Positions 1 through 64,000 of a stretch of DNA of 64,000 nucleotides are shown here, piece after piece. A program made the translations under genes and the position numbers. Location of the stretch: the NCBI GenBank assembly GCA_963832165.1, contig CAWHTE010000001.1:224001-288000 (forward strand), in the 5' to 3' direction. Below the pieces are notes generated by a model. It saw nothing but the letters and a program-made list of their open reading frames with translations. It had not been told where the DNA came from and made no database searches. Numbering within the stretch: position 1 is the first letter of the stretch; every line of letters begins with the position of its first letter. The DNA comes from an uncultured delta proteobacterium. Lineage in GTDB: Bacteria > Myxococcota_A > UBA9160 > SMWR01.

Positions 1-369
1 CGAGAGGCCCACGCCCACGCGACACAGTCGTTGTATCCCGGGGCCCACGGCCACCCGCGCCGACCCCAGGCTCCACCAGCCCGACGGAGGCAACCTGTGC
101 TCGCGGAGCCCGAGCTGGAAGTAGCGGATCAACAGGGCGCTCGAGACGAGCGCGAAGCCACAGACGGACAGGCCTAGCACGCGCAGGCCGGATTCGGCGG
201 CGGCAAGCGCCGCCTCCGGGTCCGAAATGCGGAGCGTCTCCAGCCCCTGGAGGTATGCGTGAGTCCAGAGGTGCGCGGAGGCGCTCAGCACTGCGACGAG
301 CGCGAGAGCGCAGAGCCAGGGGACCCAGAAGCGGGGGTCGCGCCGGGAGCGAAGGGTGTTCCACTCCAT
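1..369 (-). CDS. hypothetical membrane protein, runs off window edge
   Basis: Manual translation from ATG at 369 gives MEWNTLRSRRDPRFWVPWLCALALVAVL..., with two hydrophobic stretches. Confidence 0.5.
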   Translation of the reverse strand, partial: MEWNTLRSRRDPRFWVPWLCALALVAVLSASAHLWTHAYLQGLETLRISDPEAALAAAESGLRVLGLSVCGFALVSSALLIRYFQLGLREHRLPPSGWWSLGSARVAVGPGIQRLCRVGVGLS

Positions 370-402
370 GGTCAGGCCACGTGCCCTCCGCGGCGCCAGG
401 CC

Positions 403-1242
403 TCAGCTCTCGCCGGTATCGGCTGCCATCATCTGGGCGTACCCGGCACGCATCACGCCCGACAGACGGTCGAACAGCGCGTCGGGATCCTTCCGGCGCA
501 GCTCCGCGAGGTCGCGCTCGAAGCCCGTCGCCATCACGAGCTCCCGTTTCCCGGTCTCGATCGCCGATAGGATCGCCTCCGCAGATTCGGCAGGCGAAAC
601 GCCCTTCTCGATCGCCGTATCGCTCACGCCGCGCCTCGAGCCGTCGGCGACGAGCGCGTTCCTCGACACGTTGGTCTTGACCGAGCCCGGGGCGATGACG
701 TGCACCTGAACGCCCAGATGCTCGTTCTCCGCGCGAACCGCATCGTGATAGCCGACCAGCCCGTGCTTGGCTGCACAGTACGCCGACCGCAGCGGCGCTC
801 CGAAGACTCCCGCGACACTCGAGATCGCGACGATCCGACCTCCACCGGTCTGCACCATCTTCGGGAGCACCGCTTGGGTGAGAGCGATCGGGCCTAGCAG
901 ATCGACCGCGATGATCTGCTGATAGACCGCGAACGCGGTTTCGGCGGCGAGTGAGCGCTGCGAGATTCCGGCGTTGTTGACGAGGCCGTCGATCCGTCCC
1001 TTCCAGGACCAGGCACGCTCGACGATCTCGGGAATCGCGTCGAAATCCGTCGCTTCGAAGGGAAGCGCGAGTGCATCGCCGCAATCCTTCGCGACCGCGC
1101 CGAGGGCGGCGGCATTGCGCCCGGACAGGACGAGCCGCGCACCCCGCGCGGCCAGGGCGCGCGCAAGGGCCTCGCCGATTCCCGACGACGCGCCCGTGAT
1201 CCACCAGCATCGGCCTTGGAACATGGGAACCTCTTCCAGCAC
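403..1242 (-). CDS. short-chain dehydrogenase/reductase (SDR)
   Basis: TGASSGIG NAD-binding motif, NNAG and YCAAK catalytic motif. Confidence 0.95.
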   Translation of the reverse strand: MLEEVPMFQGRCWWITGASSGIGEALARALAARGARLVLSGRNAAALGAVAKDCGDALALPFEATDFDAIPEIVERAWSWKGRIDGLVNNAGISQRSLAAETAFAVYQQIIAVDLLGPIALTQAVLPKMVQTGGGRIVAISSVAGVFGAPLRSAYCAAKHGLVGYHDAVRAENEHLGVQVHVIAPGSVKTNVSRNALVADGSRRGVSDTAIEKGVSPAESAEAILSAIETGKRELVMATGFERDLAELRRKDPDALFDRLSGVMRAGYAQMMAADTGES

Positions 1243-1247
1243 TACAT

Positions 1248-1622
1248 CTACTGGAACACGCTGCGGACGGCGGCGGCGTCGAGGTACTCGAAGAGGCGCT
1301 CGATCCGTCCCCCGGAGACATAGATGACGATGCAGACGGGCGCGGCGACGAGCTCACCGGATGCGAGCTTTCCGTGGAGAATGTGACGCTGAACGAATCC
1401 ACCTGCGAAGAAGTCTCGGGCGAGGATTTCGTAGCGACGCTCGGAGACGCGCCCGGTGAAGTATCGCAAGAGCGCCAGATTCTCGTCGCGCGTCTGCGAT
1501 TTGCCCGTGACGTTGTGCCAGATCTCCACGTCGGGCGAATAGAGCTCGCCAACGGCATCCAGGTCGCCCCGCTCGATCGCGGAGAACAGAGCCGTGGCGA
1601 CCGTCTCGATCGGATTGCTCAA
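1248..1622 (-). CDS. SnoaL/NTF2-like protein
   Basis: 124 aa with GDLDAVGELYSPDVEIWHN and IERLFEYLD, typical of the NTF2-like fold. Confidence 0.85.
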   Translation of the reverse strand: MSNPIETVATALFSAIERGDLDAVGELYSPDVEIWHNVTGKSQTRDENLALLRYFTGRVSERRYEILARDFFAGGFVQRHILHGKLASGELVAAPVCIVIYVSGGRIERLFEYLDAAAVRSVFQ

Positions 1623-1682
1623 GGGTCGACCCTCATCGGATCAGGCGGGGTGTGCCGTTGGAGTACAAGCATATGCCATCCC

Positions 1683-2090
1683 TCAGGACTGCGAGGCTTC
1701 TCGCTTGAACGAGAGAGCCAGATAGAGGGCACCGAGCACCGAGCTCCCGAAGATGAGAAGACGGGAGAGGGGAGACGAGAACTCGTAGCTCGGGTCGCCC
1801 GCGGACAACGCATGCATCAACCCGTGGACGACGAGGAAAGCGCTGATCACGAGTCGCGAGAGCCCGCGAATGCGTTCGTCTCTGCTCGCAACGAGCGCGA
1901 TCAAGATGGCGAAGAGAGGAACATGGGCCGCGATGAATACCCACATTCCAGTGTCGTCGGGTAGCGTCCCGAGCAACGGCATTCCGCGCCACTCGTGGTT
2001 CGGAACTGCATCGATCTCGTGCGTGAACAGTGATCCCAGACCGAGATAGAACGCGATGTCACGTATCCGGTGCACGAGCGAAGTGCTCAT
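1683..2090 (-). CDS. membrane protein of unknown function (cassette gene)
   Basis: FTHEIDAVPNHEWR motif and several TM segments; starts just after an attC remnant. Confidence 0.75.
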   Translation of the reverse strand: MSTSLVHRIRDIAFYLGLGSLFTHEIDAVPNHEWRGMPLLGTLPDDTGMWVFIAAHVPLFAILIALVASRDERIRGLSRLVISAFLVVHGLMHALSAGDPSYEFSSPLSRLLIFGSSVLGALYLALSFKREASQS

Positions 2091-2605
2091 TCCCGCCGCC
2101 CGAAGGATCGCGGTTCAGCTGCGGCACCGCCACGGATCAGCAAGATGAGGCACGCCACGTGGCTGATGACGAGGGGTGGACCCGCGAACACCGGGACATA
2201 CCACTGCGCCGCCATGTGTGTGATGGCTCCCGTGGCAGCGGCGTGAGGGAACGCAATCAGGAGGTCGAGAGAACCCACGACGGTGCAAGCCCATGCCAGA
2301 CCGCGAGCTGAGGTCCACCCGCGGCGCAACCCCGTGAAAGCCAACGCTGCCAGAAGTGCGGTGAGGGAATCGCCGATTGCAGTGGAGACGGCGAACTCCA
2401 TGGGCATGCCCGGCGACAGATTGGGCACCAGGAGACCCACCCCGAGGACACGGAACATCTCTGGCGCTACCCAAACGCTCAGTCTCGACTCGGGCGAAAG
2501 TCGCGCGGACCACGGCCAGAGCACGAAGTACGTGATGAGACACCAGGCGGTGAGGAACCACAGGAACTGCAAGACGAAGATGACGAGCGGTTCCACTTGG
2601 ACCAT
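2087..2605 (-). CDS. multi-pass membrane protein (cassette gene)
   Basis: ATG at 2605 (MVQVEPLVIF); hydrophobic helices; C-terminus reads through an attC remnant. Confidence 0.7.
   Translation of the reverse strand: MVQVEPLVIFVLQFLWFLTAWCLITYFVLWPWSARLSPESRLSVWVAPEMFRVLGVGLLVPNLSPGMPMEFAVSTAIGDSLTALLAALAFTGLRRGWTSARGLAWACTVVGSLDLLIAFPHAAATGAITHMAAQWYVPVFAGPPLVISHVACLILLIRGGAAAEPRSFGRRE
2098..2125 (-). repeat. attC remnant (L'-spacer-degenerate R' arm only)
   Basis: Minus strand gcagctgaac-cgcgatcc-ttcgggc; near-identical to the arm at 11515-11533. Confidence 0.7.
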
Positions 2606-2607
2606 GA

Positions 2608-3027
2608 CTAGGATTTCGCCTTCTTCGAAGGCTTCGACTTGCGAGAGCTGTTGAGCGCGACCGCCTGGCGAACGAGCGCCTTGAAGGCGGACGCGTCGAC
2701 TGAGTCTCCTTCGTGGATGTCGATCGCGCGGCGTACTTTCCCGTCGAGACTCGCGTTGAAGAGACGGGCCGGATCCTTCAGGGACGCGCCCTTGGCGAAG
2801 GTGAGCTTCACGACATTCTTGTAGGACTCGCCAGTGCAGAGGATGCCGTCGTGCGACCAGACCGGAGTGCCCATCCACTTCCACTCCTCGACGACGTCCG
2901 GGTCTGCCTCCTGGATGAGCTTGCGCATCCGGCTGAGGGTCTCCCCGCGCCAGTCCCCGAGCTCGGCGATTCTCTTCGAGATGAGCCCCGATGCCGACTG
3001 GCCTCGGCTCGCGCCCGACTTCTTCAT
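2608..3027 (-). CDS. DUF1801/YdhG-like protein
   Basis: [16 protein letters not shown]...[11 protein letters not shown]...[15 protein letters not shown] family pattern. Confidence 0.9.
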
Positions 3028-3068
3028 GCTTTCATCCCTCTACCAGTTTCGGGAAGGCGCAGGACGAT

Positions 3069-3087
3069 CTGCAGCGCACCGTTAGGC
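3069..3087 (-). repeat. attC remnant (R''-spacer-L'' arm only)
   Basis: Minus strand GCCTAAC-ggtgc-gctgcag, 11 bp after a stop codon; no partner arm. Confidence 0.7.
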
Positions 3088-3098
3088 GGAAGGTCGCC

Positions 3099-3381
3099 TC
3101 AGCCGAGACCAAGGCGCTCGTGCCACTCAGCGATCGACTCCTCGGGAAAGTGCGGATACAGCTTGTCCTGAGGATCAGACCGGACTTGCACCCAGGAGGC
3201 CTTCGAGTCGAGCAGGAGATGCGTCCGCTCCGGGGGGACAGGAAGCGGGGTATCGATGGCGGATGCGAGCGGGTGCACCAACTCGGGCCAGCGAGGATCC
3301 CACATCCAGAGGTGGCTTCCACAGAGCGCGCAGAAGTGGCGCCTCCCGGGACTCTGGTGGGGAGCAGACTCACCCGGATAC
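3099..3381 (-). pseudogene. GFA/CENP-V family protein, 5'-truncated
   Basis: SPGRRHFCALCGSHLWMWDPRWPELVHP...SAID motif; N-terminal half replaced by IS3 sequence. Confidence 0.8.
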
Positions 3382-4317
3382 TTCCTGAAAAAAGCGCTGG
3401 CCTACTTCGCGGACGACCAGAAGTGAAGTTCCGGTTCGTCCAGGAGCACCGGGAGACCTTCCGGGTAGGCATGATGTGCAAGGTCCTGAAGGTCTCCCGC
3501 AGTGGATACTACGCCTGGCGCGAGCGTCAGCCAAGTCGACGCGAGCGCGAAGATCGTGTGCTCGCCGGACGGATCCATGCGATCCATCGCGAGAGCCGGG
3601 AGACCTACGGCTCGCCTCGGATCCATGCCCGATTGCGTCGGGAAGGAGAGACGGTGGGTCGCCATCGCGTGGCCCGTCTGATGCGCTGGGAGGGGCTGCA
3701 GGGCTGTGCGAAGCAGCGCTTCCGGCGAACGGCCACCGTGCGCGCGGAGCTTCCGGCTGCACCGAATCTCTTGAACGGTAATTTCTCTGCGAAAGTGGCC
3801 AATCGGGTCTGGGTCGCCGACATCACTCAAGTGCGAACCCGCGAGGGTTGGCTCTATCTCGCGATCGTGCTCGACCTCTTCTCCCGCAAGGTCGTCGGTC
3901 ACGCCAGTGCCTCGACCCCGCGCCAGGAGCTCGCTCTCGAAGCTCTCGATCGAGCCCTTCGCATCCGCCGACCCCAACTCGGAACTGATCCATCACAGCG
4001 ATCGCGGTGGGCAGTACCTGAGTGCCGAATATCAGGACCGTCTGGATCGCCACGGCATCGTCTGCAGCATGAGCCGTCCAGGTCGATGCGCGGACAACGC
4101 CGCGGCCGAGAGCTTCTTCCACACGCTGAAGACGGAGTGGCTCTACCACTTCGACTTCTTCACTCGCGAAGAGGCTCGGCTGGCGATCTTCGACTACGTC
4201 GAAGCCTTCTACAACCGGAACCGCTTGCACTCCAGTCTCGACTACCACTCACCCGAGGAGTATGAAACACTGCACAATGCTGCTTGAAACCCCGTCCACT
4301 TTATCGGGGCAAGATCC
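3382..4317 (+). mobile_element. IS3-family element, 5'-truncated, orfB frameshifted
   Basis: orfA tail FLKKALAYFADDQK*; A6G slippery site at 3388-3394; orfB DDE motifs [23 protein letters not shown]; right IR-like end ...gtccactttatcggggcaagatc. Confidence 0.9.
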
Positions 4318-4341
4318 GTCCGCTAGAGCGGTTGGTTCGGC
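4318..4341 (-). repeat. possible attC left arm interrupted by IS3
   Basis: Minus strand GCCGAAC-caacc-gctctagc-ggac directly abutting the IS3 end; it overlaps the gene 3' end and could be coincidental. Confidence 0.45.
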
Positions 4342-5104
4342 ACGCCTTCGAACAACTGCTCAGTCGGCCCAACGGTCTGCAGATGCAACAGTTTGGTGGC
4401 CAGATGTGGCGCGAAAACCGAAAGATAGACGACATGGCCGATCACGATGGCGCCGCAATCGAGAGAAGGGAAGAGCGGAGAGGGCGCTTCGACTTCGAAT
4501 CCGCCCACGCCTCGATGAGTGTGCGCCCCTGTGAATCCGTTCGTCCGAGGAGGTAGGTGAAGACCATCATCTGCACGCCCATCGCAAGAGAGTCGTAGAG
4601 CGGATACTGGTGCTTCGTGCCCGGCCAGAGAGCGAGTCCCTCGATCACGCGGCCATAGTAGAACACGCCCAGCTGAGCCCCGAGGAGCGCATTGAACGTG
4701 AAAGCCCAGAGGCAGCCGACCACGAGGCCGACGATCAGCAGCGTGATCGCCGCACGCCACTGGTTTCTCGAGCTCAACCAGCGCCCTAGCGAGGCGCCTA
4801 TCACGGCAGGAAGCACGAAGTAGGCGATGTAGCCGGGGGGGACCGCTGCCGGCAGGCCACCCCATGTCATGTTCAACGGCCACCAGGAAGGCATGCGCGG
4901 AATAGCGGGCGGGAACTGCGCATACACCGCCCAATCGTAGGGGGCTTCGATCCAGGAGAACGAGATGGCGGATATGCACAAGAGCAGGAGCGGGTGCGGG
5001 CGGCCTCGGCGGTAACTCAGAAACACGCCAATGACCACGAAAGAAAACCCGCCGATGTAGGCGAAGCCGATGGCCGCCTTCAGGAGCGGTGTCAGTTCAG
5101 ACAT
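4323..5104 (-). CDS. spirocyclase AveC-family membrane protein, frameshift near 4450
   Basis: WIEAPYDWAVYAQF and HQYPLYD motifs; C-terminal TM segment continues in the frame of ORF 4323..4979. Confidence 0.7.
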
Positions 5105-5205
5105 CAGTCGGCCCCGCCATTCTTCGAAGGACCGCGTGCCTCCGGATCATGTCGAAGCACCAATGCGAAGATGAGCACGATCAGTCCGAAGAGCGTACCC
5201 AGCAT
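5104..5205 (-). CDS. small membrane peptide
   Basis: MLGTLFGLIVLIFALVLRHD...; stop overlaps the start of the next gene. Confidence 0.4.
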   Translation of the reverse strand: MLGTLFGLIVLIFALVLRHDPEARGPSKNGGAD

Positions 5206-5252
5206 GATCAATGCGCCCAGCGTCGTATCCTCTAAAAGCTCTTGGCGGCATC

Positions 5253-5471
5253 CTATTTCGAGATGTGGAGTACGAAGGGCCGGAACAGGTGCCTGACGGC
5301 AGCGACGAACGCGAATAGCGCCGGGATCCCCGCGACTAGGCCAAAGGTGTTCCGACCCGCGTCGAACAGAGCGAGTGAACATGCGCCGAGAACGAGCGCA
5401 AACCCCAGAAGAAGCAACGATGAGCGCGGAAGCTTCGAGGGCGGAGGCGGCACGATCGCAGATCGACTCAT
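5253..5471 (-). CDS. small two-TM protein (cassette gene)
   Basis: ATG 19 bp after the attC R' box; two hydrophobic helices. Confidence 0.55.
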   Translation of the reverse strand: MSRSAIVPPPPSKLPRSSLLLLGFALVLGACSLALFDAGRNTFGLVAGIPALFAFVAAVRHLFRPFVLHISK

Positions 5472-5489
5472 GAAGATCGTGTCCTCGCC

Positions 5490-5622
5490 GTTCAACGGAT
5501 CGGGTTCAATTGCGAGTCACAGTGCCTCAGCGGACGGACCGATGCACCGAAGCTCGACGCCGGACGGTATCACGGATCGATTGGAACTCGCGTGGCTCGG
5601 CAGCTGCGGCGCCTTGTTCTGC
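5490..5622 (-). repeat. complete attC site (133 bp)
   Basis: Minus strand GCAGAAC-aaggc-gccgcagc-tgccgagccac...gtgactcgcaattgaac-ccgatcc-GTTGAAC; imperfect palindrome with a GTTRRRY core. Confidence 0.8.
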
Positions 5623-5663
5623 GCGTGCGTTACTGTGCCGATCCAGATGGTCAGGAGCCGGAG

Positions 5664-6125
5664 ATGATCGCGATCTTCGTGGACGGCGATGGCTGTCCGG
5701 TGAAGGACGAAACGTACGTGGTGGCTACGCGCTATGGGGTGCGTGTGGCGCTCGTGGCCAACTCTCGCCTCGGCGTGCCTCAGGGCTTGGGTGTCGAGTT
5801 GATCCTGGTCGATCAGGGACCCGATGCCGCAGATGACTGGATCGTGGAGAACGTGCGGCCCGGGGACGTCGTCGTGACGGCCGATATTCCGCTCGCGGCG
5901 CGCTGTCTGGAAGCGGGGGGTCGCGTGCTGGGTACCAATGGGCGGATCTTCAGCGAGGATTCGATCGGAACTCAGCTTGCCACTCGGGATCTGAAGGCTC
6001 AGCTACGAGAGGCGGGGATCATGTCCGGCGGCCCACCTCCCATGTCTGCAAAGGACCGCTCTCGATTTCTCTCGAGCCTCGACCAGCTCGTGCAGACTGG
6101 CCTCCGCGAAGATCGAGCCAGGTAG
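5664..6125 (+). CDS. YaiI/YqxD family protein (DUF188), inverted cassette
   Basis: IFVDGDGCPVK, DAADDWI and DVVVTADIPLA motifs. Confidence 0.92.
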   Translation: MIAIFVDGDGCPVKDETYVVATRYGVRVALVANSRLGVPQGLGVELILVDQGPDAADDWIVENVRPGDVVVTADIPLAARCLEAGGRVLGTNGRIFSEDSIGTQLATRDLKAQLREAGIMSGGPPPMSAKDRSRFLSSLDQLVQTGLREDRAR

Positions 6126-6136
6126 CCCGTTCTCAC

Positions 6137-6152
6137 GCCGCCTAACGGAGCT
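6137..6152 (-). repeat. attC remnant (R' box only)
   Basis: Minus strand ctccGTTAGGCggc directly after the stop of the DUF4440 gene. Confidence 0.65.
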
Positions 6153-6593
6153 TCACTGGGAGGAGTTCCAGATGTCGCGATGCAATAGCCACTTACCGCC
6201 GGTCCGCTTCCAGATCACGAGGTACCGGGCGTTGCTGGCGGTGCCGTCCTTGGCGATCAAGCCGACGTTCCCGGTTTCGTAGGCGAGATCGCCGACAGAT
6301 TCGACCTCCGCGGTCTCGAGAGTGACGTCCTTGACTCCGGAGTCGATCGATTTCTGCCAGAAGGCTGCAATGGCGGGGCGCGCTTTCGCCACGGGCGCTC
6401 CCGGAGCAATCACTTGCGCATCTGGCGTATAGAGACCGGCAACGGCCTTCGCGTCGCCGCGCAGGAAGGCGGTGATGAATGCGCGATTACCCGCCTCCAC
6501 CGCATCGCGAACCTCGTCGGATCGCGCCGGCGCAGCAGCAACGATGCATGCCAGGGCGAGGAGCGCGGTTGAAGTTCGGTGGGTGCTCATCAT
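6153..6593 (-). CDS. secreted DUF4440/NTF2-like protein
   Basis: Signal peptide; AFLRGDAKAVAGLYTPDA and YLVIWKR...WLLHRDIWN. Confidence 0.88.
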   Translation of the reverse strand: MMSTHRTSTALLALACIVAAAPARSDEVRDAVEAGNRAFITAFLRGDAKAVAGLYTPDAQVIAPGAPVAKARPAIAAFWQKSIDSGVKDVTLETAEVESVGDLAYETGNVGLIAKDGTASNARYLVIWKRTGGKWLLHRDIWNSSQ

Positions 6594-6660
6594 GAGGTCC
6601 TCCAATCTGTTAGGAATGCCAGGGTTCTCGAGACGGTCAGCTGTCGTGCTCTTGAATGTG

Positions 6661-6680
6661 GCCTAACTCATTCTAGGCAG
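6661..6680 (-). repeat. 20-bp compact recombination-site-like repeat, copy 1
   Basis: gcctaactcattctaggcag; 19/20 identical to 7060-7079. Confidence 0.8.
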
Positions 6681-6689
6681 CGGGTAGCA

Positions 6690-7043
6690 TCACCGGGTAC
6701 CCACCGGTCGAAGGGCTCGAGCCGGAATGCGGAGCCGGTACTGCTCGCTGGAGGACGCGTTCCAACGGACGGTATCCCTGGTCTGGTGGATCTCGTGCAT
6801 GCCGGACGGATCGAAGACGCGGAGATAGAGATCCGGCGCTGATTCTCGAACGTCACGGAAGTCATCGCGGGTGAACCGGATCTCGAACCGGCCGTCGTCG
6901 TCAGTTGTAGTGAATCCGATTCCGTCGTCGAAGATCAGGTCGCGATCGAATGCCCGGACGATGAAACCGGAGAGCGGACGCCCCGTCTCCTCCTCTTCGA
7001 TCACACCGAAGACGCGGAAGGAGTCTTGATCGGGGGTTGCCAC
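6690..7043 (-). CDS. transthyretin-like beta-sandwich hypothetical protein
   Basis: GRPLSGFIVRAFDRDLIFDD...TDDDGRFEI...PDLYLRV pattern. Confidence 0.7.
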   Translation of the reverse strand: MATPDQDSFRVFGVIEEEETGRPLSGFIVRAFDRDLIFDDGIGFTTTDDDGRFEIRFTRDDFRDVRESAPDLYLRVFDPSGMHEIHQTRDTVRWNASSSEQYRLRIPARALRPVGTR

Positions 7044-7059
7044 TAGCGTATCTCCGGCT

Positions 7060-7079
7060 GCCTAACTCATTCTGGGCAG
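7060..7079 (-). repeat. 20-bp compact recombination-site-like repeat, copy 2
   Basis: gcctaactcattctgggcag. Confidence 0.8.
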
Positions 7080-7095
7080 AGTACGCGCTAACGCA

Positions 7096-7428
7096 TCAGC
7101 GCACTTCGGACCGATGACCCCACACGCCACCATGCTTGGTGACCTTGAGATCACCCAGCACTTTGCATTGGCACGCCAGGCGAAGTCCTGATCCGTGATG
7201 ATGAGGAAAGACCCCGAGCCGTCGCTGCTCAGCTGCAGTCGCCTCGGAGATCTCGCCCTCGACCTCGACCGCGCAGCTCCCACACATCCCGCGTCCGCGA
7301 CAATTGAGAGCCTGGGCGACGCTGTTGTAAAGGGGAAGGCGCGCCCGTAGCAGAACCACTCGGAGGTTCGCTCCCGGAGGGCACTCGATCGACTGGCCGG
7401 AGAAATGAACGATCGGCATGGCTGTCAT
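7096..7428 (-). CDS. 2Fe-2S ferredoxin
   Basis: NCRGRGMCGSC...RLACQ cysteine motif. Confidence 0.92.
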   Translation of the reverse strand: MTAMPIVHFSGQSIECPPGANLRVVLLRARLPLYNSVAQALNCRGRGMCGSCAVEVEGEISEATAAEQRRLGVFPHHHGSGLRLACQCKVLGDLKVTKHGGVWGHRSEVR

Positions 7429-7444
7429 GACCCCGGTTCACGCT

Positions 7445-7532
7445 GAGTAACGGCCATGGCCAGCTGCGCGCGCCCGTGTACGACTATGCCACGACCGGTG
7501 GGCAGCGGGCGAATCGACAGCACGGCCCAGCT
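7445..7532 (-). repeat. attC remnant lacking R''
   Basis: Minus strand agctgggccgtg...cacgggcgcgcgcagctggcc-atggcc-GTTACTC; palindromic core with degenerate R'. Confidence 0.55.
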
Positions 7533-7537
7533 CATCT

Positions 7538-7765
7538 CTAGGCGCCCTGCGCGGACCCGCGGCCGACGCGACGCCAGACGGCACGCGCAATCACGACCGG
7601 CACGACAAGAACGATCGCCAACGCCGACAGAACCACGAGTGGCTGAAGAAACGAGGGGAGCAGAGAACTGTGTGGGCCCGCGAGAAATATGACGGCGAAG
7701 AAGCAGAGCGGAGCCAGCAGGGCCAGCGAGCCGAGCCAAACAAGGAGGGTTAGAAGCCAGCGCAC
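7538..7765 (-). CDS. small two-TM protein
   Basis: 75 aa, strongly hydrophobic, AGPHSSLLP loop. Confidence 0.6.
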   Translation of the reverse strand: MRWLLTLLVWLGSLALLAPLCFFAVIFLAGPHSSLLPSFLQPLVVLSALAIVLVVPVVIARAVWRRVGRGSAQGA

Positions 7766-7809
7766 TAGGCGGAAGGCCTAGCAGGGCCAGCTGCTAGATT
7801 CAACGAGCG

Positions 7810-8217
7810 ATGATCTCCGTAGACGAATTCGTCGAGCGCCTTTGCCGACTGGGTGCCGACCGGGGTCCTCGCGGTTTTCCGCGCAGGCGCCGCGATCGCG
7901 AGATCCTCCTCAAGAGTGTCGTGATGCTGATGGACAGCAGTCGGACATACGCCGAGCGCGAGGTGAACGCCCTCCTGCAGGACTGGAACCGCGACGTAGC
8001 CCCCGCAATCAAGACCGACCACGTGACTTTGCGACGACTCCTGGTCGACTACGGATACCTGGAGCGGACAAGGGACGGTCATGCGTATCGGGTTGGGTTC
8101 CCACCGCAACCTGTCGCGTTCGCTCTCGAGGTCGACGAGATCGACGTGCGAGCGACGATTGCGGCCTACGGAGAGTACCTGCGCAAGACGAGGCGTCGCG
8201 TGGGTCCCACCGCCTAA
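7810..8217 (+). CDS. DUF2087 family protein, inverted cassette
   Basis: YAEREVNALL...DHVTLRRLLVDYGYLERTRDGHAY. Confidence 0.88.
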   Translation: MISVDEFVERLCRLGADRGPRGFPRRRRDREILLKSVVMLMDSSRTYAEREVNALLQDWNRDVAPAIKTDHVTLRRLLVDYGYLERTRDGHAYRVGFPPQPVAFALEVDEIDVRATIAAYGEYLRKTRRRVGPTA

Positions 8218-8236
8218 CGGGTCGCGGCTCAGCTGC
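8212..8236 (-). repeat. attC remnant (L'-R' arm only)
   Basis: Minus strand cgcagctgagc-cgcgaccc-GTTAGGC; supplies the stop codons of both flanking genes. Confidence 0.75.
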
Positions 8237-8648
8237 GACCGGGCGGGCGTGTAACACTCGTAGCGAGCGCCAGGTTATTCCCGTCCGGATCCTTGAAGAA
8301 TGCCATCCACTCCTCGGTCCCGGGCTCGCCAAAGGTGCCGGCGTCGTCACGATGGATCAGGTGCGGTGGTGAATCGAAGACGATCTCGCGCGCCCTGAGG
8401 GATTTGTATGCAACATGGATGTCCGGGACCCAGAAGTAGAGGACGGAACCTCCGGGATCGGCAGCTTCGTGTCGCTCGAGAAGGAGACGCGTGTCGCCGA
8501 GCTGGAAGAAAGCAATCCCGGGAGGATCGAACTCGGCGATCAGGTGAAGGCCAAGGTGATCTCGGTAGAAGCGGATCGATCGCTCGAGATCGGTCGACGG
8601 CAGGGCGACCTGGTGGAGCGGTCCACCTATCGGTGCGTGACTTCCCAT
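8229..8648 (-). CDS. VOC/glyoxalase family protein
   Basis: LHQVAL...DLERSIRFYRDHLGL...FFKDPDGNNLAL. Confidence 0.93.
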   Translation of the reverse strand: MGSHAPIGGPLHQVALPSTDLERSIRFYRDHLGLHLIAEFDPPGIAFFQLGDTRLLLERHEAADPGGSVLYFWVPDIHVAYKSLRAREIVFDSPPHLIHRDDAGTFGEPGTEEWMAFFKDPDGNNLALATSVTRPPGRS

Positions 8649-8659
8649 GTCTCTCCTCC

Positions 8660-8708
8660 GCCGAACGGACCAATGCTCAGCCGTGCGGCGCAGCGCCGTC
8701 AGCTTCGG
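8660..8708 (-). repeat. attC remnant lacking R''
   Basis: Minus strand gaagctgacggcgctgcgccgcacggctgagc-attggtcc-GTTCGGC. Confidence 0.7.
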
Positions 8709-8717
8709 TCTCTCTCC

Positions 8718-9104
8718 CTAGAGATTCTCGAGAAGAAGGCTGCCGGCCGACACCAACAGCACCGCGAACGTGCCGAGCGTCCCCGCTGAGCGCGCTGGAG
8801 AGGTCGTGGTGAGCGAGACGCCGACTGCATGCGCAACGCGCGCGGCCAGCAAGCCAGCTCCGAGGGCCCATACGAGGCCTCCTGAGCCGCCGCCCAGCTC
8901 GACAAGCGCAATCAAGAGGAGAGCAAGAGGGACGTACTCGATGAAGTTGCCCTGAGCGCGCATACGGCGCGTCAGCTCTTCGTTCCCGCCATCGAGGAAC
9001 CAGATCTTCTCCTTGGACCGAAGAAGCCCGACGCGCAAACTCAGAAACACGAGCATGACTCCGAAAATGGCAGCAATGACTGAGGTGATGGGAACCGGTG
9101 ACAC
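8718..9104 (-). CDS. MAPEG family membrane protein
   Basis: RAQGNFIEYVP and ARVAHA motifs; four TM segments; aaggag RBS. Confidence 0.92.
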   Translation of the reverse strand: MSPVPITSVIAAIFGVMLVFLSLRVGLLRSKEKIWFLDGGNEELTRRMRAQGNFIEYVPLALLLIALVELGGGSGGLVWALGAGLLAARVAHAVGVSLTTTSPARSAGTLGTFAVLLVSAGSLLLENL

Positions 9105-9637
9105 AATGCTCCTTGTTGGGCGGCAAGCCAGTCAGAACCGCTAGCACTTCGTCGCGGGTCGAGCTTCTTGGTGAGAAAGCGCGTGGGGCCAGAGTCGCCT
9201 AAGACGAAATCGGCGAACCCAAAGTTCTTGTAGAGCGCCAGGGCTCTTGCGTTGTCGTCCTGGACCTCGAGCGTGAGCTTGCAGCACCCCCGACGCCTGG
9301 CGCGATCCTCCGCAGCTACCAGAAGTGCGCGTCCAACTCCTTGCCCTCGCCACTGCGGCAACACCGCCAGATCGTGGATATTCAAGAGCGGTCGAGCCTG
9401 GAAAGTGGACAACCCGAGAAAACACACCGCGACGCCTGCGGCGTGCCCTTCCGCGATGGCGAGTAGCACCAGTGTCGTGGGGTGATCCCGGAGAGCGGGT
9501 ATGAGTCGATCGCGGACCTCGGGTCCAAGAGGTTCTGCACCGCCCACGGGATCAGCTGCATACGAGTTGAGGACATCGATGATGCCGTCACGGTGTGCAG
9601 CATCGTCGAAGTCCGCGTCTACGATCTCGACTTGCAT
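9041..9637 (-). CDS. GNAT family acetyltransferase
   Basis: LNIHDLAV...WRGQGVGRALL...KLTLEVQDDNARALALY; C-terminus runs through an attC remnant. Confidence 0.92.
   Translation of the reverse strand: MQVEIVDADFDDAAHRDGIIDVLNSYAADPVGGAEPLGPEVRDRLIPALRDHPTTLVLLAIAEGHAAGVAVCFLGLSTFQARPLLNIHDLAVLPQWRGQGVGRALLVAAEDRARRRGCCKLTLEVQDDNARALALYKNFGFADFVLGDSGPTRFLTKKLDPRRSASGSDWLAAQQGALCHRFPSPQSLLPFSESCSCF
9115..9124 (-). repeat. attC remnant (R'' box only)
   Basis: Minus strand gccGCCCAAC fused directly to the RBS of the next gene. Confidence 0.5.
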
Positions 9638-9657
9638 GTCAACAGACTGCTCTCGCC

Positions 9658-9726
9658 GCCCAACGGATCGGCATTGAGCTGCCGGCCGCCCGGAAGGACC
9701 AGGAGACCCGCCCCATCTTATTAGGC
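9658..9726 (-). repeat. attC with altered left arm
   Basis: Minus strand GCCTAAT-aagatg...gcagctcaatgccgatcc-GTTGGGC; L'' not recognisable. Confidence 0.7.
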
Positions 9727-10269
9727 AGCGCCCTCGGGCATGAGCGCTGTATGCATGAAATCGGTGCCGCCAGGGTCATGGCCGAGCTGGAAGAGCAGCG
9801 CCGTGACTTGGCCACGGTGGTGTGTCTGGTGATTGAAAAGGTGCGCGACCACGTGCCAGAACGGCACCACCATGCTCTGGCCGGTGGAACGAGCATACGA
9901 AAGGTCGCTCTCGAGAATGTCGGGGGTAAGCTCAGCCACCCACGATTGGATCGCAGCATCGGTTTCGCGACGCTGCGCGGCCAGCTCCGGGAAGCTCTCG
10001 TATAGGACTTGTGCGAGCGACTGGAACTCGAAGACCAGTGGGGTCTTCTCGAGGGAGCGAAACCCATGAGGATGCTTGCTGATCCGACCCAGCCATATGC
10101 GATCCGTCAGGAGGATGTGGTTGAGCGTGCCGTGGATGGACCGAAAGAATGCACCCATGTCTCGGTTCCGCTCCTCCTCCGACAGGGACGATGCCAGGTC
10201 ATAGAGTCGGCCGTTGAACCAGGCGTTGTACTGTGCGAATCGGTAGAACTGCTTGAGATGGAGATTCAT
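9721..10269 (-). CDS. DinB/YfiT-family damage-inducible protein
   Basis: YNAWFN, FFRSIHGTLNHILLTD and HLFNHQTHHRGQ motifs; ATG at 10269. Confidence 0.93.
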   Translation of the reverse strand: MNLHLKQFYRFAQYNAWFNGRLYDLASSLSEEERNRDMGAFFRSIHGTLNHILLTDRIWLGRISKHPHGFRSLEKTPLVFEFQSLAQVLYESFPELAAQRRETDAAIQSWVAELTPDILESDLSYARSTGQSMVVPFWHVVAHLFNHQTHHRGQVTALLFQLGHDPGGTDFMHTALMPEGAA

Positions 10270-10301
10270 GCTCGATCCCTGGCGCCGCCTTGTATCTACC
10301 C

Positions 10302-10465
10302 CGTGGCCGTGCCGACGATCCGACCTAGCATGATCACGCTTCCGGGGAGACCGTTGCTGCCTGAAGCCACGAGCTTGTCCGTTAGATGGGTCCCCCGCCC
10401 TCTTCGCCCATGCCGTGGAGGATCCGAGGCCCGAGAGCCTGCATCCACAAGGTCGGTAGGCGACG
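10302..10465 (+). ncRNA. predicted bridge RNA
   Basis: 5' hairpin at 10302-10338; internal loop with gctgcct and tccgttag matching the target; second loop with gaggatc and acaag matching the circle junction. Confidence 0.8.
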
Positions 10466-10510
10466 GTACAGGGTCGGGGAACCCGGAAGCAGCGTAACAC
10501 GGGGGGACGC

Positions 10511-11497
10511 ATGCGTGGAGCCTGCTATGTGGGAGTCGATGTCAGCGCGGACGAGATCACGGTGGCGATCGAGGGGCGTGCCGAGCGGGTCACACTGGCC
10601 AACGATATCGAGGGCCACGAGCGACTGATTCGGTTGCTGACCCGCCGCGGAAAGGCCGCGCGCGTGTGCCTGGAGGCGACGGGCATCTACCACCTCGACT
10701 TGGCATTAGCGCTGCATCGAGCGCGAGCGATCGACGTGATGGTGGTGAACCCCTCGGCGGCGCGGGACTTCGGACGCGCGCTGCTGCAGCGCTCGAAGAC
10801 GGATCGCGTGGACGCAGGGGTGCTGCTGGAGTTTGCGCAGCGAATGCCTTTCGCATCGTGGCAGCCGCCCGCGCCCGAGATCCTCGATCTACGGGCGATC
10901 GTCCGTCGGATCGGCGCCCTCACCGTCACGCGAACCCAGGAGCGCAATCGACTTCATGCGGCGGGCCGCTGTGCGGAGCTCACCGAAGCGATCGCCTGGG
11001 ACATCGAAGCGCACCTCGAGCATCTCGCGCAGAGCCTGGAGCGTTTGCAGCAGCAGGCGCTCGAGCTCGTGCAAGCGCACCCCGAGCTCGCGCAACGCTT
11101 CGAGCGGCTCATTTCGGTCCGCGGCATCGCGACCACCAGCGCACTGCGCATTCTCGCCGAGCTCGCCGTGCTGCCCGCCGACATGACCCCTCGTCAGTGG
11201 GTCGCTCACGCGGGACTCGACCCGCGTGCGCACGACTCGGGAACCTCGCTGCACAAGCCCGCCCGGATCAGCAAGAAGGGAAACAGTCACCTGCGAGCGG
11301 CGCTCTACATGCCGGCGATGGTCGCAGCCCGTGAGGAGCCCAGTGTGAGGACCTTCTATCAGAAGCGCCTCGCAGGAGGACTCAAGCCCATCCAAGCCCT
11401 GGTCGCCGTAGAGCGAAAGCTCCTGCATAGCATCCACGGAATGTGGGCGAGCAATAGCAACTTCGACGGCGAGAAATTCTGCGCGATGAGCGCTTGA
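10511..11497 (+). CDS. IS110-family DEDD recombinase/transposase
   Basis: YVGVDVS, CLEATG, KTDRVDA, catalytic-Ser motif DSGTS and SKKGNSHLRAALYMPA. Confidence 0.96.
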   Translation: MRGACYVGVDVSADEITVAIEGRAERVTLANDIEGHERLIRLLTRRGKAARVCLEATGIYHLDLALALHRARAIDVMVVNPSAARDFGRALLQRSKTDRVDAGVLLEFAQRMPFASWQPPAPEILDLRAIVRRIGALTVTRTQERNRLHAAGRCAELTEAIAWDIEAHLEHLAQSLERLQQQALELVQAHPELAQRFERLISVRGIATTSALRILAELAVLPADMTPRQWVAHAGLDPRAHDSGTSLHKPARISKKGNSHLRAALYMPAMVAAREEPSVRTFYQKRLAGGLKPIQALVAVERKLLHSIHGMWASNSNFDGEKFCAMSA

Positions 11498-11514
11498 CAG
11501 CGCAGAGAGGATCT

Positions 11515-11643
11515 AACGGATCGCGGTTCAGCTCTGCCGCCCCGCGTACCTCCGAGTATCAATCCAGCGGCCGCCGCGCGTCAATCACCGACCGGCGGCC
11601 GCCGACATGCCCCGATCAAGGTGCGTCGGGGTCAGATAGAGCC
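11515..11643 (-). repeat. long attC body lacking R'' (remainder of the IS110 target site)
   Basis: Minus strand gctctatctgaccccg...cggggcggcagagctgaac-cgcgatcc-GTTAG; internal gcggccgccg/cggcggccgc palindrome. Confidence 0.75.
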
Positions 11644-11789
11644 CTGTGGCGCGCGGTGCGGCGGATGTGCGATTCGCCGAACGGCTCGAGCCGGTAGGCG
11701 ATCCCCTTCGCGCGCAGATAGGCCTCGAGCTTGCCGGTGAAGTACGAAGCCGTGGTGCCGTAGATGGTGAGCGCGGTGGCGCCCGTCAT
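11616..11789 (-). pseudogene. glutathione S-transferase-like gene, N-terminal fragment
   Basis: IYGTTASYFTGKLEAYLRAKGIAY is a GST N-domain start; the frame runs into attC sequence after about 48 codons. Confidence 0.8.
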
Positions 11790-11791
11790 CG

Positions 11792-13219
11792 CTAGCGCGC
11801 GAGCGCCGCGAGCAGCTTCTCCCAAACGCCGCCGAAGTCGCCGTTGCTCATCACCACGGCGACGTCACCCGGCTGTGCAGTGGCGGCGATGTGCGCGACG
11901 ATCGCGTCGACGTCGGGCAGCGCCACGGCGGGTACGCCGCGCGCGGTGATGTCTGCGGCGAGCTGCTCCGCGGAGAAGCGCTCGGTGACCTCGCCCGTGG
12001 CGCTGTAGATCGGCGTGTCGGGCACGATCCGGATCACCACCGTGCCGGCCCGGTCGAACGACTGCGCATACTGCTGCTGGAACACCTTGCGCCGGCTCGT
12101 GTTGGTGCGCGGCTCGAAGATCGCCACCACGCGCCGGCCCGGATAGCGCGCGCGCACGGCCTCGAGCGTGGCGGACACGGCGGTCGGATGATGCGCGAAG
12201 TCGTCGAGCACGGTCACGCCGCGTGCTTCGCCGCGCACCTCGAGCCGGCGGCGCACGCCGCGGAATTGCGCGAGCGCCGCTGCGGCATCGGCGAGCGGTA
12301 CGCCGAGCTCGACCACGGCCCCGAGACCCGCGACGGCGTTCTCGATGTTGTGCGCGCCGTAGAGCGGAACGAGCGTGGAGACCGCGGCGCCGCCGGGCCC
12401 GCGCAGGACGAAACGCGTGCCGCGCTCGTCCGATGAAAGATCCGTGGCGGCGTAATCGAAATCGCCGCCGCTGCCCACGCCGTATCCGACCACGCGACAC
12501 GGCGCACCGCGCACCACGTCGCGCACGCCCTCGTGCGCGAGCGCGGCCACGATCGTTCCCTCGCGCGGCATCTGCCGCACGAGCGTGCGGAACGCGTCCT
12601 TCACGTGCTCGAGGTCGCGGTAGATGTCGGCGTGGTCGAACTCCACCGACGTCACCACGAGCGTGCGCGGGTGGTAGTGCAGGAACTTCGGCGTCTTGTC
12701 GAAGAACGCGGTGTCGTATTCGTCGCCCTCGACCACGAAGTGCGAGCCTGCGCCCTCGCGGAAGCTGCCGTCGAAGTCGAGCGCGTGTCCGCCCACGAGC
12801 AGCGACGGGTCGCGGCCGCAGCGCAGCAGGAGCGACGCGAGCAGGCTCGTCGTGGTGGTCTTGCCGTGCGTACCGGAGACCACCACCGAGTGCTTGCCCG
12901 CGATCGCGAGCTCGTAGAGCGCGTCGGAGAACGAGCGGTAGGGCAGGCCCTCGTCGATGGCTGCGCGCGCCTCGGGGTTGTCGGGGCGCACGGCATTGCC
13001 GATCACCACGAGGTCGGGGTCGGCCGCGTGCACGTGCTCGGCGCGGAAGCCGTCGTTCACGCGGATGCCCCAGGTCTCGAGCAGCGTGCTCATGGGCGGG
13101 TAGAGGTGATCGTCGGAGCCCGTCACGCGCAGGCCGCGCGCGTGCAGCAGGCCCGCGAGGCTGCCCATGCCCGTTCCACCGATCGCTACGAAGTGGACGC
13201 TGCGCGGAGTCTCACTCAC
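11792..13219 (-). CDS. mpl: murein peptide ligase (UDP-MurNAc:L-Ala-D-Glu-mDAP ligase)
   Basis: IGGTGMGSLA, GTHGKTTT, EGDEYDTAFFDKTPKF, DDFAHHPT and MSNGDFGG motifs. Confidence 0.9.
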   Translation of the reverse strand: MSETPRSVHFVAIGGTGMGSLAGLLHARGLRVTGSDDHLYPPMSTLLETWGIRVNDGFRAEHVHAADPDLVVIGNAVRPDNPEARAAIDEGLPYRSFSDALYELAIAGKHSVVVSGTHGKTTTTSLLASLLLRCGRDPSLLVGGHALDFDGSFREGAGSHFVVEGDEYDTAFFDKTPKFLHYHPRTLVVTSVEFDHADIYRDLEHVKDAFRTLVRQMPREGTIVAALAHEGVRDVVRGAPCRVVGYGVGSGGDFDYAATDLSSDERGTRFVLRGPGGAAVSTLVPLYGAHNIENAVAGLGAVVELGVPLADAAAALAQFRGVRRRLEVRGEARGVTVLDDFAHHPTAVSATLEAVRARYPGRRVVAIFEPRTNTSRRKVFQQQYAQSFDRAGTVVIRIVPDTPIYSATGEVTERFSAEQLAADITARGVPAVALPDVDAIVAHIAATAQPGDVAVVMSNGDFGGVWEKLLAALAR

Positions 13220-14432
13220 CGTCGGACGGTTCCTCTTCGCTCGGCGCATCGCCCTCGCTCTTCGGCTCGCGCGGCGGTGGCTCCGCGAGGAAGCCCTCCA
13301 TCACGAGATCGTGCACGATCGGGCGCAGCTCGAAGCGGCTCTTCTTGGCCACCTGATGCACGCGGTTCGAGAGCATCACGACGATCGCCTCGCGTTCCAG
13401 ATCGATCCACAGCGATGTCCCCGTGAAGCCGAGGTGCCCGATCGAGCGCGCCGAGAAGTACTGGCCCGACGAGGACTGCCCCGGCGTCGGCGTGTCCCAG
13501 CCGAGCGCCCAGTCCGAATCCTTCGGCAGCTGCTGGCGTTCGCTGAAGGCCTGCAGCGCTGCGCGGGGCAGCGCGTCGCTGCGGCCGTGCCAGACGTCCA
13601 CCACGGCCTGCGCGAAGCGCATCACGTCGTCGGCCGTGGAGAACAGGCCCGCGTGGCCCGCGATGCCGCCCATCGCCCACGCGTTCGGGTCGTGCACCTC
13701 GCCCCAGACGATCCGCTCGCGCCACGGGCAGTTCTCGGTGGCGGCGACGCGTCGGCGCTGCGCCTCGGACAGCTCGCCGCCGCCGCCCACGGGCACGAAG
13801 AACGTCTCGCGCATGCCGAGCGGCTCGAACACGCGCTCGCGGCAGTAGTCATCGAGGCGCCGCTGCGTCACCGCCTCCACCACCGCGCCCAGCGTGATGA
13901 AGTCGAGGTCGCCGTACACGGCGGCCTCGCCGGGCGCGTGCACGAGCGCCGAGCGCACGATCCGGTCGATCACGAACTCTCGCGCTGCGGGTGTCGCGAG
14001 CCAGCGCTCGCCGGTCTTGTGCTCGCGCTCGAGCAGCAGCTCGTGGAAGCCGCGCCAGGGCTTGAGCCCGGACGAGTGCGTGAGCAGATGGCGGATCGTC
14101 ACGATGTCCTTGCCGCGCTCCGCGAACGCGGGCAGGTACTTCGCGACCGGCGCATCGAGATCGACGCTGCCCTCGTGCACGAGCCAGAGCAGCGCGCTCG
14201 TGGTGGCCATCGGCTTGGTCAGCGACGCGAGATCGAAGATCGTCTCGCGCGTCATCGGGATGCGCTCGGGCCGCACCACGGCGTGACCGCGCACCGAGAG
14301 GTGCTCGATGATCTCGCCCTCGCGCGGCATGCGCGCGAGCACGACCGCGCCCGGGATCTCGGCGGATTCGATCGCCTTGTCGAGCGCGCGATCGATCTTC
14401 GCGAGCTTGCGCCGAATCAGACTCCACTTCAC
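13212..14432 (-). CDS. serine hydrolase, beta-lactamase/class C fold
   Basis: FDLASLTK (SxxK), LLTHSSG, YGD, GEVHDPNA, GHAGLF and GHLGFTG motifs. Confidence 0.92.
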   Translation of the reverse strand: MKWSLIRRKLAKIDRALDKAIESAEIPGAVVLARMPREGEIIEHLSVRGHAVVRPERIPMTRETIFDLASLTKPMATTSALLWLVHEGSVDLDAPVAKYLPAFAERGKDIVTIRHLLTHSSGLKPWRGFHELLLEREHKTGERWLATPAAREFVIDRIVRSALVHAPGEAAVYGDLDFITLGAVVEAVTQRRLDDYCRERVFEPLGMRETFFVPVGGGGELSEAQRRRVAATENCPWRERIVWGEVHDPNAWAMGGIAGHAGLFSTADDVMRFAQAVVDVWHGRSDALPRAALQAFSERQQLPKDSDWALGWDTPTPGQSSSGQYFSARSIGHLGFTGTSLWIDLEREAIVVMLSNRVHQVAKKSRFELRPIVHDLVMEGFLAEPPPREPKSEGDAPSEEEPSDGE

Positions 14433-15370
14433 GACGCGATCACCGGCTCACGACCCCCACTTCGAGCAGCTCGAGCGTGCCCACGAGCGCCGTCGATCGT
14501 AGCGCGCGCGCCGACCGGCCACGCGCGGTTGTCCTTGCAGTGACCGAACGGAAGGCCCGTGACGAGCGGGATGCGCAGCGCGCCCGCGATCTCCGCCACC
14601 ACGTCCTCCGCGGAGGGCTCCGGGTAACGCTCGTCCTTGCACGCGATGAAGGCGCCGCAGCCGATCCCCGCGAGTCGCGCGAGCTTGCCCGCGCCGCGCA
14701 GCTGCTGGAGCAGGCGGTCGATCCGGTAGGGCGCTTCGTTGACCTCTTCGATCAAGAGGATCGCGCCGCGCGTGTCGATCTCCCACGGCGTACCGAGGCT
14801 CGCCGCGACGAGCACGAGGTTTCCGCCCACGAGGCGACCGGTGCCGCGGCCCTTCACGCGCGCGGTGCCGGTCCAGCGCCGGTCCGCCGCATCGCGCGCG
14901 CCGGTGAGAGCTGCGACCAGCGCGCGCATCGCCCCCGGATCGACGTCGCTGCCGCGCTCGAGCATCGGACCGTGGAACCCGACCAGGCCCGCGCAGCGCC
15001 GCTGCCAGAGCAGGAGCGCCGTCGCGTCGCTGTAGCCGACCAATGGCTTGCGCGCCGCGCGAAACTTCTTCGCGTCGAGCCGATCGAGGATGCGCGGCAG
15101 GCCGTAGCCGCCGCGCGCACACACGATCGCGTCGATCTCCGGATTCGCGATGAGCTCCGCGAGCTCGGCGGCGCGCCGGTCGTCGTCGCCCGCGAGATAG
15201 GCATGCCGCGCGACCACGTCGTCGCGGTGTACGACGCGGAAGCCCGCCGCCTCCCATACCTTCTTCCCGCCCGCGAGCAGCAGGGGGTCGACCGGGCCGC
15301 CCGGCGCCGCGATGCCGAGCGTCGCGCCGGGCGCGATCGCGCGCGGCTTGAGGAGCCGCGGGGCGCTCAC
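14429..15370 (-). CDS. ldcA: LD-carboxypeptidase (peptidase S66)
   Basis: RGGYG, GYSDAT, GGNL and FGH motifs; possible frameshift in the last codons. Confidence 0.92.
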   Translation of the reverse strand: MSAPRLLKPRAIAPGATLGIAAPGGPVDPLLLAGGKKVWEAAGFRVVHRDDVVARHAYLAGDDDRRAAELAELIANPEIDAIVCARGGYGLPRILDRLDAKKFRAARKPLVGYSDATALLLWQRRCAGLVGFHGPMLERGSDVDPGAMRALVAALTGARDAADRRWTGTARVKGRGTGRLVGGNLVLVAASLGTPWEIDTRGAILLIEEVNEAPYRIDRLLQQLRGAGKLARLAGIGCGAFIACKDERYPEPSAEDVVAEIAGALRIPLVTGLPFGHCKDNRAWPVGARATIDGARGHARAARSGGREPVIAS

Positions 15371-15372
15371 GA

Positions 15373-16884
15373 CTAGAAGAAGCCCTCTTCGGACGAGCCC
15401 GTCCCGAAGTCGTCACCGCCTCCGGAGAATCCGCCGGCCAGGGGCCCCGCCTCGGAGCCGAAGCCGGGCCGAGCGGGCAGGCCGAGCTCGCTGCGGCGCT
15501 GGTCGGAGAGGTCGCTGAACTTCGCGTACTTGCCGTCGAACTGGAGCTTGATCGTGCCGGTCGGGCCGTTGCGCTGCTTGGCGACGATCAGCTCGGCGAT
15601 CCCGTGGTTCTCTTCCTTGGGGTTGTACACCTCGTCGCGGTAGATGAACGCGATCAGGTCCGCGTCCTGCTCGATCGCACCCGACTCGCGCAGGTCGCCC
15701 ATGTTGGGCCGTCGCTTGTCGGGGTCGCGCTGCTCGGGGCCGCGATTGAGCTGCGAGAGCGCCACCACGGGGATGTCGAGCTGCTTCGCGAGTGCTTTGA
15801 GGCCGTGGCTGATCTCGCCGATCTCGAGGTCCTTGCGCTGGGTGGGCGTGTTGCCGTGCGCGAGCTGGAGATAATCGAGCACCACGAGGTCGAGCCCGTG
15901 CTCCGACTTGAGGCGTCGGCAGCGCGCCTTGATCTCGAGGATCGTGATCGTGCCCGAATCGTCCATCCAGATCGTCGCGTCCGAGAGCCGGTTCGCGGCG
16001 CGCTGGATCTTCTTGTAGTCCTCGGCGTGGCCGTAGCCCTTGCGGAAGCCCGTGAGGTCGACGCGCGCCTCCGAGGCGAGCAGCCGCAGCACGAGCGAGC
16101 GCTTGGTCATCTCGAGCGAGAAGATCGCGACCTTCTTGTGGTGATCGACGGCGGCGTTGCGCGCGAGGTTGAGCGCGAGCGCGGTCTTTCCCATGCTCGG
16201 CCGCGCCGCGATGATCACGAGCTCGCCGGGCTGCAGCCCGCCCGTGTCGGCGTCGAGGTCCTTGAAGCCCGTCGGCACGCCCGTGAGCTCGCCGCTGCTG
16301 CGCATGAGCGCCTCGACGTGATCCATCGCGTCGTGGAGCCCGCCGTCGAGCGGCGTGAAGATCGGGCGCGCCTTGTTCTGGCCGAGCTCGAAGATCTTCG
16401 ACTCGGCGAAGTCGAGCAGCGGCTCGGCGCGCTCGCTCTGCTCGAAGGCCGCCTCGGTGATCTCGGACGACACGCGAATCAGGCTGCGCTTCACCGACTT
16501 GTCGCGCACGATCTTCGCGTGGTGCACGACGTTGGCCGCGGTGGCTTCGTAGTCGGCGAGCTCGGCCAGCGCCACGAGACCCCCGACGCGGTCGAGCTTC
16601 TTGGCCGCGTTCAGGTGATCGGAGAGCGTGTGCAGGTCGACGGGCTCGTTCTCGTCCTGGAGCGAGAGCATCGCCTTGTAGATAATCTGGTGCGACGGGT
16701 GATAGAAGTCTTCCGGCGCAACTTCGTTGAGCACCGAGTGGATCGCCGCGTTGTCGATCAGGAGCGCCGAGAGCACGGCCTTCTCGGCTTCGAGATCGTG
16801 GGGCGGAATCCTTCCGATCACGCCATCGGGCAACCCGGATCCGTCGGACCCGTCGCGCGAACCTGTGCTGGATGACCGCGCCAC
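15373..16884 (-). CDS. dnaB: replicative DNA helicase
   Basis: AARPSMGKT, DYLQL, LSQLNR, DLRESGAIEQDAD and KQRNGPTG motifs. Confidence 0.98.
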   Translation of the reverse strand: MARSSSTGSRDGSDGSGLPDGVIGRIPPHDLEAEKAVLSALLIDNAAIHSVLNEVAPEDFYHPSHQIIYKAMLSLQDENEPVDLHTLSDHLNAAKKLDRVGGLVALAELADYEATAANVVHHAKIVRDKSVKRSLIRVSSEITEAAFEQSERAEPLLDFAESKIFELGQNKARPIFTPLDGGLHDAMDHVEALMRSSGELTGVPTGFKDLDADTGGLQPGELVIIAARPSMGKTALALNLARNAAVDHHKKVAIFSLEMTKRSLVLRLLASEARVDLTGFRKGYGHAEDYKKIQRAANRLSDATIWMDDSGTITILEIKARCRRLKSEHGLDLVVLDYLQLAHGNTPTQRKDLEIGEISHGLKALAKQLDIPVVALSQLNRGPEQRDPDKRRPNMGDLRESGAIEQDADLIAFIYRDEVYNPKEENHGIAELIVAKQRNGPTGTIKLQFDGKYAKFSDLSDQRRSELGLPARPGFGSEAGPLAGGFSGGGDDFGTGSSEEGFF

Positions 16885-16929
16885 CGCACCCCCATTCGGT
16901 GTGAGCGGGTCTCGATCTTACCAGAGACG

Positions 16930-17532
16930 CTACTCGCTCGGAGCGGATTCCTCGTCGGTCTTGCGCGGCCGCTCGTCTTCTTCCTCGTCGTCATCGTCGT
17001 CGTCTTCGTCGCGGCGGCGCCGGCGCCGCCGATCGTCGACCTCTTCCTCGGGCGCCTCCTCGTCCTCGGGGGACGGTCCGCCCTCGGCCACGACGTTGAC
17101 CGTGACCTGCGCGATCAGCTCGCGCAGCAGCTTCACGGACACTTTGTGTTCGCCGACTTCCTTGATCGGATCGCGCAGATCGATCCGGCGCCGATCGATG
17201 TCGAGACCCGCGGCCGCGATCTTCTCCGCGATCTGCGCCGTGGTCACGGATCCAAACAGCTTTCCGCTTTCGCCCGCGCGCGCGCCCACCTCGATCCGGA
17301 GCGCTTCGAGACGCGCCTTGACCGCCTGGAGGTCCTTGAGCTCGCGCGCAGCCTTCTCCTCCGCGATCCGCCGCTTGTGCTCGAACTCCGCCACGCGCGA
17401 CTCGGTCGCGAGCATGGCCTTGCCCTGGGGGAGCAGGAAGTTGCGAGCGAAGCCGGGCCGGACGCTCACGAGGTCGCCCGCCTCGCCGAGGCGGTGGATC
17501 GATTCCACGAGGATGAGTTTCACGTTCGCCAT
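16930..17532 (-). CDS. rplI: 50S ribosomal protein L9 with acidic/Arg tail
   Basis: GFARNFLLPQGKA and GKLFGSVT motifs. Confidence 0.97.
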   Translation of the reverse strand: MANVKLILVESIHRLGEAGDLVSVRPGFARNFLLPQGKAMLATESRVAEFEHKRRIAEEKAARELKDLQAVKARLEALRIEVGARAGESGKLFGSVTTAQIAEKIAAAGLDIDRRRIDLRDPIKEVGEHKVSVKLLRELIAQVTVNVVAEGGPSPEDEEAPEEEVDDRRRRRRRDEDDDDDDEEEDERPRKTDEESAPSE

Positions 17533-17535
17533 CGC

Positions 17536-18057
17536 CTACTCCCGATCCTCGTCGTCGTCGCGATCGCGCCGGACGCGATCCCGCTCGCGATCGTCCTCGT
17601 CCACGTCCAGGTCCACGTCCTCGTCGTCGTCGCGGTCGCCCACCGCCGTCGCCTCTTCGGCCATGCGCGCGGCGTCCTCGGCGTCGCGCACGGCTTTCTC
17701 GGCCGCGCGCTTCTTGCGGTCTTCCTCGAGCGCGACGGCCTCGGTGCGGCGCGCCTCGACGTCCGTGACCGCGTCGTTCGCGAGCACGGTCAGGAAGCGC
17801 AGGATCGAGTCGTCGAGCCGCGCAGAGCGCTCGAGCTCCGGTATCACCTTGCCGTCCGAGAGGAAGTGGAGGACCTGGTAGTGGCCCTTCTGGAAGTTCC
17901 GGATCTCGTAGGCGAGGCGCCGGCGGCCCCAATCTTCGTAGAAGAGCTTCTCGGAGTTGTGGCTGGCGAGAATGCCCTCGAAGCGCTGCGAGATCGCCTG
18001 GACGCCTTCGTCCGTGATCTCCGGCTGAACGACGAACGTAAACTCGTATTCGCGCAA
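17536..18057 (-). CDS. rpsF: 30S ribosomal protein S6 with long acidic tail
   Basis: MREYEFTFVVQP...WGRRRLAYEI...GHY. Confidence 0.96.
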   Translation of the reverse strand: MREYEFTFVVQPEITDEGVQAISQRFEGILASHNSEKLFYEDWGRRRLAYEIRNFQKGHYQVLHFLSDGKVIPELERSARLDDSILRFLTVLANDAVTDVEARRTEAVALEEDRKKRAAEKAVRDAEDAARMAEEATAVGDRDDDEDVDLDVDEDDRERDRVRRDRDDDEDRE

Positions 18058-18159
18058 GATCCCTCCTGGACGGGCCCCGTTCGGGGTGCCGGGCCCGCGC
18101 GCGGCGGGCCGAGGAATGGGCGGCCCAGGGGGCCGCTCGTGGGGGCGCTACCGGTAGCA

Positions 18160-18726
18160 CTACCGGGCGGCTGAAACCAGCGCGGCGTGGACGCGGGAGT
18201 CGTCCGTGAGCTCGGGGTGGAACGTCGTGGCCCAGACCTTTCCCTGGCGCACGGCGACCGGCCAGCCGTCGTGGCGCGCGAGGACCTCCACGTCCGGGCC
18301 GGGACGGCGCAGCCGGGGCGCTCGGATGAACACGCAGCGCATGCCGGCCCAGGGGCCGGCCTCCGCGGGCGCCGCGAACGAGTCCACCTGGGTGCCGTAG
18401 GCATTGCGGATCGCGATCACGTCGAGGAGGCCCAGGCTGCGCACGGCGTGATTCTCCACCTCGCGCGCGAGCAGGATCGCGCCCGCGCACGTGCCTAGCA
18501 CCGGGCGCCCCGCGCGCGCGAACGCCTCGATCGGCTCGTAGAGCGCGAGCCGATCGAGGCCCTTCGAGATCGTGGTGCTCTCGCCGCCGGGCAGGATCAG
18601 CGCGTCGAGCCCGTCGAGCTCCTTCGCGCGCCGCACCGCGATCGCTTCGGCGCCCAGGCGCTCGACCGCTTTCGCGTGCGCGTCGACGTCGCCCTGGATC
18701 GCGAGAATTCCCACCCGGGTCGTCAC
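18160..18726 (-). CDS. pdxT: PLP synthase glutaminase subunit
   Basis: LAIQGD, PGGEST, GTCAG, FIRAP and FHPEL motifs. Confidence 0.96.
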   Translation of the reverse strand: MTTRVGILAIQGDVDAHAKAVERLGAEAIAVRRAKELDGLDALILPGGESTTISKGLDRLALYEPIEAFARAGRPVLGTCAGAILLAREVENHAVRSLGLLDVIAIRNAYGTQVDSFAAPAEAGPWAGMRCVFIRAPRLRRPGPDVEVLARHDGWPVAVRQGKVWATTFHPELTDDSRVHAALVSAAR

Positions 18727-18731
18727 GACGG

Positions 18732-19646
18732 CTACCAACCTCGGTTCGCGAGCCGCTCGTGCTCCGCGAGCTTCTCCATCTCGATGCCGGGCATCGCGGC
18801 CGCGAGGCCGCGGCTCGCCGCGAGCACCTCTTCGGGGTCGCTCCAGTGCGTGGTCGCGCGCACGACTGCGCGCGCGCGCGCGGCGGGATCCTCGCTCTTG
18901 AAGATCCCCGAGCCCACGAACACGGCCTCGGCGCCGAGCGCCATGCACAGCGCCGCGTCGGCGGGCGTGGCGATCCCGCCCGCGGCGAAGTTCGGCACGG
19001 GCAGCTTCCCGTCGCGCGCCACCGCCTTCACGATCTCGTACGGAGCCTGGAGCTCCTTCGCTCGCGTTGCGACCTCTTCGGGGCGCAGCGCCGCGAGCGC
19101 GCGGATCTCGCCCGTCACCGCGCGCAGGTGGCGCACCGCCTCCACGATGTTGCCGCTGCCGGCCTCGCCCTTGGTGCGGATCATCGCGGCGCCCTCGCCG
19201 ATCCGGCGCAGCGCCTCGCCGAGGTTGCGCGCGCCGCACACGAACGGCGAGCGGAAGTCGTGCTTCGCGACGTGGTGCTCCTCGTCGGCCGGTGTCAGCA
19301 CTTCGCTCTCGTCGATGAAGTCGACGCCGAGCGACTCGAGCACGCGCGCCTCGAGGAAGTGCCCGATCCGCACCTTCGCCATCACCGGGATCGAGACGCA
19401 GCGCTGGATGCCCTCGATCACCTCGATGCTGCACATGCGCGCGACGCCGCCCTCCTTGCGGATGTCGGCCGGCACGCGCTCGAGCGCCATCACGGCCGCG
19501 GCGCCCGCCTCCTCGGCGATCTTCGCCTGATCCGGGTTGGTGACGTCCATGATCACGCCGCCCTTGAGCATCTCGGCCAGGCCGATCTTGATCTCGATCG
19601 ACTGCGCCCCGCGCCGTTCTCCGCCGTCTCCGTTGGTTTGGCTCAT
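18732..19646 (-). CDS. pdxS: PLP synthase lyase subunit
   Basis: [21 protein letters not shown] and [13 protein letters not shown] motifs. Confidence 0.98.
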
Positions 19647-19678
19647 CTCGTTTCTCCCTTTCTCCCTGTCTCGAAGGT

Positions 19679-21169
19679 TCAAACCGGAACGCGACCCGCC
19701 GCGGGCGCGCCGTTCGCGCGGTGCGCCGCGATCACGCGTGCGAGCACCTCGACGCCGCGCCGCAGCGCGTCCTCGTCCGCCATCGCGAACGCGAGCCGCA
19801 GCGCGTTCGACGGCCGGCCGTCGTGATAGAACTGCGAGCCCGGCGCGAATAGCACACCCGACGCGACCGCGTCCGCGAGCAGGTCGCGCGTGTCGACCGC
19901 GCCCGGCAGCTCGAGCCACACCTGGTAGCCGCCCTCGGGATCGGTCCAACGCGCGCCCTCGGGCATGTGCTGTGCGAGCGCTTCGAGCAGCGCGTCGCGC
20001 CGACCGCGCAGCACGCGGCGCAGCCGCGAGAGATGGCGGTCGTACTCGCCGCTCCCGACGAACTCCGCGAGCGCGGCCTGGATCGGCAGCGCGTCGGAGA
20101 GATCGCTCGCGTGTTTGAGCGCGAGCACGGCCTCGCGCAGCCGGCCGCGCGCGGTCACGGCGCCTACGCGCGCGCCCGGAAACAGCGACTTCGAGAACGA
20201 GAACAGGTGCACGACGAGGCCGCTCGTGTCGAGGCCCGCGAGCGGCGCGACGGGTGTGCCCGCGAAGCGCAGGTCCATCTCGTAGCCGTCCTCGATCACG
20301 GGCACGCCCGCGCGGCGAGCGATTTCGAGCAGCGCGCGGCGGTGCGCGAGATCGGTGGTGGTTCCGAGCGGGTTGTGGAAGGTCGGGATCGTGTAGAACG
20401 CCTTCACCTCGGGCCGCGCGAGCGTCTGTTCGAGCTGCGCGAGGTCGACGCCGCTGTCGCGCATCGGCACGGGCGCCGTGCGCAGCCCGAGCGCGATCGC
20501 TGCGCCGAGCACGTTGTTGTAGGTGGGCTCTTCGAGCGCCACGACGTCGCCGGGCGTGCAGAACAATCGCAGCGCGAGCGCGATCCCCTGGCTCGCGCCG
20601 TGACAGAGCACGAGCTCGTCGGGTCCGACGGGCATGGCGGCATCACTCATTCGCTGCGCGAGCACCTCGCGCAGCGTCGCGTCGCCCTGTGGGCTGCCGT
20701 AGATCAAGAGCTCGGGCCCGCCGCGCGCGAGCGCGCGGTTGAGCGCGCGCCGGAACGATTCGGCCGGATAGAGCGAGGGATCGGGAATCAGCGCGTGCAT
20801 TGCGACCGCGTCGCGCGCGCTGCCGAAGCGCGGCCGCGCGCGCTCGAACTCGAGCAGCCGCTCCACCACGGGCGAGAGCGCGGGTGCGAACGGCGCAGGC
20901 GCCCCGTACGTGGGCGCCTGCTCACTCTCGGCCACGAACGTGCCGCGGCCGACCGCCGACTCGATCACGCCGTCGGCCGCGAGCGCCTCGTACGCGGTCG
21001 CCACGGTGTCGCGGTGCACGCCGAGCTCGCGCGCGAGGTCGCGGATCGCGGGCAGCCGCGCGCCCGACCCGAGGCCGTTGCGCGCGATCGCGGCGCGTAC
21101 TGCCTCGGCGATCTGCAGGTAGACCGGGCGTCCGCCGGCCTCTTGCTGCCGATTCCACTCGATCTGCAT
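19679..21169 (-). CDS. MocR/GabR-family (GntR HTH plus aminotransferase) regulator, probable PdxR
   Basis: PVYLQIA...[16 protein letters not shown] and [12 protein letters not shown]-Lys motif; directly upstream of pdxST. Confidence 0.9.
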
Positions 21170-21176
21170 GGATCGG

Positions 21177-21206
21177 AACGTACAAGCCGACCAAATAGCC
21201 TGTCAA
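21177..21206 (-). promoter_or_regulatory. sigma70-like promoter, probably leaderless transcript
   Basis: TTGACA-N18-TACGTT followed 7 nt later by ATG; no SD sequence. Confidence 0.55.
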
Positions 21207-21234
21207 TCCGACAATAATCGGAATTTTTTCGCGA

Positions 21235-22458
21235 TCAATGAGCATTTTGACCGGACAATTTGTCCGGCCAGAGCCGTGCGATCGCCACAGCGATGAGCCC
21301 GACGCCGCCCGAGAGCAGCGCGCCCATCTTCGCCTGACCGAGCACGACCGGATCCTCGAACGCGGCCGAAGCCACGAACAGCGCGACGGTGAGCCCGAGC
21401 GCGGCCAGGTAGCCCGCCATCCAGAGGTCGCGCCACGCCATCCGCTCGGGCAGCGGGAAGCCGAGCCGCACCGCGAGCCAGCCGAAGCCGGCAATGCCCG
21501 CGGTCTTGCCGATCACGAGCGATCCGAGCACGAGCCAGGTCATCGGGCCGACGTCACCGAGCGTCACGCCCGCCTGCGTGAACGCGAACCAGAACAGACC
21601 GAAGTCGACGAAGCGCTTGAGCTGGTGCTCGAACTGATGGAGCGGGGAGGGATCGGCTTCGTCCACGAACATTCCGGCGTCGCCGCGCGCGCTCGGCAAG
21701 AACGGCACGATGAACGCGAGCGAGAGCGCGGGGTGGAGCCGCGCGAGCGTGAGCCCGAGCCATGCGAGGGGTCCGCCGAGCGCCACGTAGGGGATCCAGC
21801 TGTTCACGCCGAGCCGGCGCAAGGCGAACGCGAGCGCCATCCCGACCAGCACGAGGCCGAGGAACACGGGTCGGGCGGGGTGCCCCGGATCGCCGTAGAA
21901 GAGCGCGATGATCGCGAGCCCGATGCCGTCGTCGACCACCGCGAGCAGCAGCAGAAAGTTGATCGCGGGGTGGCCGCGGCCGAACACCGTGCGCGCGGCG
22001 AGCCACGCCAGCGCGATGTCGGTGGCGGTGGGCACGCCCCAGCCGCGCGCCAGCGCGGCCCAGTCGTCGACTCCGCGCTCGTAGACGCCGAGCGCGAACA
22101 GCAGCTCGAGCCCCGCGAAGAACGCCGCGACCGGGCCGAGCACGCCGCCGATCGTCGCGATCAGCGGATTCATCGCCTTCGCGGGCGGATTCAAGTCGCC
22201 GCCGGGAAGGCAGGCCTCGGTGATCTCCTTGGCCGCGATTGCGAAGAAGAACACCATGAAGATGTCGTTGACCAGGTAGTGCAGGTCGAGCGCATGCCCG
22301 AACAGCGCGAGATCTCCGAACGGGCGCCAGTGCACGATGCGCTCGTAGCCGTCGGGATCGATGTTCGCGGCCAGCATCGCGGCCGCGATGCCCGCGAGCA
22401 GCGGGACCGAGAACTCCTGGAGCAGGTCGACGATGCCTGTGCGCGGCGGACGGCTCAT
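21235..22458 (-). CDS. nhaA: Na+/H+ antiporter NhaA
   Basis: VNDIFM, GWGVPTATDIA and LAVVDD motifs. Confidence 0.93.
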   Translation of the reverse strand: MSRPPRTGIVDLLQEFSVPLLAGIAAAMLAANIDPDGYERIVHWRPFGDLALFGHALDLHYLVNDIFMVFFFAIAAKEITEACLPGGDLNPPAKAMNPLIATIGGVLGPVAAFFAGLELLFALGVYERGVDDWAALARGWGVPTATDIALAWLAARTVFGRGHPAINFLLLLAVVDDGIGLAIIALFYGDPGHPARPVFLGLVLVGMALAFALRRLGVNSWIPYVALGGPLAWLGLTLARLHPALSLAFIVPFLPSARGDAGMFVDEADPSPLHQFEHQLKRFVDFGLFWFAFTQAGVTLGDVGPMTWLVLGSLVIGKTAGIAGFGWLAVRLGFPLPERMAWRDLWMAGYLAALGLTVALFVASAAFEDPVVLGQAKMGALLSGGVGLIAVAIARLWPDKLSGQNAH

Positions 22459-23073
22459 GACGACGCCAAACTATCGTCGGGGTCGCGATCGGGGTCGCGA
22501 TTGAACTCGTTCATCGCGGCGGCGACGCCGTGCCGCAGCGCGGCCTCGAGTGCGCGCGCGGCGCGATCGATGTGCTCGGGCAGCACCGACTGCTCGCCAG
22601 CTGAGAACGGCTCGAGCACGTAGTCGGCGGTCTCCTGTTCTTGCGCGGGCCGACCCACCCCGAAGCGCAGCCGCGCGAAGTCGCTCCGCTCGAGCCGCAG
22701 GGTCACATCGGCGAGGCCGCGGTGGCCGCCCGCGCCGCCCGCCGGGCGCAGGCGCAGCCGGCCGAACGGCAGGTCGACGTCGTCGAACACCACCAGGAGA
22801 TCGCCCGCGACGTCGTCGACGCCGAGCTCCGCGACCGCTTGCGCGACCGCTTCGCCCGAGCGGTTCATGAACGTCTCGGGCGCGAGCAGCGCCACGGCGA
22901 TCCGCGGCTCCGGGCCCGCGAAGCCAGCCGGTGCCGAAGCGCGAGCCGAAGCGGCGCGCGTCGAGCGTGATCCCGTGCTCGCGCGCGAAGCGCTCGAGCA
23001 CGCGCACCCCCACGTTGTGCCGGGTGTCGGCGTAGCGCGGCCCCGGGTTGCCGAGGCCGACCACCAGCTTCAC
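22455..23073 (-). CDS. pth: peptidyl-tRNA hydrolase, frameshift near 22900
   Basis: VGLGNPG..Y..TRHNVG in one frame; PETFMNRSG and GGHRGL in the next. Confidence 0.92.
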
Positions 23074-23088
23074 GCCGCGAGATCCGGC

Positions 23089-23766
23089 CTACTCGCCCTC
23101 GGACTCCTCGGCACCCTCGGCGGGCGCAGCCCCTTCCGCGGGCGCGGCACCTTCCTCGCCCTCCACGGCCACCGTCTCGGCCACCACCGCCTCTTCTTCC
23201 TTCGCGGGCAGCACGACCGAGACCACCGAGAGATCCGGATCCGAGACGAGCTCGACGCCCTGGGGCAGTGCGATGTCGCGCACGTGGATCGAGTCGCCGA
23301 CCTGGAGCTCACCGACCTCGATCGGGAGCTCTTCCGGGATCGCGCGCGGCAGGCATAGCACCTCGATCTCGCGCAGCGGGAAGTCGAGGATACCGCCGCC
23401 GAACGTCACGCCGAGCGGCGTACCGACGATCCGCACCGGCACCTTCACCTCGATCGGCTTGTCGACGTCGAGCGCGTAGAGGTCCGCGTGCAGGAGTGAG
23501 TGCGTCACGGGGTCGCGCTGCAGCTCCTTCACGAGCACGACCTTGCCGTCGAGCCCGCCGCCCTGGAGATCGATCAGCGTGTTCATGCCGGCCGAGCTCT
23601 TGCGCAGCAGGCGGTCGAGCAGCTTCGGGTCGAGCTCGATCGCGGTGGCGGCCGCGCCCGGTGCGTAGCAGACGGCCGGGATCCGGCCGGCCGCGCGCAG
23701 CTTGCGCGCATATCCCTTGCCGCTTCCCACGCGCGATTCGACGGCGAGCTGATGTTCGGAAGGCAC
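23089..23766 (-). CDS. rplY: 50S ribosomal protein L25/Ctc
   Basis: RKLRAAGRIPAVCY, LQRDPV..LLHADLY and TL5-type C domain. Confidence 0.96.
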   Translation of the reverse strand: MPSEHQLAVESRVGSGKGYARKLRAAGRIPAVCYAPGAAATAIELDPKLLDRLLRKSSAGMNTLIDLQGGGLDGKVVLVKELQRDPVTHSLLHADLYALDVDKPIEVKVPVRIVGTPLGVTFGGGILDFPLREIEVLCLPRAIPEELPIEVGELQVGDSIHVRDIALPQGVELVSDPDLSVVSVVLPAKEEEAVVAETVAVEGEEGAAPAEGAAPAEGAEESEGE

Positions 23767-23778
23767 GGACAGGACCTC

Positions 23779-24720
23779 TCAGACGAAGAGAGAGCTCACG
23801 CTCTCTTCGTTGTTGATGCGTCGGATCGCCTCCGACAGCAGATGCGAGATACTGACGACGCGGATCTGCTCGCAGTCGTCGGCCTCGGGTCGAAGCGGCA
23901 CGGTATCGGTGATGACGAGCTCGGTCAGCGACGACTCGCGGATCCGCTTGACCGCGGGGCCCGAGAGCACCGGGTGCGTGATCGCGGCCGACACCACCGC
24001 GGCGCCGGCGTCCTTGAGCGCGTTGGCGGCCTCCGTGAGCGTGCCCGCCGTGTCGACGATGTCGTCGACGATCACGCAGGTGCGCCCCTGCACGTCGCCG
24101 ATGATGTTCATCACCTGCGAGACGTTGGCGGCCTCGCGGCGCTTGTCGATGATCGCGAGGCTCGCGTTGAGGCGCTTCGCGTAGGCGCGCGCGCGCTCCA
24201 CGCCGCCCGCGTCGGGCGAGATGATCGTGAGCGGCTGGCTGCCGTAGCGGTGGCGGATCGCGTCGAGCAGCACGGGCGTCGCGAAGAGATTGTCGACGGG
24301 GATGTCGAAGAAGCCCTGGATCTGGCCCGCGTGCAGGTCGATGCACAGGAGGCGGTCGGTGCCCGCGGTGGAGATCAGGTCGGCCACGAGCTTCGCGGAG
24401 ATCGGCAGCCGCGGGCGCACCTTGCGGTCCTGGCGCGCGTAGCCGTAGTAGGGGATCACCGCGGTGATCCGGCGCGCGGAGGATCGGCGCAGCGCGTCGA
24501 TCATGATCAGGAGTTCCATCAGGTGCGTGTTGGCCGGCTGGCACGTGGGCTGCAGCACGAAGCAGTCGCAGCCGCGCACGTTCTCCTGGATCTCCACGTT
24601 CACTTCGCCGTCGCTGAACGTCCCGACGTGCGCCTTGCCGATCTCGATGTCGAGGTACTGCGCGACGGCCGCGGAGAGCGCCGGGTTCGCGTTGCCCGTG
24701 AAGAGCTTCAGGAGGTTCAT
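23779..24720 (-). CDS. prs: ribose-phosphate pyrophosphokinase
   Basis: [21 protein letters not shown] and [10 protein letters not shown] motifs. Confidence 0.98.
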
Positions 24721-24766
24721 GCGGAGGGCCTCATCGGAACGGCGGGGGGGACACGATCGGACGAAG

Positions 24767-24842
24767 TGGCTGGGGCGGCAGGACTCGAACCTGCAGATGG
24801 CGGCTCCAAAGGCCGCTGCCTTACCAGTTTGGCGACGCCCCA
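24767..24842 (-). tRNA. tRNA-Gln(TTG)
   Basis: Cloverleaf TGGGGCG...CGCCCCA-G-CCA; anticodon loop CTTTGGA; GTTCGAG T-loop. Confidence 0.97.
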
Positions 24843-24908
24843 ACAGGGGTGCCCCGGCGGGCTCCGCGGCGCTACCGGGGCGCGGCTCGCTCCCCAGAGC
24901 GGCGGAGC

Positions 24909-25787
24909 TTATCGGGATTCCGCGGTGGCCGCGACCCGGGTCCAGCCCCTTCCCGCTACGGGAAAGCTCGCCGCGGCGCGCCCGGCCGCAGCGCGATCCG
25001 CGAATACGCCATAGATCGTTGCGCCGCTGCCGGACATGCCGACCGCGCGCGCGCCGGCCGCCGCGAGCTGCGCGCGCAGCCGCGCGATCGGCGGACACAG
25101 CCGCACCGCGGGCCCTTCGAGATCGTTGTGGAGCCGCGCCGCGAGCGCGCGGTCGTCGGCGAGCTCGCGCGCGAGGTCGCGCGGCGGCCCCGCACCCGGT
25201 TCGCGCGCTTTCGCGAGTGCGTCGAACGCGCGGAACACCTGCGCGGTGGCGAGCCCCTCGCCCGGATTCGCGAGCAGCAGCGCGAGCGAGGGCACACCCG
25301 CCACGGGCTCGCGCCGTTCGCCGATCCCGGTGACCCAGGCCGGGCGCGGATCGAGGAAGAACGGCACGTCGGCGCCCAGCGCCACCGCCAGCGCTTCCAG
25401 CGCCTCGGCCGACACCGCGCCCGGGAACGCCTGGGCGAGGCCGCGCAACACCGCGGCCGCATCGCTCGACCCGCCGCCGAGCCCCGCCGCCACGGGCGTG
25501 TGCTTGGTGAGTGCGATCGCCACGCGCGCGCGGACTCCGCTCTGCGCGAGGAACGCACGCGCGGCACGAACCGCGAGGTTGTCGTCGCCGGGCGGCGCGC
25601 CCGCGGCGTCGCCCGCGACCTCGAGCGAGATCTCCGACTCGCGCGCGGACTCGACCTGCAACGCGATCGCGTCGGCGAGATCGATCGGCACGAACAGGCT
25701 CTCGAGCTCGTGATAGCCGTCGGCGCGGCGACCTGTGATCCGTAGCCCGAGGTTCACCTTGGCCGGCGCGTCCAGCTTGATATCCAC
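24909..25787 (-). CDS. ispE: 4-diphosphocytidyl-2-C-methyl-D-erythritol kinase
   Basis: [23 protein letters not shown] and MSGSG motifs. Confidence 0.97.
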
Positions 25788-25827
25788 CTGATGGGCCTTC
25801 GCTCGCCTTCGGCTCGCTGCGCGCCGG

Positions 25828-26145
25828 CTACGCCGGCTTGCCTTCGCGCGCCTTCACGTAGCCCATGCGCAGCTCGTACAGAACGCTCTGCAGGAGCTTG
25901 GTCTCGTCCTCGCTGAGGTTGCCGCGCGTCTTGTTCTGGAGCATGTCGAGCGTGTCGATCGTCTGATGCGCGAGCGAAAGGTTCTTCTCGGGAATCGCGC
26001 CGCCCTCGGAATCGGGCACGAGGCCCATGTGGACCATCGCGGAGGTCGCGAGCGAGAGCACGAGCGTCGAGAAGTCGATCTGCGGCAGCGCGCGCTCGGC
26101 GTCGCCCGGCCTGGCTTCGGTGGGCTTGGGATCATCGGGCGTCAT
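25828..26145 (-). CDS. DUF1844 family protein
   Basis: DFSTLVLSL...AHQTIDTLDMLQNKTRGNL...LYELRM. Confidence 0.88.
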   Translation of the reverse strand: MTPDDPKPTEARPGDAERALPQIDFSTLVLSLATSAMVHMGLVPDSEGGAIPEKNLSLAHQTIDTLDMLQNKTRGNLSEDETKLLQSVLYELRMGYVKAREGKPA

Positions 26146-26758
26146 GGGGCTCCAGCTCCAGTTTGCCCTCGGCGGCGTCGAGGCGCGACATCTCGCGATA
26201 GGCCAGCGCGATCCGCTGGCCGGCCGTGATTGCGCTGCCGATCGCGATCACCCAGAGCGCCGCGACGAGCAGTCCGAACAGCGCGCCCGCGGCGAGGATC
26301 ACGACGCGCTCGGCGCGCTCGAGCAGGCCCACCTCGAAGTGGTCGAGCTCGAGCTCCGCGCGCGCCTTCGTGTACGAGACCAGCACCGTGGTGGCGAGCG
26401 CGAACCCCGCGAGTGCCACGTGCTGCGGCGCGCCTTCGCGCGCGTAGTGGACGCTGATGCCCACCAGCAGCACCACGTCGACCCAGCGGTCGAGCGTGGA
26501 GTCGAGGAATGCGCCGAAGCGGGTCGCGATGCCGCGATGCCGCGCGACCACGCCGTCGACGAGGTCGAAGAAGCCACCCGCGAGGATCAGGAGGCCACCT
26601 GCGATCGGCTCGCCCGACGCGAACGCGGCCGCCGCGCCCGTGGACACGGCCGCTCCCGTCACCGTGAGCGCGTTGGGATCGAGCTTCCGCCAGAACAGGA
26701 ATGGGAACAGCCGGCGGATCCAGACGTCGAGGTTCTTTCCGACCGTCGCCTTGATCAA
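26132..26758 (-). CDS. CDP-alcohol phosphatidyltransferase
   Basis: DLVDGVVAR...FGAFLDSTLD signature. Confidence 0.95.
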   Translation of the reverse strand: MIKATVGKNLDVWIRRLFPFLFWRKLDPNALTVTGAAVSTGAAAAFASGEPIAGGLLILAGGFFDLVDGVVARHRGIATRFGAFLDSTLDRWVDVVLLVGISVHYAREGAPQHVALAGFALATTVLVSYTKARAELELDHFEVGLLERAERVVILAAGALFGLLVAALWVIAIGSAITAGQRIALAYREMSRLDAAEGKLELEPHDAR

Positions 26759-26767
26759 GGGAGGCGT

Positions 26768-26962
26768 TTACGCGCCGGCTTCGGGCGTCTCTTCTGGAGC
26801 CCCGCGTTCCTCTTCGCCGCTCTCGGCGCCGAGCGTGGTCGCCTTGTTGGAGACGTCGGGCAGGTCCGCGAGCGCGCGTGCGCGCTCCGCTGCGGTCATC
26901 CAACCCCGCCGGCCCATCAGGCGGCGGTCGAGCCGAAGCTTCTCGAGCGATGCGCGGTTCAT
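26768..26962 (-). CDS. small hypothetical protein
   Basis: DRRL..RRGW...LADLPDVSNK; plausible co-oriented gene. Confidence 0.6.
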   Translation of the reverse strand: MNRASLEKLRLDRRLMGRRGWMTAAERARALADLPDVSNKATTLGAESGEEERGAPEETPEAGA

Positions 26963-27070
26963 GCCAGGAGTCCTCCGCAGAAGGGGGGCGAATCTAGCAG
27001 TCGCTCAGTGCGCTCGCATTGACGCTCACGCGGGGGGCCGATAGGTTGCGAGCCCTGCCCCGGGGGCCCA

Positions 27071-27850
27071 TTGCGCACCGTCCGAATCGCCGCCGCAGTG
27101 CTCGCGCTGTGCGCGATCGTGAGCTGCAAGACCGACGAGGCGCTGTTCGAGGAAGTGGCGCCGGCCGAGCAGCTCTGGGCCGAGGGCACCAAGCTGCTCG
27201 AGGGCCGCGAGATCCTCTGGGTCTACAAGTACGTCGACTACGAAGAGGCGATCGCGAAGTTCCAGGCGATCGTCGACAACTATCCCAACAGCGACTTCGC
27301 GATCCGCTCCGAGCTCGCGATCGCCGACGCCTACTTCGGCAACGAGAAGTACGAGGAGGCGCTCTCCTACTACCGCGACTTCTCCGATCTGCACCCGCAG
27401 CACGAGAAGGTGCCGTACACACTCTGGCAGGCTGCGCTGTGCCACGAGCGGCGCGCGCTCATGCCGGCGCGCGACCAGGCCGCGACGCGCGACGCGATCG
27501 TGTTCCTCGACCGGCTGCTGCTCAAGCACGCGCATTCGGGCTACGCCCAGCGCGCCGAGGAACTGTGGCGCGAGCTCCAGACGAAGCTCGCCACCAACGT
27601 CGAGGGCATCGCCGACTTCTACTACTCCCGCGGCGAGTTCGAGGCCGCATCGGAGCGCTATCGAGCGCTGCTCAACGAGTATCCGGGTCTCGGCTTCGAC
27701 GCGCGCGTCCTGTTCAAGCTCGGCGAGTGCTATGCGGAGCTCCAGCGCACCGACGAGGCCGATCGGATCTTCCGCACCCTCGTCGCACACTACGCCGACA
27801 GCGAGTTCGCGACGCGCGCGCGCGAGCAGCTCGCGACCAACCTGCCGTGA
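27071..27850 (+). CDS. bamD: outer-membrane assembly lipoprotein BamD
   Basis: Lipobox IVSC, TPR repeats, F..LHPQH and RDQAAT pattern. Confidence 0.88.
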   Translation: MRTVRIAAAVLALCAIVSCKTDEALFEEVAPAEQLWAEGTKLLEGREILWVYKYVDYEEAIAKFQAIVDNYPNSDFAIRSELAIADAYFGNEKYEEALSYYRDFSDLHPQHEKVPYTLWQAALCHERRALMPARDQAATRDAIVFLDRLLLKHAHSGYAQRAEELWRELQTKLATNVEGIADFYYSRGEFEAASERYRALLNEYPGLGFDARVLFKLGECYAELQRTDEADRIFRTLVAHYADSEFATRAREQLATNLP

Positions 27851-28659
27851 TCCGGCACGATTCCGAGCAACCGCGCACCGCCCTCACGGACACCGAGCGC
27901 CGCTGCTACGAGATCGGGCGTCGCCGCTGGGAACGCGGCGACCGCGACGGAGCGCTGCGCGCGCTCGAGCGCTTGCTCGAGACGCGCCGCGAGTTCGCCG
28001 ACGTGCACTACATGGTGGGCACGCTGCGCGAGCAGGCCGACGATCTCGCCGCGGCCGCGGAGAGCCTGCGCGAGGCGCTGCGGCTCAACCCCGCCTATGC
28101 CGAGGCGATGGTCGCGCTCGCGAGCATCTACGAGCGGCTCGGCGAGTTCTCGCGCTCGCGCGCGCTCGCGGAGCGCGTGGCGCAGCTCGCGCTGCCCTCG
28201 GCCGGCGCGCTCGATGCCACGACGCGCGGCAAGCTCGCCAACCTCGAGGCCGCGCTCGCGGACGCCTATCGCGAAGCCGGCGCGCTGCCCGACGCGATCG
28301 ACGCCTATCGCAAGGCGCTCGACCGCTGTCCCACGTTCCACGACATCCGCTTCCGGCTCGCGATCACGCTGCGCGAGGCGGGCTTCCCCGACCGCGCGCT
28401 CGCGGAGCTCGCGCGCGTCCAGCGCGCGAACCCCGATCTGCTCGACGCGGCGGTGCAGACCGGCCTCACGCTCTACACGCTCGGACGCGGCGACGAGGCG
28501 ATCGCGCAGTGGCGCGCCGTGCTCGAGCGCGACCGAGGCCGCGAGGACGCGCGCATGTACCTGCGCATGGTCTCGCGCGCGCTGGGCCGGCCCGTGGAGC
28601 CGGCCGCGACCTCGGAGCACCCCACCCCGGCCGGTCCCCGGGGGAAGTTGCGCACTTGA
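27847..28659 (+). CDS. tetratricopeptide repeat protein
   Basis: Repeated A..LNPAYAEA and YRKAL...P.FHD motifs; GTG start overlapping the bamD stop. Confidence 0.85.
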   Translation: MIRHDSEQPRTALTDTERRCYEIGRRRWERGDRDGALRALERLLETRREFADVHYMVGTLREQADDLAAAAESLREALRLNPAYAEAMVALASIYERLGEFSRSRALAERVAQLALPSAGALDATTRGKLANLEAALADAYREAGALPDAIDAYRKALDRCPTFHDIRFRLAITLREAGFPDRALAELARVQRANPDLLDAAVQTGLTLYTLGRGDEAIAQWRAVLERDRGREDARMYLRMVSRALGRPVEPAATSEHPTPAGPRGKLRT

Positions 28660-28759
28660 GAACCGATTCCCTTCGGGCGCAATTCGTGGTTCGATGTAAG
28701 GAAGACGAGAGAACGAACCAGGCGCGAGCGCGGATCGTGCTCGCGCGCAGGAGGGCTCG

Positions 28760-29185
28760 ATGCACACCCTGCGACAGGTGATCACACGGCTCAAACTCGT
28801 CCACGCTGCGCCGACCGCGACGGTATTCGACGTCGCGGTGCTGATGAGCGAGGCGCGCGTGGGCTGCATCCCGGTGCTCGATGGCGAGCAGCTCGTGGGC
28901 GTGTTCTCGGAGCGCGACCTCATGACCCGCGTCGTGGTCGAGGGCAAGGATCCGCACGCGACGTCCGTGGCGTCGGTGATGACGCGCAATGTGATCACGG
29001 CGAAGCTCGACGATCGCGTCGAGAAGAGCCTCGACATGATGCGCGACCGCGGCTGCCGCCATCTGCCCGTGGTGGCCGACAGCCGCGTGATCGCGATGGT
29101 CTCGATGCGCGACCTCTTGCGCGACGAGATCGAGGAGCAGGTCGAGGAGATCCGCGGCCTGCGCGACTACATCCACCAGGCGTAG
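28760..29185 (+). CDS. CBS domain protein
   Basis: LVGVFSERD and RHLPVV tandem CBS motifs. Confidence 0.93.
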   Translation: MHTLRQVITRLKLVHAAPTATVFDVAVLMSEARVGCIPVLDGEQLVGVFSERDLMTRVVVEGKDPHATSVASVMTRNVITAKLDDRVEKSLDMMRDRGCRHLPVVADSRVIAMVSMRDLLRDEIEEQVEEIRGLRDYIHQA

Positions 29186-29215
29186 GGCGGATTAGGCCGA
29201 AGGCCGTAATCCGCC
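29182..29215. repeat. GTAG-type REP-like palindrome between convergent genes
   Basis: GTAG-ggcggatta-ggccgaaggccg-taatccgcc. Confidence 0.75.
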
Positions 29216-29231
29216 ATTCCGCTGGCGCGCC

Positions 29232-30812
29232 TCAGCCCGCGCGCAGGATTTCGTTCGCCGCGTTGCGGCCGCAGGCGCCCATCACTCCTCCGCCCGGGTG
29301 CGTGCCCGCGCCGCAGAGCCAGAGCCCGCGGATCGGCGTCGCATAGCGCGACCAGCCCGGCAGCGGGCGCATCAGCGCGAGCCGATCGGGTGTCATCGCG
29401 CCGTGGAAGAGATTCCCGCCCGTGAGCCCGAACAGCTGCTCGAGATCGGGCGGCGCGAGCACTTCGCGGTGCAGGATGCTCGCCGTGAAGCCGGGTGCGA
29501 CCTCTTCGACCTGCGCGCACGCGCGCTCGGCGATTGCGTCGCGGATCGCGGGCCAGCGCTCGGGCGGCGCCTCGCACGGAACCCACTGCACGAACAGCGA
29601 CGCGACATGCTGTCCACGCGGCGCGAGGCTCGTGTCGAGCGCCGATGGCAGCGTGAGCTCGACGAGCGGGCGGTCCGGGACGCGACCCGCGCGCGCGGCC
29701 TCGAATGCGGCGTCGAGCGCATCGAGGTCGGCCGCGCCGACGTGGATCGTGCCGCGGTGCTCGGGGCCCGGGCCCGCGGCGGTGTGGCCGCGGAACGCGG
29801 GCAGCCGGTCCAGCGCGAGATTGATCTTCACGCTGCCGCTCTTGAAGTCGATCTGCGCGACCTCGCGGCGCAGCGGCTCGGGCAGGTCGGCCGCGCCGAC
29901 CCAGTCGAGCAGCGTCACGCGCGGGTCGGCGCCCGACACCACGAGCGGCGCCTCGATCGCGCTGCCGTCCGCGAGCACGACGCCGCGCGCCGCGCCGGCT
30001 TCGACCGCGATCCGCGCGACCGGCGATGCGAGCCGGATCTCTGCGCCCGCCTCGCGCGCGGCCGCCGCGATCGCCTCGGAGAGCCGGCCCATGCCGCCCT
30101 CCACGTAGGCCCACACGCCGCGCGCGCCGCCGGTGTCTCCCATCACGTGGTGGAACAGCACGTAGCCGGTGCCCGGCGACGAGGGCGATGCCCACGCGCC
30201 GATCACCGCGTCGGTCGCGAGCGTGGCGCGCAGCGGCTCGCTCTCGAACCAGCGCTCGAGCTCGGGTCGCGCGGGCCCGAGCAGGAGCGCGAGCGCGCGC
30301 GGCAGCTCGGCGCGCAGCCGCCACGCGCGCGCACCGAGTGCCGCGAGCAAGCGTAGATCGCGCGCGCGCGGGTGCGCGAGGTCGGGCGGCGGCGCGTCGA
30401 GCGTCGGTTCGAGCCAGCGCGCGATCCGGTCGAGGAAGGCTTCGTAGGCGGGATAGCACTCCGCGTCGCGGAGCGAGAACGCCGCGATCGAGTCGCGGGT
30501 CGCCTCGGCGCTGCCGCCGAGCAGGAGTCCACGCCCATCCGGCAGCGGGGTGAACGAAGACGGCGAGCGGGGGATCAGGCGCAGGCCGTGGCGCGAGAGA
30601 CCTAGCTCGCGTGCAACGGCGGGCCGCAACAGCCCGGCCACGTAGGCCGCGCGCGAGACCCGGAATCCCGGCCAGAGCTCTTCGGTCACGCACGCGCCGC
30701 CTACGAGCTCGCGCCGCTCGAGCACGACCACGCGCCGGCCCGCGCGCGCGAGATAGGCCGCAGCCACGAGCCCGTTGTGTCCCGCACCGATCACGATCGC
30801 GTCGTAACCCAC
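29232..30812 (-). CDS. phytoene-desaturase-like FAD oxidoreductase
   Basis: IGAGHNGL, GGACVTEE and CGAGTHPGGGVMG motifs. Confidence 0.92.
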   Translation of the reverse strand: MGYDAIVIGAGHNGLVAAAYLARAGRRVVVLERRELVGGACVTEELWPGFRVSRAAYVAGLLRPAVARELGLSRHGLRLIPRSPSSFTPLPDGRGLLLGGSAEATRDSIAAFSLRDAECYPAYEAFLDRIARWLEPTLDAPPPDLAHPRARDLRLLAALGARAWRLRAELPRALALLLGPARPELERWFESEPLRATLATDAVIGAWASPSSPGTGYVLFHHVMGDTGGARGVWAYVEGGMGRLSEAIAAAAREAGAEIRLASPVARIAVEAGAARGVVLADGSAIEAPLVVSGADPRVTLLDWVGAADLPEPLRREVAQIDFKSGSVKINLALDRLPAFRGHTAAGPGPEHRGTIHVGAADLDALDAAFEAARAGRVPDRPLVELTLPSALDTSLAPRGQHVASLFVQWVPCEAPPERWPAIRDAIAERACAQVEEVAPGFTASILHREVLAPPDLEQLFGLTGGNLFHGAMTPDRLALMRPLPGWSRYATPIRGLWLCGAGTHPGGGVMGACGRNAANEILRAG

Positions 30813-30855
30813 CGCGCGATTGTAGAAGCCCGATCTCGAGAAGTAGAATGGGCGC

Positions 30856-31371
30856 ATGGCCGGTTGGGAAGCGATCGACCTCGGCGTTCTCGTGATCCTC
30901 TTGATCGCGGCGCTGCGCGGTCTGTCGCTGGGCCTGATCCGCGAGGCGTTCTCGATCGGCGCGCTCGGAGCGGCCGTGATCGCGGTGCGGGTCTGGAACG
31001 AGCCCTTCACGAAGTGGCTCCAGGAGGAGTCGCGGGGAGCGGTGTCGGTGGGCGTCGCGCCGTGGCTCGCGGGCGCGCTGCTCGCGGTGGGCGTGGTCGT
31101 GGCCGTGGGCATCTTCGGGCGCGTGATGCGGCAGGGCGCGCGCGCGGTCGGGCTCGGCTGGTTCGATCGTCTGGGGGGCGCCGCGCTCGGCGTGGCCGAG
31201 GGCGCCCTCGCCGCGAGTCTGCTGCTGTTCCTGATCGGGGGATTCCTCGGACGCGACCACGCGGTGCTCCAGGCCTCGCGCTCTTTCGCATGGTTCGAGC
31301 GCGCCGAGCAGATCGCCGGCACCCCCGCGCTGCTCGAGCCCGACGTCGCCGCTCCGCCGCGCAAGCGTTGA
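30856..31371 (+). CDS. cvpA: CvpA family protein
   Basis: G..LGLIREAFS and DRLGGAALG; four TM segments. Confidence 0.9.
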   Translation: MAGWEAIDLGVLVILLIAALRGLSLGLIREAFSIGALGAAVIAVRVWNEPFTKWLQEESRGAVSVGVAPWLAGALLAVGVVVAVGIFGRVMRQGARAVGLGWFDRLGGAALGVAEGALAASLLLFLIGGFLGRDHAVLQASRSFAWFERAEQIAGTPALLEPDVAAPPRKR

Positions 31372-31390
31372 TCGCGCGGCGGAAGCCGCG

Positions 31391-33400
<2,010 letters not shown>

Positions 33401-33402
33401 GA

Positions 33403-36039
33403 CTAACCCGCCGTGAGCAGCGCCTCGAGGCGCGCGAACGCGTCGTCGAGGCGCTCGGGCTGGTTGCCGCCCGCCTGGGCGAAGTCGGGCCGGCCGCCGC
33501 CCTTGCCGCCGACCACGCCCGCGATCTCGCGCACGAGGTCACCCGCCTTCCAGCGCTTCGTGAGATCGGGCGTGACGCCGAGCGCGAGGCTGACGCGCTC
33601 GTCCTCGACCGCCGCGAGCAGCACGATCCCGCTGCCGAGCTTGTTGCGCAGGTCGTCGACCATTCCGCGCAGCTCGACGCCGAGACACCGTCGACCTTCG
33701 CGCGGATCACGCGCGTGCCCGCGATCTCGCGCGCATCCGACGACAGGTCGGCCGACGCGGCGCCGCGCTGCGCGGCGCGCATGCGCGCCACCTCCTGGTC
33801 CGCCGCGCGCTTCTCCTCGAGCAGCTTCTCGACGCGCGCGGTGAGCTCGCCGACCGGCGCGCGCAAGAGCTCCGACAGGCGCTCGAGCGTGCGCTCCTGC
33901 TCGCGCAGGTGCGCGAGCGCACCCTGGCCCGTGAGCGCCTCGATCCGGCGCACGCCCGACGCGATGCCCGTTTCGCCGATCACCTTGAGCAGCCCGATGT
34001 CGCCCGTCGCGCGCGCGTGGGTGCCGCCGCAGAGCTCGGTCGAGAACTCACCGAACGAGATCACGCGCACGAGGTCGCCGTACTTCTCGCCGAACAGCGC
34101 GACCGCTCCGGCCTCGATCGCGTCGGGATACGACATCTCGCGCACCGAGGCACTCGCGTTCGCCTCGATCCACTGGTTCGTGAGATCCTCGATCCGCTCG
34201 ATCTCCTCGGGAGACAGCGGCGCGTCGTGCGTGAAGTCGAAGCGCAGCCGGTCGGGCGCGACGAGCGAGCCCTTCTGCAGCGCCTGCGGTCCGAGCACCG
34301 AGCGCAGCGCCGCGTGCAAGAGATGGGTGCCCGAGTGGTTGCGCACGGTGGCCGCGCGCGCCTCGGCGTCCACCGTGAGCGTGGCGGGATCGTCGACGTT
34401 CACGCTGCCCGACACCACGCGCCCGCGGTGCACGACGAGCTCGCCGGTCGGGCGCTGCGTGTCGCGCACCTCGATCTTTCCGCGCGGCGTCGCGATCACG
34501 CCGCGATCGCCTACCTGTCCGCCGCTCTCGGCGTAGAAGGGCGTCTCCTCGACCACCACTTCGACCTCGTCACCCGCGCTCGCCACCGCCACCGATTCGC
34601 CGTCCACGAGCAGCGCGGCGATCGCCGAGCGCGTCTCGAGCGTCTCGTAGCCGCGGAAGCGGCGTCTTGTTCTCGGCTGCGAGCCCGAGATGCGCCGCGC
34701 CGGTGCGCTCGTCGCCGCTTCCCTTCCACGCCGCGCGCGCGCGCGTGCGCTGCTCCTCCATCGCCGCGTCGAAGCCGGGCTGGTCGAGCGCGAGGCCGCG
34801 CCCGCGCAGGATGTCCTCGGTGAGGTCGACCGGGAACCCGAACGTGTCGTAGAGCTTGAAGACGACCGCTCCGGGCAGTGTGCGCTCGCCGCGCTTGGCG
34901 AGCGCGTCGATCTCGTTCTCGAGCAGGCCGAGGCCGTTGGTGAGCGTCTCGAGGAAGCGCTCCTCCTCGCGGCGGATCCGGCTCGTGATGAACGCGCGCC
35001 GCTCGGCGAGCTCGGGGTACGCCGGCGACATCTGATCGATCACCGCATCGGCGACCGAATGCAGGAACGGCCGCTCGACTCCGAGCAGCACGCCGTGGCG
35101 CGCGGCGCGGCGCAGGATCCGGCGCAGCACGTAGCCGCGCCCCTCGTTCGCAGGCAGCACACCGTCGCCGATCAGGAACGAGACCGCGCGCGCGTGGTCG
35201 GCCACCACGTTGAGCGACACGTCCTTCTCGGGGTCCTGGCCCTTCGTGTGTCCCGAGAGATCCTCGGCGCGCGCGATGATCGGGCGGAACAGATCGGTGT
35301 CGTAGACCCAGCTCTTGCCCTGGAGCACCGCCGACATCCGCTCGAGCCCGGCGCCCGTGTCGACGCACGGCCGCGGCAGCGGCGTCATCGCGCCGCTCGC
35401 ATCCCGGTCGTACTGCATGAACACGAGGTTCCAGATCTCGAGCCAGCGGTCCGGGTCGCCGGCCGGATCGAATCTCTTGTGGCTGCCGAGGTGTCCTCCC
35501 ATGTCGAAGTAGATCTCGGTGCACGGGCCACACGGGCCGGTGTCGCCCATCGACCAGAAGTTGTCGGCCTCGTCGAGCCGCACGATCCGGTCGCTCGGCA
35601 CGCCGACCTCTTTCGCCCAGATCCGCGCGGCGTCGTCGTCTTCGCGGAAGACGGTGACGCCGAGCTTCTCGGCGGGCAGCCCGTATACGTCGGTGACGAG
35701 CTCCCACGCCCAGGCGATCGCCTCCTCCTTGAAGTAGTCGCCGAACGAGAAGTTGCCGAGCATCTCGAAGAACGTGAGGTGGCGCGGCGTGCGGCCGACG
35801 TTCTCGAGGTCGTTGTGCTTGCCGGAGACGCGCATGCACTTCTGCGAGGTGGTGGCGGTCTTGTAGTCGCGCACCTCCTGGCCCAGGAAGGTGTTCTTGA
35901 ACTGCACCATGCCCGCGTTCGTGAACAGGAGCGTCGGGTCGCCCTGCGGCACGAGCGACGAGCTCGTGACGCGCCGGTGTCCGCGGCTCTCGAAGAAGCG
36001 CAGGAAGCGCTCGCGGATCTCGCTGGCGGGCAGCGCCAT
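33403..36039 (-). CDS. alaS: alanine--tRNA ligase, frameshifts near 34655 and 33680
   Basis: [32 protein letters not shown] and [11 protein letters not shown] spread over three frames. Confidence 0.95.
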
Positions 36040-36139
36040 CTCACCTCCGGGGGAAGAGGCAGCATAGCGAGCCCCGTTTCCGGAGTCCGGGAGCGGATTG
36101 GCTTGCCGCGGCGGAGCCAAGCAACCGAACGCGAGACAG

Positions 36140-37361
36140 CTAGAACTTCTGGATGAAGTCGTCTTCTTCCTTGGTCTTCGCGGGCTTTGCAGCGGGCTTC
36201 GCGGCGCCGGGCTTTTCCGACGAGAGCAGATCTTCGGTCTTCGGGCCGCGCTTCGCCTTCGTCGAAATGGTCCCAGGTGGCGTCGGAGGCCGACTCGATG
36301 CCGCGGAAGCGCAGCGCGAAGTCGTCGGCGTTGGAGACGTGGTTGAGCGCCTCTTCGTAGGTGACCAGGCCCGCCTTCACGTGCTGCATCAGACTCTGGT
36401 CGAAGGTCTGCATGCCGTACGTGGTGAAGCCCTTCGTGATCGCGTCGTGGATCTCCTTGGTGCGATCCTTGTCGCCGATGCACTCGCGCACGCGCGCGGT
36501 CGACACGAGCACCTCGAGCGCGGGCACGCGGCCCTTGCCGTCCGCGCGCGGCACCAGGCGCTGCGAGATCACGGCCTTGAGGATGCTCGCGAGCTGGATC
36601 CGCACCTGCTTCTGCTGGTAGGGCGGGAACACCGAGATGATCCGGTTGATCGTCTCGGTGGCGTCGAGCGTGTGGAGCGTACTCATCACGAGGTGGCCGG
36701 TCTCGGCCGCCGTGAGCGCGGTCTCGATCGTCTCGAAGTCGCGCATCTCACCCACGAGGATCACGTCGGGGTCCTGGCGCAGCGCGGCGCGCAGCGCGTT
36801 CGCGAAGCTCTGCGTGTCGACGCCGATCTCGCGCTGATTCACGATCGAGCGGCGATCGCGGATCAGGAACTCGATCGGATCCTCGATCGTCATGATGTGG
36901 CAGGTGCGGTTGGTGTTGATGTAGTCGATCATCGCGGCGAGCGTGGTCGACTTGCCGGAGCCGGTCGTGCCGGTCACGAGCACGAGTCCGCGGTGCTCCA
37001 TCGCGATCGACTCGATGATCTTCGGCAGCACGAGCTGCTCGATCGTCTTCACGCCGAACGGAATCGCGCGGAACACGATGCCCACCGTGCCGCGCTGCTG
37101 GAAGCAGTTCACGCGGAAGCGGCCGAGGCCGGGGATTCCGTACGCGAGGTCGACTTCGCGCGTGTCTTCGAAGCGCTGCTTCTGCACCGGGTTCATGATC
37201 GAGTGCGCCATCTGCTGGACGGCCTCGGGCGTGAGCCGCTCGCCGCTCTTGAGCGGAACCAGCGCGCCATCGACGCGGAACATCGCGGGCAGACCGGGCT
37301 TGAGGTGGATGTCCGAGGCGCCGCCCTTCAGCGCGATCTTGAGGATCTCGTTCAACTCCAC
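36140..37361 (-). CDS. pilT: type IV pilus retraction ATPase PilT/PilU family, frameshift in C-tail
   Basis: GTTGSGKST, EDPIE, LRQDPD, GEMRD and GMQTFDQ motifs. Confidence 0.92.
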
Positions 37362-37471
37362 GGGTGTCCCCTCAGCGGTTGCGACCGGTCCGCTGGATGG
37401 ATCGTCCAGTTGCCGGCGGGTCTTGAGGAGGCGCTGATGGAGTTTTCGAGCCTGGATGGATAGATGGAGAG

Positions 37472-37502
37472 GGGGTGGGCAAACGAGGCGTTTGCCCACC
37501 CC
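37472..37502. terminator. hairpin after recA
   Basis: ggggtgggcaaacg-agg-cgtttgcccacccc, a perfect 14-bp stem. Confidence 0.7.
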
Positions 37503-37508
37503 TTGGGT

Positions 37509-38639
<1,131 letters not shown>

Positions 38640-38678
38640 TTCTCTCTCTCCCTCTCTCGTTCTGTTTGAGATTGCGTT

Positions 38679-39249
38679 TCAGGGGTGAAGCGGAACGCGC
38701 GCGAGCGGCGTGTAGCGGGCGCCGCTCGGCGCGAGATCACTGCGGAACAGGACGGTCTCCATGACGTCCCAAGATTCGGCCCGCGCTGTGACGGATGCGG
38801 TCACGTCCTCGGCGAAATGGAGGCGGCGGTGATCGCGCGCGCGGCCCAGCGTCAGATGCGGCCGGAACGGGCGCGGCTCGGGCTCGAAGCCCGCCGCCAC
38901 GGCCCCGCGCTCGACCCCTGCGGCGAGCTCTGCGAGCTCGGCGTGCGGCTCGAGCGCGAGCGCGACCACGCGCGGCCGGCGCGGCGACGGGAACAGCTCG
39001 ACGCCTCCGATCGACGCCGTGAACGGCTTGATGCCGCGCGTGGCGAGGCCGACCTCGCGCTCGAGGTCGGCGACGCGTGTGGGATCGACGGCTCCGAGGA
39101 AGCGCAGCGTCACGTGCAGTGACTCCTCGCGCACCCAGCGCACGTCGCGGCCCGCGGGCTGCTCGCGCAGCAGGAAAGCGATGCGCGCCGCATGGGCGCG
39201 CGCGAGCGGCGCCGATCTCGAGCGCGAAGAACAGACGCAGGTCTGCCAT
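38679..39249 (-). CDS. thpR: RNA 2',3'-cyclic phosphodiesterase, frameshift near 39210
   Basis: [14 protein letters not shown] and PHLTLGR (two HxT motifs). Confidence 0.9.
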
Positions 39250-39250
39250 G

Positions 39251-40543
39251 TCACCGGCGGCCTCCGCCGCGCCGCAGGAGCGTCGGCCCCTCGAGCGGGA
39301 CACCCAGCAGGCGGCGCCGGATCCAGTCGAGTGCGACCTGCGCGGTGAGCTGGCGGTGGCGCGTGCGGTCGAGCGGAAACACGAAATGGTCGCTGTGGGT
39401 GCCCGCGGCGTCCGCGAGCGCGATGTGGACGAGCCCGACCGGCTTCGCATCGGTGCCGCCGCCGGGCCCCGAGATCCCCGTGGTCGCTACGGCGAGATCG
39501 GCCCCGAAGCGCGCGCGAGCGCCTTCGGCCATCGCGCGCGCCACGGGCTCCGACACCGCGCCGTGCTCCGCGAGCAGCGCCTCGGAGACGCCCAGCAGCG
39601 TGCGCTTGGCAGCGTCGGCGTAGGCCACCACGCCGCCCTGGAAGTAGTCGGAGGAGCCCGGGACGTCGGTGAGCTTCTCGGCCACGAGGCCCCCGGTGCA
39701 CGACTCGGCCACCGCGACGCGCGCGCCGCGCTCGCGCAAGAGGCGCCCCACGACCTGCTCGAGCGTCTCCTCGCCCTCGCCGTAGACGAGCGCGCCGAGC
39801 CGCGCGCGGATCGCCGCGCACACGCGGTCGAGCAGCGCGTCGGCCTGCGCGGCGGTTGCCGCGCGCGCGACCGGGCGCAGGTAGTTGTCGGGGAACGAGG
39901 TGCGGAAGCCCAGCGTCACTTCGCCCGACGCCGCGATGTCGGCGAGCTCTGCATCGAGCGTCGACTCGCCCATCCCGAACGTGCGCAGGAGCCGCGCGCG
40001 CACGACACCAGCTCCAGCGGAGACGCGCGCCGCCACGCGCGGGAGCACCTGCTCGTCCATCATCCGCATCATCTCGCGCGGCACGCCGGGCATGCAGAAG
40101 AACACCGCCCCTTGGAGCTTGACGTCGAGCATGAACCCCGGCGCGGTGCCGATCGGATTCGCGAGCACCTCGGCGCCGTCGGGGAAATACGCCTGGCTCG
40201 CGTTGTTCTCGGTCATCTCGCGGCCCACGCTCGCGAAGAACGCGCGGATGCCCGCGAGCGCCGCCTCGTCGAGCCGCATCTCGCGACCGAACGCCTGTGC
40301 GAGCGACTCCGAAGTGAGATCGTCGCGCGTGGGCCCGAGCCCGCCCGACACCAGCACGATGTCGGAGCGTTCGGCCGCGCGCCGGAACGCGTCGATCATG
40401 TCGGCGGGCACATCGCGCACCGACGCGTGAAAGTGCGTCTCGATGTCGAGCGACAGCAGGCGATCGGACAGGAACGCCTTGTTCGAGTCGACGATCTCGC
40501 CGCGCATGAGCTCGTCGCCGATCGTGAGCACCTCGCCCTTCAT
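39251..40543 (-). CDS. cinA: CinA (competence/damage-inducible, NMN deamidase domain)
   Basis: IGDEL, GGLGPTRDDLT and AESCTGG motifs. Confidence 0.96.
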   Translation of the reverse strand: MKGEVLTIGDELMRGEIVDSNKAFLSDRLLSLDIETHFHASVRDVPADMIDAFRRAAERSDIVLVSGGLGPTRDDLTSESLAQAFGREMRLDEAALAGIRAFFASVGREMTENNASQAYFPDGAEVLANPIGTAPGFMLDVKLQGAVFFCMPGVPREMMRMMDEQVLPRVAARVSAGAGVVRARLLRTFGMGESTLDAELADIAASGEVTLGFRTSFPDNYLRPVARAATAAQADALLDRVCAAIRARLGALVYGEGEETLEQVVGRLLRERGARVAVAESCTGGLVAEKLTDVPGSSDYFQGGVVAYADAAKRTLLGVSEALLAEHGAVSEPVARAMAEGARARFGADLAVATTGISGPGGGTDAKPVGLVHIALADAAGTHSDHFVFPLDRTRHRQLTAQVALDWIRRRLLGVPLEGPTLLRRGGGRR

Positions 40544-41109
40544 TGCGCGACGCCTGCGAGCAGCGCGGCCGCCACGACGAGCGCCGCGAACGCGCCCGCG
40601 ACCAGATCGTCGAACACCACCCCGCGACCGCCCGTGAAGTGGCGCTCGGCCCAGCGCACGGGGCCGGGCTTCACGATGTCGAAGACGCGGAACGCGAGGA
40701 ATCCCAGCGCGAGCGGGAACGGCGCGAGCGCGCGCTCGGGCGGCGCGAGCAGCGAGATCGGCCACAGCGCGATGAGCTGCCCCGCGACTTCATCGATTAC
40801 GACACGCCCGTCGTCCTTGTGCGCGAAGATCTGCTCCGCCTCGCCCGCCGCCCACACGCCCAGCACGGTCGAGAGAAGCGCTGCGAGCGCCACGGCGACC
40901 GCGCCTAGCGGCGCGATCAGCGCGAACACACCGACCCCGACCAGGGAACCGAACGTCCCCGGTGCGATCGGCGCAAATCCCGCTCCCGCGGCGGTCGCTA
41001 CCGCGAGAGCGGCAAAGCGACGGACGCCGCCTTCGCGGGGCGAGCCCACGAGACGAGACAAACCACGCGCTCCGGACTGGCGGTGCGGCGGGAGGAGCGC
41101 CGCCTGCAA
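40540..41109 (-). CDS. pgpA: phosphatidylglycerophosphatase A, start uncertain
   Basis: APGTFGS, VVIDEVAG, FRVFDIVKP and DDLVAG motifs. Confidence 0.92.
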   Translation of the reverse strand: MQAALLPPHRQSGARGLSRLVGSPREGGVRRFAALAVATAAGAGFAPIAPGTFGSLVGVGVFALIAPLGAVAVALAALLSTVLGVWAAGEAEQIFAHKDDGRVVIDEVAGQLIALWPISLLAPPERALAPFPLALGFLAFRVFDIVKPGPVRWAERHFTGGRGVVFDDLVAGAFAALVVAAALLAGVAQ

Positions 41110-41243
41110 TCGACGCCTCAGCGGGGGACCGGGCGACCGGGCTCAGGGTACCTCCATGCGTGGGTGGGAGTCAACGAAACTCAGGCGAAAATCGGCTTCC
41201 AAGTGCCGACCGAACAAGGAAGAAGGGGCTAGGATGAAAATCC

Positions 41244-41684
41244 GTGGAGAGCCCCGTGCTCGGACTCGACCTCGGCGTGCGCAGGATCGGACTCGCGGTG
41301 TCCGATCAGTCAGGCGTGATCGCCTTCCCGATCGGTGCACTCGACCGCCGCGGGCTGGCCGCGGACCTGCGCGCGCTCTGCGAGCTGATCCGCGAGCGCG
41401 GCGTACGGGCTGTGGTGGTGGGGCTTCCGCTCCACCTGGATGGGCGTTCGGGCACCGGAGCCGAGGCCGCGCGCCGGTTCGCGAAGTCGCTCGGCGAGGC
41501 CTGCGCGCTGCCCGTGGAGCTTGTAGACGAGCGCATGACGACCGTGATGGCGGAGCGAACGCTGCGCGAGGAGCCGCGCGGCCGCGGCCGCGGCAAGCGC
41601 CCCGCGAAGGGGCAGGTCGATGCGCTCGCGGCGACGCTGATCCTGCGCACCTATCTCGAGCGCCCGCGCGAGGGCCGGAAGTGA
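41244..41684 (+). CDS. ruvX: YqgF/RuvX nuclease
   Basis: LGLDLGVRRIGLAVSD, VDERMTT and VDALAA motifs. Confidence 0.95.
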   Translation: MESPVLGLDLGVRRIGLAVSDQSGVIAFPIGALDRRGLAADLRALCELIRERGVRAVVVGLPLHLDGRSGTGAEAARRFAKSLGEACALPVELVDERMTTVMAERTLREEPRGRGRGKRPAKGQVDALAATLILRTYLERPREGRK

Positions 41685-42685
41685 TCAAGCGGCTCGGCGG
41701 CTACCTGCTCGCAGCCCTCCTGCTCGTGGGCGTCACGGGTGCCGCCGTGCTCGCGGCGCTGCTCGAGCCGCGTGCGGACTCGGGCGCCGAGGTGCTGTTC
41801 GAGGTGAAGCGCGGTGAGAGCCTGCGCGCGATCGCGACGCGCCTCGAACAGCGCGGGCTCGTGCGCGACGCGCGCGCCACCACATGGTGGGCGCGGCTGC
41901 GCGGGAAGGCCGGTCAGCTTCACGCGGGGCAGTACTGGCTCTCTCCCGCGCTCTCGACGAGCGAGATCATCGACCGATTCGCGTCGGGCCGCGTCGCGAC
42001 CTGGGAGGTCGTGATTCCGGAGGGCCTCACCGCCGCAGAGATCGGCCAGCGGTTTGCCGAGCGCGGCATCGTCGACGCGCGCGAGTTCACGGCCGCAGTG
42101 GGCGATCCCGCGCTCGCGCGCGAGCTCGGGATCCCCGCGCCCTCGCTCGAGGGCTACCTGTTCCCCGAGACCTATCGCCTGCCGCGCGGGCAGACCGGGC
42201 CCGAGGTGGTGCGCGTGCTCGTCGCGCAGTTCCGCGACGCGTGGCGCCAGGTCGAGGCGCGCGCGGCCGAGCGCGGCCACTCGATGCAGCAGGTGGTGAT
42301 CCTGGCCTCGATCGTCGAGAAGGAGACGGGCGCCAAAGACGAGCGCCCGATGATCGCCTCGGTGTTCGCGAACCGGCTGCGCCAGGGCATGCGCCTCGAA
42401 TCCGATCCCACCGTGATCTATGGGGTGACCGCGTTCGACGGCAACCTGCGGCGCAGCGATCTCGACGACACCGCGAACGCGTACAACACCTATCAACACT
42501 ACGGGTTGCCGCCGGGCCCGATCTCGAATCCCGGGCTCGATGCGCTGCGCGCGGCGATCGACCCCGCGCCGAGCAAGCTGCTCTACTTCGTGTCGAAGAA
42601 CGACGGCACCCACGAGTTCAACGAGACCTACGCGAAGCACGTCGCCGCGGTCGACCGCTATCAGCGCCGCAGGGCGACCCGGTGA
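41681..42685 (+). CDS. mltG: endolytic transglycosylase
   Basis: LEGYLFPETY, LASIVEKE, LESDPTV and GLPPGPI motifs. Confidence 0.96.
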   Translation: MIKRLGGYLLAALLLVGVTGAAVLAALLEPRADSGAEVLFEVKRGESLRAIATRLEQRGLVRDARATTWWARLRGKAGQLHAGQYWLSPALSTSEIIDRFASGRVATWEVVIPEGLTAAEIGQRFAERGIVDAREFTAAVGDPALARELGIPAPSLEGYLFPETYRLPRGQTGPEVVRVLVAQFRDAWRQVEARAAERGHSMQQVVILASIVEKETGAKDERPMIASVFANRLRQGMRLESDPTVIYGVTAFDGNLRRSDLDDTANAYNTYQHYGLPPGPISNPGLDALRAAIDPAPSKLLYFVSKNDGTHEFNETYAKHVAAVDRYQRRRATR

Positions 42686-43305
42686 CCGAGCCGTCGACCG
42701 AGCCCGCGATCTTCTACGGCGAGCGCATCCCGGCCCAGTTCAACCGCGCGCTCGATCGCCAGCAGGCGCTCGGCGATGCGGGCCGCCGCGTCTACGAGGC
42801 GATGCGCGCGGTCGACGCCACGATCCGCGTCGAAGTGGAGGGCGAGGGCGGTGGCACCTTCTACCTGAACATCCGCGCGGGCCGCATGAGCGCCGAGGCG
42901 CGCGCGGCCCAGGCGCCCTTCCTCACGCTGATCCAGGACCGCCGCGCGTTCGATCGCCTCTCGCGCGAGGCGGGCGATTCGGCACTCGCGCTGCTGGGCG
43001 GACTCTCGGGGATCGCAGGCGAGCTGGTGCTCACGCGCGGGCGGGTCGAGAACCTCCGCTCGCTGGACGGGCTGGTCCGATTCGAGGTGACGGGCGACGA
43101 CGGCTTCGCGCTCGGCACGCACTTCGGTGCGGCCCCGGTGCCCGCCGAGCCGAAGACCTGGATCACGGTCGACGCGCAGACCTACCGGGATCTCCAGAGC
43201 GGCGCGCTCGACCCGCAGTCGGCGTTCATGAACGAGCAGATCCGGGTCGAGGGCGACATGCGCGTGGCCATGCAGCTCGCGCTCGCGGCGGTTGCGCCGG
43301 ACTGA
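42682..43305 (+). CDS. tandem SCP2 sterol-binding domain protein
   Basis: LDPQSAFMNEQIRVEGDM..AMQL C-terminal SCP2 motif. Confidence 0.8.
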   Translation: MTEPSTEPAIFYGERIPAQFNRALDRQQALGDAGRRVYEAMRAVDATIRVEVEGEGGGTFYLNIRAGRMSAEARAAQAPFLTLIQDRRAFDRLSREAGDSALALLGGLSGIAGELVLTRGRVENLRSLDGLVRFEVTGDDGFALGTHFGAAPVPAEPKTWITVDAQTYRDLQSGALDPQSAFMNEQIRVEGDMRVAMQLALAAVAPD

Positions 43306-43481
43306 CCGGTTTCTGGGGCATATCGCCCCAGTGCACCTCGTGCCCGCAGCCTCGCGTGGGGCCGGGGAGGACCTCCTCCAGTCGATCGCGGCGAACGCCG
43401 ATAGGTCACGCGAGGGAGTGGGGAGGTCCGTCTTGCGAGGGGCGCAGGCGCAACAGATCCGGTCTCGGCTGTGCGGCGTGA

Positions 43482-45635
43482 GTGCGTGCACCACGCTCGG
43501 GACGCTGCTGGGATTCGCCGCGGTGTTGCACGGGCTGGAGCCGGCCGGGCTCTCCGACCGGGTTCTCGCTCGCGCGCCTGCTGCTGCACGCGCTCGTGTG
43601 CTTCGGCGCCGGCACCGTGCTCGCGTGGGCGTGCGCGAGCCGCGCGCTCGCCGACCTCGATGTCTCGAACCGCGACGTCACTGCGGGCCTCGACACCGCG
43701 CATCGCATGGCGGGCCGCTTCGCGGCGGGCTCGTTCGGGATCTGGATGGGGTGCGCGCTCGTCGGAATTCTCGTCGAGCCGCAGCTCGCGGTATCCGCCA
43801 ACGTCGCAGACCGCCTGATCGCCTACGCCGCGCTCGGTCTGATCGCCGCCGCCGCGAATACGCTCCTGGCCGCACGCGTGATGGCGCCGGTCGCCGAGGT
43901 GCTTTCCGCGCGCGTGCCGCAGGAGAATCGCGCGCGCATCGCGCGCCCGCTCCCGCTCGCGTGGACGCTGCGACTGCTCGTGACGTCGATCGTGATCGTG
44001 CCCGTGATCCTGGGCGCGCTCGTCCATCAGACGGGCGCACGAGCCGGGGCCGCGGGGACGTTCACCGCGCTGGGCTCGCCGCTCGCGATCTCACTGCTCG
44101 TGCTCGCCGTCGGGCTCGTGCTCGCGGAGCTCGTGAGCGCGCAGGTGCGCGGCGGCGCCGCGTCGCTGCGCAACGCCGCGCACGGTGCCGCGAACGGCAC
44201 CGGGGAGGGGATCGCCGAAGCCGGGGAGTTCTCCGAGGTGTTCGAGGCGCTCGCCGAGCTCTCCACCAAGATCCAGAATGCGCTCCGGGCGTTCGAGAGC
44301 GCGACCGCGGAGCTCGGTGCCGGACTCAGCGATCTCGACTCGAACCGCGACTCGGTCGTCTCGTTGACCGATGCCCAGGTGGCCGACGTCCAGCGGCTCA
44401 CCCAGTCGATGAGCTCGGTCTACTCGCACTCCGAGCAGATCAGCGAGTCGATCCAGGACCTGCGCATCGCCGTCGACGAATCGAGCAGCTCGGTCACCGA
44501 GCTCGGCGCGGCCGGCGAGCAGCTCGTCGGCACCGCGCAGGAGCTGACCACGCGCGCCGACACCGTTTCGTCTTCGATCCAGCGTGCGCTCGCGACGCAC
44601 GGCGACGTCGCGGGCTCCACCGACGTGCTCGCGGGTGTCGCGGCGGACGCCTCCTCCTCGATGGAGCAGATGGCGACCTCGATGCACGAGGTGAACCAGA
44701 ACGCCGAGCGCTGCTCTGAGCTCTCCGACCAGGTGGTGGGCGTCGCGGACCAGGGCTCGCGGATCGTGCAGCAGACGATGGACGGCATGCAGGCGATCCG
44801 CGAGGCGACCGCCACCGCGGAGCGCGTGATCCGCGGGCTCGGCGAGCGCGCGGGCGAGATCGGCGCGATCGTCGACGTGATCGACGGCGTCGCGAGCGAG
44901 ACCAGCCTGCTCGCGCTCAACGCGGCGATCATCGCCGCGCAGGCGGGCGAGCACGGGCGCGGCTTCTCGGTGGTGGCGGGCGAGATCCGCGAGCTCGCGA
45001 CGCGCGTGTCCTCGAGCACTGCCGAGATCACGAACCTGATCCGCTCGGTCCAGGACGAGAGCACCAACGCGGTCGGCGCGATCGAGCGCGGTACCTCGAG
45101 CGTGGCGAAGGGCGTCGAGCTCTCCGAGCAGGCGGGCCGCTCGCTGATCGAGATCACGCGCGTCGCGCGCAGCAACAAGAAGCTGGTCGAAGGCATCGTC
45201 CAGTCGGTGCGCGAGCAGACCAAGGCCGCAACCCACGTGGTGGGAGTGATCGAAGAGGTCAACTCGCAGGCGGAGCGGATCCGCGTCGCCGCGCGGGAGC
45301 AGCAGCAGGGCAACGACGTCGTGCTCGAGCAGGCGCAGGCGATGCGCGAGATGGCCAAGCAGGTGCACCGCACGGCCGACGAGCAGAGCCGCGGCACGCG
45401 CCTGATCGTCGAGACGGTCGAGAACGTGCGCTCCGCGACCGACAAGATGGCGACTTCGGTGAACGAGCAGACCGCGAGCTGCTCGCGCGTGGTCGCGGCG
45501 ACCTGGGAGACCTTCAAGCGCGCCAAGGACACCCACGACTCGGCCGGCCGACTCACGTCGGCGGTCGAGCGCGTGCGTGAGAACGCGTCGAAGGTGGGCG
45601 AGGTGGTCGAAGAGCTGCGATCGGGGCGCAGCTAG
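43482..45635 (+). CDS. methyl-accepting chemotaxis protein; true start probably upstream with a frameshift near 43570
   Basis: ETSLLALNAAIIAAQAGEHGRGFSVVAGEIRELA signalling hairpin; N-terminal TM segments. Confidence 0.92.
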   Translation: MRAPRSGRCWDSPRCCTGWSRPGSPTGFSLARLLLHALVCFGAGTVLAWACASRALADLDVSNRDVTAGLDTAHRMAGRFAAGSFGIWMGCALVGILVEPQLAVSANVADRLIAYAALGLIAAAANTLLAARVMAPVAEVLSARVPQENRARIARPLPLAWTLRLLVTSIVIVPVILGALVHQTGARAGAAGTFTALGSPLAISLLVLAVGLVLAELVSAQVRGGAASLRNAAHGAANGTGEGIAEAGEFSEVFEALAELSTKIQNALRAFESATAELGAGLSDLDSNRDSVVSLTDAQVADVQRLTQSMSSVYSHSEQISESIQDLRIAVDESSSSVTELGAAGEQLVGTAQELTTRADTVSSSIQRALATHGDVAGSTDVLAGVAADASSSMEQMATSMHEVNQNAERCSELSDQVVGVADQGSRIVQQTMDGMQAIREATATAERVIRGLGERAGEIGAIVDVIDGVASETSLLALNAAIIAAQAGEHGRGFSVVAGEIRELATRVSSSTAEITNLIRSVQDESTNAVGAIERGTSSVAKGVELSEQAGRSLIEITRVARSNKKLVEGIVQSVREQTKAATHVVGVIEEVNSQAERIRVAAREQQQGNDVVLEQAQAMREMAKQVHRTADEQSRGTRLIVETVENVRSATDKMATSVNEQTASCSRVVAATWETFKRAKDTHDSAGRLTSAVERVRENASKVGEVVEELRSGRS

Positions 45636-45723
45636 CCCGAACTGGCCAGCACTTCCCCTTGCGCCGCGGGGCCGGCTGCGCGGATACTCATCACGTGCGC
45701 TCGCTCATGTGGTGTGTCCGCGC

Positions 45724-46440
45724 GTGATCTCGTGGCTGCTGCTGGGCTTCACGATGGGACTGCGCCACGCGCTCGACGCCGACCACCTCGCCGCGGTGGC
45801 GAGCCTGTCGGCGCGCGCAGGGAGTCCCGCTGCGCTGCTGCGCGTCGCGGGGGCGTGGGGTGTCGGGCACGGGCTCGTGATCCTCGCGATCGCCTGCCTT
45901 TGGGTGGCGACGGGAGTCGCCGTTCCCGAACGAGCGCAGCCGTTCGTCGAGGCGGCAGCAGGCCTGCTGCTCGTCTGGCTCGGCGTCGATCTGCTGCGCG
46001 AGCACGGCGGTGCGCGTGCCCACCTGGGCATTCACGAACATCGCGGGGGAACCGTGCACGCGCACTTCCACTGGCGCGCGCCGCGGGAGCACCCGAATGA
46101 GGCGGGCCTCCTCGTTCATCTCCACCCGCGCGACCCATTGCGTCGGGCGCTGCTCGTCGGCTCGCTGCACGGTCTCGGCGGATCGGCGATCCTGGGTCTG
46201 CTTGCCGCGCGCAGCGCGCACGCGGGTCAAGCGATCGCCTATGCCGCGGTGTTCGGGCTCGGCGCCACCGCGGGGATGCTCGCGCTCTCGACGACGATAT
46301 CGCTGCCACTGCGCTCGCCCGGGCTGCGTGCGGCGGCGCTCGGTCGGTCGAGCCGGGTCGCGATCGCCGCCGCGTCAATCGCGATCGGCGTCTGGATCGG
46401 CGCACGCGCGCTGCTGCAGCTCGACCGATTCGGAGCCTGA
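45724..46440 (+). CDS. nickel/cobalt transporter (UreH/HoxN-like)
   Basis: RHALDADH, WGVGH, His-rich loop and HGLGGS motifs. Confidence 0.88.
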   Translation: MISWLLLGFTMGLRHALDADHLAAVASLSARAGSPAALLRVAGAWGVGHGLVILAIACLWVATGVAVPERAQPFVEAAAGLLLVWLGVDLLREHGGARAHLGIHEHRGGTVHAHFHWRAPREHPNEAGLLVHLHPRDPLRRALLVGSLHGLGGSAILGLLAARSAHAGQAIAYAAVFGLGATAGMLALSTTISLPLRSPGLRAAALGRSSRVAIAAASIAIGVWIGARALLQLDRFGA

Positions 46441-46451
46441 GGAGAACTCGC

Positions 46452-48977
<2,526 letters not shown>

Positions 48978-48996
48978 CGCGACCTCCGAGCCGGCT

Positions 48997-50405
48997 CTAC
49001 GACTGGATCACCAGCTTCGACAGGCTCGTCTTGCGCAGGTTGGTCTTCTGAATCGTGCGGACCAGCTCGGCGACCTTCTCGATATCGGTCTCGAACGGAT
49101 TGTTACAGATGACGCGGACGTTGAGAAGGTTTCCGAGTCGGATGTTCGACCAGTCGAGGTCGTACTGGATCGAGTTCTGGCGCGCGAGCTTGATGAACTC
49201 GCCGCGCATGCGCGCGCGCGTGTCCGGCGGCGGCTCGGTCTTCGCCTTGATGATCTCTTCGTCGTTGAGCACGCGCTCGACCATTCCACCGCGCTCGAGC
49301 AGGTAGTAGAGCCCGCGGTTGAGGCGCAGGTCGTGGTACTGGAGATCGAGCATGAACACGCGCGGGTCGTTCCAGCGTGGTGTTGTTGCGCTCGATGTAC
49401 GAGCGGATCATCTTGCGCTTGATCACCCAGTCGATCTCGCGGTCGAGCTGATCCGGGTCGTCGCTCAGGCAGTCGAGCGTGTACTGCCACTTTGCCACGG
49501 CGTCGCGCAGCTCGTCGCGACACCGGGTACTGCTCGATGTACTTGTGCGCCATCTCGCAGTACTCCATCTGGATCTCGATCGGGGAGTACTCGCGGCCGT
49601 TGTCGAGCCGGAGCTTGCGCTTGCACGTGGTGTCGTAGGAGATGTCCTTGATCGCCTTCACGGGATTGCGCAGCGTGAAGTCCTGATTGATGAAGTTGTC
49701 TTCGATCATCTGGAGCACGATCGCGCACGCGCCGACCTTCAGGAAGTTCGTGTACTCCGACATGTTGGAGTCGCCCACGATCACGTGCAGGCGGCGGTAC
49801 TTCTCGCGGTCGGCGTGGGGCTCGTCGCGCGTGTTGATGATCGAGCGATCGTTCGTCGTCGTGCCCGAGATCTTCTGATAGATGTGCTGGGCGCGCTGGC
49901 TCGTGCAGTAGTGCACGCCGTCCTGGGTCTGGAACACCTTGCCCGCGCCGGTGTAGATCTGGCGCGTGACGAGGAACGGGATCAGCTGCTCGGCGAGGTA
50001 GTAGAAGTCGACATCGCGGTCGACGAGGTAGTTCTCGTGGCAGCCGTAGCTGTTGCCGACGAAGTCGGTGTTGTTCTTGAAGATCGAGAGCTTTCCGGAG
50101 ATGCGCTCCTCGCGGATCTTCTCCTCCGCGTACATCTGGAGGTCTTCGAGGATCCGCTCGCCGGCCTTGTCGTAGACGATCAGCTGGCGCGGCGATGCGC
50201 ACTCGGGCGTCGCGTACTCGGGGTGGCAGCCCGTGTCCTGGTAGAAGCGGGCGCCGTTCTCGAGGAAGACGTTTAAGAAGTGCTCGGTGGTGATCAGCTT
50301 CTCGAACAAGAAGCGGATCGCCTTCTCGACGGGAAGCGTCTTCCGCCCGTCGGGCGTGAAGATGATCCCGTACTCGGTCTCGATCCCGTAGATGCGCTTC
50401 TGCAC
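48997..50405 (-). CDS. pafA: Pup--protein ligase, frameshifts near 49520 and 49375
   Basis: RIYGIETEYG, HPEYATPEC, KNNTDFVGNSYGCHENY, RDEPHAD, DLQYHD and PPPDTRA motifs. Confidence 0.93.
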
Positions 50406-50444
50406 GCCACCCGCCCGACCCGAAAGAGGCCGACCCTCGCGGGT

Positions 50445-51137
50445 CTAGCCGCCGAGGTGCTGTCTCAGCTCATCGGTATCGAGCCTACGGAACTTTCGGC
50501 CGATTCGCGCCTTTTCGAGCAGGCACACCTCGAGATTCTCCGGGTTTACCGAGGCCTTGCCGTCCTTTGCCCGCGAGAGAATCGAGTGCCCGAGCTTGAG
50601 TGCTTCCCCGAGGGGTAGGTCCGGCCGGTAGGTCGAGGAGAGCTGACTGCGCAACTCCTCCTCGGAGCCTCCGATCACGCAGAAATTCCGGTGATCGCTG
50701 ATGCTGCCGTCGTACTGGATCCGGTAGATCTCGTTCTCCTCGTGGCCGGCCAGGCCGGGGTCGCCGACCTCCACCACGATCACCTCGACCTCGAGCGGCT
50801 TGAGCTCGCGCGTGAATACGTCGCCGATCGCCTGCGAGTAGGCGTTCGCGAGCGCGCGCCCGCGCACGTCGTCGCGGCTGTACTGGTAGCCCTTCATGTC
50901 CGCATAGCGGACGCCGATCTTCCGCAGCTGATCGAACTCGCTGAACTTCCCGACGCCCGCGAACGCGATCCGGTCGTAGATCTCGCCGATCTTGGACAGC
51001 GTGGAAGTGTTCTCGGCCATCAGCACGATGCCGTCCTTGAACTCCAGCGTGATGCTCGACTTGCCGCGGGCGATGCCCTTGCGGGCGTACTCGGCCTTGT
51101 CCTGCATCACCTGCTCGGGCGAGACGTAGAAGGGCAT
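50445..51137 (-). CDS. prcA: 20S proteasome alpha subunit
   Basis: MPFYVSPEQVMQDKAEYARKGIARG, EIYDRIAF and KPLEVE. Confidence 0.96.
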   Translation of the reverse strand: MPFYVSPEQVMQDKAEYARKGIARGKSSITLEFKDGIVLMAENTSTLSKIGEIYDRIAFAGVGKFSEFDQLRKIGVRYADMKGYQYSRDDVRGRALANAYSQAIGDVFTRELKPLEVEVIVVEVGDPGLAGHEENEIYRIQYDGSISDHRNFCVIGGSEEELRSQLSSTYRPDLPLGEALKLGHSILSRAKDGKASVNPENLEVCLLEKARIGRKFRRLDTDELRQHLGG

Positions 51138-51139
51138 GC

Positions 51140-51961
51140 TCACGATGCGGCTCCGTTGCGCCCGTTCGCGCGGCGCGCGAGGATCGCGTCGTAGACTTCG
51201 CGGATCTCGGTCGAGGGCGCCTGCTCGATGCCCGGCTGCGAGCAGAAGATCACGGTCGGGAAGATCCCGCGCACCGTGTCGATCCCGCCCGTACCGCGGT
51301 CTTCGTCTGCGGCGTCGGTGAGCGCCTGGACCGCCATCTCGAGCGCCTCGCTCTTCGACGCGCGCGCGTGGTGCGACTTCTTGAGCGACTCGCGCGCGTA
51401 GAGCCCGCCCGAGCCCGTGGCCTCGTACTCGGCCTCCTCGTAGCGCCCGCCCGTGACGTCGAACTTCCACAGGCGGCCCTGCTTGCGCCGCAGGTCGTAG
51501 CCCGCGAACAGCGGCACCACGACGAGCCCCTGCATCGCGGCCGGCAGATTGGCGCGGATCATCTGCGACAGCTTGTTGGCCTTGCCGTCGATCTCGAGCG
51601 CCTGCCCCTCGATCTTCTCGTAGTGCTCCAGCTCGATGCGCATGATGCGCGCCATCTCGATCGCGGGGCCCGCGGCGCCCGCGATCGCGATCATCGAGTG
51701 GTCGTCGGTGGCGTAGACCTTCTGGACGTCGCGCGAGGCCACGCGCAGGCCCTCGGTCGCAAGGCGATCGCCCGCGACGATCACGCCGTCGGTGTACTTG
51801 AACGCGAGCACCGTGGTTCCGTGGGGAACGTTCAGGCGCTCGAGGTTGCCGTAGCGACCCAGGTCGAACGCCAGGTGCGGGTACTCGACCTGGAGGAGCT
51901 CCAGGAAGCTCGACCCGTCGTACCCCTGACTCGTCCCGGAACCAAAACCCGAAAAACGCAA
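51140..51961 (-). CDS. prcB: 20S proteasome beta subunit with propeptide
   Basis: PHG/TTV autocleavage site, GDR, IAGAAG and GSG motifs; TTG start with ggagg SD. Confidence 0.95.
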   Translation of the reverse strand: MRFSGFGSGTSQGYDGSSFLELLQVEYPHLAFDLGRYGNLERLNVPHGTTVLAFKYTDGVIVAGDRLATEGLRVASRDVQKVYATDDHSMIAIAGAAGPAIEMARIMRIELEHYEKIEGQALEIDGKANKLSQMIRANLPAAMQGLVVVPLFAGYDLRRKQGRLWKFDVTGGRYEEAEYEATGSGGLYARESLKKSHHARASKSEALEMAVQALTDAADEDRGTGGIDTVRGIFPTVIFCSQPGIEQAPSTEIREVYDAILARRANGRNGAAS

Positions 51962-51992
51962 AGTCCGCTTCCTCCCCCCGGCGGAGCGGCGA

Positions 51993-52265
51993 CTACTCGC
52001 CTCCGCGCTGGACGTAGTTCTTGACGAACTCCTCGGCGTTCTCTTCCAGCACCTCGTCGATCTCGTCGACGAGCGCGTCCATCTCGTCCTTGAGCTTCTC
52101 GCCCTTCTTGGCGAGCTTCTGCGGTCCCGCGCCCTTGTCGTTGCCGCCCTCGTCGCCGCCCTTCTTGGGCGCCTGCTTCTGGCTGCTCTCTGCGGCCGAG
52201 TAGAGCGGAAGCCATACGTCCCGCTCACCGCGGGAATTCTTCTGGAGTTTCGTCGTTACATGCAT
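51993..52265 (-). CDS. pup: prokaryotic ubiquitin-like protein Pup
   Basis: DALVDEIDEVLEENAEEFVKNYVQRGGE C-terminus; ggag SD 5 nt before ATG. Confidence 0.93.
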   Translation of the reverse strand: MHVTTKLQKNSRGERDVWLPLYSAAESSQKQAPKKGGDEGGNDKGAGPQKLAKKGEKLKDEMDALVDEIDEVLEENAEEFVKNYVQRGGE

Positions 52266-52281
52266 GTTGGCTCCCGTCGTA

Positions 52282-53769
52282 TCAGGCTCGCAGGTTCCTC
52301 ACCAGATCGGCAGCGGTGGGGGAACTGTCGAGCAGGTCTTCCACGTGGGCTTTGGTCCCCTTGAGAGGCTCGGCCATCAGGATGCGCTTGATCGGCTCGC
52401 TGTCGACGCCGAACGAAATCGAATCCCAATTGACCCCGAATACCGCGGCTCCGTACTTCTTCAGGCACTGCCCGCGGAAATAGGCCCGCGTGTCAGCCGG
52501 CGGGGTATGAATCGCCGCGAGAATCTCGTCGTCCGTGACGATCCGCTCCGCGTGACCCTGCCGCTCCAGAAGATAGTACAGACCCCTTCTCCGGACGAAG
52601 ATCGTGGTACTGGAGATCGAGCATCTCTACCTGGGCCGAGTTCCAGTCCAGTGACTTGCGCTCCATGAAGCGCTCGATCATCGCCTTCTTCATCACCCAG
52701 TCGATCTTCTCGTGGAGCTCCATCGGATCGCTGCGCAGCGCTTCGATCGCGTGCTCCCACTTCACGAGCACGTCCTTCGTGATCGGATCGAGCGACTGCT
52801 TGGCCGTGTAGGCGAGCGCCATCTCGAGGTAGTCGGCCTGGATGTCGATCGCGGACCGGCGCTTGCCGTCGTCGAGCGGGAACTCGTGCTTGCAGGTGGG
52901 GTCGTGCGAGACTTCCTTGATCGCGCGCACCGGGTCTCGCAGCGACAGGTTCTTCGTGATCGCGCCGTCCTCGATCATCGCGAGCACGAGCGCAGTCGCG
53001 CCGTTGCGCAGGTAGATCGTGTACTCGGACAGATTCGCGTCGCCCACGATCACGTGGAGACGGCGGTACTTCTCGCGATCGGCGTGCGGCTCGTCGCGCG
53101 TGTTGATGATCGGCCGCTTCACCATCGTGTCGAGCGCGACCTCGGTCTCGAAGAAGTCGGCGCGCTGCGAAATCTGATACTCGCACGGATGTCCGCGGTT
53201 CTCCGAGCCGACCTTGCCCGCGCCGCAGTAGATCTGCCGCGTCACGAAGAAGGGCATCAGGCACTCCACGATCTGCTTGAAGGACGTGCGGCGGTCCATC
53301 AAGTAGTTCTCGTGCGATCCGTAGCTGTTGCCCTTGCGGTCGCTGTTGTTCTTGTAGATCAGCATCTGCGTGCCGGCCGGCAGCAGTGCGTTGGCTTCGC
53401 GGCGGCTCGACTTCGAGGATCCGCTCGCCCGCCTTCTCGTGCACGACCAGGTCGCGGACGTTCGTGACTTCCGGACACGAATACTCGGGGTGCGCGTGGT
53501 CGACGTAGTAGCGCGCGCCGTTCACGAGCGTCTTGTTGCGCGCGATGTTCTCCTGCTGGTTCGGCGTGTACTTCTCGCCGTCCACCTGGAAGCCGCGCGC
53601 GTCCGCGAGCGGGATTCTCCTGGTCGTAGTCCCAGAGGATCTCGCCCGCGTGATCCTCGCGGTACGCGTTGACCAGCAGCACGCAGCTGCTGATCGGGTC
53701 GAAATCGGGATCACCCTTCACGGTGATCCCGTACTCGACCTCTGTCCCCATCACCTTCGGAATCGCCAT
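52282..53769 (-). CDS. dop: Pup deamidase/depupylase, several frameshifts
   Basis: [57 protein letters not shown] and NWDS motifs. Confidence 0.93.
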
Positions 53770-53803
53770 TCAGTCTCCGCGCGAGTGGCGCCTCGCGTAC
53801 CCG

Positions 53804-55648
53804 TTACAGGTACTGGCCCGAGGTGATGTTTTCAATCGACTTCTCCTTGCGGGAAATGCCCGTCATGAGCGTGCGCACGTTGATGATGCGCTCGCCCTTC
53901 CGACCCGAGATCCGCGCCCAGTCATCCGGGTTGGTGGTGTTCGGAAGGTCCTCGTTCTCCTTGAACTCGTCGTTCACGGAGTTGATGAGGTCTTCGAGCA
54001 TGATTCCGCGCTCGTTGTGCTCGATCGTGCGCTTCACTGCGCGCTTCTTCGCGCGCGACACGATGTTCTGGATCATCGCGCCGCTTGCGAAGTCCTTGAA
54101 GTAGAAGATCTCGCGCTCGCCCTTCGCGTAGGTGACCTCGAGGAACTTGTTCTCCTCGTTGGTCGTGTACATGCGGTCGATCGTGTCCGAGATCATGCCC
54201 TCGACGATCTTGGCCGCATCGCTGCCGTAGTGCTCCTGCGCGCTCGCGTGGAACGGCAGGTCGGCGGTCAGATACTTCGTGAAGATCTCGCGCGCCGCGT
54301 TTGCATCCGGCCGATTCACCTTGATCTTGAGGTCGAGGCGGCCCGGCCGCAGCACGGCGGGATCGATCAGGTCCTGGCGATTGCTGGCGCCGATCACGAT
54401 CACGTTGTTGAGCGACTCGACGCCGTCGATCTCCGACAGGAACTGCGCGACCACGGTCGCTTCCATGTCGGAGGAGATGCCCGAGCCGCGCATGCGGAAC
54501 AGCGAGTCCATCTCGTCGAAGAAGATCACGACCGGCACGTTCTCGCTCGCCTTGTCGCGCGCCTTCTTGAAGACCTCGCGCAGCTTGTGCTCGGTCTCGC
54601 CGACGTACTTGTTCAGGAGCTCGGGGCCCTTGACGTTCAGGAAGTACGGCGTGGTCTCCTTGCCGGTGCGCTTCTCGATGCTCTTCGCGAGGCTGTTCGC
54701 GACCGCCTTCGCGATCAGCGTCTTGCCGCAGCCGGGCGGGCCGTAGAGCAGGATGCCCTTGGGCGCCGACAGCTTGTGCTCTGCGAAGACCTCCGGGTAG
54801 ATGTAGGGCAGCTCGACCGAGTCGCGCAGGATGCCGATCTGGTCGCCGAGACCGCCGATGTCGTCGTAGGTGACGTCCGGGATCTCCTCGAGCACCACTT
54901 CTTCGACGGCCGACTTCGGCATCTTCTCGAACGCGTAGTGCGTGCGCGGGTCGTAGAGGATGTGGTCTCCGACCTTGAGGGTCTCGCGCCGCAGCGGATC
55001 CGAGAGCGTGATCACGCGCTCGTCGTCCGTGTGCCCGAGTGCGATCACGCGGTTGTCGGCGAGGAAATCGACGACCGACGCGATCTCGCCGCGCGCGATG
55101 AAGCCCGCGGGCTCGACGACGTTGAACGCCTCGTTCAGCACCACCTGCTGGCCTTCCACGAACTGGAAGGGGTCGACGTTCGGATGCACGTTCACGCGCA
55201 TCTGGCGGCCGTCGACGAAGATCTCCGCGGTGCCGTCCTTGTTGGCGCGCGTGAAGACCCCGTAGTTGTTGGGCGGAGCGCAGAGCTTGTCGACTTCCTC
55301 CTTGAGGAGCTCGATCTGCTGCTTCGCTTCCTGCAGCACGCCGACCAGGCGCTCGTTCTGTCGCTCGGCGTCGGCGAACTGCTCGCGCGTGAGGTGATAG
55401 CGGCGGCGCATCGCCTCGTGCTCGGCGAGCACGCGGTCGAGGCGGCGGCGGAACTCGGGCGAATCGGCGCCAAACAGGCGCAGCGCATTGCGGAGATCTT
55501 CGACTTCGTCGCGCGGCGACCGCGCGGGATCGCCTTCGCCGGGCTCCGACGGTTCACCTTCCGGCCCCGGAGGAGCGGCGGAGATGCGTCGCATCACGTC
55601 GCGCACGAAGCCCTTTCGACCAGACCTCGGATCGAACTCGCTGCTCAT
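53804..55648 (-). CDS. arc: proteasome ATPase ARC/Mpa
   Basis: Coiled coil, PP motif, OB region, GPPGCGKT, KGPELLNKYVGE, DLPNTTNPDDW and C-terminal GQYL. Confidence 0.97.
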   Translation of the reverse strand: MSSEFDPRSGRKGFVRDVMRRISAAPPGPEGEPSEPGEGDPARSPRDEVEDLRNALRLFGADSPEFRRRLDRVLAEHEAMRRRYHLTREQFADAERQNERLVGVLQEAKQQIELLKEEVDKLCAPPNNYGVFTRANKDGTAEIFVDGRQMRVNVHPNVDPFQFVEGQQVVLNEAFNVVEPAGFIARGEIASVVDFLADNRVIALGHTDDERVITLSDPLRRETLKVGDHILYDPRTHYAFEKMPKSAVEEVVLEEIPDVTYDDIGGLGDQIGILRDSVELPYIYPEVFAEHKLSAPKGILLYGPPGCGKTLIAKAVANSLAKSIEKRTGKETTPYFLNVKGPELLNKYVGETEHKLREVFKKARDKASENVPVVIFFDEMDSLFRMRGSGISSDMEATVVAQFLSEIDGVESLNNVIVIGASNRQDLIDPAVLRPGRLDLKIKVNRPDANAAREIFTKYLTADLPFHASAQEHYGSDAAKIVEGMISDTIDRMYTTNEENKFLEVTYAKGEREIFYFKDFASGAMIQNIVSRAKKRAVKRTIEHNERGIMLEDLINSVNDEFKENEDLPNTTNPDDWARISGRKGERIINVRTLMTGISRKEKSIENITSGQYL

Positions 55649-55707
55649 GCCGTCTCCTCGTTCAGCCGGCGTACCTGTCGGGTCGCTGCGGCTCCGCGCG
55701 GAGTTAC

Positions 55708-55723
55708 TGCAAGCGGGATGCCA
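55708..55723 (-). promoter_or_regulatory. sigma54 (-24/-12) promoter motif upstream of arc
   Basis: Minus strand TGGCAT-cccgc-TTGCA (GG-N10-GC), 59 bp before the arc ATG. Confidence 0.7.
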
Positions 55724-56431
55724 CTACCGATCGGAGCGTATCCATCTCGATCCACTGCACAGAATTCTGTTGCGACTGGAAGGTTCGCGCGGCGTCGCCG
55801 CAACCTGTGTTGCACGTGCGCGCCAGTTTCGTGTGAGCTGCCGCGGGTGTTCGCTCGAAGCGACTGCGGTGCTGCGAACACCGCGGCGCAACGAGTCCAA
55901 AACAACTTCGGTGCTCGTATTTCTCCCATCGCGAATCACCCGGGAGCCATGCAACCGATGCTGCGCCAACGCAGCCGTCCGAGGGCGGATCGCTGGCTCC
56001 CAACCTCCCGGAATAGCGAAACTTTTTCGAGCGTAGCAGAGGCGCCAAGCGGCAACCATCACCGCGCCGCAGATAGCGGTCTAAGTAGCGACGGAGCCAC
56101 CGCGAATCGGGCCTCGCGCGCATGGGTGCGAGGTCGGCCGAAAGGACGGGCGCGATCGATCCGCGGGCAGGCCGGCGGGTGTCCGCCACGGGGGCAATCG
56201 TGCCCTTCATGAGGCGCGGGTCCGCACCCAACTCGCCCCGCGCGATTAGCGCGACCGCTGCGCACCCCCTGCCGCTTAGAGATGCTCAGTGAGGGTTCAG
56301 GAGCCGGCGATTTTGACGCAACCGTCGGCAAGTCGTCTCGGAAACCGGGCGCGAAGTGGCTTGCGCGGGGGAAGCCCAACGGAGAAGCGCGGTTCCAATT
56401 TTGGGCGGTGGCGCGCACCGCACCGCGGCTT

Positions 56432-57133
56432 TCAGGGCGAGATCTCGATCACCTTCACCCCGTCCGGAACCTCGAAACGGAACTCGGACTCGCCGGGGTT
56501 CAGGTTGAAGCGCTGATCGCGGAACTCCACGACCACGGTGTTGCCCAGCAGATCCACGATGCGCGTCTGATGCACGTCCCCGGACGCGGGGTCGACGCGC
56601 AGCATCAGCTTCTCGTAGGTCGCGGGCTGACGCGGAATCAGCTCGAGCTCCGCCGCCGCTTTGTCACACGACTTCGCGGTGACCTTGAAATCGCGGCGCA
56701 TGTCTCCCGCACCGAGCAGGAACTGAGCGGCGGCGCCGGTGAGGAAGCCCTCGGCGGCCGGAAGCTTCTGGACCTCGCCGAACGCGGGATCGAAGATCCA
56801 GACCGTCTTGCCGTCGCTCACGACCAGGCTCGGCTCCGGCTCTTCGTAGGTCCAGCGCATCTTTCCGGGCTTGGCCAGCGTCACGCGCCCGCGCGAGGCC
56901 GCGGGAGAGGTCGGGGAAGTGCCGAAGCGCGCTGCGTGGGTGGACTGTTCGAAGCGCGCCGAGACGTCGCGGACCCCCTCGTAGCGCGACTGGACCGCGG
57001 TCGCCGCGCGATCTCGGCAGCGCTCCGCTTCGGATGCGCCGCGGGCCTTCTCGCCTGCCGAGGCATTCGAGCCGGCCGTCGACAGCGCGGCGGCGAGTAC
57101 CAGGGCCGCGCCTCTCCTGTGCCACGGGGTCAT
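56432..57133 (-). CDS. lolA: outer-membrane lipoprotein carrier
   Basis: Signal peptide; KPGKMRWTY..P and VSDGKTVW motifs. Confidence 0.92.
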   Translation of the reverse strand: MTPWHRRGAALVLAAALSTAGSNASAGEKARGASEAERCRDRAATAVQSRYEGVRDVSARFEQSTHAARFGTSPTSPAASRGRVTLAKPGKMRWTYEEPEPSLVVSDGKTVWIFDPAFGEVQKLPAAEGFLTGAAAQFLLGAGDMRRDFKVTAKSCDKAAAELELIPRQPATYEKLMLRVDPASGDVHQTRIVDLLGNTVVVEFRDQRFNLNPGESEFRFEVPDGVKVIEISP

Positions 57134-57170
57134 GCCGGACTCCGACGTCGCGCGCGCGCGCGGATTCGAA

Positions 57171-59579
57171 TCAAGAGTCGAGCGCGCTCACGAAGACTTC
57201 GCGCGGCTTCGTCCCGACCTGCGGCCCGACCACACCCTGCTGCTCCATGTACTCGACGATCCGCGCAGCGCGGTTGTAGCCGATCTTCAGGCGGCGCTGC
57301 ACGTACGAGATCGACGCGTTGCGCGTCTGGGCCACGATCGCCACGGCCTGGTCGTACATCTCGTCGATGTCGTCGTCGCCGCCGGGACGATCCTCGCTCT
57401 CCGCGTTCAACTTCACGAGATCGACGTCGAAGCTGGGCGCGCCCTGTTCGCGCAGGAAGTTGGTGAGGTTGGCGACCTCGTCCTCCGTGACGAAGGCGCC
57501 GTGCACGCGCTGCAACTTCGACGTACCCGGCGGCACGAACAGCATGTCGCCCGAGCCGAGCAGCTGGTCCGCGCCGTTCTGGTCGAGCACCGTGCGCGAG
57601 TCGATCTTCGTGGATACCTGGAACGAGATCCGGGCCGGGAAGTTCGCCTTGATCACGCCCGTCAACACGTCGACGCTCGGGCGCTGCGTGGCGAGCACGA
57701 GGTGGATGCCGGCGGCGCGCGCCATCTGCGCGAGTCGCTGCAGCGACTCCTCGACGTCCTTCGCGCATACCACCATCAGATCCGCGAGCTCGTCGATCAC
57801 CACTAGGATGTACGCGAGCGGGCGGAACTCGACCTCGACGCCCACCTCCTCCTCGTCGTGGCGAGGCTTGAGCCGGAACGTCTTGTTGCCTGCGGCGATC
57901 TCCTTCTGGCAGCGCTCGTTGAACTGCTGGATGCTGCGCACGCCGAGCGCGGCCATCAGCTGATATCGCTCCTCCATCTTGCGCACGATGCCCGCGAGCG
58001 CGGCCGAAGCGCGCTTGGGGTTGGTCACGACGTCAGCGATCAGGTGCGGAATTCCCGCGTAGACCGAGAGCTCGAGCAGCTTGGGGTCGATCAGCAGGAG
58101 CTTGAGCTCGTCGGGCGTGCGTCGGCACAGGATCGAGCAGAGCAGCGAATTCAGGAACACGCTCTTCCCGGTGCCCGTCGCCCCCGCGACCAGCAGATGC
58201 GGCATCTTGGCGAGGTCGGCGTCGACCGGATTCCCGAAGATGTCCTTGCCGACGGCGACCGGCAGCGGCGCGTTGCTGTTGCGGAACTTCTCGCTCTCGA
58301 GCAGCTCGCGCAGATAGACGGTCTCGCGTTCGGCGTTGGCTACTTCGATCCCGACCACCGCCTTGCCCGGCAGCGGCGCGATGATCCGGACCGAGAGCGC
58401 GCGCAGCGCGAGCTCGAGATCGTCCTGCAGGTTCACGATCTTCTGGACCTTGATGCCCGACGCCGGCTCGAACTCGTACATCGTGACCACGGGTCCGGGG
58501 TGCACCTTCACGACGCTGCCGCCCACGTTGAAGTCCGCGAGCTTCTTCTCGAGGATCCGCGACTGCATGATCAGGCTCTCGCGGTCGTAGGCACGCGTGT
58601 CGCGCCGCGGCTCCTGGAACATCGAGATGTCGGGAAGCCGATAGGGGCCGTGCGGCCGGGACTCGCGGAACGAGAAGCTCGCCTGGCGGGCACCCTTCGC
58701 CGCGCGCTCCTCCGCGTGGTCGACGATCTGCGGCGGCCCCTTGCGGGTGCTCTGCACCGGCGTGGGCACGGCGCTCGCGGCCGTGGGTTCGACCACCTCC
58801 TGGGCGGCGACGTCGGCCTCGGGCTCGATCTCGGGCTCGCGCTGTGCGGCCACCCGCACGCGGCGCGCGCGCTGCTCGCGCCATACGGTGAGGCTGCGCC
58901 AGCCCTCGTCCAGCCCGCGGCCTAACGCTGTGAACGCGCGCCGCGACGCGTGTGCAGCCGCCACCGCCGTGCGTCCGGCTCCCGCGACGGCGCCGAACAC
59001 GAGCGCGCTCAGCGCGGCGATCGCGATCCCGATCCCCGCGATCGTGCGTTCGAGCGAGATGTGCGTGACCGCGAGCGCTCCGACCGCGGCTGCGAGCGCG
59101 TTGGCGAGCAGGGCACCCCAGGTTCCGAGCGCCCAGACCTGATAGCTCGCGAGCAGCTCGCCGAGCCGGCCCCCTTCGAGGCCGGCGAAGCGCGGAATGG
59201 CGGCCCCGAGCAGCGGGGGCAACGCGCACGCGGGCAGTAGCAGCAGCGGGATCGAGAGCTGCAGACGAGCCGAGGCCGGCGGAAGTCCGCGGCCGGCCAG
59301 AAAGCGCGCCCCGATCACGGCCACGACCGCCACGAGTAGATAGGAGGCCAGGCCGAAGCTTCCGAACAGGCCCGCCGCGACGAGCCCGCCGAGGCGGCCG
59401 CCGCGGTTGGCGACGCGGTCGGCGCCCCAGAGCGGGTCGCCCGGTGCGTAGCTCCAGAGCGCGATCGCCGAGAACACGGCGAAGCCCAGCAGCGCGACGC
59501 CGGCTGCCTCGCGCACGAACGGACTGCTCGCGAACCGGGTCTCGGCGCGAGCGGACCGAGCCCGCTCCGCCCTAGCCAT
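57171..59579 (-). CDS. ftsK: DNA translocase FtsK
   Basis: 4TM N-domain, AGATGTGKS, IDELADLM, LATQRPS and gamma domain IGYNRAA. Confidence 0.97.
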   Translation of the reverse strand: MARAERARSARAETRFASSPFVREAAGVALLGFAVFSAIALWSYAPGDPLWGADRVANRGGRLGGLVAAGLFGSFGLASYLLVAVVAVIGARFLAGRGLPPASARLQLSIPLLLLPACALPPLLGAAIPRFAGLEGGRLGELLASYQVWALGTWGALLANALAAAVGALAVTHISLERTIAGIGIAIAALSALVFGAVAGAGRTAVAAAHASRRAFTALGRGLDEGWRSLTVWREQRARRVRVAAQREPEIEPEADVAAQEVVEPTAASAVPTPVQSTRKGPPQIVDHAEERAAKGARQASFSFRESRPHGPYRLPDISMFQEPRRDTRAYDRESLIMQSRILEKKLADFNVGGSVVKVHPGPVVTMYEFEPASGIKVQKIVNLQDDLELALRALSVRIIAPLPGKAVVGIEVANAERETVYLRELLESEKFRNSNAPLPVAVGKDIFGNPVDADLAKMPHLLVAGATGTGKSVFLNSLLCSILCRRTPDELKLLLIDPKLLELSVYAGIPHLIADVVTNPKRASAALAGIVRKMEERYQLMAALGVRSIQQFNERCQKEIAAGNKTFRLKPRHDEEEVGVEVEFRPLAYILVVIDELADLMVVCAKDVEESLQRLAQMARAAGIHLVLATQRPSVDVLTGVIKANFPARISFQVSTKIDSRTVLDQNGADQLLGSGDMLFVPPGTSKLQRVHGAFVTEDEVANLTNFLREQGAPSFDVDLVKLNAESEDRPGGDDDIDEMYDQAVAIVAQTRNASISYVQRRLKIGYNRAARIVEYMEQQGVVGPQVGTKPREVFVSALDS

Positions 59580-59872
59580 GGCGGTAGCCGTCGCCCATCG
59601 AACTCACCCCCCGGGATCCGCTAGGCCGCATCAGGGTAGACGGGCACCGAGAGGCGTCAATGCCCCGCGCTCCGGCCCGAAATGCGCCGCGCCCGATCGG
59701 GCGTGCGCGAGAGATCAGCGCGCGCTGCGCATCGCGTTCGATCGCACATTGCGCACATCCGACGAGTTCAAACCGCGTTCGAGCAATTCGTCGCACGCAT
59801 CGCCTTGACGCTCGCCACTCGCGAAGAGAACATCGCGAGAGCACCCCAATCACCGACGGATGAGAGGCCCCC

Positions 59873-60286
59873 ATGGCGAGCATCAACAAAGTGATCTTGA
59901 TCGGAAACCTCGGGCGAGATCCGGAGCTGCGCTACACGCAAGGCGGTCAGGCGGTGGCGAACTTCACGCTGGCCACGAACGAGCGCTTCTCGGGCAAGGA
60001 CGGCGAAAAGCAGGAGCGCACCGAGTGGCACCGCATCGTCGCATGGGGTCGCACCGCAGAGCTCTGTGCGCAGTACTTGTCCAAGGGTCGCAGCGTCTAT
60101 CTCGAGGGGCGCTTGCAGACCCGGGAGTGGGAGGACAAGGAGGGCCAGAAGCGCAAGACGACCGAGGTCGTCGCCAACACGGTGCAGTTCCTGGGTGGAC
60201 GCGGCGAAGGGGGCCCGGCTGGCCCGGCGTCCTCCGACGGCGGCTTCGACGCGGGACCGCCGCCTTCCGACGACGTTCCGTTCTAG
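59873..60286 (+). CDS. ssb: single-stranded DNA-binding protein
   Basis: [19 protein letters not shown] and C-terminal DDVPF. Confidence 0.98.
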
Positions 60287-60326
60287 CGCGCGAGCGCCTG
60301 AAGCGGCGCGCAGTCTGGGCTGCGGC

Positions 60327-60746
60327 TCAGTCGCCCTTGCCGACGCGCAGGCCGCGCACGAGCTGGTTGATCAGCTCGCGCGACTGGCCGTCGAGGTTCT
60401 CGAACTCGATGCCCATGCCCGGGGGCTCGTCGCGGTTTCCCTCGGTCGTGCGCACGACGCGGCCCATCACCGCGATCGGCTCGTCACTGCCCGGGATGCG
60501 GAACTGCAGCGCCACGGGAGCGCCCGGCTCGGGAGGCGTCTCGGTCTCCACGAACATGCCGCCTTCGTTGATGTTGCGCGCGAACTCGGAGAACAGCTCG
60601 TCGACCGTCTTGTAGTCGACCCGCACCATGAGCTCGACGCGCTCCGCGCGCCGCCGCTCCACGCGCGCGCCATTGGGGTCGTCGGGGAAACGTTGGACGC
60701 TGGTCTTCACGGCAATCCCGAGGGGCTTCGAGGGCCCTTGTCTCAT
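60327..60746 (-). CDS. PilZ-domain protein (TIGR02266-like)
   Basis: ERRRAERV (RxxxR), NINEGGMF and GMGIEF motifs. Confidence 0.9.
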   Translation of the reverse strand: MRQGPSKPLGIAVKTSVQRFPDDPNGARVERRRAERVELMVRVDYKTVDELFSEFARNINEGGMFVETETPPEPGAPVALQFRIPGSDEPIAVMGRVVRTTEGNRDEPPGMGIEFENLDGQSRELINQLVRGLRVGKGD

Positions 60747-61453
60747 CGACCCGACGTCCCCGATTCATTAGCGAAGGCTCCGTCGAGGGTGCCGTCCTCG
60801 CGCAGGCTCACGTAGCCGCGCTCCGCCACGATCACGTGATCCAGAACACGTACACCCAGGACCTCCCCCGCGCGCGCGAGCCGCTCCGTGACGACCCGAT
60901 CCTCCGCGCTCGGGGTCGGGTCGCCGCTGGGGTGGTTGTGGACCAGGATCAGCGCAGCCGCGCTCGCGCGCAGCGCCGGGCGGAAGACTTCGCGCGGGTG
61001 CACGAGGCTCGCGGTCAGCGTGCCCTGCGAGACCGTCTCCTCCCCGAGCACGCGGTGTCGCCCATCGAGGAACAGCACGACGAAGCGCTCCTGGGAGAGC
61101 CGGCGCAGCCGCGCGCCGAAATGTCGAAATACGTCTTCGGGACTCCGCAGCGGGGCGCCCTCGGGCAGATGGGAGCTCGCGCAGCGCCGACCCAGCTCGA
61201 ACGCCGCGATCAGCGATGCGGCCTTCGCGGCGCCGACGCCGGGCACCGCCGCGAGCTCGCAGGCCGGCGCCGACTCCAGCCGATCGATTCCACCGCTGCG
61301 CGCGATCAAGGCGCGCGCGACGTCGACTGCGTCGCACCCGCGCGCGCCCGTGCGCAGCAGCAACGCGACCAGCTCCGCGGAGCTGAGCGCTTCCACGCCG
61401 CGCGAGCGCAGGCGCTCGCGGGGTCCCTCGGTCCGTGCGGGCGTCCGCTCCAT
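60743..61453 (-). CDS. radC: RadC/JAB-domain protein
   Basis: PRERL, VHPREVF, HNHPSGDPTPSAED and LDHVI motifs. Confidence 0.95.
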   Translation of the reverse strand: MERTPARTEGPRERLRSRGVEALSSAELVALLLRTGARGCDAVDVARALIARSGGIDRLESAPACELAAVPGVGAAKAASLIAAFELGRRCASSHLPEGAPLRSPEDVFRHFGARLRRLSQERFVVLFLDGRHRVLGEETVSQGTLTASLVHPREVFRPALRASAAALILVHNHPSGDPTPSAEDRVVTERLARAGEVLGVRVLDHVIVAERGYVSLREDGTLDGAFANESGTSGR

Positions 61454-61503
61454 CGGCGCACTCGCATCCGTTTGGGGACCGGGAATGCGAGCTTAGCAGG
61501 CGT

Positions 61504-62250
61504 TCAGCGTCCGGAGACCTCGGCGACGAGCGTCGCGCGCAGCATGCGATCGACGAGCTGCGACGCGAGCGGATGCTGACTCTCGCGGACTCTCAGCGCG
61601 ATCTCCGGCGCGTCGCCTCGCTCGGCGGCGCGATCGGCCAGGCGCGCGATGAAGCGGTCGCGCTGTGCGACGAGCTCCAGGCGCTGTGCGAATGCGGTCG
61701 GATCGATCATGAGCTGGTTCAGCTGGTGGTCGAGGCGCGAAGCAAATGCCTCGTCCATGGGAGCGCGCTCCGGCCGGAACCGCGGGGCGGCGGCCGGCGC
61801 CTGGGCGAACACGGACACGAACTGCGGGCGGACCAGGACGCGCCGGTGATTCGCCCGCTCCGGCGTGATCGCACCCGCGATGTTCGGGGAATTGGGTGCG
61901 ACGACTCCCGGCGTGCTCCGCAATACCGACGGGACCGACTCGGGTGCGAGTGCGGCAACGAACAGCGCGGCGATGCCGGCGGCGAGCATCGCCCCGACTC
62001 CGGGACGTGTCAGGTAGCGAGCAGCGCCGAACAGCGCGTGGACCACGCGCGGTCGCGACTCGTCCGCGGCGATGCGCGCGAGTATCCGTTGGCTGAGCTC
62101 GGGCGATCGCTCGGGCTCCGGAAGCGATCGGAGCAGTGCGACGAGTCGCGCGAGCTCCTGCTGGCTCTGCGGATCGGCGGCGCCGTGCTCCTGGCGGAGC
62201 AGTTCGAGCGCCCACGATTCGAGCGGCTTGGGGTCGGGGCGGGGGGTCAC
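61504..62250 (-). CDS. putative membrane-anchored anti-sigma factor
   Basis: Overlaps the ECF sigma stop; LLRSLPEPERSPELSQRIL followed by one TM segment. Confidence 0.65.
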   Translation of the reverse strand: MTPRPDPKPLESWALELLRQEHGAADPQSQQELARLVALLRSLPEPERSPELSQRILARIAADESRPRVVHALFGAARYLTRPGVGAMLAAGIAALFVAALAPESVPSVLRSTPGVVAPNSPNIAGAITPERANHRRVLVRPQFVSVFAQAPAAAPRFRPERAPMDEAFASRLDHQLNQLMIDPTAFAQRLELVAQRDRFIARLADRAAERGDAPEIALRVRESQHPLASQLVDRMLRATLVAEVSGR

Positions 62251-62915
62251 GACTTCTCTCCTGTCGGCGAGCTCTGCACGAACTCCTTGAGGCGGTCTCG
62301 CAATCCGAGGCGCGCGCGGTGGATGCGCGACTTCACGGTCCCTTCCGGGATGCCCAGGATCTCGGCGATGTCCTTGTAGGATTGGCCCTCGATGTCGTAG
62401 AGGACGACGGCGACGCGGAGTTCCTCGGGGAGCCACTGCAGCGCGTCCTGCACTCGACTCTGGATCTCCGCGCCATGTGCCGCATCTTCGGGATCGCGCA
62501 AAGCAACGTGGATCTGCGCACCCGCAGCGTGGCGCTGAGCGAGCTCGAGCTCGCGCGCACGTGCGCGGCCGAGGCTGCGGCGCCGGTTCAGCGCCGCATT
62601 CGCGGCGACCCGGTAGAGGAAGGTCGAGAAGCGCGCTTCGCGGCGGAACCGGTGCCCGTGGCGGTGCAGGCTCAGAAACGCCTCCTGCGCCGCGTCCTCC
62701 GCTTCTTCGCGGTTTCCGAGCATGCGGTAGAGCAGGCGGAAGACGTTGCGCTCGTGGGTGCGGACCAGGCGCTCGAACGCGCCCGTGTCGCCGGCCTGCC
62801 AGCGCGCGATCAGCTCGGCGTCGGGGTCCTCCGACGGCCGGAAGGTCTCCGCATCGCGAATGCGGGAAACGGCCCGGATCGGGCCGGCTTCCGCGATCTC
62901 GCTGAGACCATGCAT
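62247..62915 (-). CDS. ECF RNA polymerase sigma factor
   Basis: AEDAAQEAF, FSTFLYRVAAN and SYKDIAEILGIPEGTVKSRIHRAR. Confidence 0.95.
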   Translation of the reverse strand: MHGLSEIAEAGPIRAVSRIRDAETFRPSEDPDAELIARWQAGDTGAFERLVRTHERNVFRLLYRMLGNREEAEDAAQEAFLSLHRHGHRFRREARFSTFLYRVAANAALNRRRSLGRARARELELAQRHAAGAQIHVALRDPEDAAHGAEIQSRVQDALQWLPEELRVAVVLYDIEGQSYKDIAEILGIPEGTVKSRIHRARLGLRDRLKEFVQSSPTGEKS

Positions 62916-62992
62916 GCCCGAACTCGGACACCGCGAATCCGCGCGCGGTTCTCGGGTGTCGCGCGGGTCGGTATCGCGCGGACCCCGGGCGC

Positions 62993-63495
<503 letters not shown>

Positions 63496-63499
<4 letters not shown>

Positions 63500-64000
63500 G
63501 AATGTGGACTCCGTGCTTGCGCGATCTGCTCCTCGAAGAACGAAGCCACATCGCCGAGCACCTTCGGGTAGCTCGGCTCGTTGAAGATCTCGTGGCGGAG
63601 CCCGGGATAGCCCACGTAGCGCGCCGACGGGGCCGCCGCTGCGAACTGCTCGCTCCCGTGGGATGGGCAGATCGGGTCGTCGGTGCCGTGCAGCACGAGC
63701 AGCGGCAGAGCCACTTCGGCTCCGCTCGGGCCGGTTCGCTCCACCGTTCCCATGAGCTCGGCCGCGAGCGACGCGGTCATCTTGCGCTCGACGAGCGGAT
63801 CGGCGAGGTAGGCCTCGAGCACGCGCGGGTCGGTGGACAATCCCTGGAGGTCGAGACCCGCATCGAGCCGCAGCCGCGGAAGCACCGCTCGAATCAAGCG
63901 CGCCATCCGGATCCGGCCCTTCGTGTCGGGCAGCGCGAGCGGCGCGCCCGACAGCACGACACCCGAGACGCTCGGCTTGCGCTCCCTCGCGAACGTCGCC
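63496..64000 (-). CDS. alpha/beta hydrolase (lysophospholipase-like), partial
   Basis: [10 protein letters not shown] and RHEIFNEP; start lies beyond the window. Confidence 0.88.

Follow-up and report, generated by a model that had tools for sequence, protein, structure and literature searches.

An IS621-like insertion sequence with putative bridge-RNA guides for the R' end of integron attC sites

Introduction

The main platforms by which bacteria capture genes are integrons; elements that invade their attC sites remodel the cassette arrays, and can leave them frozen or with fused cassettes. Homing of insertion sequences to attC has so far been tied to the IS1111 branch of the IS110 family, which uses a 3' seekRNA. 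Elements of this IS1111-attC group were reportedly described by Tetu & Holmes in 2008 and by Post & Hall in 2009. The 64,000-nucleotide stretch of DNA analysed here (the window) carries an IS110-family element in an array of repeated attC-like arms, and a sequence-only reading had proposed that this element belongs instead with the bridge-RNA recombinases of the IS621/IS110 group (Durrant et al. 2024, PMC11208160; Hiraizumi et al. 2024, PMC11208158), with a left end that guides it to integron cassette junctions. We asked what kind of element occupies the site, whether its left end is likely to specify a guide RNA, and whether the target is an integron site.

Results

The element, of 1222 bp, spans positions 10291-11512 and is bordered on both sides by the dinucleotide CT (10289-90 and 11513-14, + strand). 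When it was removed in silico, the flanks joined to give gccgc-CT-aacgga, which is the R' end of an arm resembling attC, exactly as the sequence-only reading had claimed. The left target flank GCCGC and the left CT copy together occupy 10284..10290 (+ strand), which on the cassette (−) strand is the GC..AG part of an R' box, GTTAGGC. Both ends match those set from multi-copy relatives (TGTAYNT at the left, GAGKAT at the right). The non-coding left end (10291..10510, + strand) begins with TGTATCT and is 220 nt long, as opposed to a right end of the 15 nt after the stop codon (11498..11512, + strand; last letters GAGAGGAT), and a long left end with a short right end is the layout by which the IS110 group is recognised (PMC11208160). 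Within the terminal 60 nt the longest inverted repeat was 5 nt, a length equalled by 1893 of 2000 shuffles, and no subterminal inverted repeats were found; the earlier description of a long left end without visible subterminal repeats therefore holds. A second copy of the element, 100% identical and likewise flanked by CT on both sides, lies on a different contig, in a clean attC with two arms. Two identical copies in different attC-like sites of one genome may be taken as a hint of activity.

The transposase/recombinase gene (10511..11497, + strand) encodes a protein of 328 aa, which is an IS110-family DEDD transposase. Pfam detected the DEDD_Tnp_IS110 and Transposase_20 domains (E = 2.9e-18 and 9.8e-19, respectively), NCBIfam NF033542 scored 188.9 bits (cut-off 140), and IS621 aligned over the full length with 35% identity (E = 1e-52). 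D10, E55, D98, D101 and S243 align with D11, E60, D102, D105 and S241 of IS621, the catalytic residues named in PMC11208158, so that five of five are kept. With these domains, the paired CT cores and the relative-defined ends, the identification of an IS110 element at this locus was confirmed. Among plasmid records, the top matches were two unnamed IS110-family transposases with 45-46% identity, on an Acidisarcina plasmid and a Salinibacter plasmid; the closest match bearing a specific element name was IS621 (full length, 35.5%, E = 6e-41). Two Klebsiella plasmid matches were examined as IS1111-attC candidates, and neither lay in an integron.

The structure of the left end was examined in an alignment of 27 left ends, in which 14 of the 28 stem pairs showed compensatory changes. 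Pairing extended to 97.6% of cells compared with 90.8% in shuffles (0 of 500 reached the observed value), and fell to 20-55% when the stem partners were slid. Among 22 held-out loci of relatives, a covariance model from the aligned left ends detected the RNA in 20, in each case upstream of the gene (E <= 1.4e-13); the same model matched IS621 weakly, in the donor-loop region alone (E = 0.082). In our element, covariance model R1 (168.5 bits) placed the bridge-RNA core at 10339..10486 on the + strand. This core would comprise a target-binding loop (10349..10392, closing stem 10349-10352/10389-10392) with an AAGC/GCUU capping hairpin (10364..10376), and a donor-binding loop with three closing helices (10394..10478; 10394-10401/10470-10478, 10404-10408/10459-10463 and 10411-10413/10456-10458) with an AGGC/GCCU capping hairpin (10427..10440), all of these features lying on the + strand. 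The two internal loops and their aagc/gctt and aggc/gcct hairpins had been drawn from the sequence alone, and the compensatory changes bear them out. The 5' hairpin that was drawn with them did not survive: positions 10302-10338 can form a stem of −10.5 kcal/mol, yet an equally good fold was obtained in 47 of 200 shuffles, and the hairpin was without conservation in the left-end alignment. Folding and covariance-model scoring were the check proposed along with the original reading: the model recognised the held-out loci, and the whole left end folded alone had an energy no better than shuffles (z = 0.09). We credit the two-loop structure because covariation supports it; the folding energy does not. 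A search of Rfam over the element, at the gathering threshold and at E <= 10, matched no family. The comparison of left ends supports the presence of an IS621-like RNA of two loops, one for the target and one for the donor, that would be transcribed from this region.

Given that the element shares its kind of target, one attC end, and its wider family with the published IS1111-attC elements (ISKpn4, ISPst6, ISPa21 and ISPa25; PMC11187229 and PMC11616780), one could envisage that it is simply another member of that group, using a seekRNA downstream of the gene. The non-coding RNA region, however, is the 220 nt upstream and not the 15-nt right end, model R1 matches upstream of the transposase gene only, the 5-nt terminal repeat is at the level of shuffled sequence, and the closest named element among plasmid records, IS621, is of the IS110 group. 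By the published criteria (PMC11208160 and PMC11187229) the layout is that of the IS110 group and not of IS1111, IS621 being the sole named reference compared. Membership of the IS1111-attC group is thus very improbable.

Four putative guides lie within the loops of the IS621-like RNA, and each is found on the + strand at exactly the coordinates read from the sequence alone. In the target loop, the left guide GCUGC with the core CU (GCTGCCT in the DNA, 10356-10362) has the same sense as the left flank gccgcCT, from which it differs once, T against C, which would give a U:G wobble in pairing with the bottom strand; the right guide UCCGUU with AG (TCCGTTAG, 10378..10385) is the reverse complement of CTaacgga. 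In the donor loop, GAGGAUC (10418..10424) has the same sense as the right end GAGGAT plus the C of the core, and ACAAG (10447..10451) is the reverse complement of CT plus the left-end TGT. When guides were compared with flanks over 57 insertions representing 21 guide classes, the left target guide gave 120/147 matches (80.5 when shuffled) and the right target guide 127/147 (84.3 when shuffled), values that none of 20000 permutations reached in either case. The result stood when the core was left out (80/105 matches on the left and 85/105 on the right), and it was repeated in a held-out guide set of 13 classes (52/74 matches compared with 24.9; 0 of 20000 permutations). The donor guides GAGGATC, GAGTATC and GAGAATC each fit the right end of their own element. 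Covariation of guide and target across homologues was a check suggested with the sequence-only reading, and the data support covariation of the guides with target flanks and element ends among the relatives. Some left flanks were loose: in class GCTGCCT/TCCGTTAG, among the 8 listed of its 11 insertions, L025 matched at 1 of 5 non-core positions and L010 at 3 of 5, and in class GCTGTCT/TCCGTTAG, L015 matched at 1 of 5.

We also considered that the matches in the left end could be DNA features, that is, protein-binding copies of the end and target sequences, instead of RNA guides. Such a view could draw on the unremarkable single-sequence fold and on RNA-library contigs that are uninformative on the RNA itself (see below). 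Against it, four helices around the matched stretches are kept by compensatory changes, which DNA binding sites would not require, and each loop carries one guide that reads as the top strand and one that reads as the bottom strand, as in IS621, the mechanism of which is solved (PMC11208158). It is highly unlikely, in our judgement, that the matches are DNA features, and RNA guides remain the preferred interpretation.

Whether the guides are aimed at an integron site depends on the nature of the repeated arm. The arm aacggatcgcggttcagc was found again at 2102 and 8216, with two mismatches each; three matches in the window compare with 0.16 expected, and 0 of 100 shuffles reached three, in good agreement with the earlier statement that the arm is repeated across the array. 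It also recurs elsewhere in the genome, and the 33-nt repeat family of the array takes in 9651-9683. The occupied site is a truncated attC copy: the right target flank aacgga (11515-11520) is part of an R'-side arm (11515..11610, − strand) that is 89/95 identical to the initial 98 nt of a two-armed, 165-nt site located on a different contig. When the empty site of the second copy was rebuilt, it formed a 134-nt hairpin with RYYYAAC at one end and GTTAGCC at the other. Cassette-type ORFs for DUF6713, glyoxalase, MAPEG, GNAT and DinB proteins, small, unrelated and co-oriented, all lie on the − strand, and R' arms are found 5-15 nt upstream of four starts in the window (DUF6713, glyoxalase, GNAT and DinB). 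The ORF behind the invaded R' box is of the DinB family (9721..10272, − strand) and runs antisense to the transposase gene; its start codon lies 13 nt downstream of the left target flank on the cassette strand. Insertion is at one end of attC sites and in a single orientation.

REP-like repeats are the targets of many IS110 elements, and the guides might instead be aimed at an extragenic palindrome of this kind. No integron integrase was detected in the genome, whose assembly is 89% complete (top score 72.6 bits; cut-off 265), the occupied site and the other arms within the window did not fold as two-armed attC, and when the window was scanned strictly for a foldable RYYYAAC...GTTRRRY pair, no convincing site emerged; in addition, other members of the clade hit non-attC repeats. 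In the genome as a whole, however, 8 of 18 arms tested are 117-167-nt hairpins from RYYYAAC to GTTRRRY, with bulged bases and clustered 0.4-2 kb apart, and the occupied arm is nearly identical to one that forms such a hairpin. The neighbouring ORFs are of cassette type, and relatives with the same guides lie 1.8-2.7 kb from integron integrases. We consider it improbable that the target is a palindrome unrelated to integrons. The attC targeting originally proposed is therefore upheld by the second copy, the hairpin-forming arms of the genome and the relatives, and qualified by the truncation of the occupied site and the lack of a detected integrase; together, the sequence comparisons support the R' end of attC sites as the probable target. 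In consensus scans, a 20-of-29 threshold gave 161 matches compared with 107 in reversed or complemented controls, so that only scores >= 22 and clusters were used, and a loose 8-nt attC motif was dropped as unspecific (291 matches genome-wide).

The rebuilt empty sites of relatives folded as canonical attC hairpins, 9 of 13 with both boxes; 11 of 13 close at AAC, and nine of those end in a GTTRRRY-like box. An integron integrase exceeded the curated cut-off in 9 of the 10 genomes of attC-class relatives, and three relatives' copies with the same guides are 1800, 2472 and 2748 bp from an integron integrase, as verified by overlapping sequence. Integrase presence was rejected as a discriminator of guide class, the separation being poor (9/10 compared with 3/5 genomes). 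Some members of the clade target non-attC repeats. The clade holds at least 21 guide classes and three donor-guide states. Its core dinucleotides are CT, AT and TT, with CC also indicated by junctions and guides, and at some insertions the two junction dinucleotides differ from each other.

In the integrated copy, the + strand showed no sigma-70-like promoter. A candidate promoter, TTGACA-17 nt-TATCTA, is complete only across the circle junction of right end, CT and left end: its −35-like half, TTGACA (11494..11499, + strand), overlaps the stop codon, and its −10-like half, TATCTA (10293..10298, + strand), is assigned by analogy with IS621, in which the promoter is split over the circle junction according to the relevant passages of PMC11208158. 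In 21 of 27 distinct end pairs, TTGACN occurs at this fixed position. Positions 10339-10610 are covered by RNA-library contigs from three studies. A contig from DNA is interrupted at the same point, and neither transcription nor a transcript end is shown by the RNA-library contigs. Sequencing-run contigs, which covered small shares of the stretch, gave no joints, circle junction, empty site or usable transcript ends.

Discussion

We conclude that the element is very probably an intact IS110-group, IS621-like insertion sequence with RNA guides targeting the R' end of attC; RNA production and recombination are viewed here by analogy with IS621. The anatomy, the catalytic residues, the covariation and the attC R' targets support the original proposal of an IS621 bridge-RNA architecture and a recombinase that would home to attC. 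By analogy with the biochemistry of IS621, transcription of the left end would yield a bridge RNA that has two internal loops. The target loop would pair with both strands of the site, its left guide with the bottom strand at gcYgc-CT and its right guide with the top strand at CT-aacgga; the donor-loop guides would pair likewise with the element's joined ends, GAGGAT-CT-TGT, in the excised circle. The DEDD/Ser recombinase would then swap strands at the CT core, inserting the element two bases away from the expected cut of an integron integrase, within the R' box GTT-AG-GC. Such an exchange would account for placement in one orientation, antisense to the cassettes and inside the R' box. The circle-junction promoter would turn on RNA and recombinase after excision.

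IS621 shares with this element its protein architecture, five catalytic residues, CT core, and long left and short right ends, as well as the order of target loop then donor loop, with a top-strand guide and a complementary guide in each. As read from a plasmid record, its guide order is as here, its donor AGTAT-CT-TGTAT is nearly identical to GAGKAT-CT-TGTAT, and in both elements the promoter would be split across the circle junction. The two differ in that protein identity is 35%, the RNA match is weak and confined to the donor loop, and our element is without a conserved 5' stem-loop. The target also differs, that of IS621 being atcaggc-CT-acgca (read here), which we take to be a REP-type repeat, in place of an attC R' end.

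The IS1111-attC elements resemble ours in site-specific, one-orientation insertion at one attC end and in relying on a DEDD transposase, of the wider IS110 family, that is guided by RNA. They are set apart by layout, since PMC11208160 and Siddiquee et al. 2024 (PMC11187229) describe them as having a left end that is short, a seekRNA encoded downstream of the gene, and 7-17 bp subterminal inverted repeats, all of which are absent here. Group IIC-attC introns (PMC3001079) also home to attC, but they are a different class of mobile element, being retro-elements with a wholly different mechanism.

At a broader scale, one may imagine that a phylum-spanning IS621-like clade (Myxococcota, Acidobacteriota, Gemmatimonadota and Bacteroidota) is a specialised integron parasite, in which the target loop tracks lineage-specific R' boxes, which has switched its aim to other repeats on at least two occasions, and whose right junction permits spread by cassette exchange. 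We offer this only tentatively and regard it as rather doubtful. The right junction leaves an R'-like GTTAGAT beside an intact attC, so that an integrase could move the element and the following cassette as a unit; if the clade is such a parasite, the two would move together and the element would spread by cassette exchange. We rejected the view that this box is an adaptation: the same right-end letters occur in non-attC relatives and in IS621, and it is therefore better read as inherited and at most a fortunate fit.

The IS621-type branch is here seen at attC through an RNA placed differently from that of the IS1111 branch. As both reach attC by differently placed RNAs, two branches of the IS110 family appear to have converged on attC independently. 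IS621-type bridge recombinases are under development as genome-writing tools, and the clade offers a natural series of re-aimed guides that bears on mismatch tolerance at the core and the left flank.

Anatomy of the element and its transposase

The element, an IS110-family insertion sequence of 1222 bp (10291-11512), is bordered by CT at 10289-10290 and 11513-11514 and consists of a non-coding left end of 220 nt, a transposase ORF (10511-11497, 328 aa), and a right end of 15 nt 3' of the ORF. Element ends were set by comparing copies inside multi-copy genomes, which gave a left start of TGTAYNT and a right finish of GAGKAT with a dinucleotide on each side. The ORF product carries both IS110-family domains, scored 188.9 bits against the NCBIfam IS110 model (cut-off 140), and aligned over its full length with IS621 (35% identity, E = 1e-52). 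D10, E55, D98, D101, and S243 lie opposite D11, E60, D102, D105, and S241, the IS621 catalytic residues according to PMC11208158. Because a second copy, on another contig of the same genome, is 100% identical to the window copy, the sequences point to recent movement; two further genome matches were short and 71-82% identical. Inverted repeats above chance were not found in the terminal 60 nt, where the longest was 5 nt (equalled in 1893 of 2000 shuffles), in keeping with the sequence-only reading, which had seen no subterminal repeats.

A protein search returned 3176 homologues at E <= 1e-3 among 7999 scored candidates, with metagenomes as the main source, and a scan of species-representative genomes gave 478 relatives, from which the best 80 of the 478 loci were kept. 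Hosts of the kept relatives include Myxococcota, Acidobacteriota/Thermoanaerobaculia, Gemmatimonadota, Bacteroidota, some Gammaproteobacteria, and others.

A conserved, predicted two-loop RNA in the left end

Aligning 27 distinct left ends yielded a consensus structure in which a small hairpin caps each of two internal loops. Compensatory changes were present in 14 of its 28 pairs, which bears out the IS621-type architecture of two loops proposed from sequence alone; the coordinates proposed with it for four short guide matches and the two small hairpins were all exact. Paired cells amounted to 97.6% versus 90.8% in shuffles and the covariation score was 0.292 versus 0.162, neither value being equalled in 500 shuffles, and when the partners were slid by 1-3 columns as a control, paired cells fell to 20-55%. 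The 5' hairpin of the same reading did not hold up: 47 of 200 shuffles folded as well, and the region could not be aligned among relatives. Taken alone, the whole left end had an unremarkable folding energy against shuffles (z = 0.09).

A covariance model of the 148-position core, run over 25 sources, detected the RNA in 20 of the 22 held-out relatives' loci (E <= 1.4e-13), always on the gene's strand and upstream side; the two missed loci have truncated left parts. Its matches in the window's own genome were the two copies and nothing else, and IS621 gave a weak match in the donor-loop region (E = 0.082). Contigs from three metatranscriptome studies cover 10339-10610 (the RNA region and gene start) with 0-8 differences; they are uninformative on transcript ends because a DNA contig begins at the same place.

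Guides covary with flanks and element ends

The sequence 5' of the hairpin in the target loop reads as left flank plus core, and that 3' of the hairpin as the reverse complement of core plus right flank; the donor loop bears the same relation to the element's right and left ends. For 57 insertions whose two flanks were both available, divided among 21 guide classes, we compared guides and flanks; L039, L046, and L054 were left out for a mis-set left end, and L028 and L037 because the right flank lies beyond the contig. Left guides agreed with their own flanks at 120 of 147 positions (80.5 when shuffled) and right guides at 127 of 147 (84.3 when shuffled); with the core excluded, the values were 80/105 versus 47.3 and 85/105 versus 45.9. 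None of 20000 permutations was as high in any of these comparisons. A held-out set of 20 loci, 16 of which could be parsed (the other four had no recognisable right end), gave 52/74 versus 24.9 for 13 right-guide classes, again with 0/20000 permutations, so that the guide/target covariation named as a test in the sequence-only reading was found in both sets. Left-flank matching was looser than right-flank matching, with some insertions agreeing at 1-3 of five non-core positions.

Re-aimed guides include GTTTCCT with the flank gtttcCT, TTGGACAG with CTgtccag, and CCCTGAAG with CTtcaggg. The left donor guide occurs in three forms, GAGGATC, GAGTATC, and GAGAATC, each agreeing with its own right end, and in a Rhodothermales lineage the core is changed from CT to AT in all four guides. 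When the attC label (24 rows versus 31) was placed on a quick tree built from 56 distinct proteins, six changes were required, at least two of them forced by well-supported branches; guides in the clade have thus been re-aimed repeatedly.

Some junctions carried unequal dinucleotides. The left junction is AT in L014, L017, L019, and L056, with CT at the right junction in the three readable cases (the right end of L056 was not found), and the pairs are TT/CT in L089 and CT/CC in L033. For all of these insertions the left dinucleotide is the same as the core of the left target guide; the right dinucleotide agrees with the right guide's core in L014, L017, L019, and L089. Such junctions would be expected where target and donor cores were unlike and one of the daughter strands was passed on, which hints at a natural tolerance of core mismatches.

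One Methylophagaceae genome (L057-L087) holds 16 copies of a distant lineage of the clade in a different repeat, ending CCGAC-CT or TCCAAC-CT; two left-guide variants occur side by side, and the TCCAAC variant (L078, L080) lies in TCCAAC flanks. L048, L050, and L075, on contigs of 1.4-1.7 kb binned as Methanosarcinaceae/ANME archaea, belong to the lineage of the Methyloprofundus copies (L052, L053, L082): on the tree L075 falls among these copies, and only a few positions separate L050 from L052 in the left end. The copies binned as archaeal could reflect mis-binning or transfer between partners.

A probable target: the R' end of attC sites

The R' box of integron attC sites has the consensus GTTRRRY. 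Read along the cassettes, the element interrupts GTT-AG-GC, an R' box that lies 13-17 nt ahead of the following start codon; at both copies the cassette genes are antisense to the transposase gene. The empty site rebuilt for the second copy folds into an imperfect hairpin of 134 nt running from RYYYAAC to GTTAGCC. Eleven of 13 rebuilt empty sites close at AAC, and nine of those 11 finish in a GTTRRRY-like box; L023 and L024, among the 13, gave no attC-type fold. AACG follows the core at the right junction in 34 of 75 readable insertions.

The repeated arm noted earlier to the right of the element has three window matches versus 0.16 expected (0/100 shuffles reach three), and a 33-nt repeat family in the window contains one further copy of it. 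Target-like arms cluster at six places in the genome with cassette-like spacing, and eight of 18 tested arms form two-armed hairpins of 117-167 nt. The clusters elsewhere, on contigs C2 (366193-369905 and 471812-475131), C4 (694861-695677), C5 (197468-198009), and C7 (816633-817534), look like attC clusters without an integrase. Perfect 13-nt matches to the predicted target (GCCGCCTAACGGA) number two in the genome, an unoccupied one at 6137-6149 and one on C4; the last 10 nt of the target match eight sites.

The array ORFs (DUF6713, AveC-like, SnoaL, ferredoxin, glyoxalase, MAPEG, GNAT, and DinB) are typical of cassettes. The array also contains a second mobile element (2991-4265, + strand), whose 424-aa ORF has HTH_21 and rve domains (IS3-type integrase core). 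An integron integrase over the cut-off was not found in this 89% complete assembly (best 72.6 bits versus 265), a two-armed attC fold was not found for the window arms, and the occupied site is 89/95 identical to the initial 98 nt of a 165-nt site in another part of the genome and then ends beside a Mur-ligase gene. These three features count against the attC reading or are neutral to it; they mean that the cassette array in the window is decaying and has no integrase, though its R' arms remain good targets.

Among relatives with attC-type guides, an integrase above the curated cut-off was present in five of five and then four of five genomes; among five genomes whose relatives carry other guides, three also had one. 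In three of the genomes with attC-type guides, overlapping sequence confirmed distances of 1800, 2472, and 2748 bp between element and integrase gene. Provided that contig numbers correspond, the spacing in a Rhodothermales genome would be 4.1 and 13.7 kb.

Comparison with known systems and a proposed route

In its plasmid record IS621 lies between atcaggc-CT and CT-acgca, with ends TGTATT... and ...ACAGTAT. Its left end has the same order as that of the element: left target guide plus CT, hairpin, and right target guide ending in AG, then donor guide GACAGTATC, hairpin, and CAAG. Because these ends and guides read nearly alike, the clade's donor sequence is almost that of IS621. The founding papers on attC-targeting insertion sequences are reportedly Tetu & Holmes 2008 and Post & Hall 2009. 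Such elements outside the IS1111 group were not found in the literature searched; those of the IS1111 group have, according to PMC11187229, PMC11208160, PMC11616780, and PMC11089894, a seekRNA downstream of the gene and subterminal repeats. The mechanism and the attC habit are each already known; what the literature searched does not contain is the two together in the IS621 branch, or the breadth of this combination.

Anatomy, catalytic residues, and the covariation of structure and guides are established here. By analogy with IS621, as described in PMC11208160 and PMC11208158, the element would be excised to a circle, the donor loop would pair with the joined element ends and the target loop with both strands of gcYgc-CT-aacgga, and strand exchange would occur at the core. 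The boxes of the attC hairpin are near-identical at both ends, the sole difference being three bases after AAC (GGA at the invaded end); these fall inside the right guide, which would explain the choice of end and orientation. A predicted promoter, TTGACA-17 nt-TATCTA, is present only across the right end-CT-left end junction, and a comparable promoter was not found on the + strand of the integrated copy. TTGACN occupies this position in 21 of 27 distinct end pairs, three of these pairs having a mis-set left-end half that affects the -10 half alone.

The right junction (11507-11520, - strand) reads GTTAGAT on the cassette strand and still fits GTTRRRY. Since non-attC relatives and IS621 have the same right-end letters, this is, on sequence comparison, probably not an adaptation. 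The upstream attC retains an R' box that fits the consensus. The element itself would join the next cassette.

Follow-up and report, generated by a model that had tools for sequence, protein, structure and literature searches.

The window (the whole 64,000-nucleotide stretch of DNA analysed) carries arc-dop-pup-prcB-prcA-pafA, a canonical Pup-proteasome operon that belongs to a class of uncultured Myxococcota. It is likely intact and working in the organism, the frame breaks in two of its genes being probable assembly errors; we put the probability of this reading at about 0.85. It is a known Pup-proteasome system in an ordinary new host group and not a new kind of system. It extends a pathway studied almost solely in Actinobacteria to a large, widespread, uncultured Gram-negative group from soil and sediment, where it belongs to the fixed core traits instead of being imported sporadically.

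Gene content and products of the operon

The operon occupies positions 48997–55648 on the minus strand, and its content, order and coordinates were checked (Table 1). All six products exceeded the NCBIfam equivalog cut-offs, those of dop and pafA via the intact copies of relative L093, which are 87–98% identical to the window's pieces and from which the whole-protein scores were taken. Specifically, Arc scored 741.8 bits against TIGR03689 (cut-off 504.75), PrcB 291.4 against TIGR03690 (191.9), PrcA 287.5 against TIGR03691 (139.05) and Pup 55.8 against TIGR03687 (41.45), the last with a PF05639 E value of 9e-19. The best family for the main piece of Dop was TIGR03688 (intact L093 Dop 591, cut-off 492.3) and that for the first piece of PafA was TIGR03686 (intact L093 PafA 555.9, cut-off 551.3). 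In tblastn searches with the intact L093 proteins as queries, all parts of Dop were present at 87–96% identity in four frames and all parts of PafA at 75–98% identity in three, and PrcA residues 1–231 aligned in a single frame. The best matches among solved structures were Mpa, Dop, PafA and the Rhodococcus and Mycobacterium beta subunits, with Mpa 7px9 as the top PDB match of Arc (646.8 bits).

Table 1. Features of the operon and its surroundings (window positions).
Feature	Position	Strand	Remarks
rve integrase	2991-4265		among nearest mobile-element genes, >37 kb from operon
IS110 transposase	10511-11497		among nearest mobile-element genes, >37 kb from operon
mreB paralogue	47398-48436	-	Pfam MreB in two frame pieces; +1 insertion ~47963 (tblastn)
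Small TM/coiled-coil ORF	48591-48977	-	downstream of pafA; no family match
pafA, Pup ligase	48997..50405	-	three frame pieces as assembled
pafA +1 insertions	~49518, ~49375	-	two 1-base insertions (nucleotide alignment)
prcA, 20S alpha subunit	50445..51143	-	232 aa; ATG overlaps prcB stop (ATGA)
prcB, 20S beta subunit	51140..51961	-	273 aa; TTG start
pup	51993..52265	-	up to 90 aa; C-terminus ...YVQRGGE
dop, depupylase/deamidase	52282..53769	-	four frame pieces as assembled
dop +1 insertions	~53614, ~53408, 52583-52586	-	three 1-base insertions (nucleotide alignment)
arc/mpa, proteasome AAA ATPase	53804..55648	-	614 aa; intact
Sigma-54-type -24/-12 motif	55708..55723	-	TGGCAT-N5-TTGCA; 5' end 75 nt upstream of arc ATG
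lolA	56432-57133	-	upstream flank (Pfam); 783-nt spacer to arc
ftsK	57171-59579	-	upstream flank (Pfam)

As assembled, arc, pup, prcB and prcA each form a single unbroken reading frame. The Arc translation contains Walker A (GPPGCGKT) and Walker B (VIFFDEMD) motifs, its Pfam domains (Prot_ATP_ID_OB_N, Prot_ATP_ID_OB_C and AAA) give a double OB arrangement, and it ends in GQYL, which we take to be the 20S-docking motif and which is shared by 72 of 77 Arc sequences from relatives. As read from its translation, PrcB has a 48-aa propeptide followed, after a G|T cleavage site, by the catalytic residue Thr1 in HG|TTVLAF, with D17 and K33 also present; T49 of the precursor aligns with the first residue of the mature Rhodococcus chain 1q5q_H. 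The start codon of pup is probably that suggested by an upstream SD-like GGGAG, and no small-protein family besides Pup matched the product (E up to 1e-5). The original prediction had described the operon as complete and in canonical order; content and order were borne out by translations, Pfam and NCBIfam, while completeness holds only if five single-base insertions in dop and pafA are read through.

By homology, PafA would couple Pup through its C-terminal glutamate to target lysines, a step for which no deamidation of Pup would be needed since it already ends in GGE. The Arc/Mpa hexamer, docked on the 20S core via the C-terminal GQYL, would bind to Pup and unfold the protein that carries it, passing the chain into the PrcA/PrcB core, and Dop would take Pup off again.

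Frame breaks in dop and pafA

All five insertions (three in dop, two in pafA) are +1, and homopolymer context is absent at four of them. The pieces of both genes are free of stops and deletions and keep amino-acid identity at 75–98%. None of the insertions occurs in L093 or the remaining relatives, and contigs from four soil metagenome runs, which are relatives' contigs and include pieces about 96–98% identical, omit one letter at 5/5 sites (in pafA, at 49518 and 49376); among public sequencing runs, none containing the strain was found (best share of sampled words 0.24).

The same type of event recurs across the genome. In a comparison with 264 kb from a genome of the same genus, 13 shifts split 6 of the 89 genes, all of them reading as +1 save for one gene with messy overlapping matches. 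A reference-free codon-phase scan of the whole genome gave 425 insertion-type versus 111 deletion-type stop-less frame changes, whereas true gene boundaries were biased the opposite way (283 versus 781). The genome's sole pth match, at about 22.9 kb in the window, falls into two pieces in frames offset by +1, and one dnaE (C5:22.5-25.6 kb) is broken into six or more. The source assembly has 11 contigs and a completeness score of only 89.4%. Since the five breaks are absent from every relative, and the same insertion type is in large genome-wide excess, with pth and a dnaE also split by it, they are probably assembly errors. Real frameshifts in dop and pafA, one of the weak points named in the original prediction, are therefore most likely not what the assembly records. 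With hundreds of probable +1 insertion errors, this assembly calls for caution wherever a gene looks like a pseudogene.

It is improbable, in our judgement, that dop and pafA are instead real pseudogenes, in which case pupylation and depupylation would have been lost and the retained Arc and 20S core could still act on untagged substrates. The distribution of the breaks does lend itself to such a loss: all five are confined to the two Pup-ligase-family genes and spare arc, pup, prcB and prcA, the pattern expected from loss of the tagging enzymes only; insertions are patchy elsewhere, with the long genes rpoB, rpoC and two secA copies intact; and the local density (five breaks per 6.65 kb) is well over the genome-wide detected level of about 7–12 per 100 kb. 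However, the uniform +1 direction, the stop-free and well-conserved pieces, the near-identical contigs without any of the five extra bases and the genome-wide excess reaching pth and dnaE all speak for error, and the neighbouring mreB paralogue has been struck as well. The mreB break does not prove that error has hit an essential gene, as a second, intact mreB is present at C1:856941-857918; the broken gene being a second copy, its break is no argument for error by itself.

That the breaks are programmed, as +1 ribosomal frameshifts or transcriptional slippage, would agree with their shared direction and is nonetheless exceedingly improbable, given that the five sites have no slippery motif in common, that such shifts are seen genome-wide in genes of no relation to the operon, and that conservation of the sites, looked for in related genomes, was found in none (0 relatives with breaks).

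Distribution and inheritance within the class

The operon lies in a locus shared by its relatives. In 80 of 80 related loci the order ftsK-lolA-arc-dop-pup-prcB-prcA-pafA-mreB is colinear over the extent of each contig; all six operon genes are present in 63, and the other 17 end at a contig or locus boundary. The ftsK/lolA flank is found in 79 of the 80, the lolA-arc spacer has a median of 791 nt, and Arc identity spans 71–93%. The Pup ligase family (PF03136) was detected in 56 and the 20S beta subunit (TIGR03690) in 54 of 58 sampled class genomes, whereas the beta subunit was found in 0 of 243 genomes of the phylum outside the class. Among 70 Pup C-termini of the class, 36 end in GGE and 33 in GGQ.

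The host is a member of this uncultured Myxococcota class, in line with the predicted Myxococcota-like genome: 61 of the 80 relatives are titled Myxococcota, Myxococcales, Myxococcaceae or delta-proteobacteria in their records, and the contig search for relatives yielded this class alone. The predicted setting was also recovered, with lolA and ftsK upstream and an mreB paralogue downstream (Pfam), and with the nearest mobility genes far off (Table 1). The proposal of a stably integrated system, for which a synteny check in relatives had been suggested, agrees with the colinearity of all 80 loci, the near-universal occurrence in the class and the failure to find the proteasome in the remaining phylum sample. 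The operon is vertically inherited at a fixed chromosomal place in the class.

Two observations could be taken to indicate that the operon was recently transferred in from Actinobacteria or Nitrospirota, or that the contig is a chimera or contaminant, namely an operon GC of 0.64 where ftsK and the genome have 0.70, and older literature in which, in the part of PMC3511204 available, non-actinobacterial cases are treated as sporadic and transferred. The lower GC is, however, itself conserved (in 54 of 55 loci the operon has a lower GC than ftsK), and the presence of the same flanks in all 80 relatives at 71–93% Arc identity, the class-wide occurrence and the lack of mobile genes within 37 kb make either origin very unlikely. 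In addition, a promoter of the type predicted ahead of arc requires sigma-54, and the Corynebacterium control genome gave no match to the DNA-binding domain of this factor. Contrary to a concern raised with the original prediction, the contig is not a chimera. An ancient transfer into the ancestor of the class may have taken place.

A sigma-54-type promoter motif ahead of arc

The sequence TGGCATCCCGCTTGCA at 55708-55723 contains the -24 GG and -12 GC elements at the fixed spacing, with one mismatch to the sigma-54 consensus. The strict form TGGCA[CT]-N5-TTGC[AT] was present in only 10 of 79 upstream regions; since the alignment has mostly C as first base, the motif was broadened to YGGCAY-N5-TTGCW, a form that 75 of the 80 regions upstream of arc contain. 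Of the 76 matches to this form within 2.33 Mb of related loci, 74 fall upstream of arc, and sigma-54 consensus matches showed no enrichment across the window as a whole. The genome has an rpoN match (PF04552, C4:586970-587446). A scan of 47-57 kb for sigma-70 promoters and terminators gave nothing exceeding shuffles, and Rfam at gathering thresholds left the lolA-arc spacer empty, its sole match being a tRNA at 24770-24842.

This conservation suggests that the motif is the promoter of the operon and that transcription would start there; being of the sigma-54 type, the predicted promoter would make transcription dependent on an enhancer-binding activator. Whether the whole outer-membrane-bearing class drives its Pup-proteasome from a sigma-54 promoter is, in our estimate, evenly balanced. 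If it does, a signal-responsive enhancer-binding activator would switch on tagging and degradation, a control logic missing from Actinobacteria, where the system was studied. To our knowledge Actinobacteria are without sigma-54 and so would not have such control.

Comparison with known Pup systems

The actinobacterial system (M. tuberculosis and M. smegmatis, with ARC and 20S also from Rhodococcus) comprises the same six genes in the same order. The two further share the Arc GQYL tail, the PrcB propeptide with Thr1, a Pup ending in GG[E/Q] and a retained Dop, and this likeness extends to equivalog-level products with actinobacterial proteins as best solved-structure matches. Unlike the actinobacterial system, the present one belongs to an outer-membrane-bearing host (lolA and BamD are in the window), has a sigma-54-type motif ahead of arc, and is followed after pafA by a small ORF and mreB in place of pafBC or tat genes. 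Its locus is fixed between ftsK/lolA and mreB, and within the class GGE and GGQ are roughly equally frequent as Pup ends. The class thus offers a natural comparison set for PupE versus PupQ, sigma-54 control and the diderm envelope.

Pup systems have reportedly been described in Gram-negative phyla (Leptospirillum/Nitrospirae, Verrucomicrobia and 'UBact') by De Mot in 2007 and Lehmann et al. in 2017. These are likewise complete proteasome-linked pupylation loci in diderms outside Actinobacteria, but in phyla other than the Myxococcota of the window; the small protein of the window matches the Pup model. Pup systems of Gram-negative phyla are also covered in the accessible part of Iyer et al. 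2008 (PMC2588565). There, Plesiocystis pacifica is given a Pup and a membrane-inserted Pup ligase with a hydrophobic insert and without adjoining proteasome genes, the only deltaproteobacterial case in print that was found.

A full-text literature search returned no paper describing a Pup-proteasome in this lineage and no Myxococcota with a proteasome-linked Pup locus. The system had been proposed as probably uncharacterised, with an earlier description in the lineage as one of the risks, and the search fits the proposal, Plesiocystis (as presented in the accessible part of PMC2588565) being the one case and lacking proteasome linkage. The Plesiocystis type shares the phylum and a Pup-ligase-family enzyme with the window but is a single ligase, unlike the operon described here, and no copy of it was found in the window's genome. 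Single Pup-ligase homologues occur in 8 of the 243 phylum genomes outside the class; the one inspected (L110 4578-6236) encodes a 552-aa protein that carries a hydrophobic insert, and its neighbours are HAD, phosphodiesterase and HisG genes.

Gene content and product identity of the operon

Six genes, arc, dop, pup, prcB, prcA and pafA, were found in this order on the minus strand (48997-55648), each matching its Pfam family (Table). Arc (741.8 bits vs 504.75), Pup (55.8 vs 41.45), PrcB (291.4 vs 191.9) and PrcA (287.5 vs 139.05) all scored above the NCBIfam equivalog cut-offs. The same was observed for Dop (591 vs 492.3) and PafA (555.9 vs 551.3) when the intact copies of locus L093, a close relative, were used as queries, and the largest dop and pafA pieces of the window each had the matching NCBIfam model as top scorer. 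As read from the translations, Arc ends in GQYL and carries the motifs GPPGCGKT and VIFFDEMD, Pup ends in RGGE, and PrcB contains HG|TTVLAF, D17 and K33. PrcB residue 49 aligned to the first residue of the mature Rhodococcus beta chain, indicating a 48-residue propeptide. The top solved-structure matches were Mpa (7px9), Dop (4b0r), PafA (4b0t) and beta subunits from Rhodococcus and Mycobacterium. The original prediction of a complete, canonically ordered operon holds for gene set and order, whereas dop is split into four and pafA into three frame pieces as assembled.

By homology, PafA would attach Pup through its C-terminal glutamate to lysines of the substrate, Arc would recognise Pup, unfold the tagged protein and use GQYL to dock on the 20S core, Thr1 of PrcB would carry out proteolysis and Dop would recycle Pup, with a sigma-54 activator as a putative gate on operon expression. 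Among 70 readable Pup copies of the class (loci L016-L095), the ends were split almost evenly between GGE (36) and GGQ (33), so that a deamidase role of Dop would be relevant in roughly half of the class, and in the window its depupylase role alone.

Features of the window in and around the operon
Feature	Position	Strand	Description
rve-family integrase	2991-4265
AveC-like spirocyclase	4442-5104
DinB-family protein	9721-10512
IS110 transposase	10511-11497
pth match	22500-23067	-	split in two (profile positions 1-47; 53-183)
Small ORF	48591-48977	-	128 aa, between pafA and mreB; hydrophobic segment, coiled-coil-like tail, family-less
pafA pieces		-	Pfam: Pup_ligase
prcA		-	Pfam: Proteasome
prcB		-	Pfam: Proteasome
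pup (small ORF)		-	Pfam: Pup
dop pieces		-	Pfam: Pup_ligase
arc		-	Pfam: proteasomal ATPase OB domains and AAA
lolA-arc spacer	55649-56431		783 nt
Sigma-54-type promoter motif	55708-55723		TGGCATCCCGCTTGCA; 5' end 75 nt upstream of arc ATG

Frame breaks in dop and pafA

Nucleotide alignment to L093 placed five single-base insertions in the window (~53614, ~53408, ~52586, ~49518 and ~49375), four of them outside homopolymers, and a sixth was found in the mreB paralogue at ~47963. We consider it about 85-90% probable that the breaks are assembly errors and the apparent pseudogenes a data-quality artefact. The pieces are stop-free and 75-98% identical to intact relatives, the loci of the nine closest relatives compared with the window contain none of these breaks, and contigs from four soil metagenome runs, two of their pieces matching the window at ~96% and ~98% identity, have exactly one letter fewer at each of the five sites. 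These observations speak against dop and pafA being real pseudogenes, an unlikely reading that draws on the higher break density at the operon than in the genome on average. A further point against the artefact reading is that the best-matching public sequencing run shares only 0.24 of the sampled words.

The attribution to assembly error was further supported across the genome. In this genome (70% GC), a reference-free scan of codon phase returned 425 insertion-type vs 111 deletion-type changes without a nearby stop codon, an excess seen on all large contigs, whereas real gene boundaries (stop present) had the opposite bias (283 vs 781). In the window, insertion-type changes without a stop were flagged at 22870-22921, 34662, 43558 and 47954; the sites at 22.9 kb, in pth, and at 47.95 kb, in mreB, were verified, and those at 34662 and 43558 (the start of an MCP gene) are candidate frame changes. 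Comparison of the whole assembly with ORFs taken from 264 kb of a same-genus genome showed 6/89 genes broken by 13 shifts, which can all be read as +1 except in one gene with messy overlapping matches. Both pth and dnaE are essential genes. The only pth match in the genome is broken by a +1 frame difference at ~22.9 kb, the same break type as in dop and pafA, and one dnaE copy (contig C5, 22529-25628) is in at least six pieces. Marker completeness is only 89.4%, yet the assembly consists of 11 contigs. The frame errors are patchy, occurring in dense patches, and rpoB, rpoC and two secA copies are free of breaks, which can also be held in favour of pseudogenes. Besides the C5 copy, a dnaE-like gene at C11:78-5748 is likewise broken into many frame pieces. 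In two related loci, matches also fell in more than one piece (ftsK, prcA and pafA in L038, an 878-kb contig; ftsK and pafA in L067), so that frame errors may affect other assemblies of the class.

Distribution and inheritance

An Arc-based scan of species-representative genomes gave 423 related stretches. Among the best 80 of these, 61 were labelled Myxococcota, Myxococcales, Myxococcaceae or delta-proteobacteria and 19 were labelled otherwise or less specifically, including 11 as 'uncultured Spirochaetales'. All 80 were colinear as far as each reaches (ftsK-lolA-arc-dop-pup-prcB-prcA-pafA-mreB); 63 contained the full set of six, and 17 are cut off by a contig or locus end inside or right after the operon. 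The Pup ligase family was present in 39/41 genomes of the same order. In an evenly sampled set of 301 genomes of the phylum (58 in the class, 243 outside), PF03136 was found in 56/58 class genomes vs 8/243 others, these eight having a single locus each with weaker matches only (E = 1e-43 to 1e-77), and the bacterial 20S beta model matched 54/58 class genomes and none of the 243 outside. From this colinearity and distribution, the proteasome-linked operon is a class-level, vertically inherited trait, in agreement with the predicted stable integration. Its GC content lies ~5 points below that of neighbouring ftsK in the window genome and in 54/55 related loci, and a dip so conserved is not a sign of recent import into this genome; the ancestor of the class may have received the operon by an ancient transfer. 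Across L016-L095, identity is much higher for PafA (81-98%) than for PrcA or PrcB (56-81%).

The Pup-proteasome is a well-known kind of system, of which this operon is a further member. No paper describing it in Myxococcota was found in a full-text search of literature that covers few subscription journals; a 2012 review still termed non-actinobacterial cases sporadic (PMC3511204).

Upstream region and neighbourhood

A conserved block, YGGCAY-N5-TTGCA, emerged when the 130-nt stretches preceding arc were aligned. The motif occurs in 75 of the 80 regions (the window and 79 loci); of 76 matches on both strands of 2.33 Mb of locus sequence, 74 were at this spot. The window's genome has a match to the sigma-54 DNA-binding domain and the Corynebacterium control genome has none. 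We infer from sequence that the motif would function as a sigma-54 promoter. The lolA-arc spacer is unusually long, as in relatives (median 791, range 515-1108), with no Rfam match and no sequence conservation beyond the promoter-proximal ~130 nt, even in the closest relatives.

The surroundings are as first described, with ftsK and lolA upstream and, downstream, the small ORF, for which 13 of the best 80 of 423 loci show weak conservation (31-41% identity), and an mreB paralogue. The remaining window is core genome (murC-like, dnaB, rplI, rpsF, pth, rplY, ispE, bamD-like, ispG, recA, cinA, pgpA, ruvX, ssb and radC), with only two mobile-element genes, at 3-4.3 kb and 10.5-11.5 kb. Window positions 1-11500, holding the integrase, spirocyclase, DinB-family and IS110 genes, have lowered GC (0.62-0.66) and are possibly an island.

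Other Pup-ligase homologues

One out-of-class homologue inspected encodes a ligase of 552 aa that carries a long hydrophobic insert, and proteasome genes are absent from its vicinity. In both features it matches the Plesiocystis type described by Iyer et al. 2008 (PMC2588565), the only deltaproteobacterial case found in print; the proteasome-linked operon of the window's class is distinct from that case. The window's genome has no extra Pup-ligase-family gene. Several class genomes (G014, G038, G017, G225, G319, G247, G147, G100, G285, G314, G280 and G157) have such genes beside dop and pafA, some in tandem, with open frames of ~520-650 aa (E 1e-75 to 1e-92), which may be of the membrane-inserted type.
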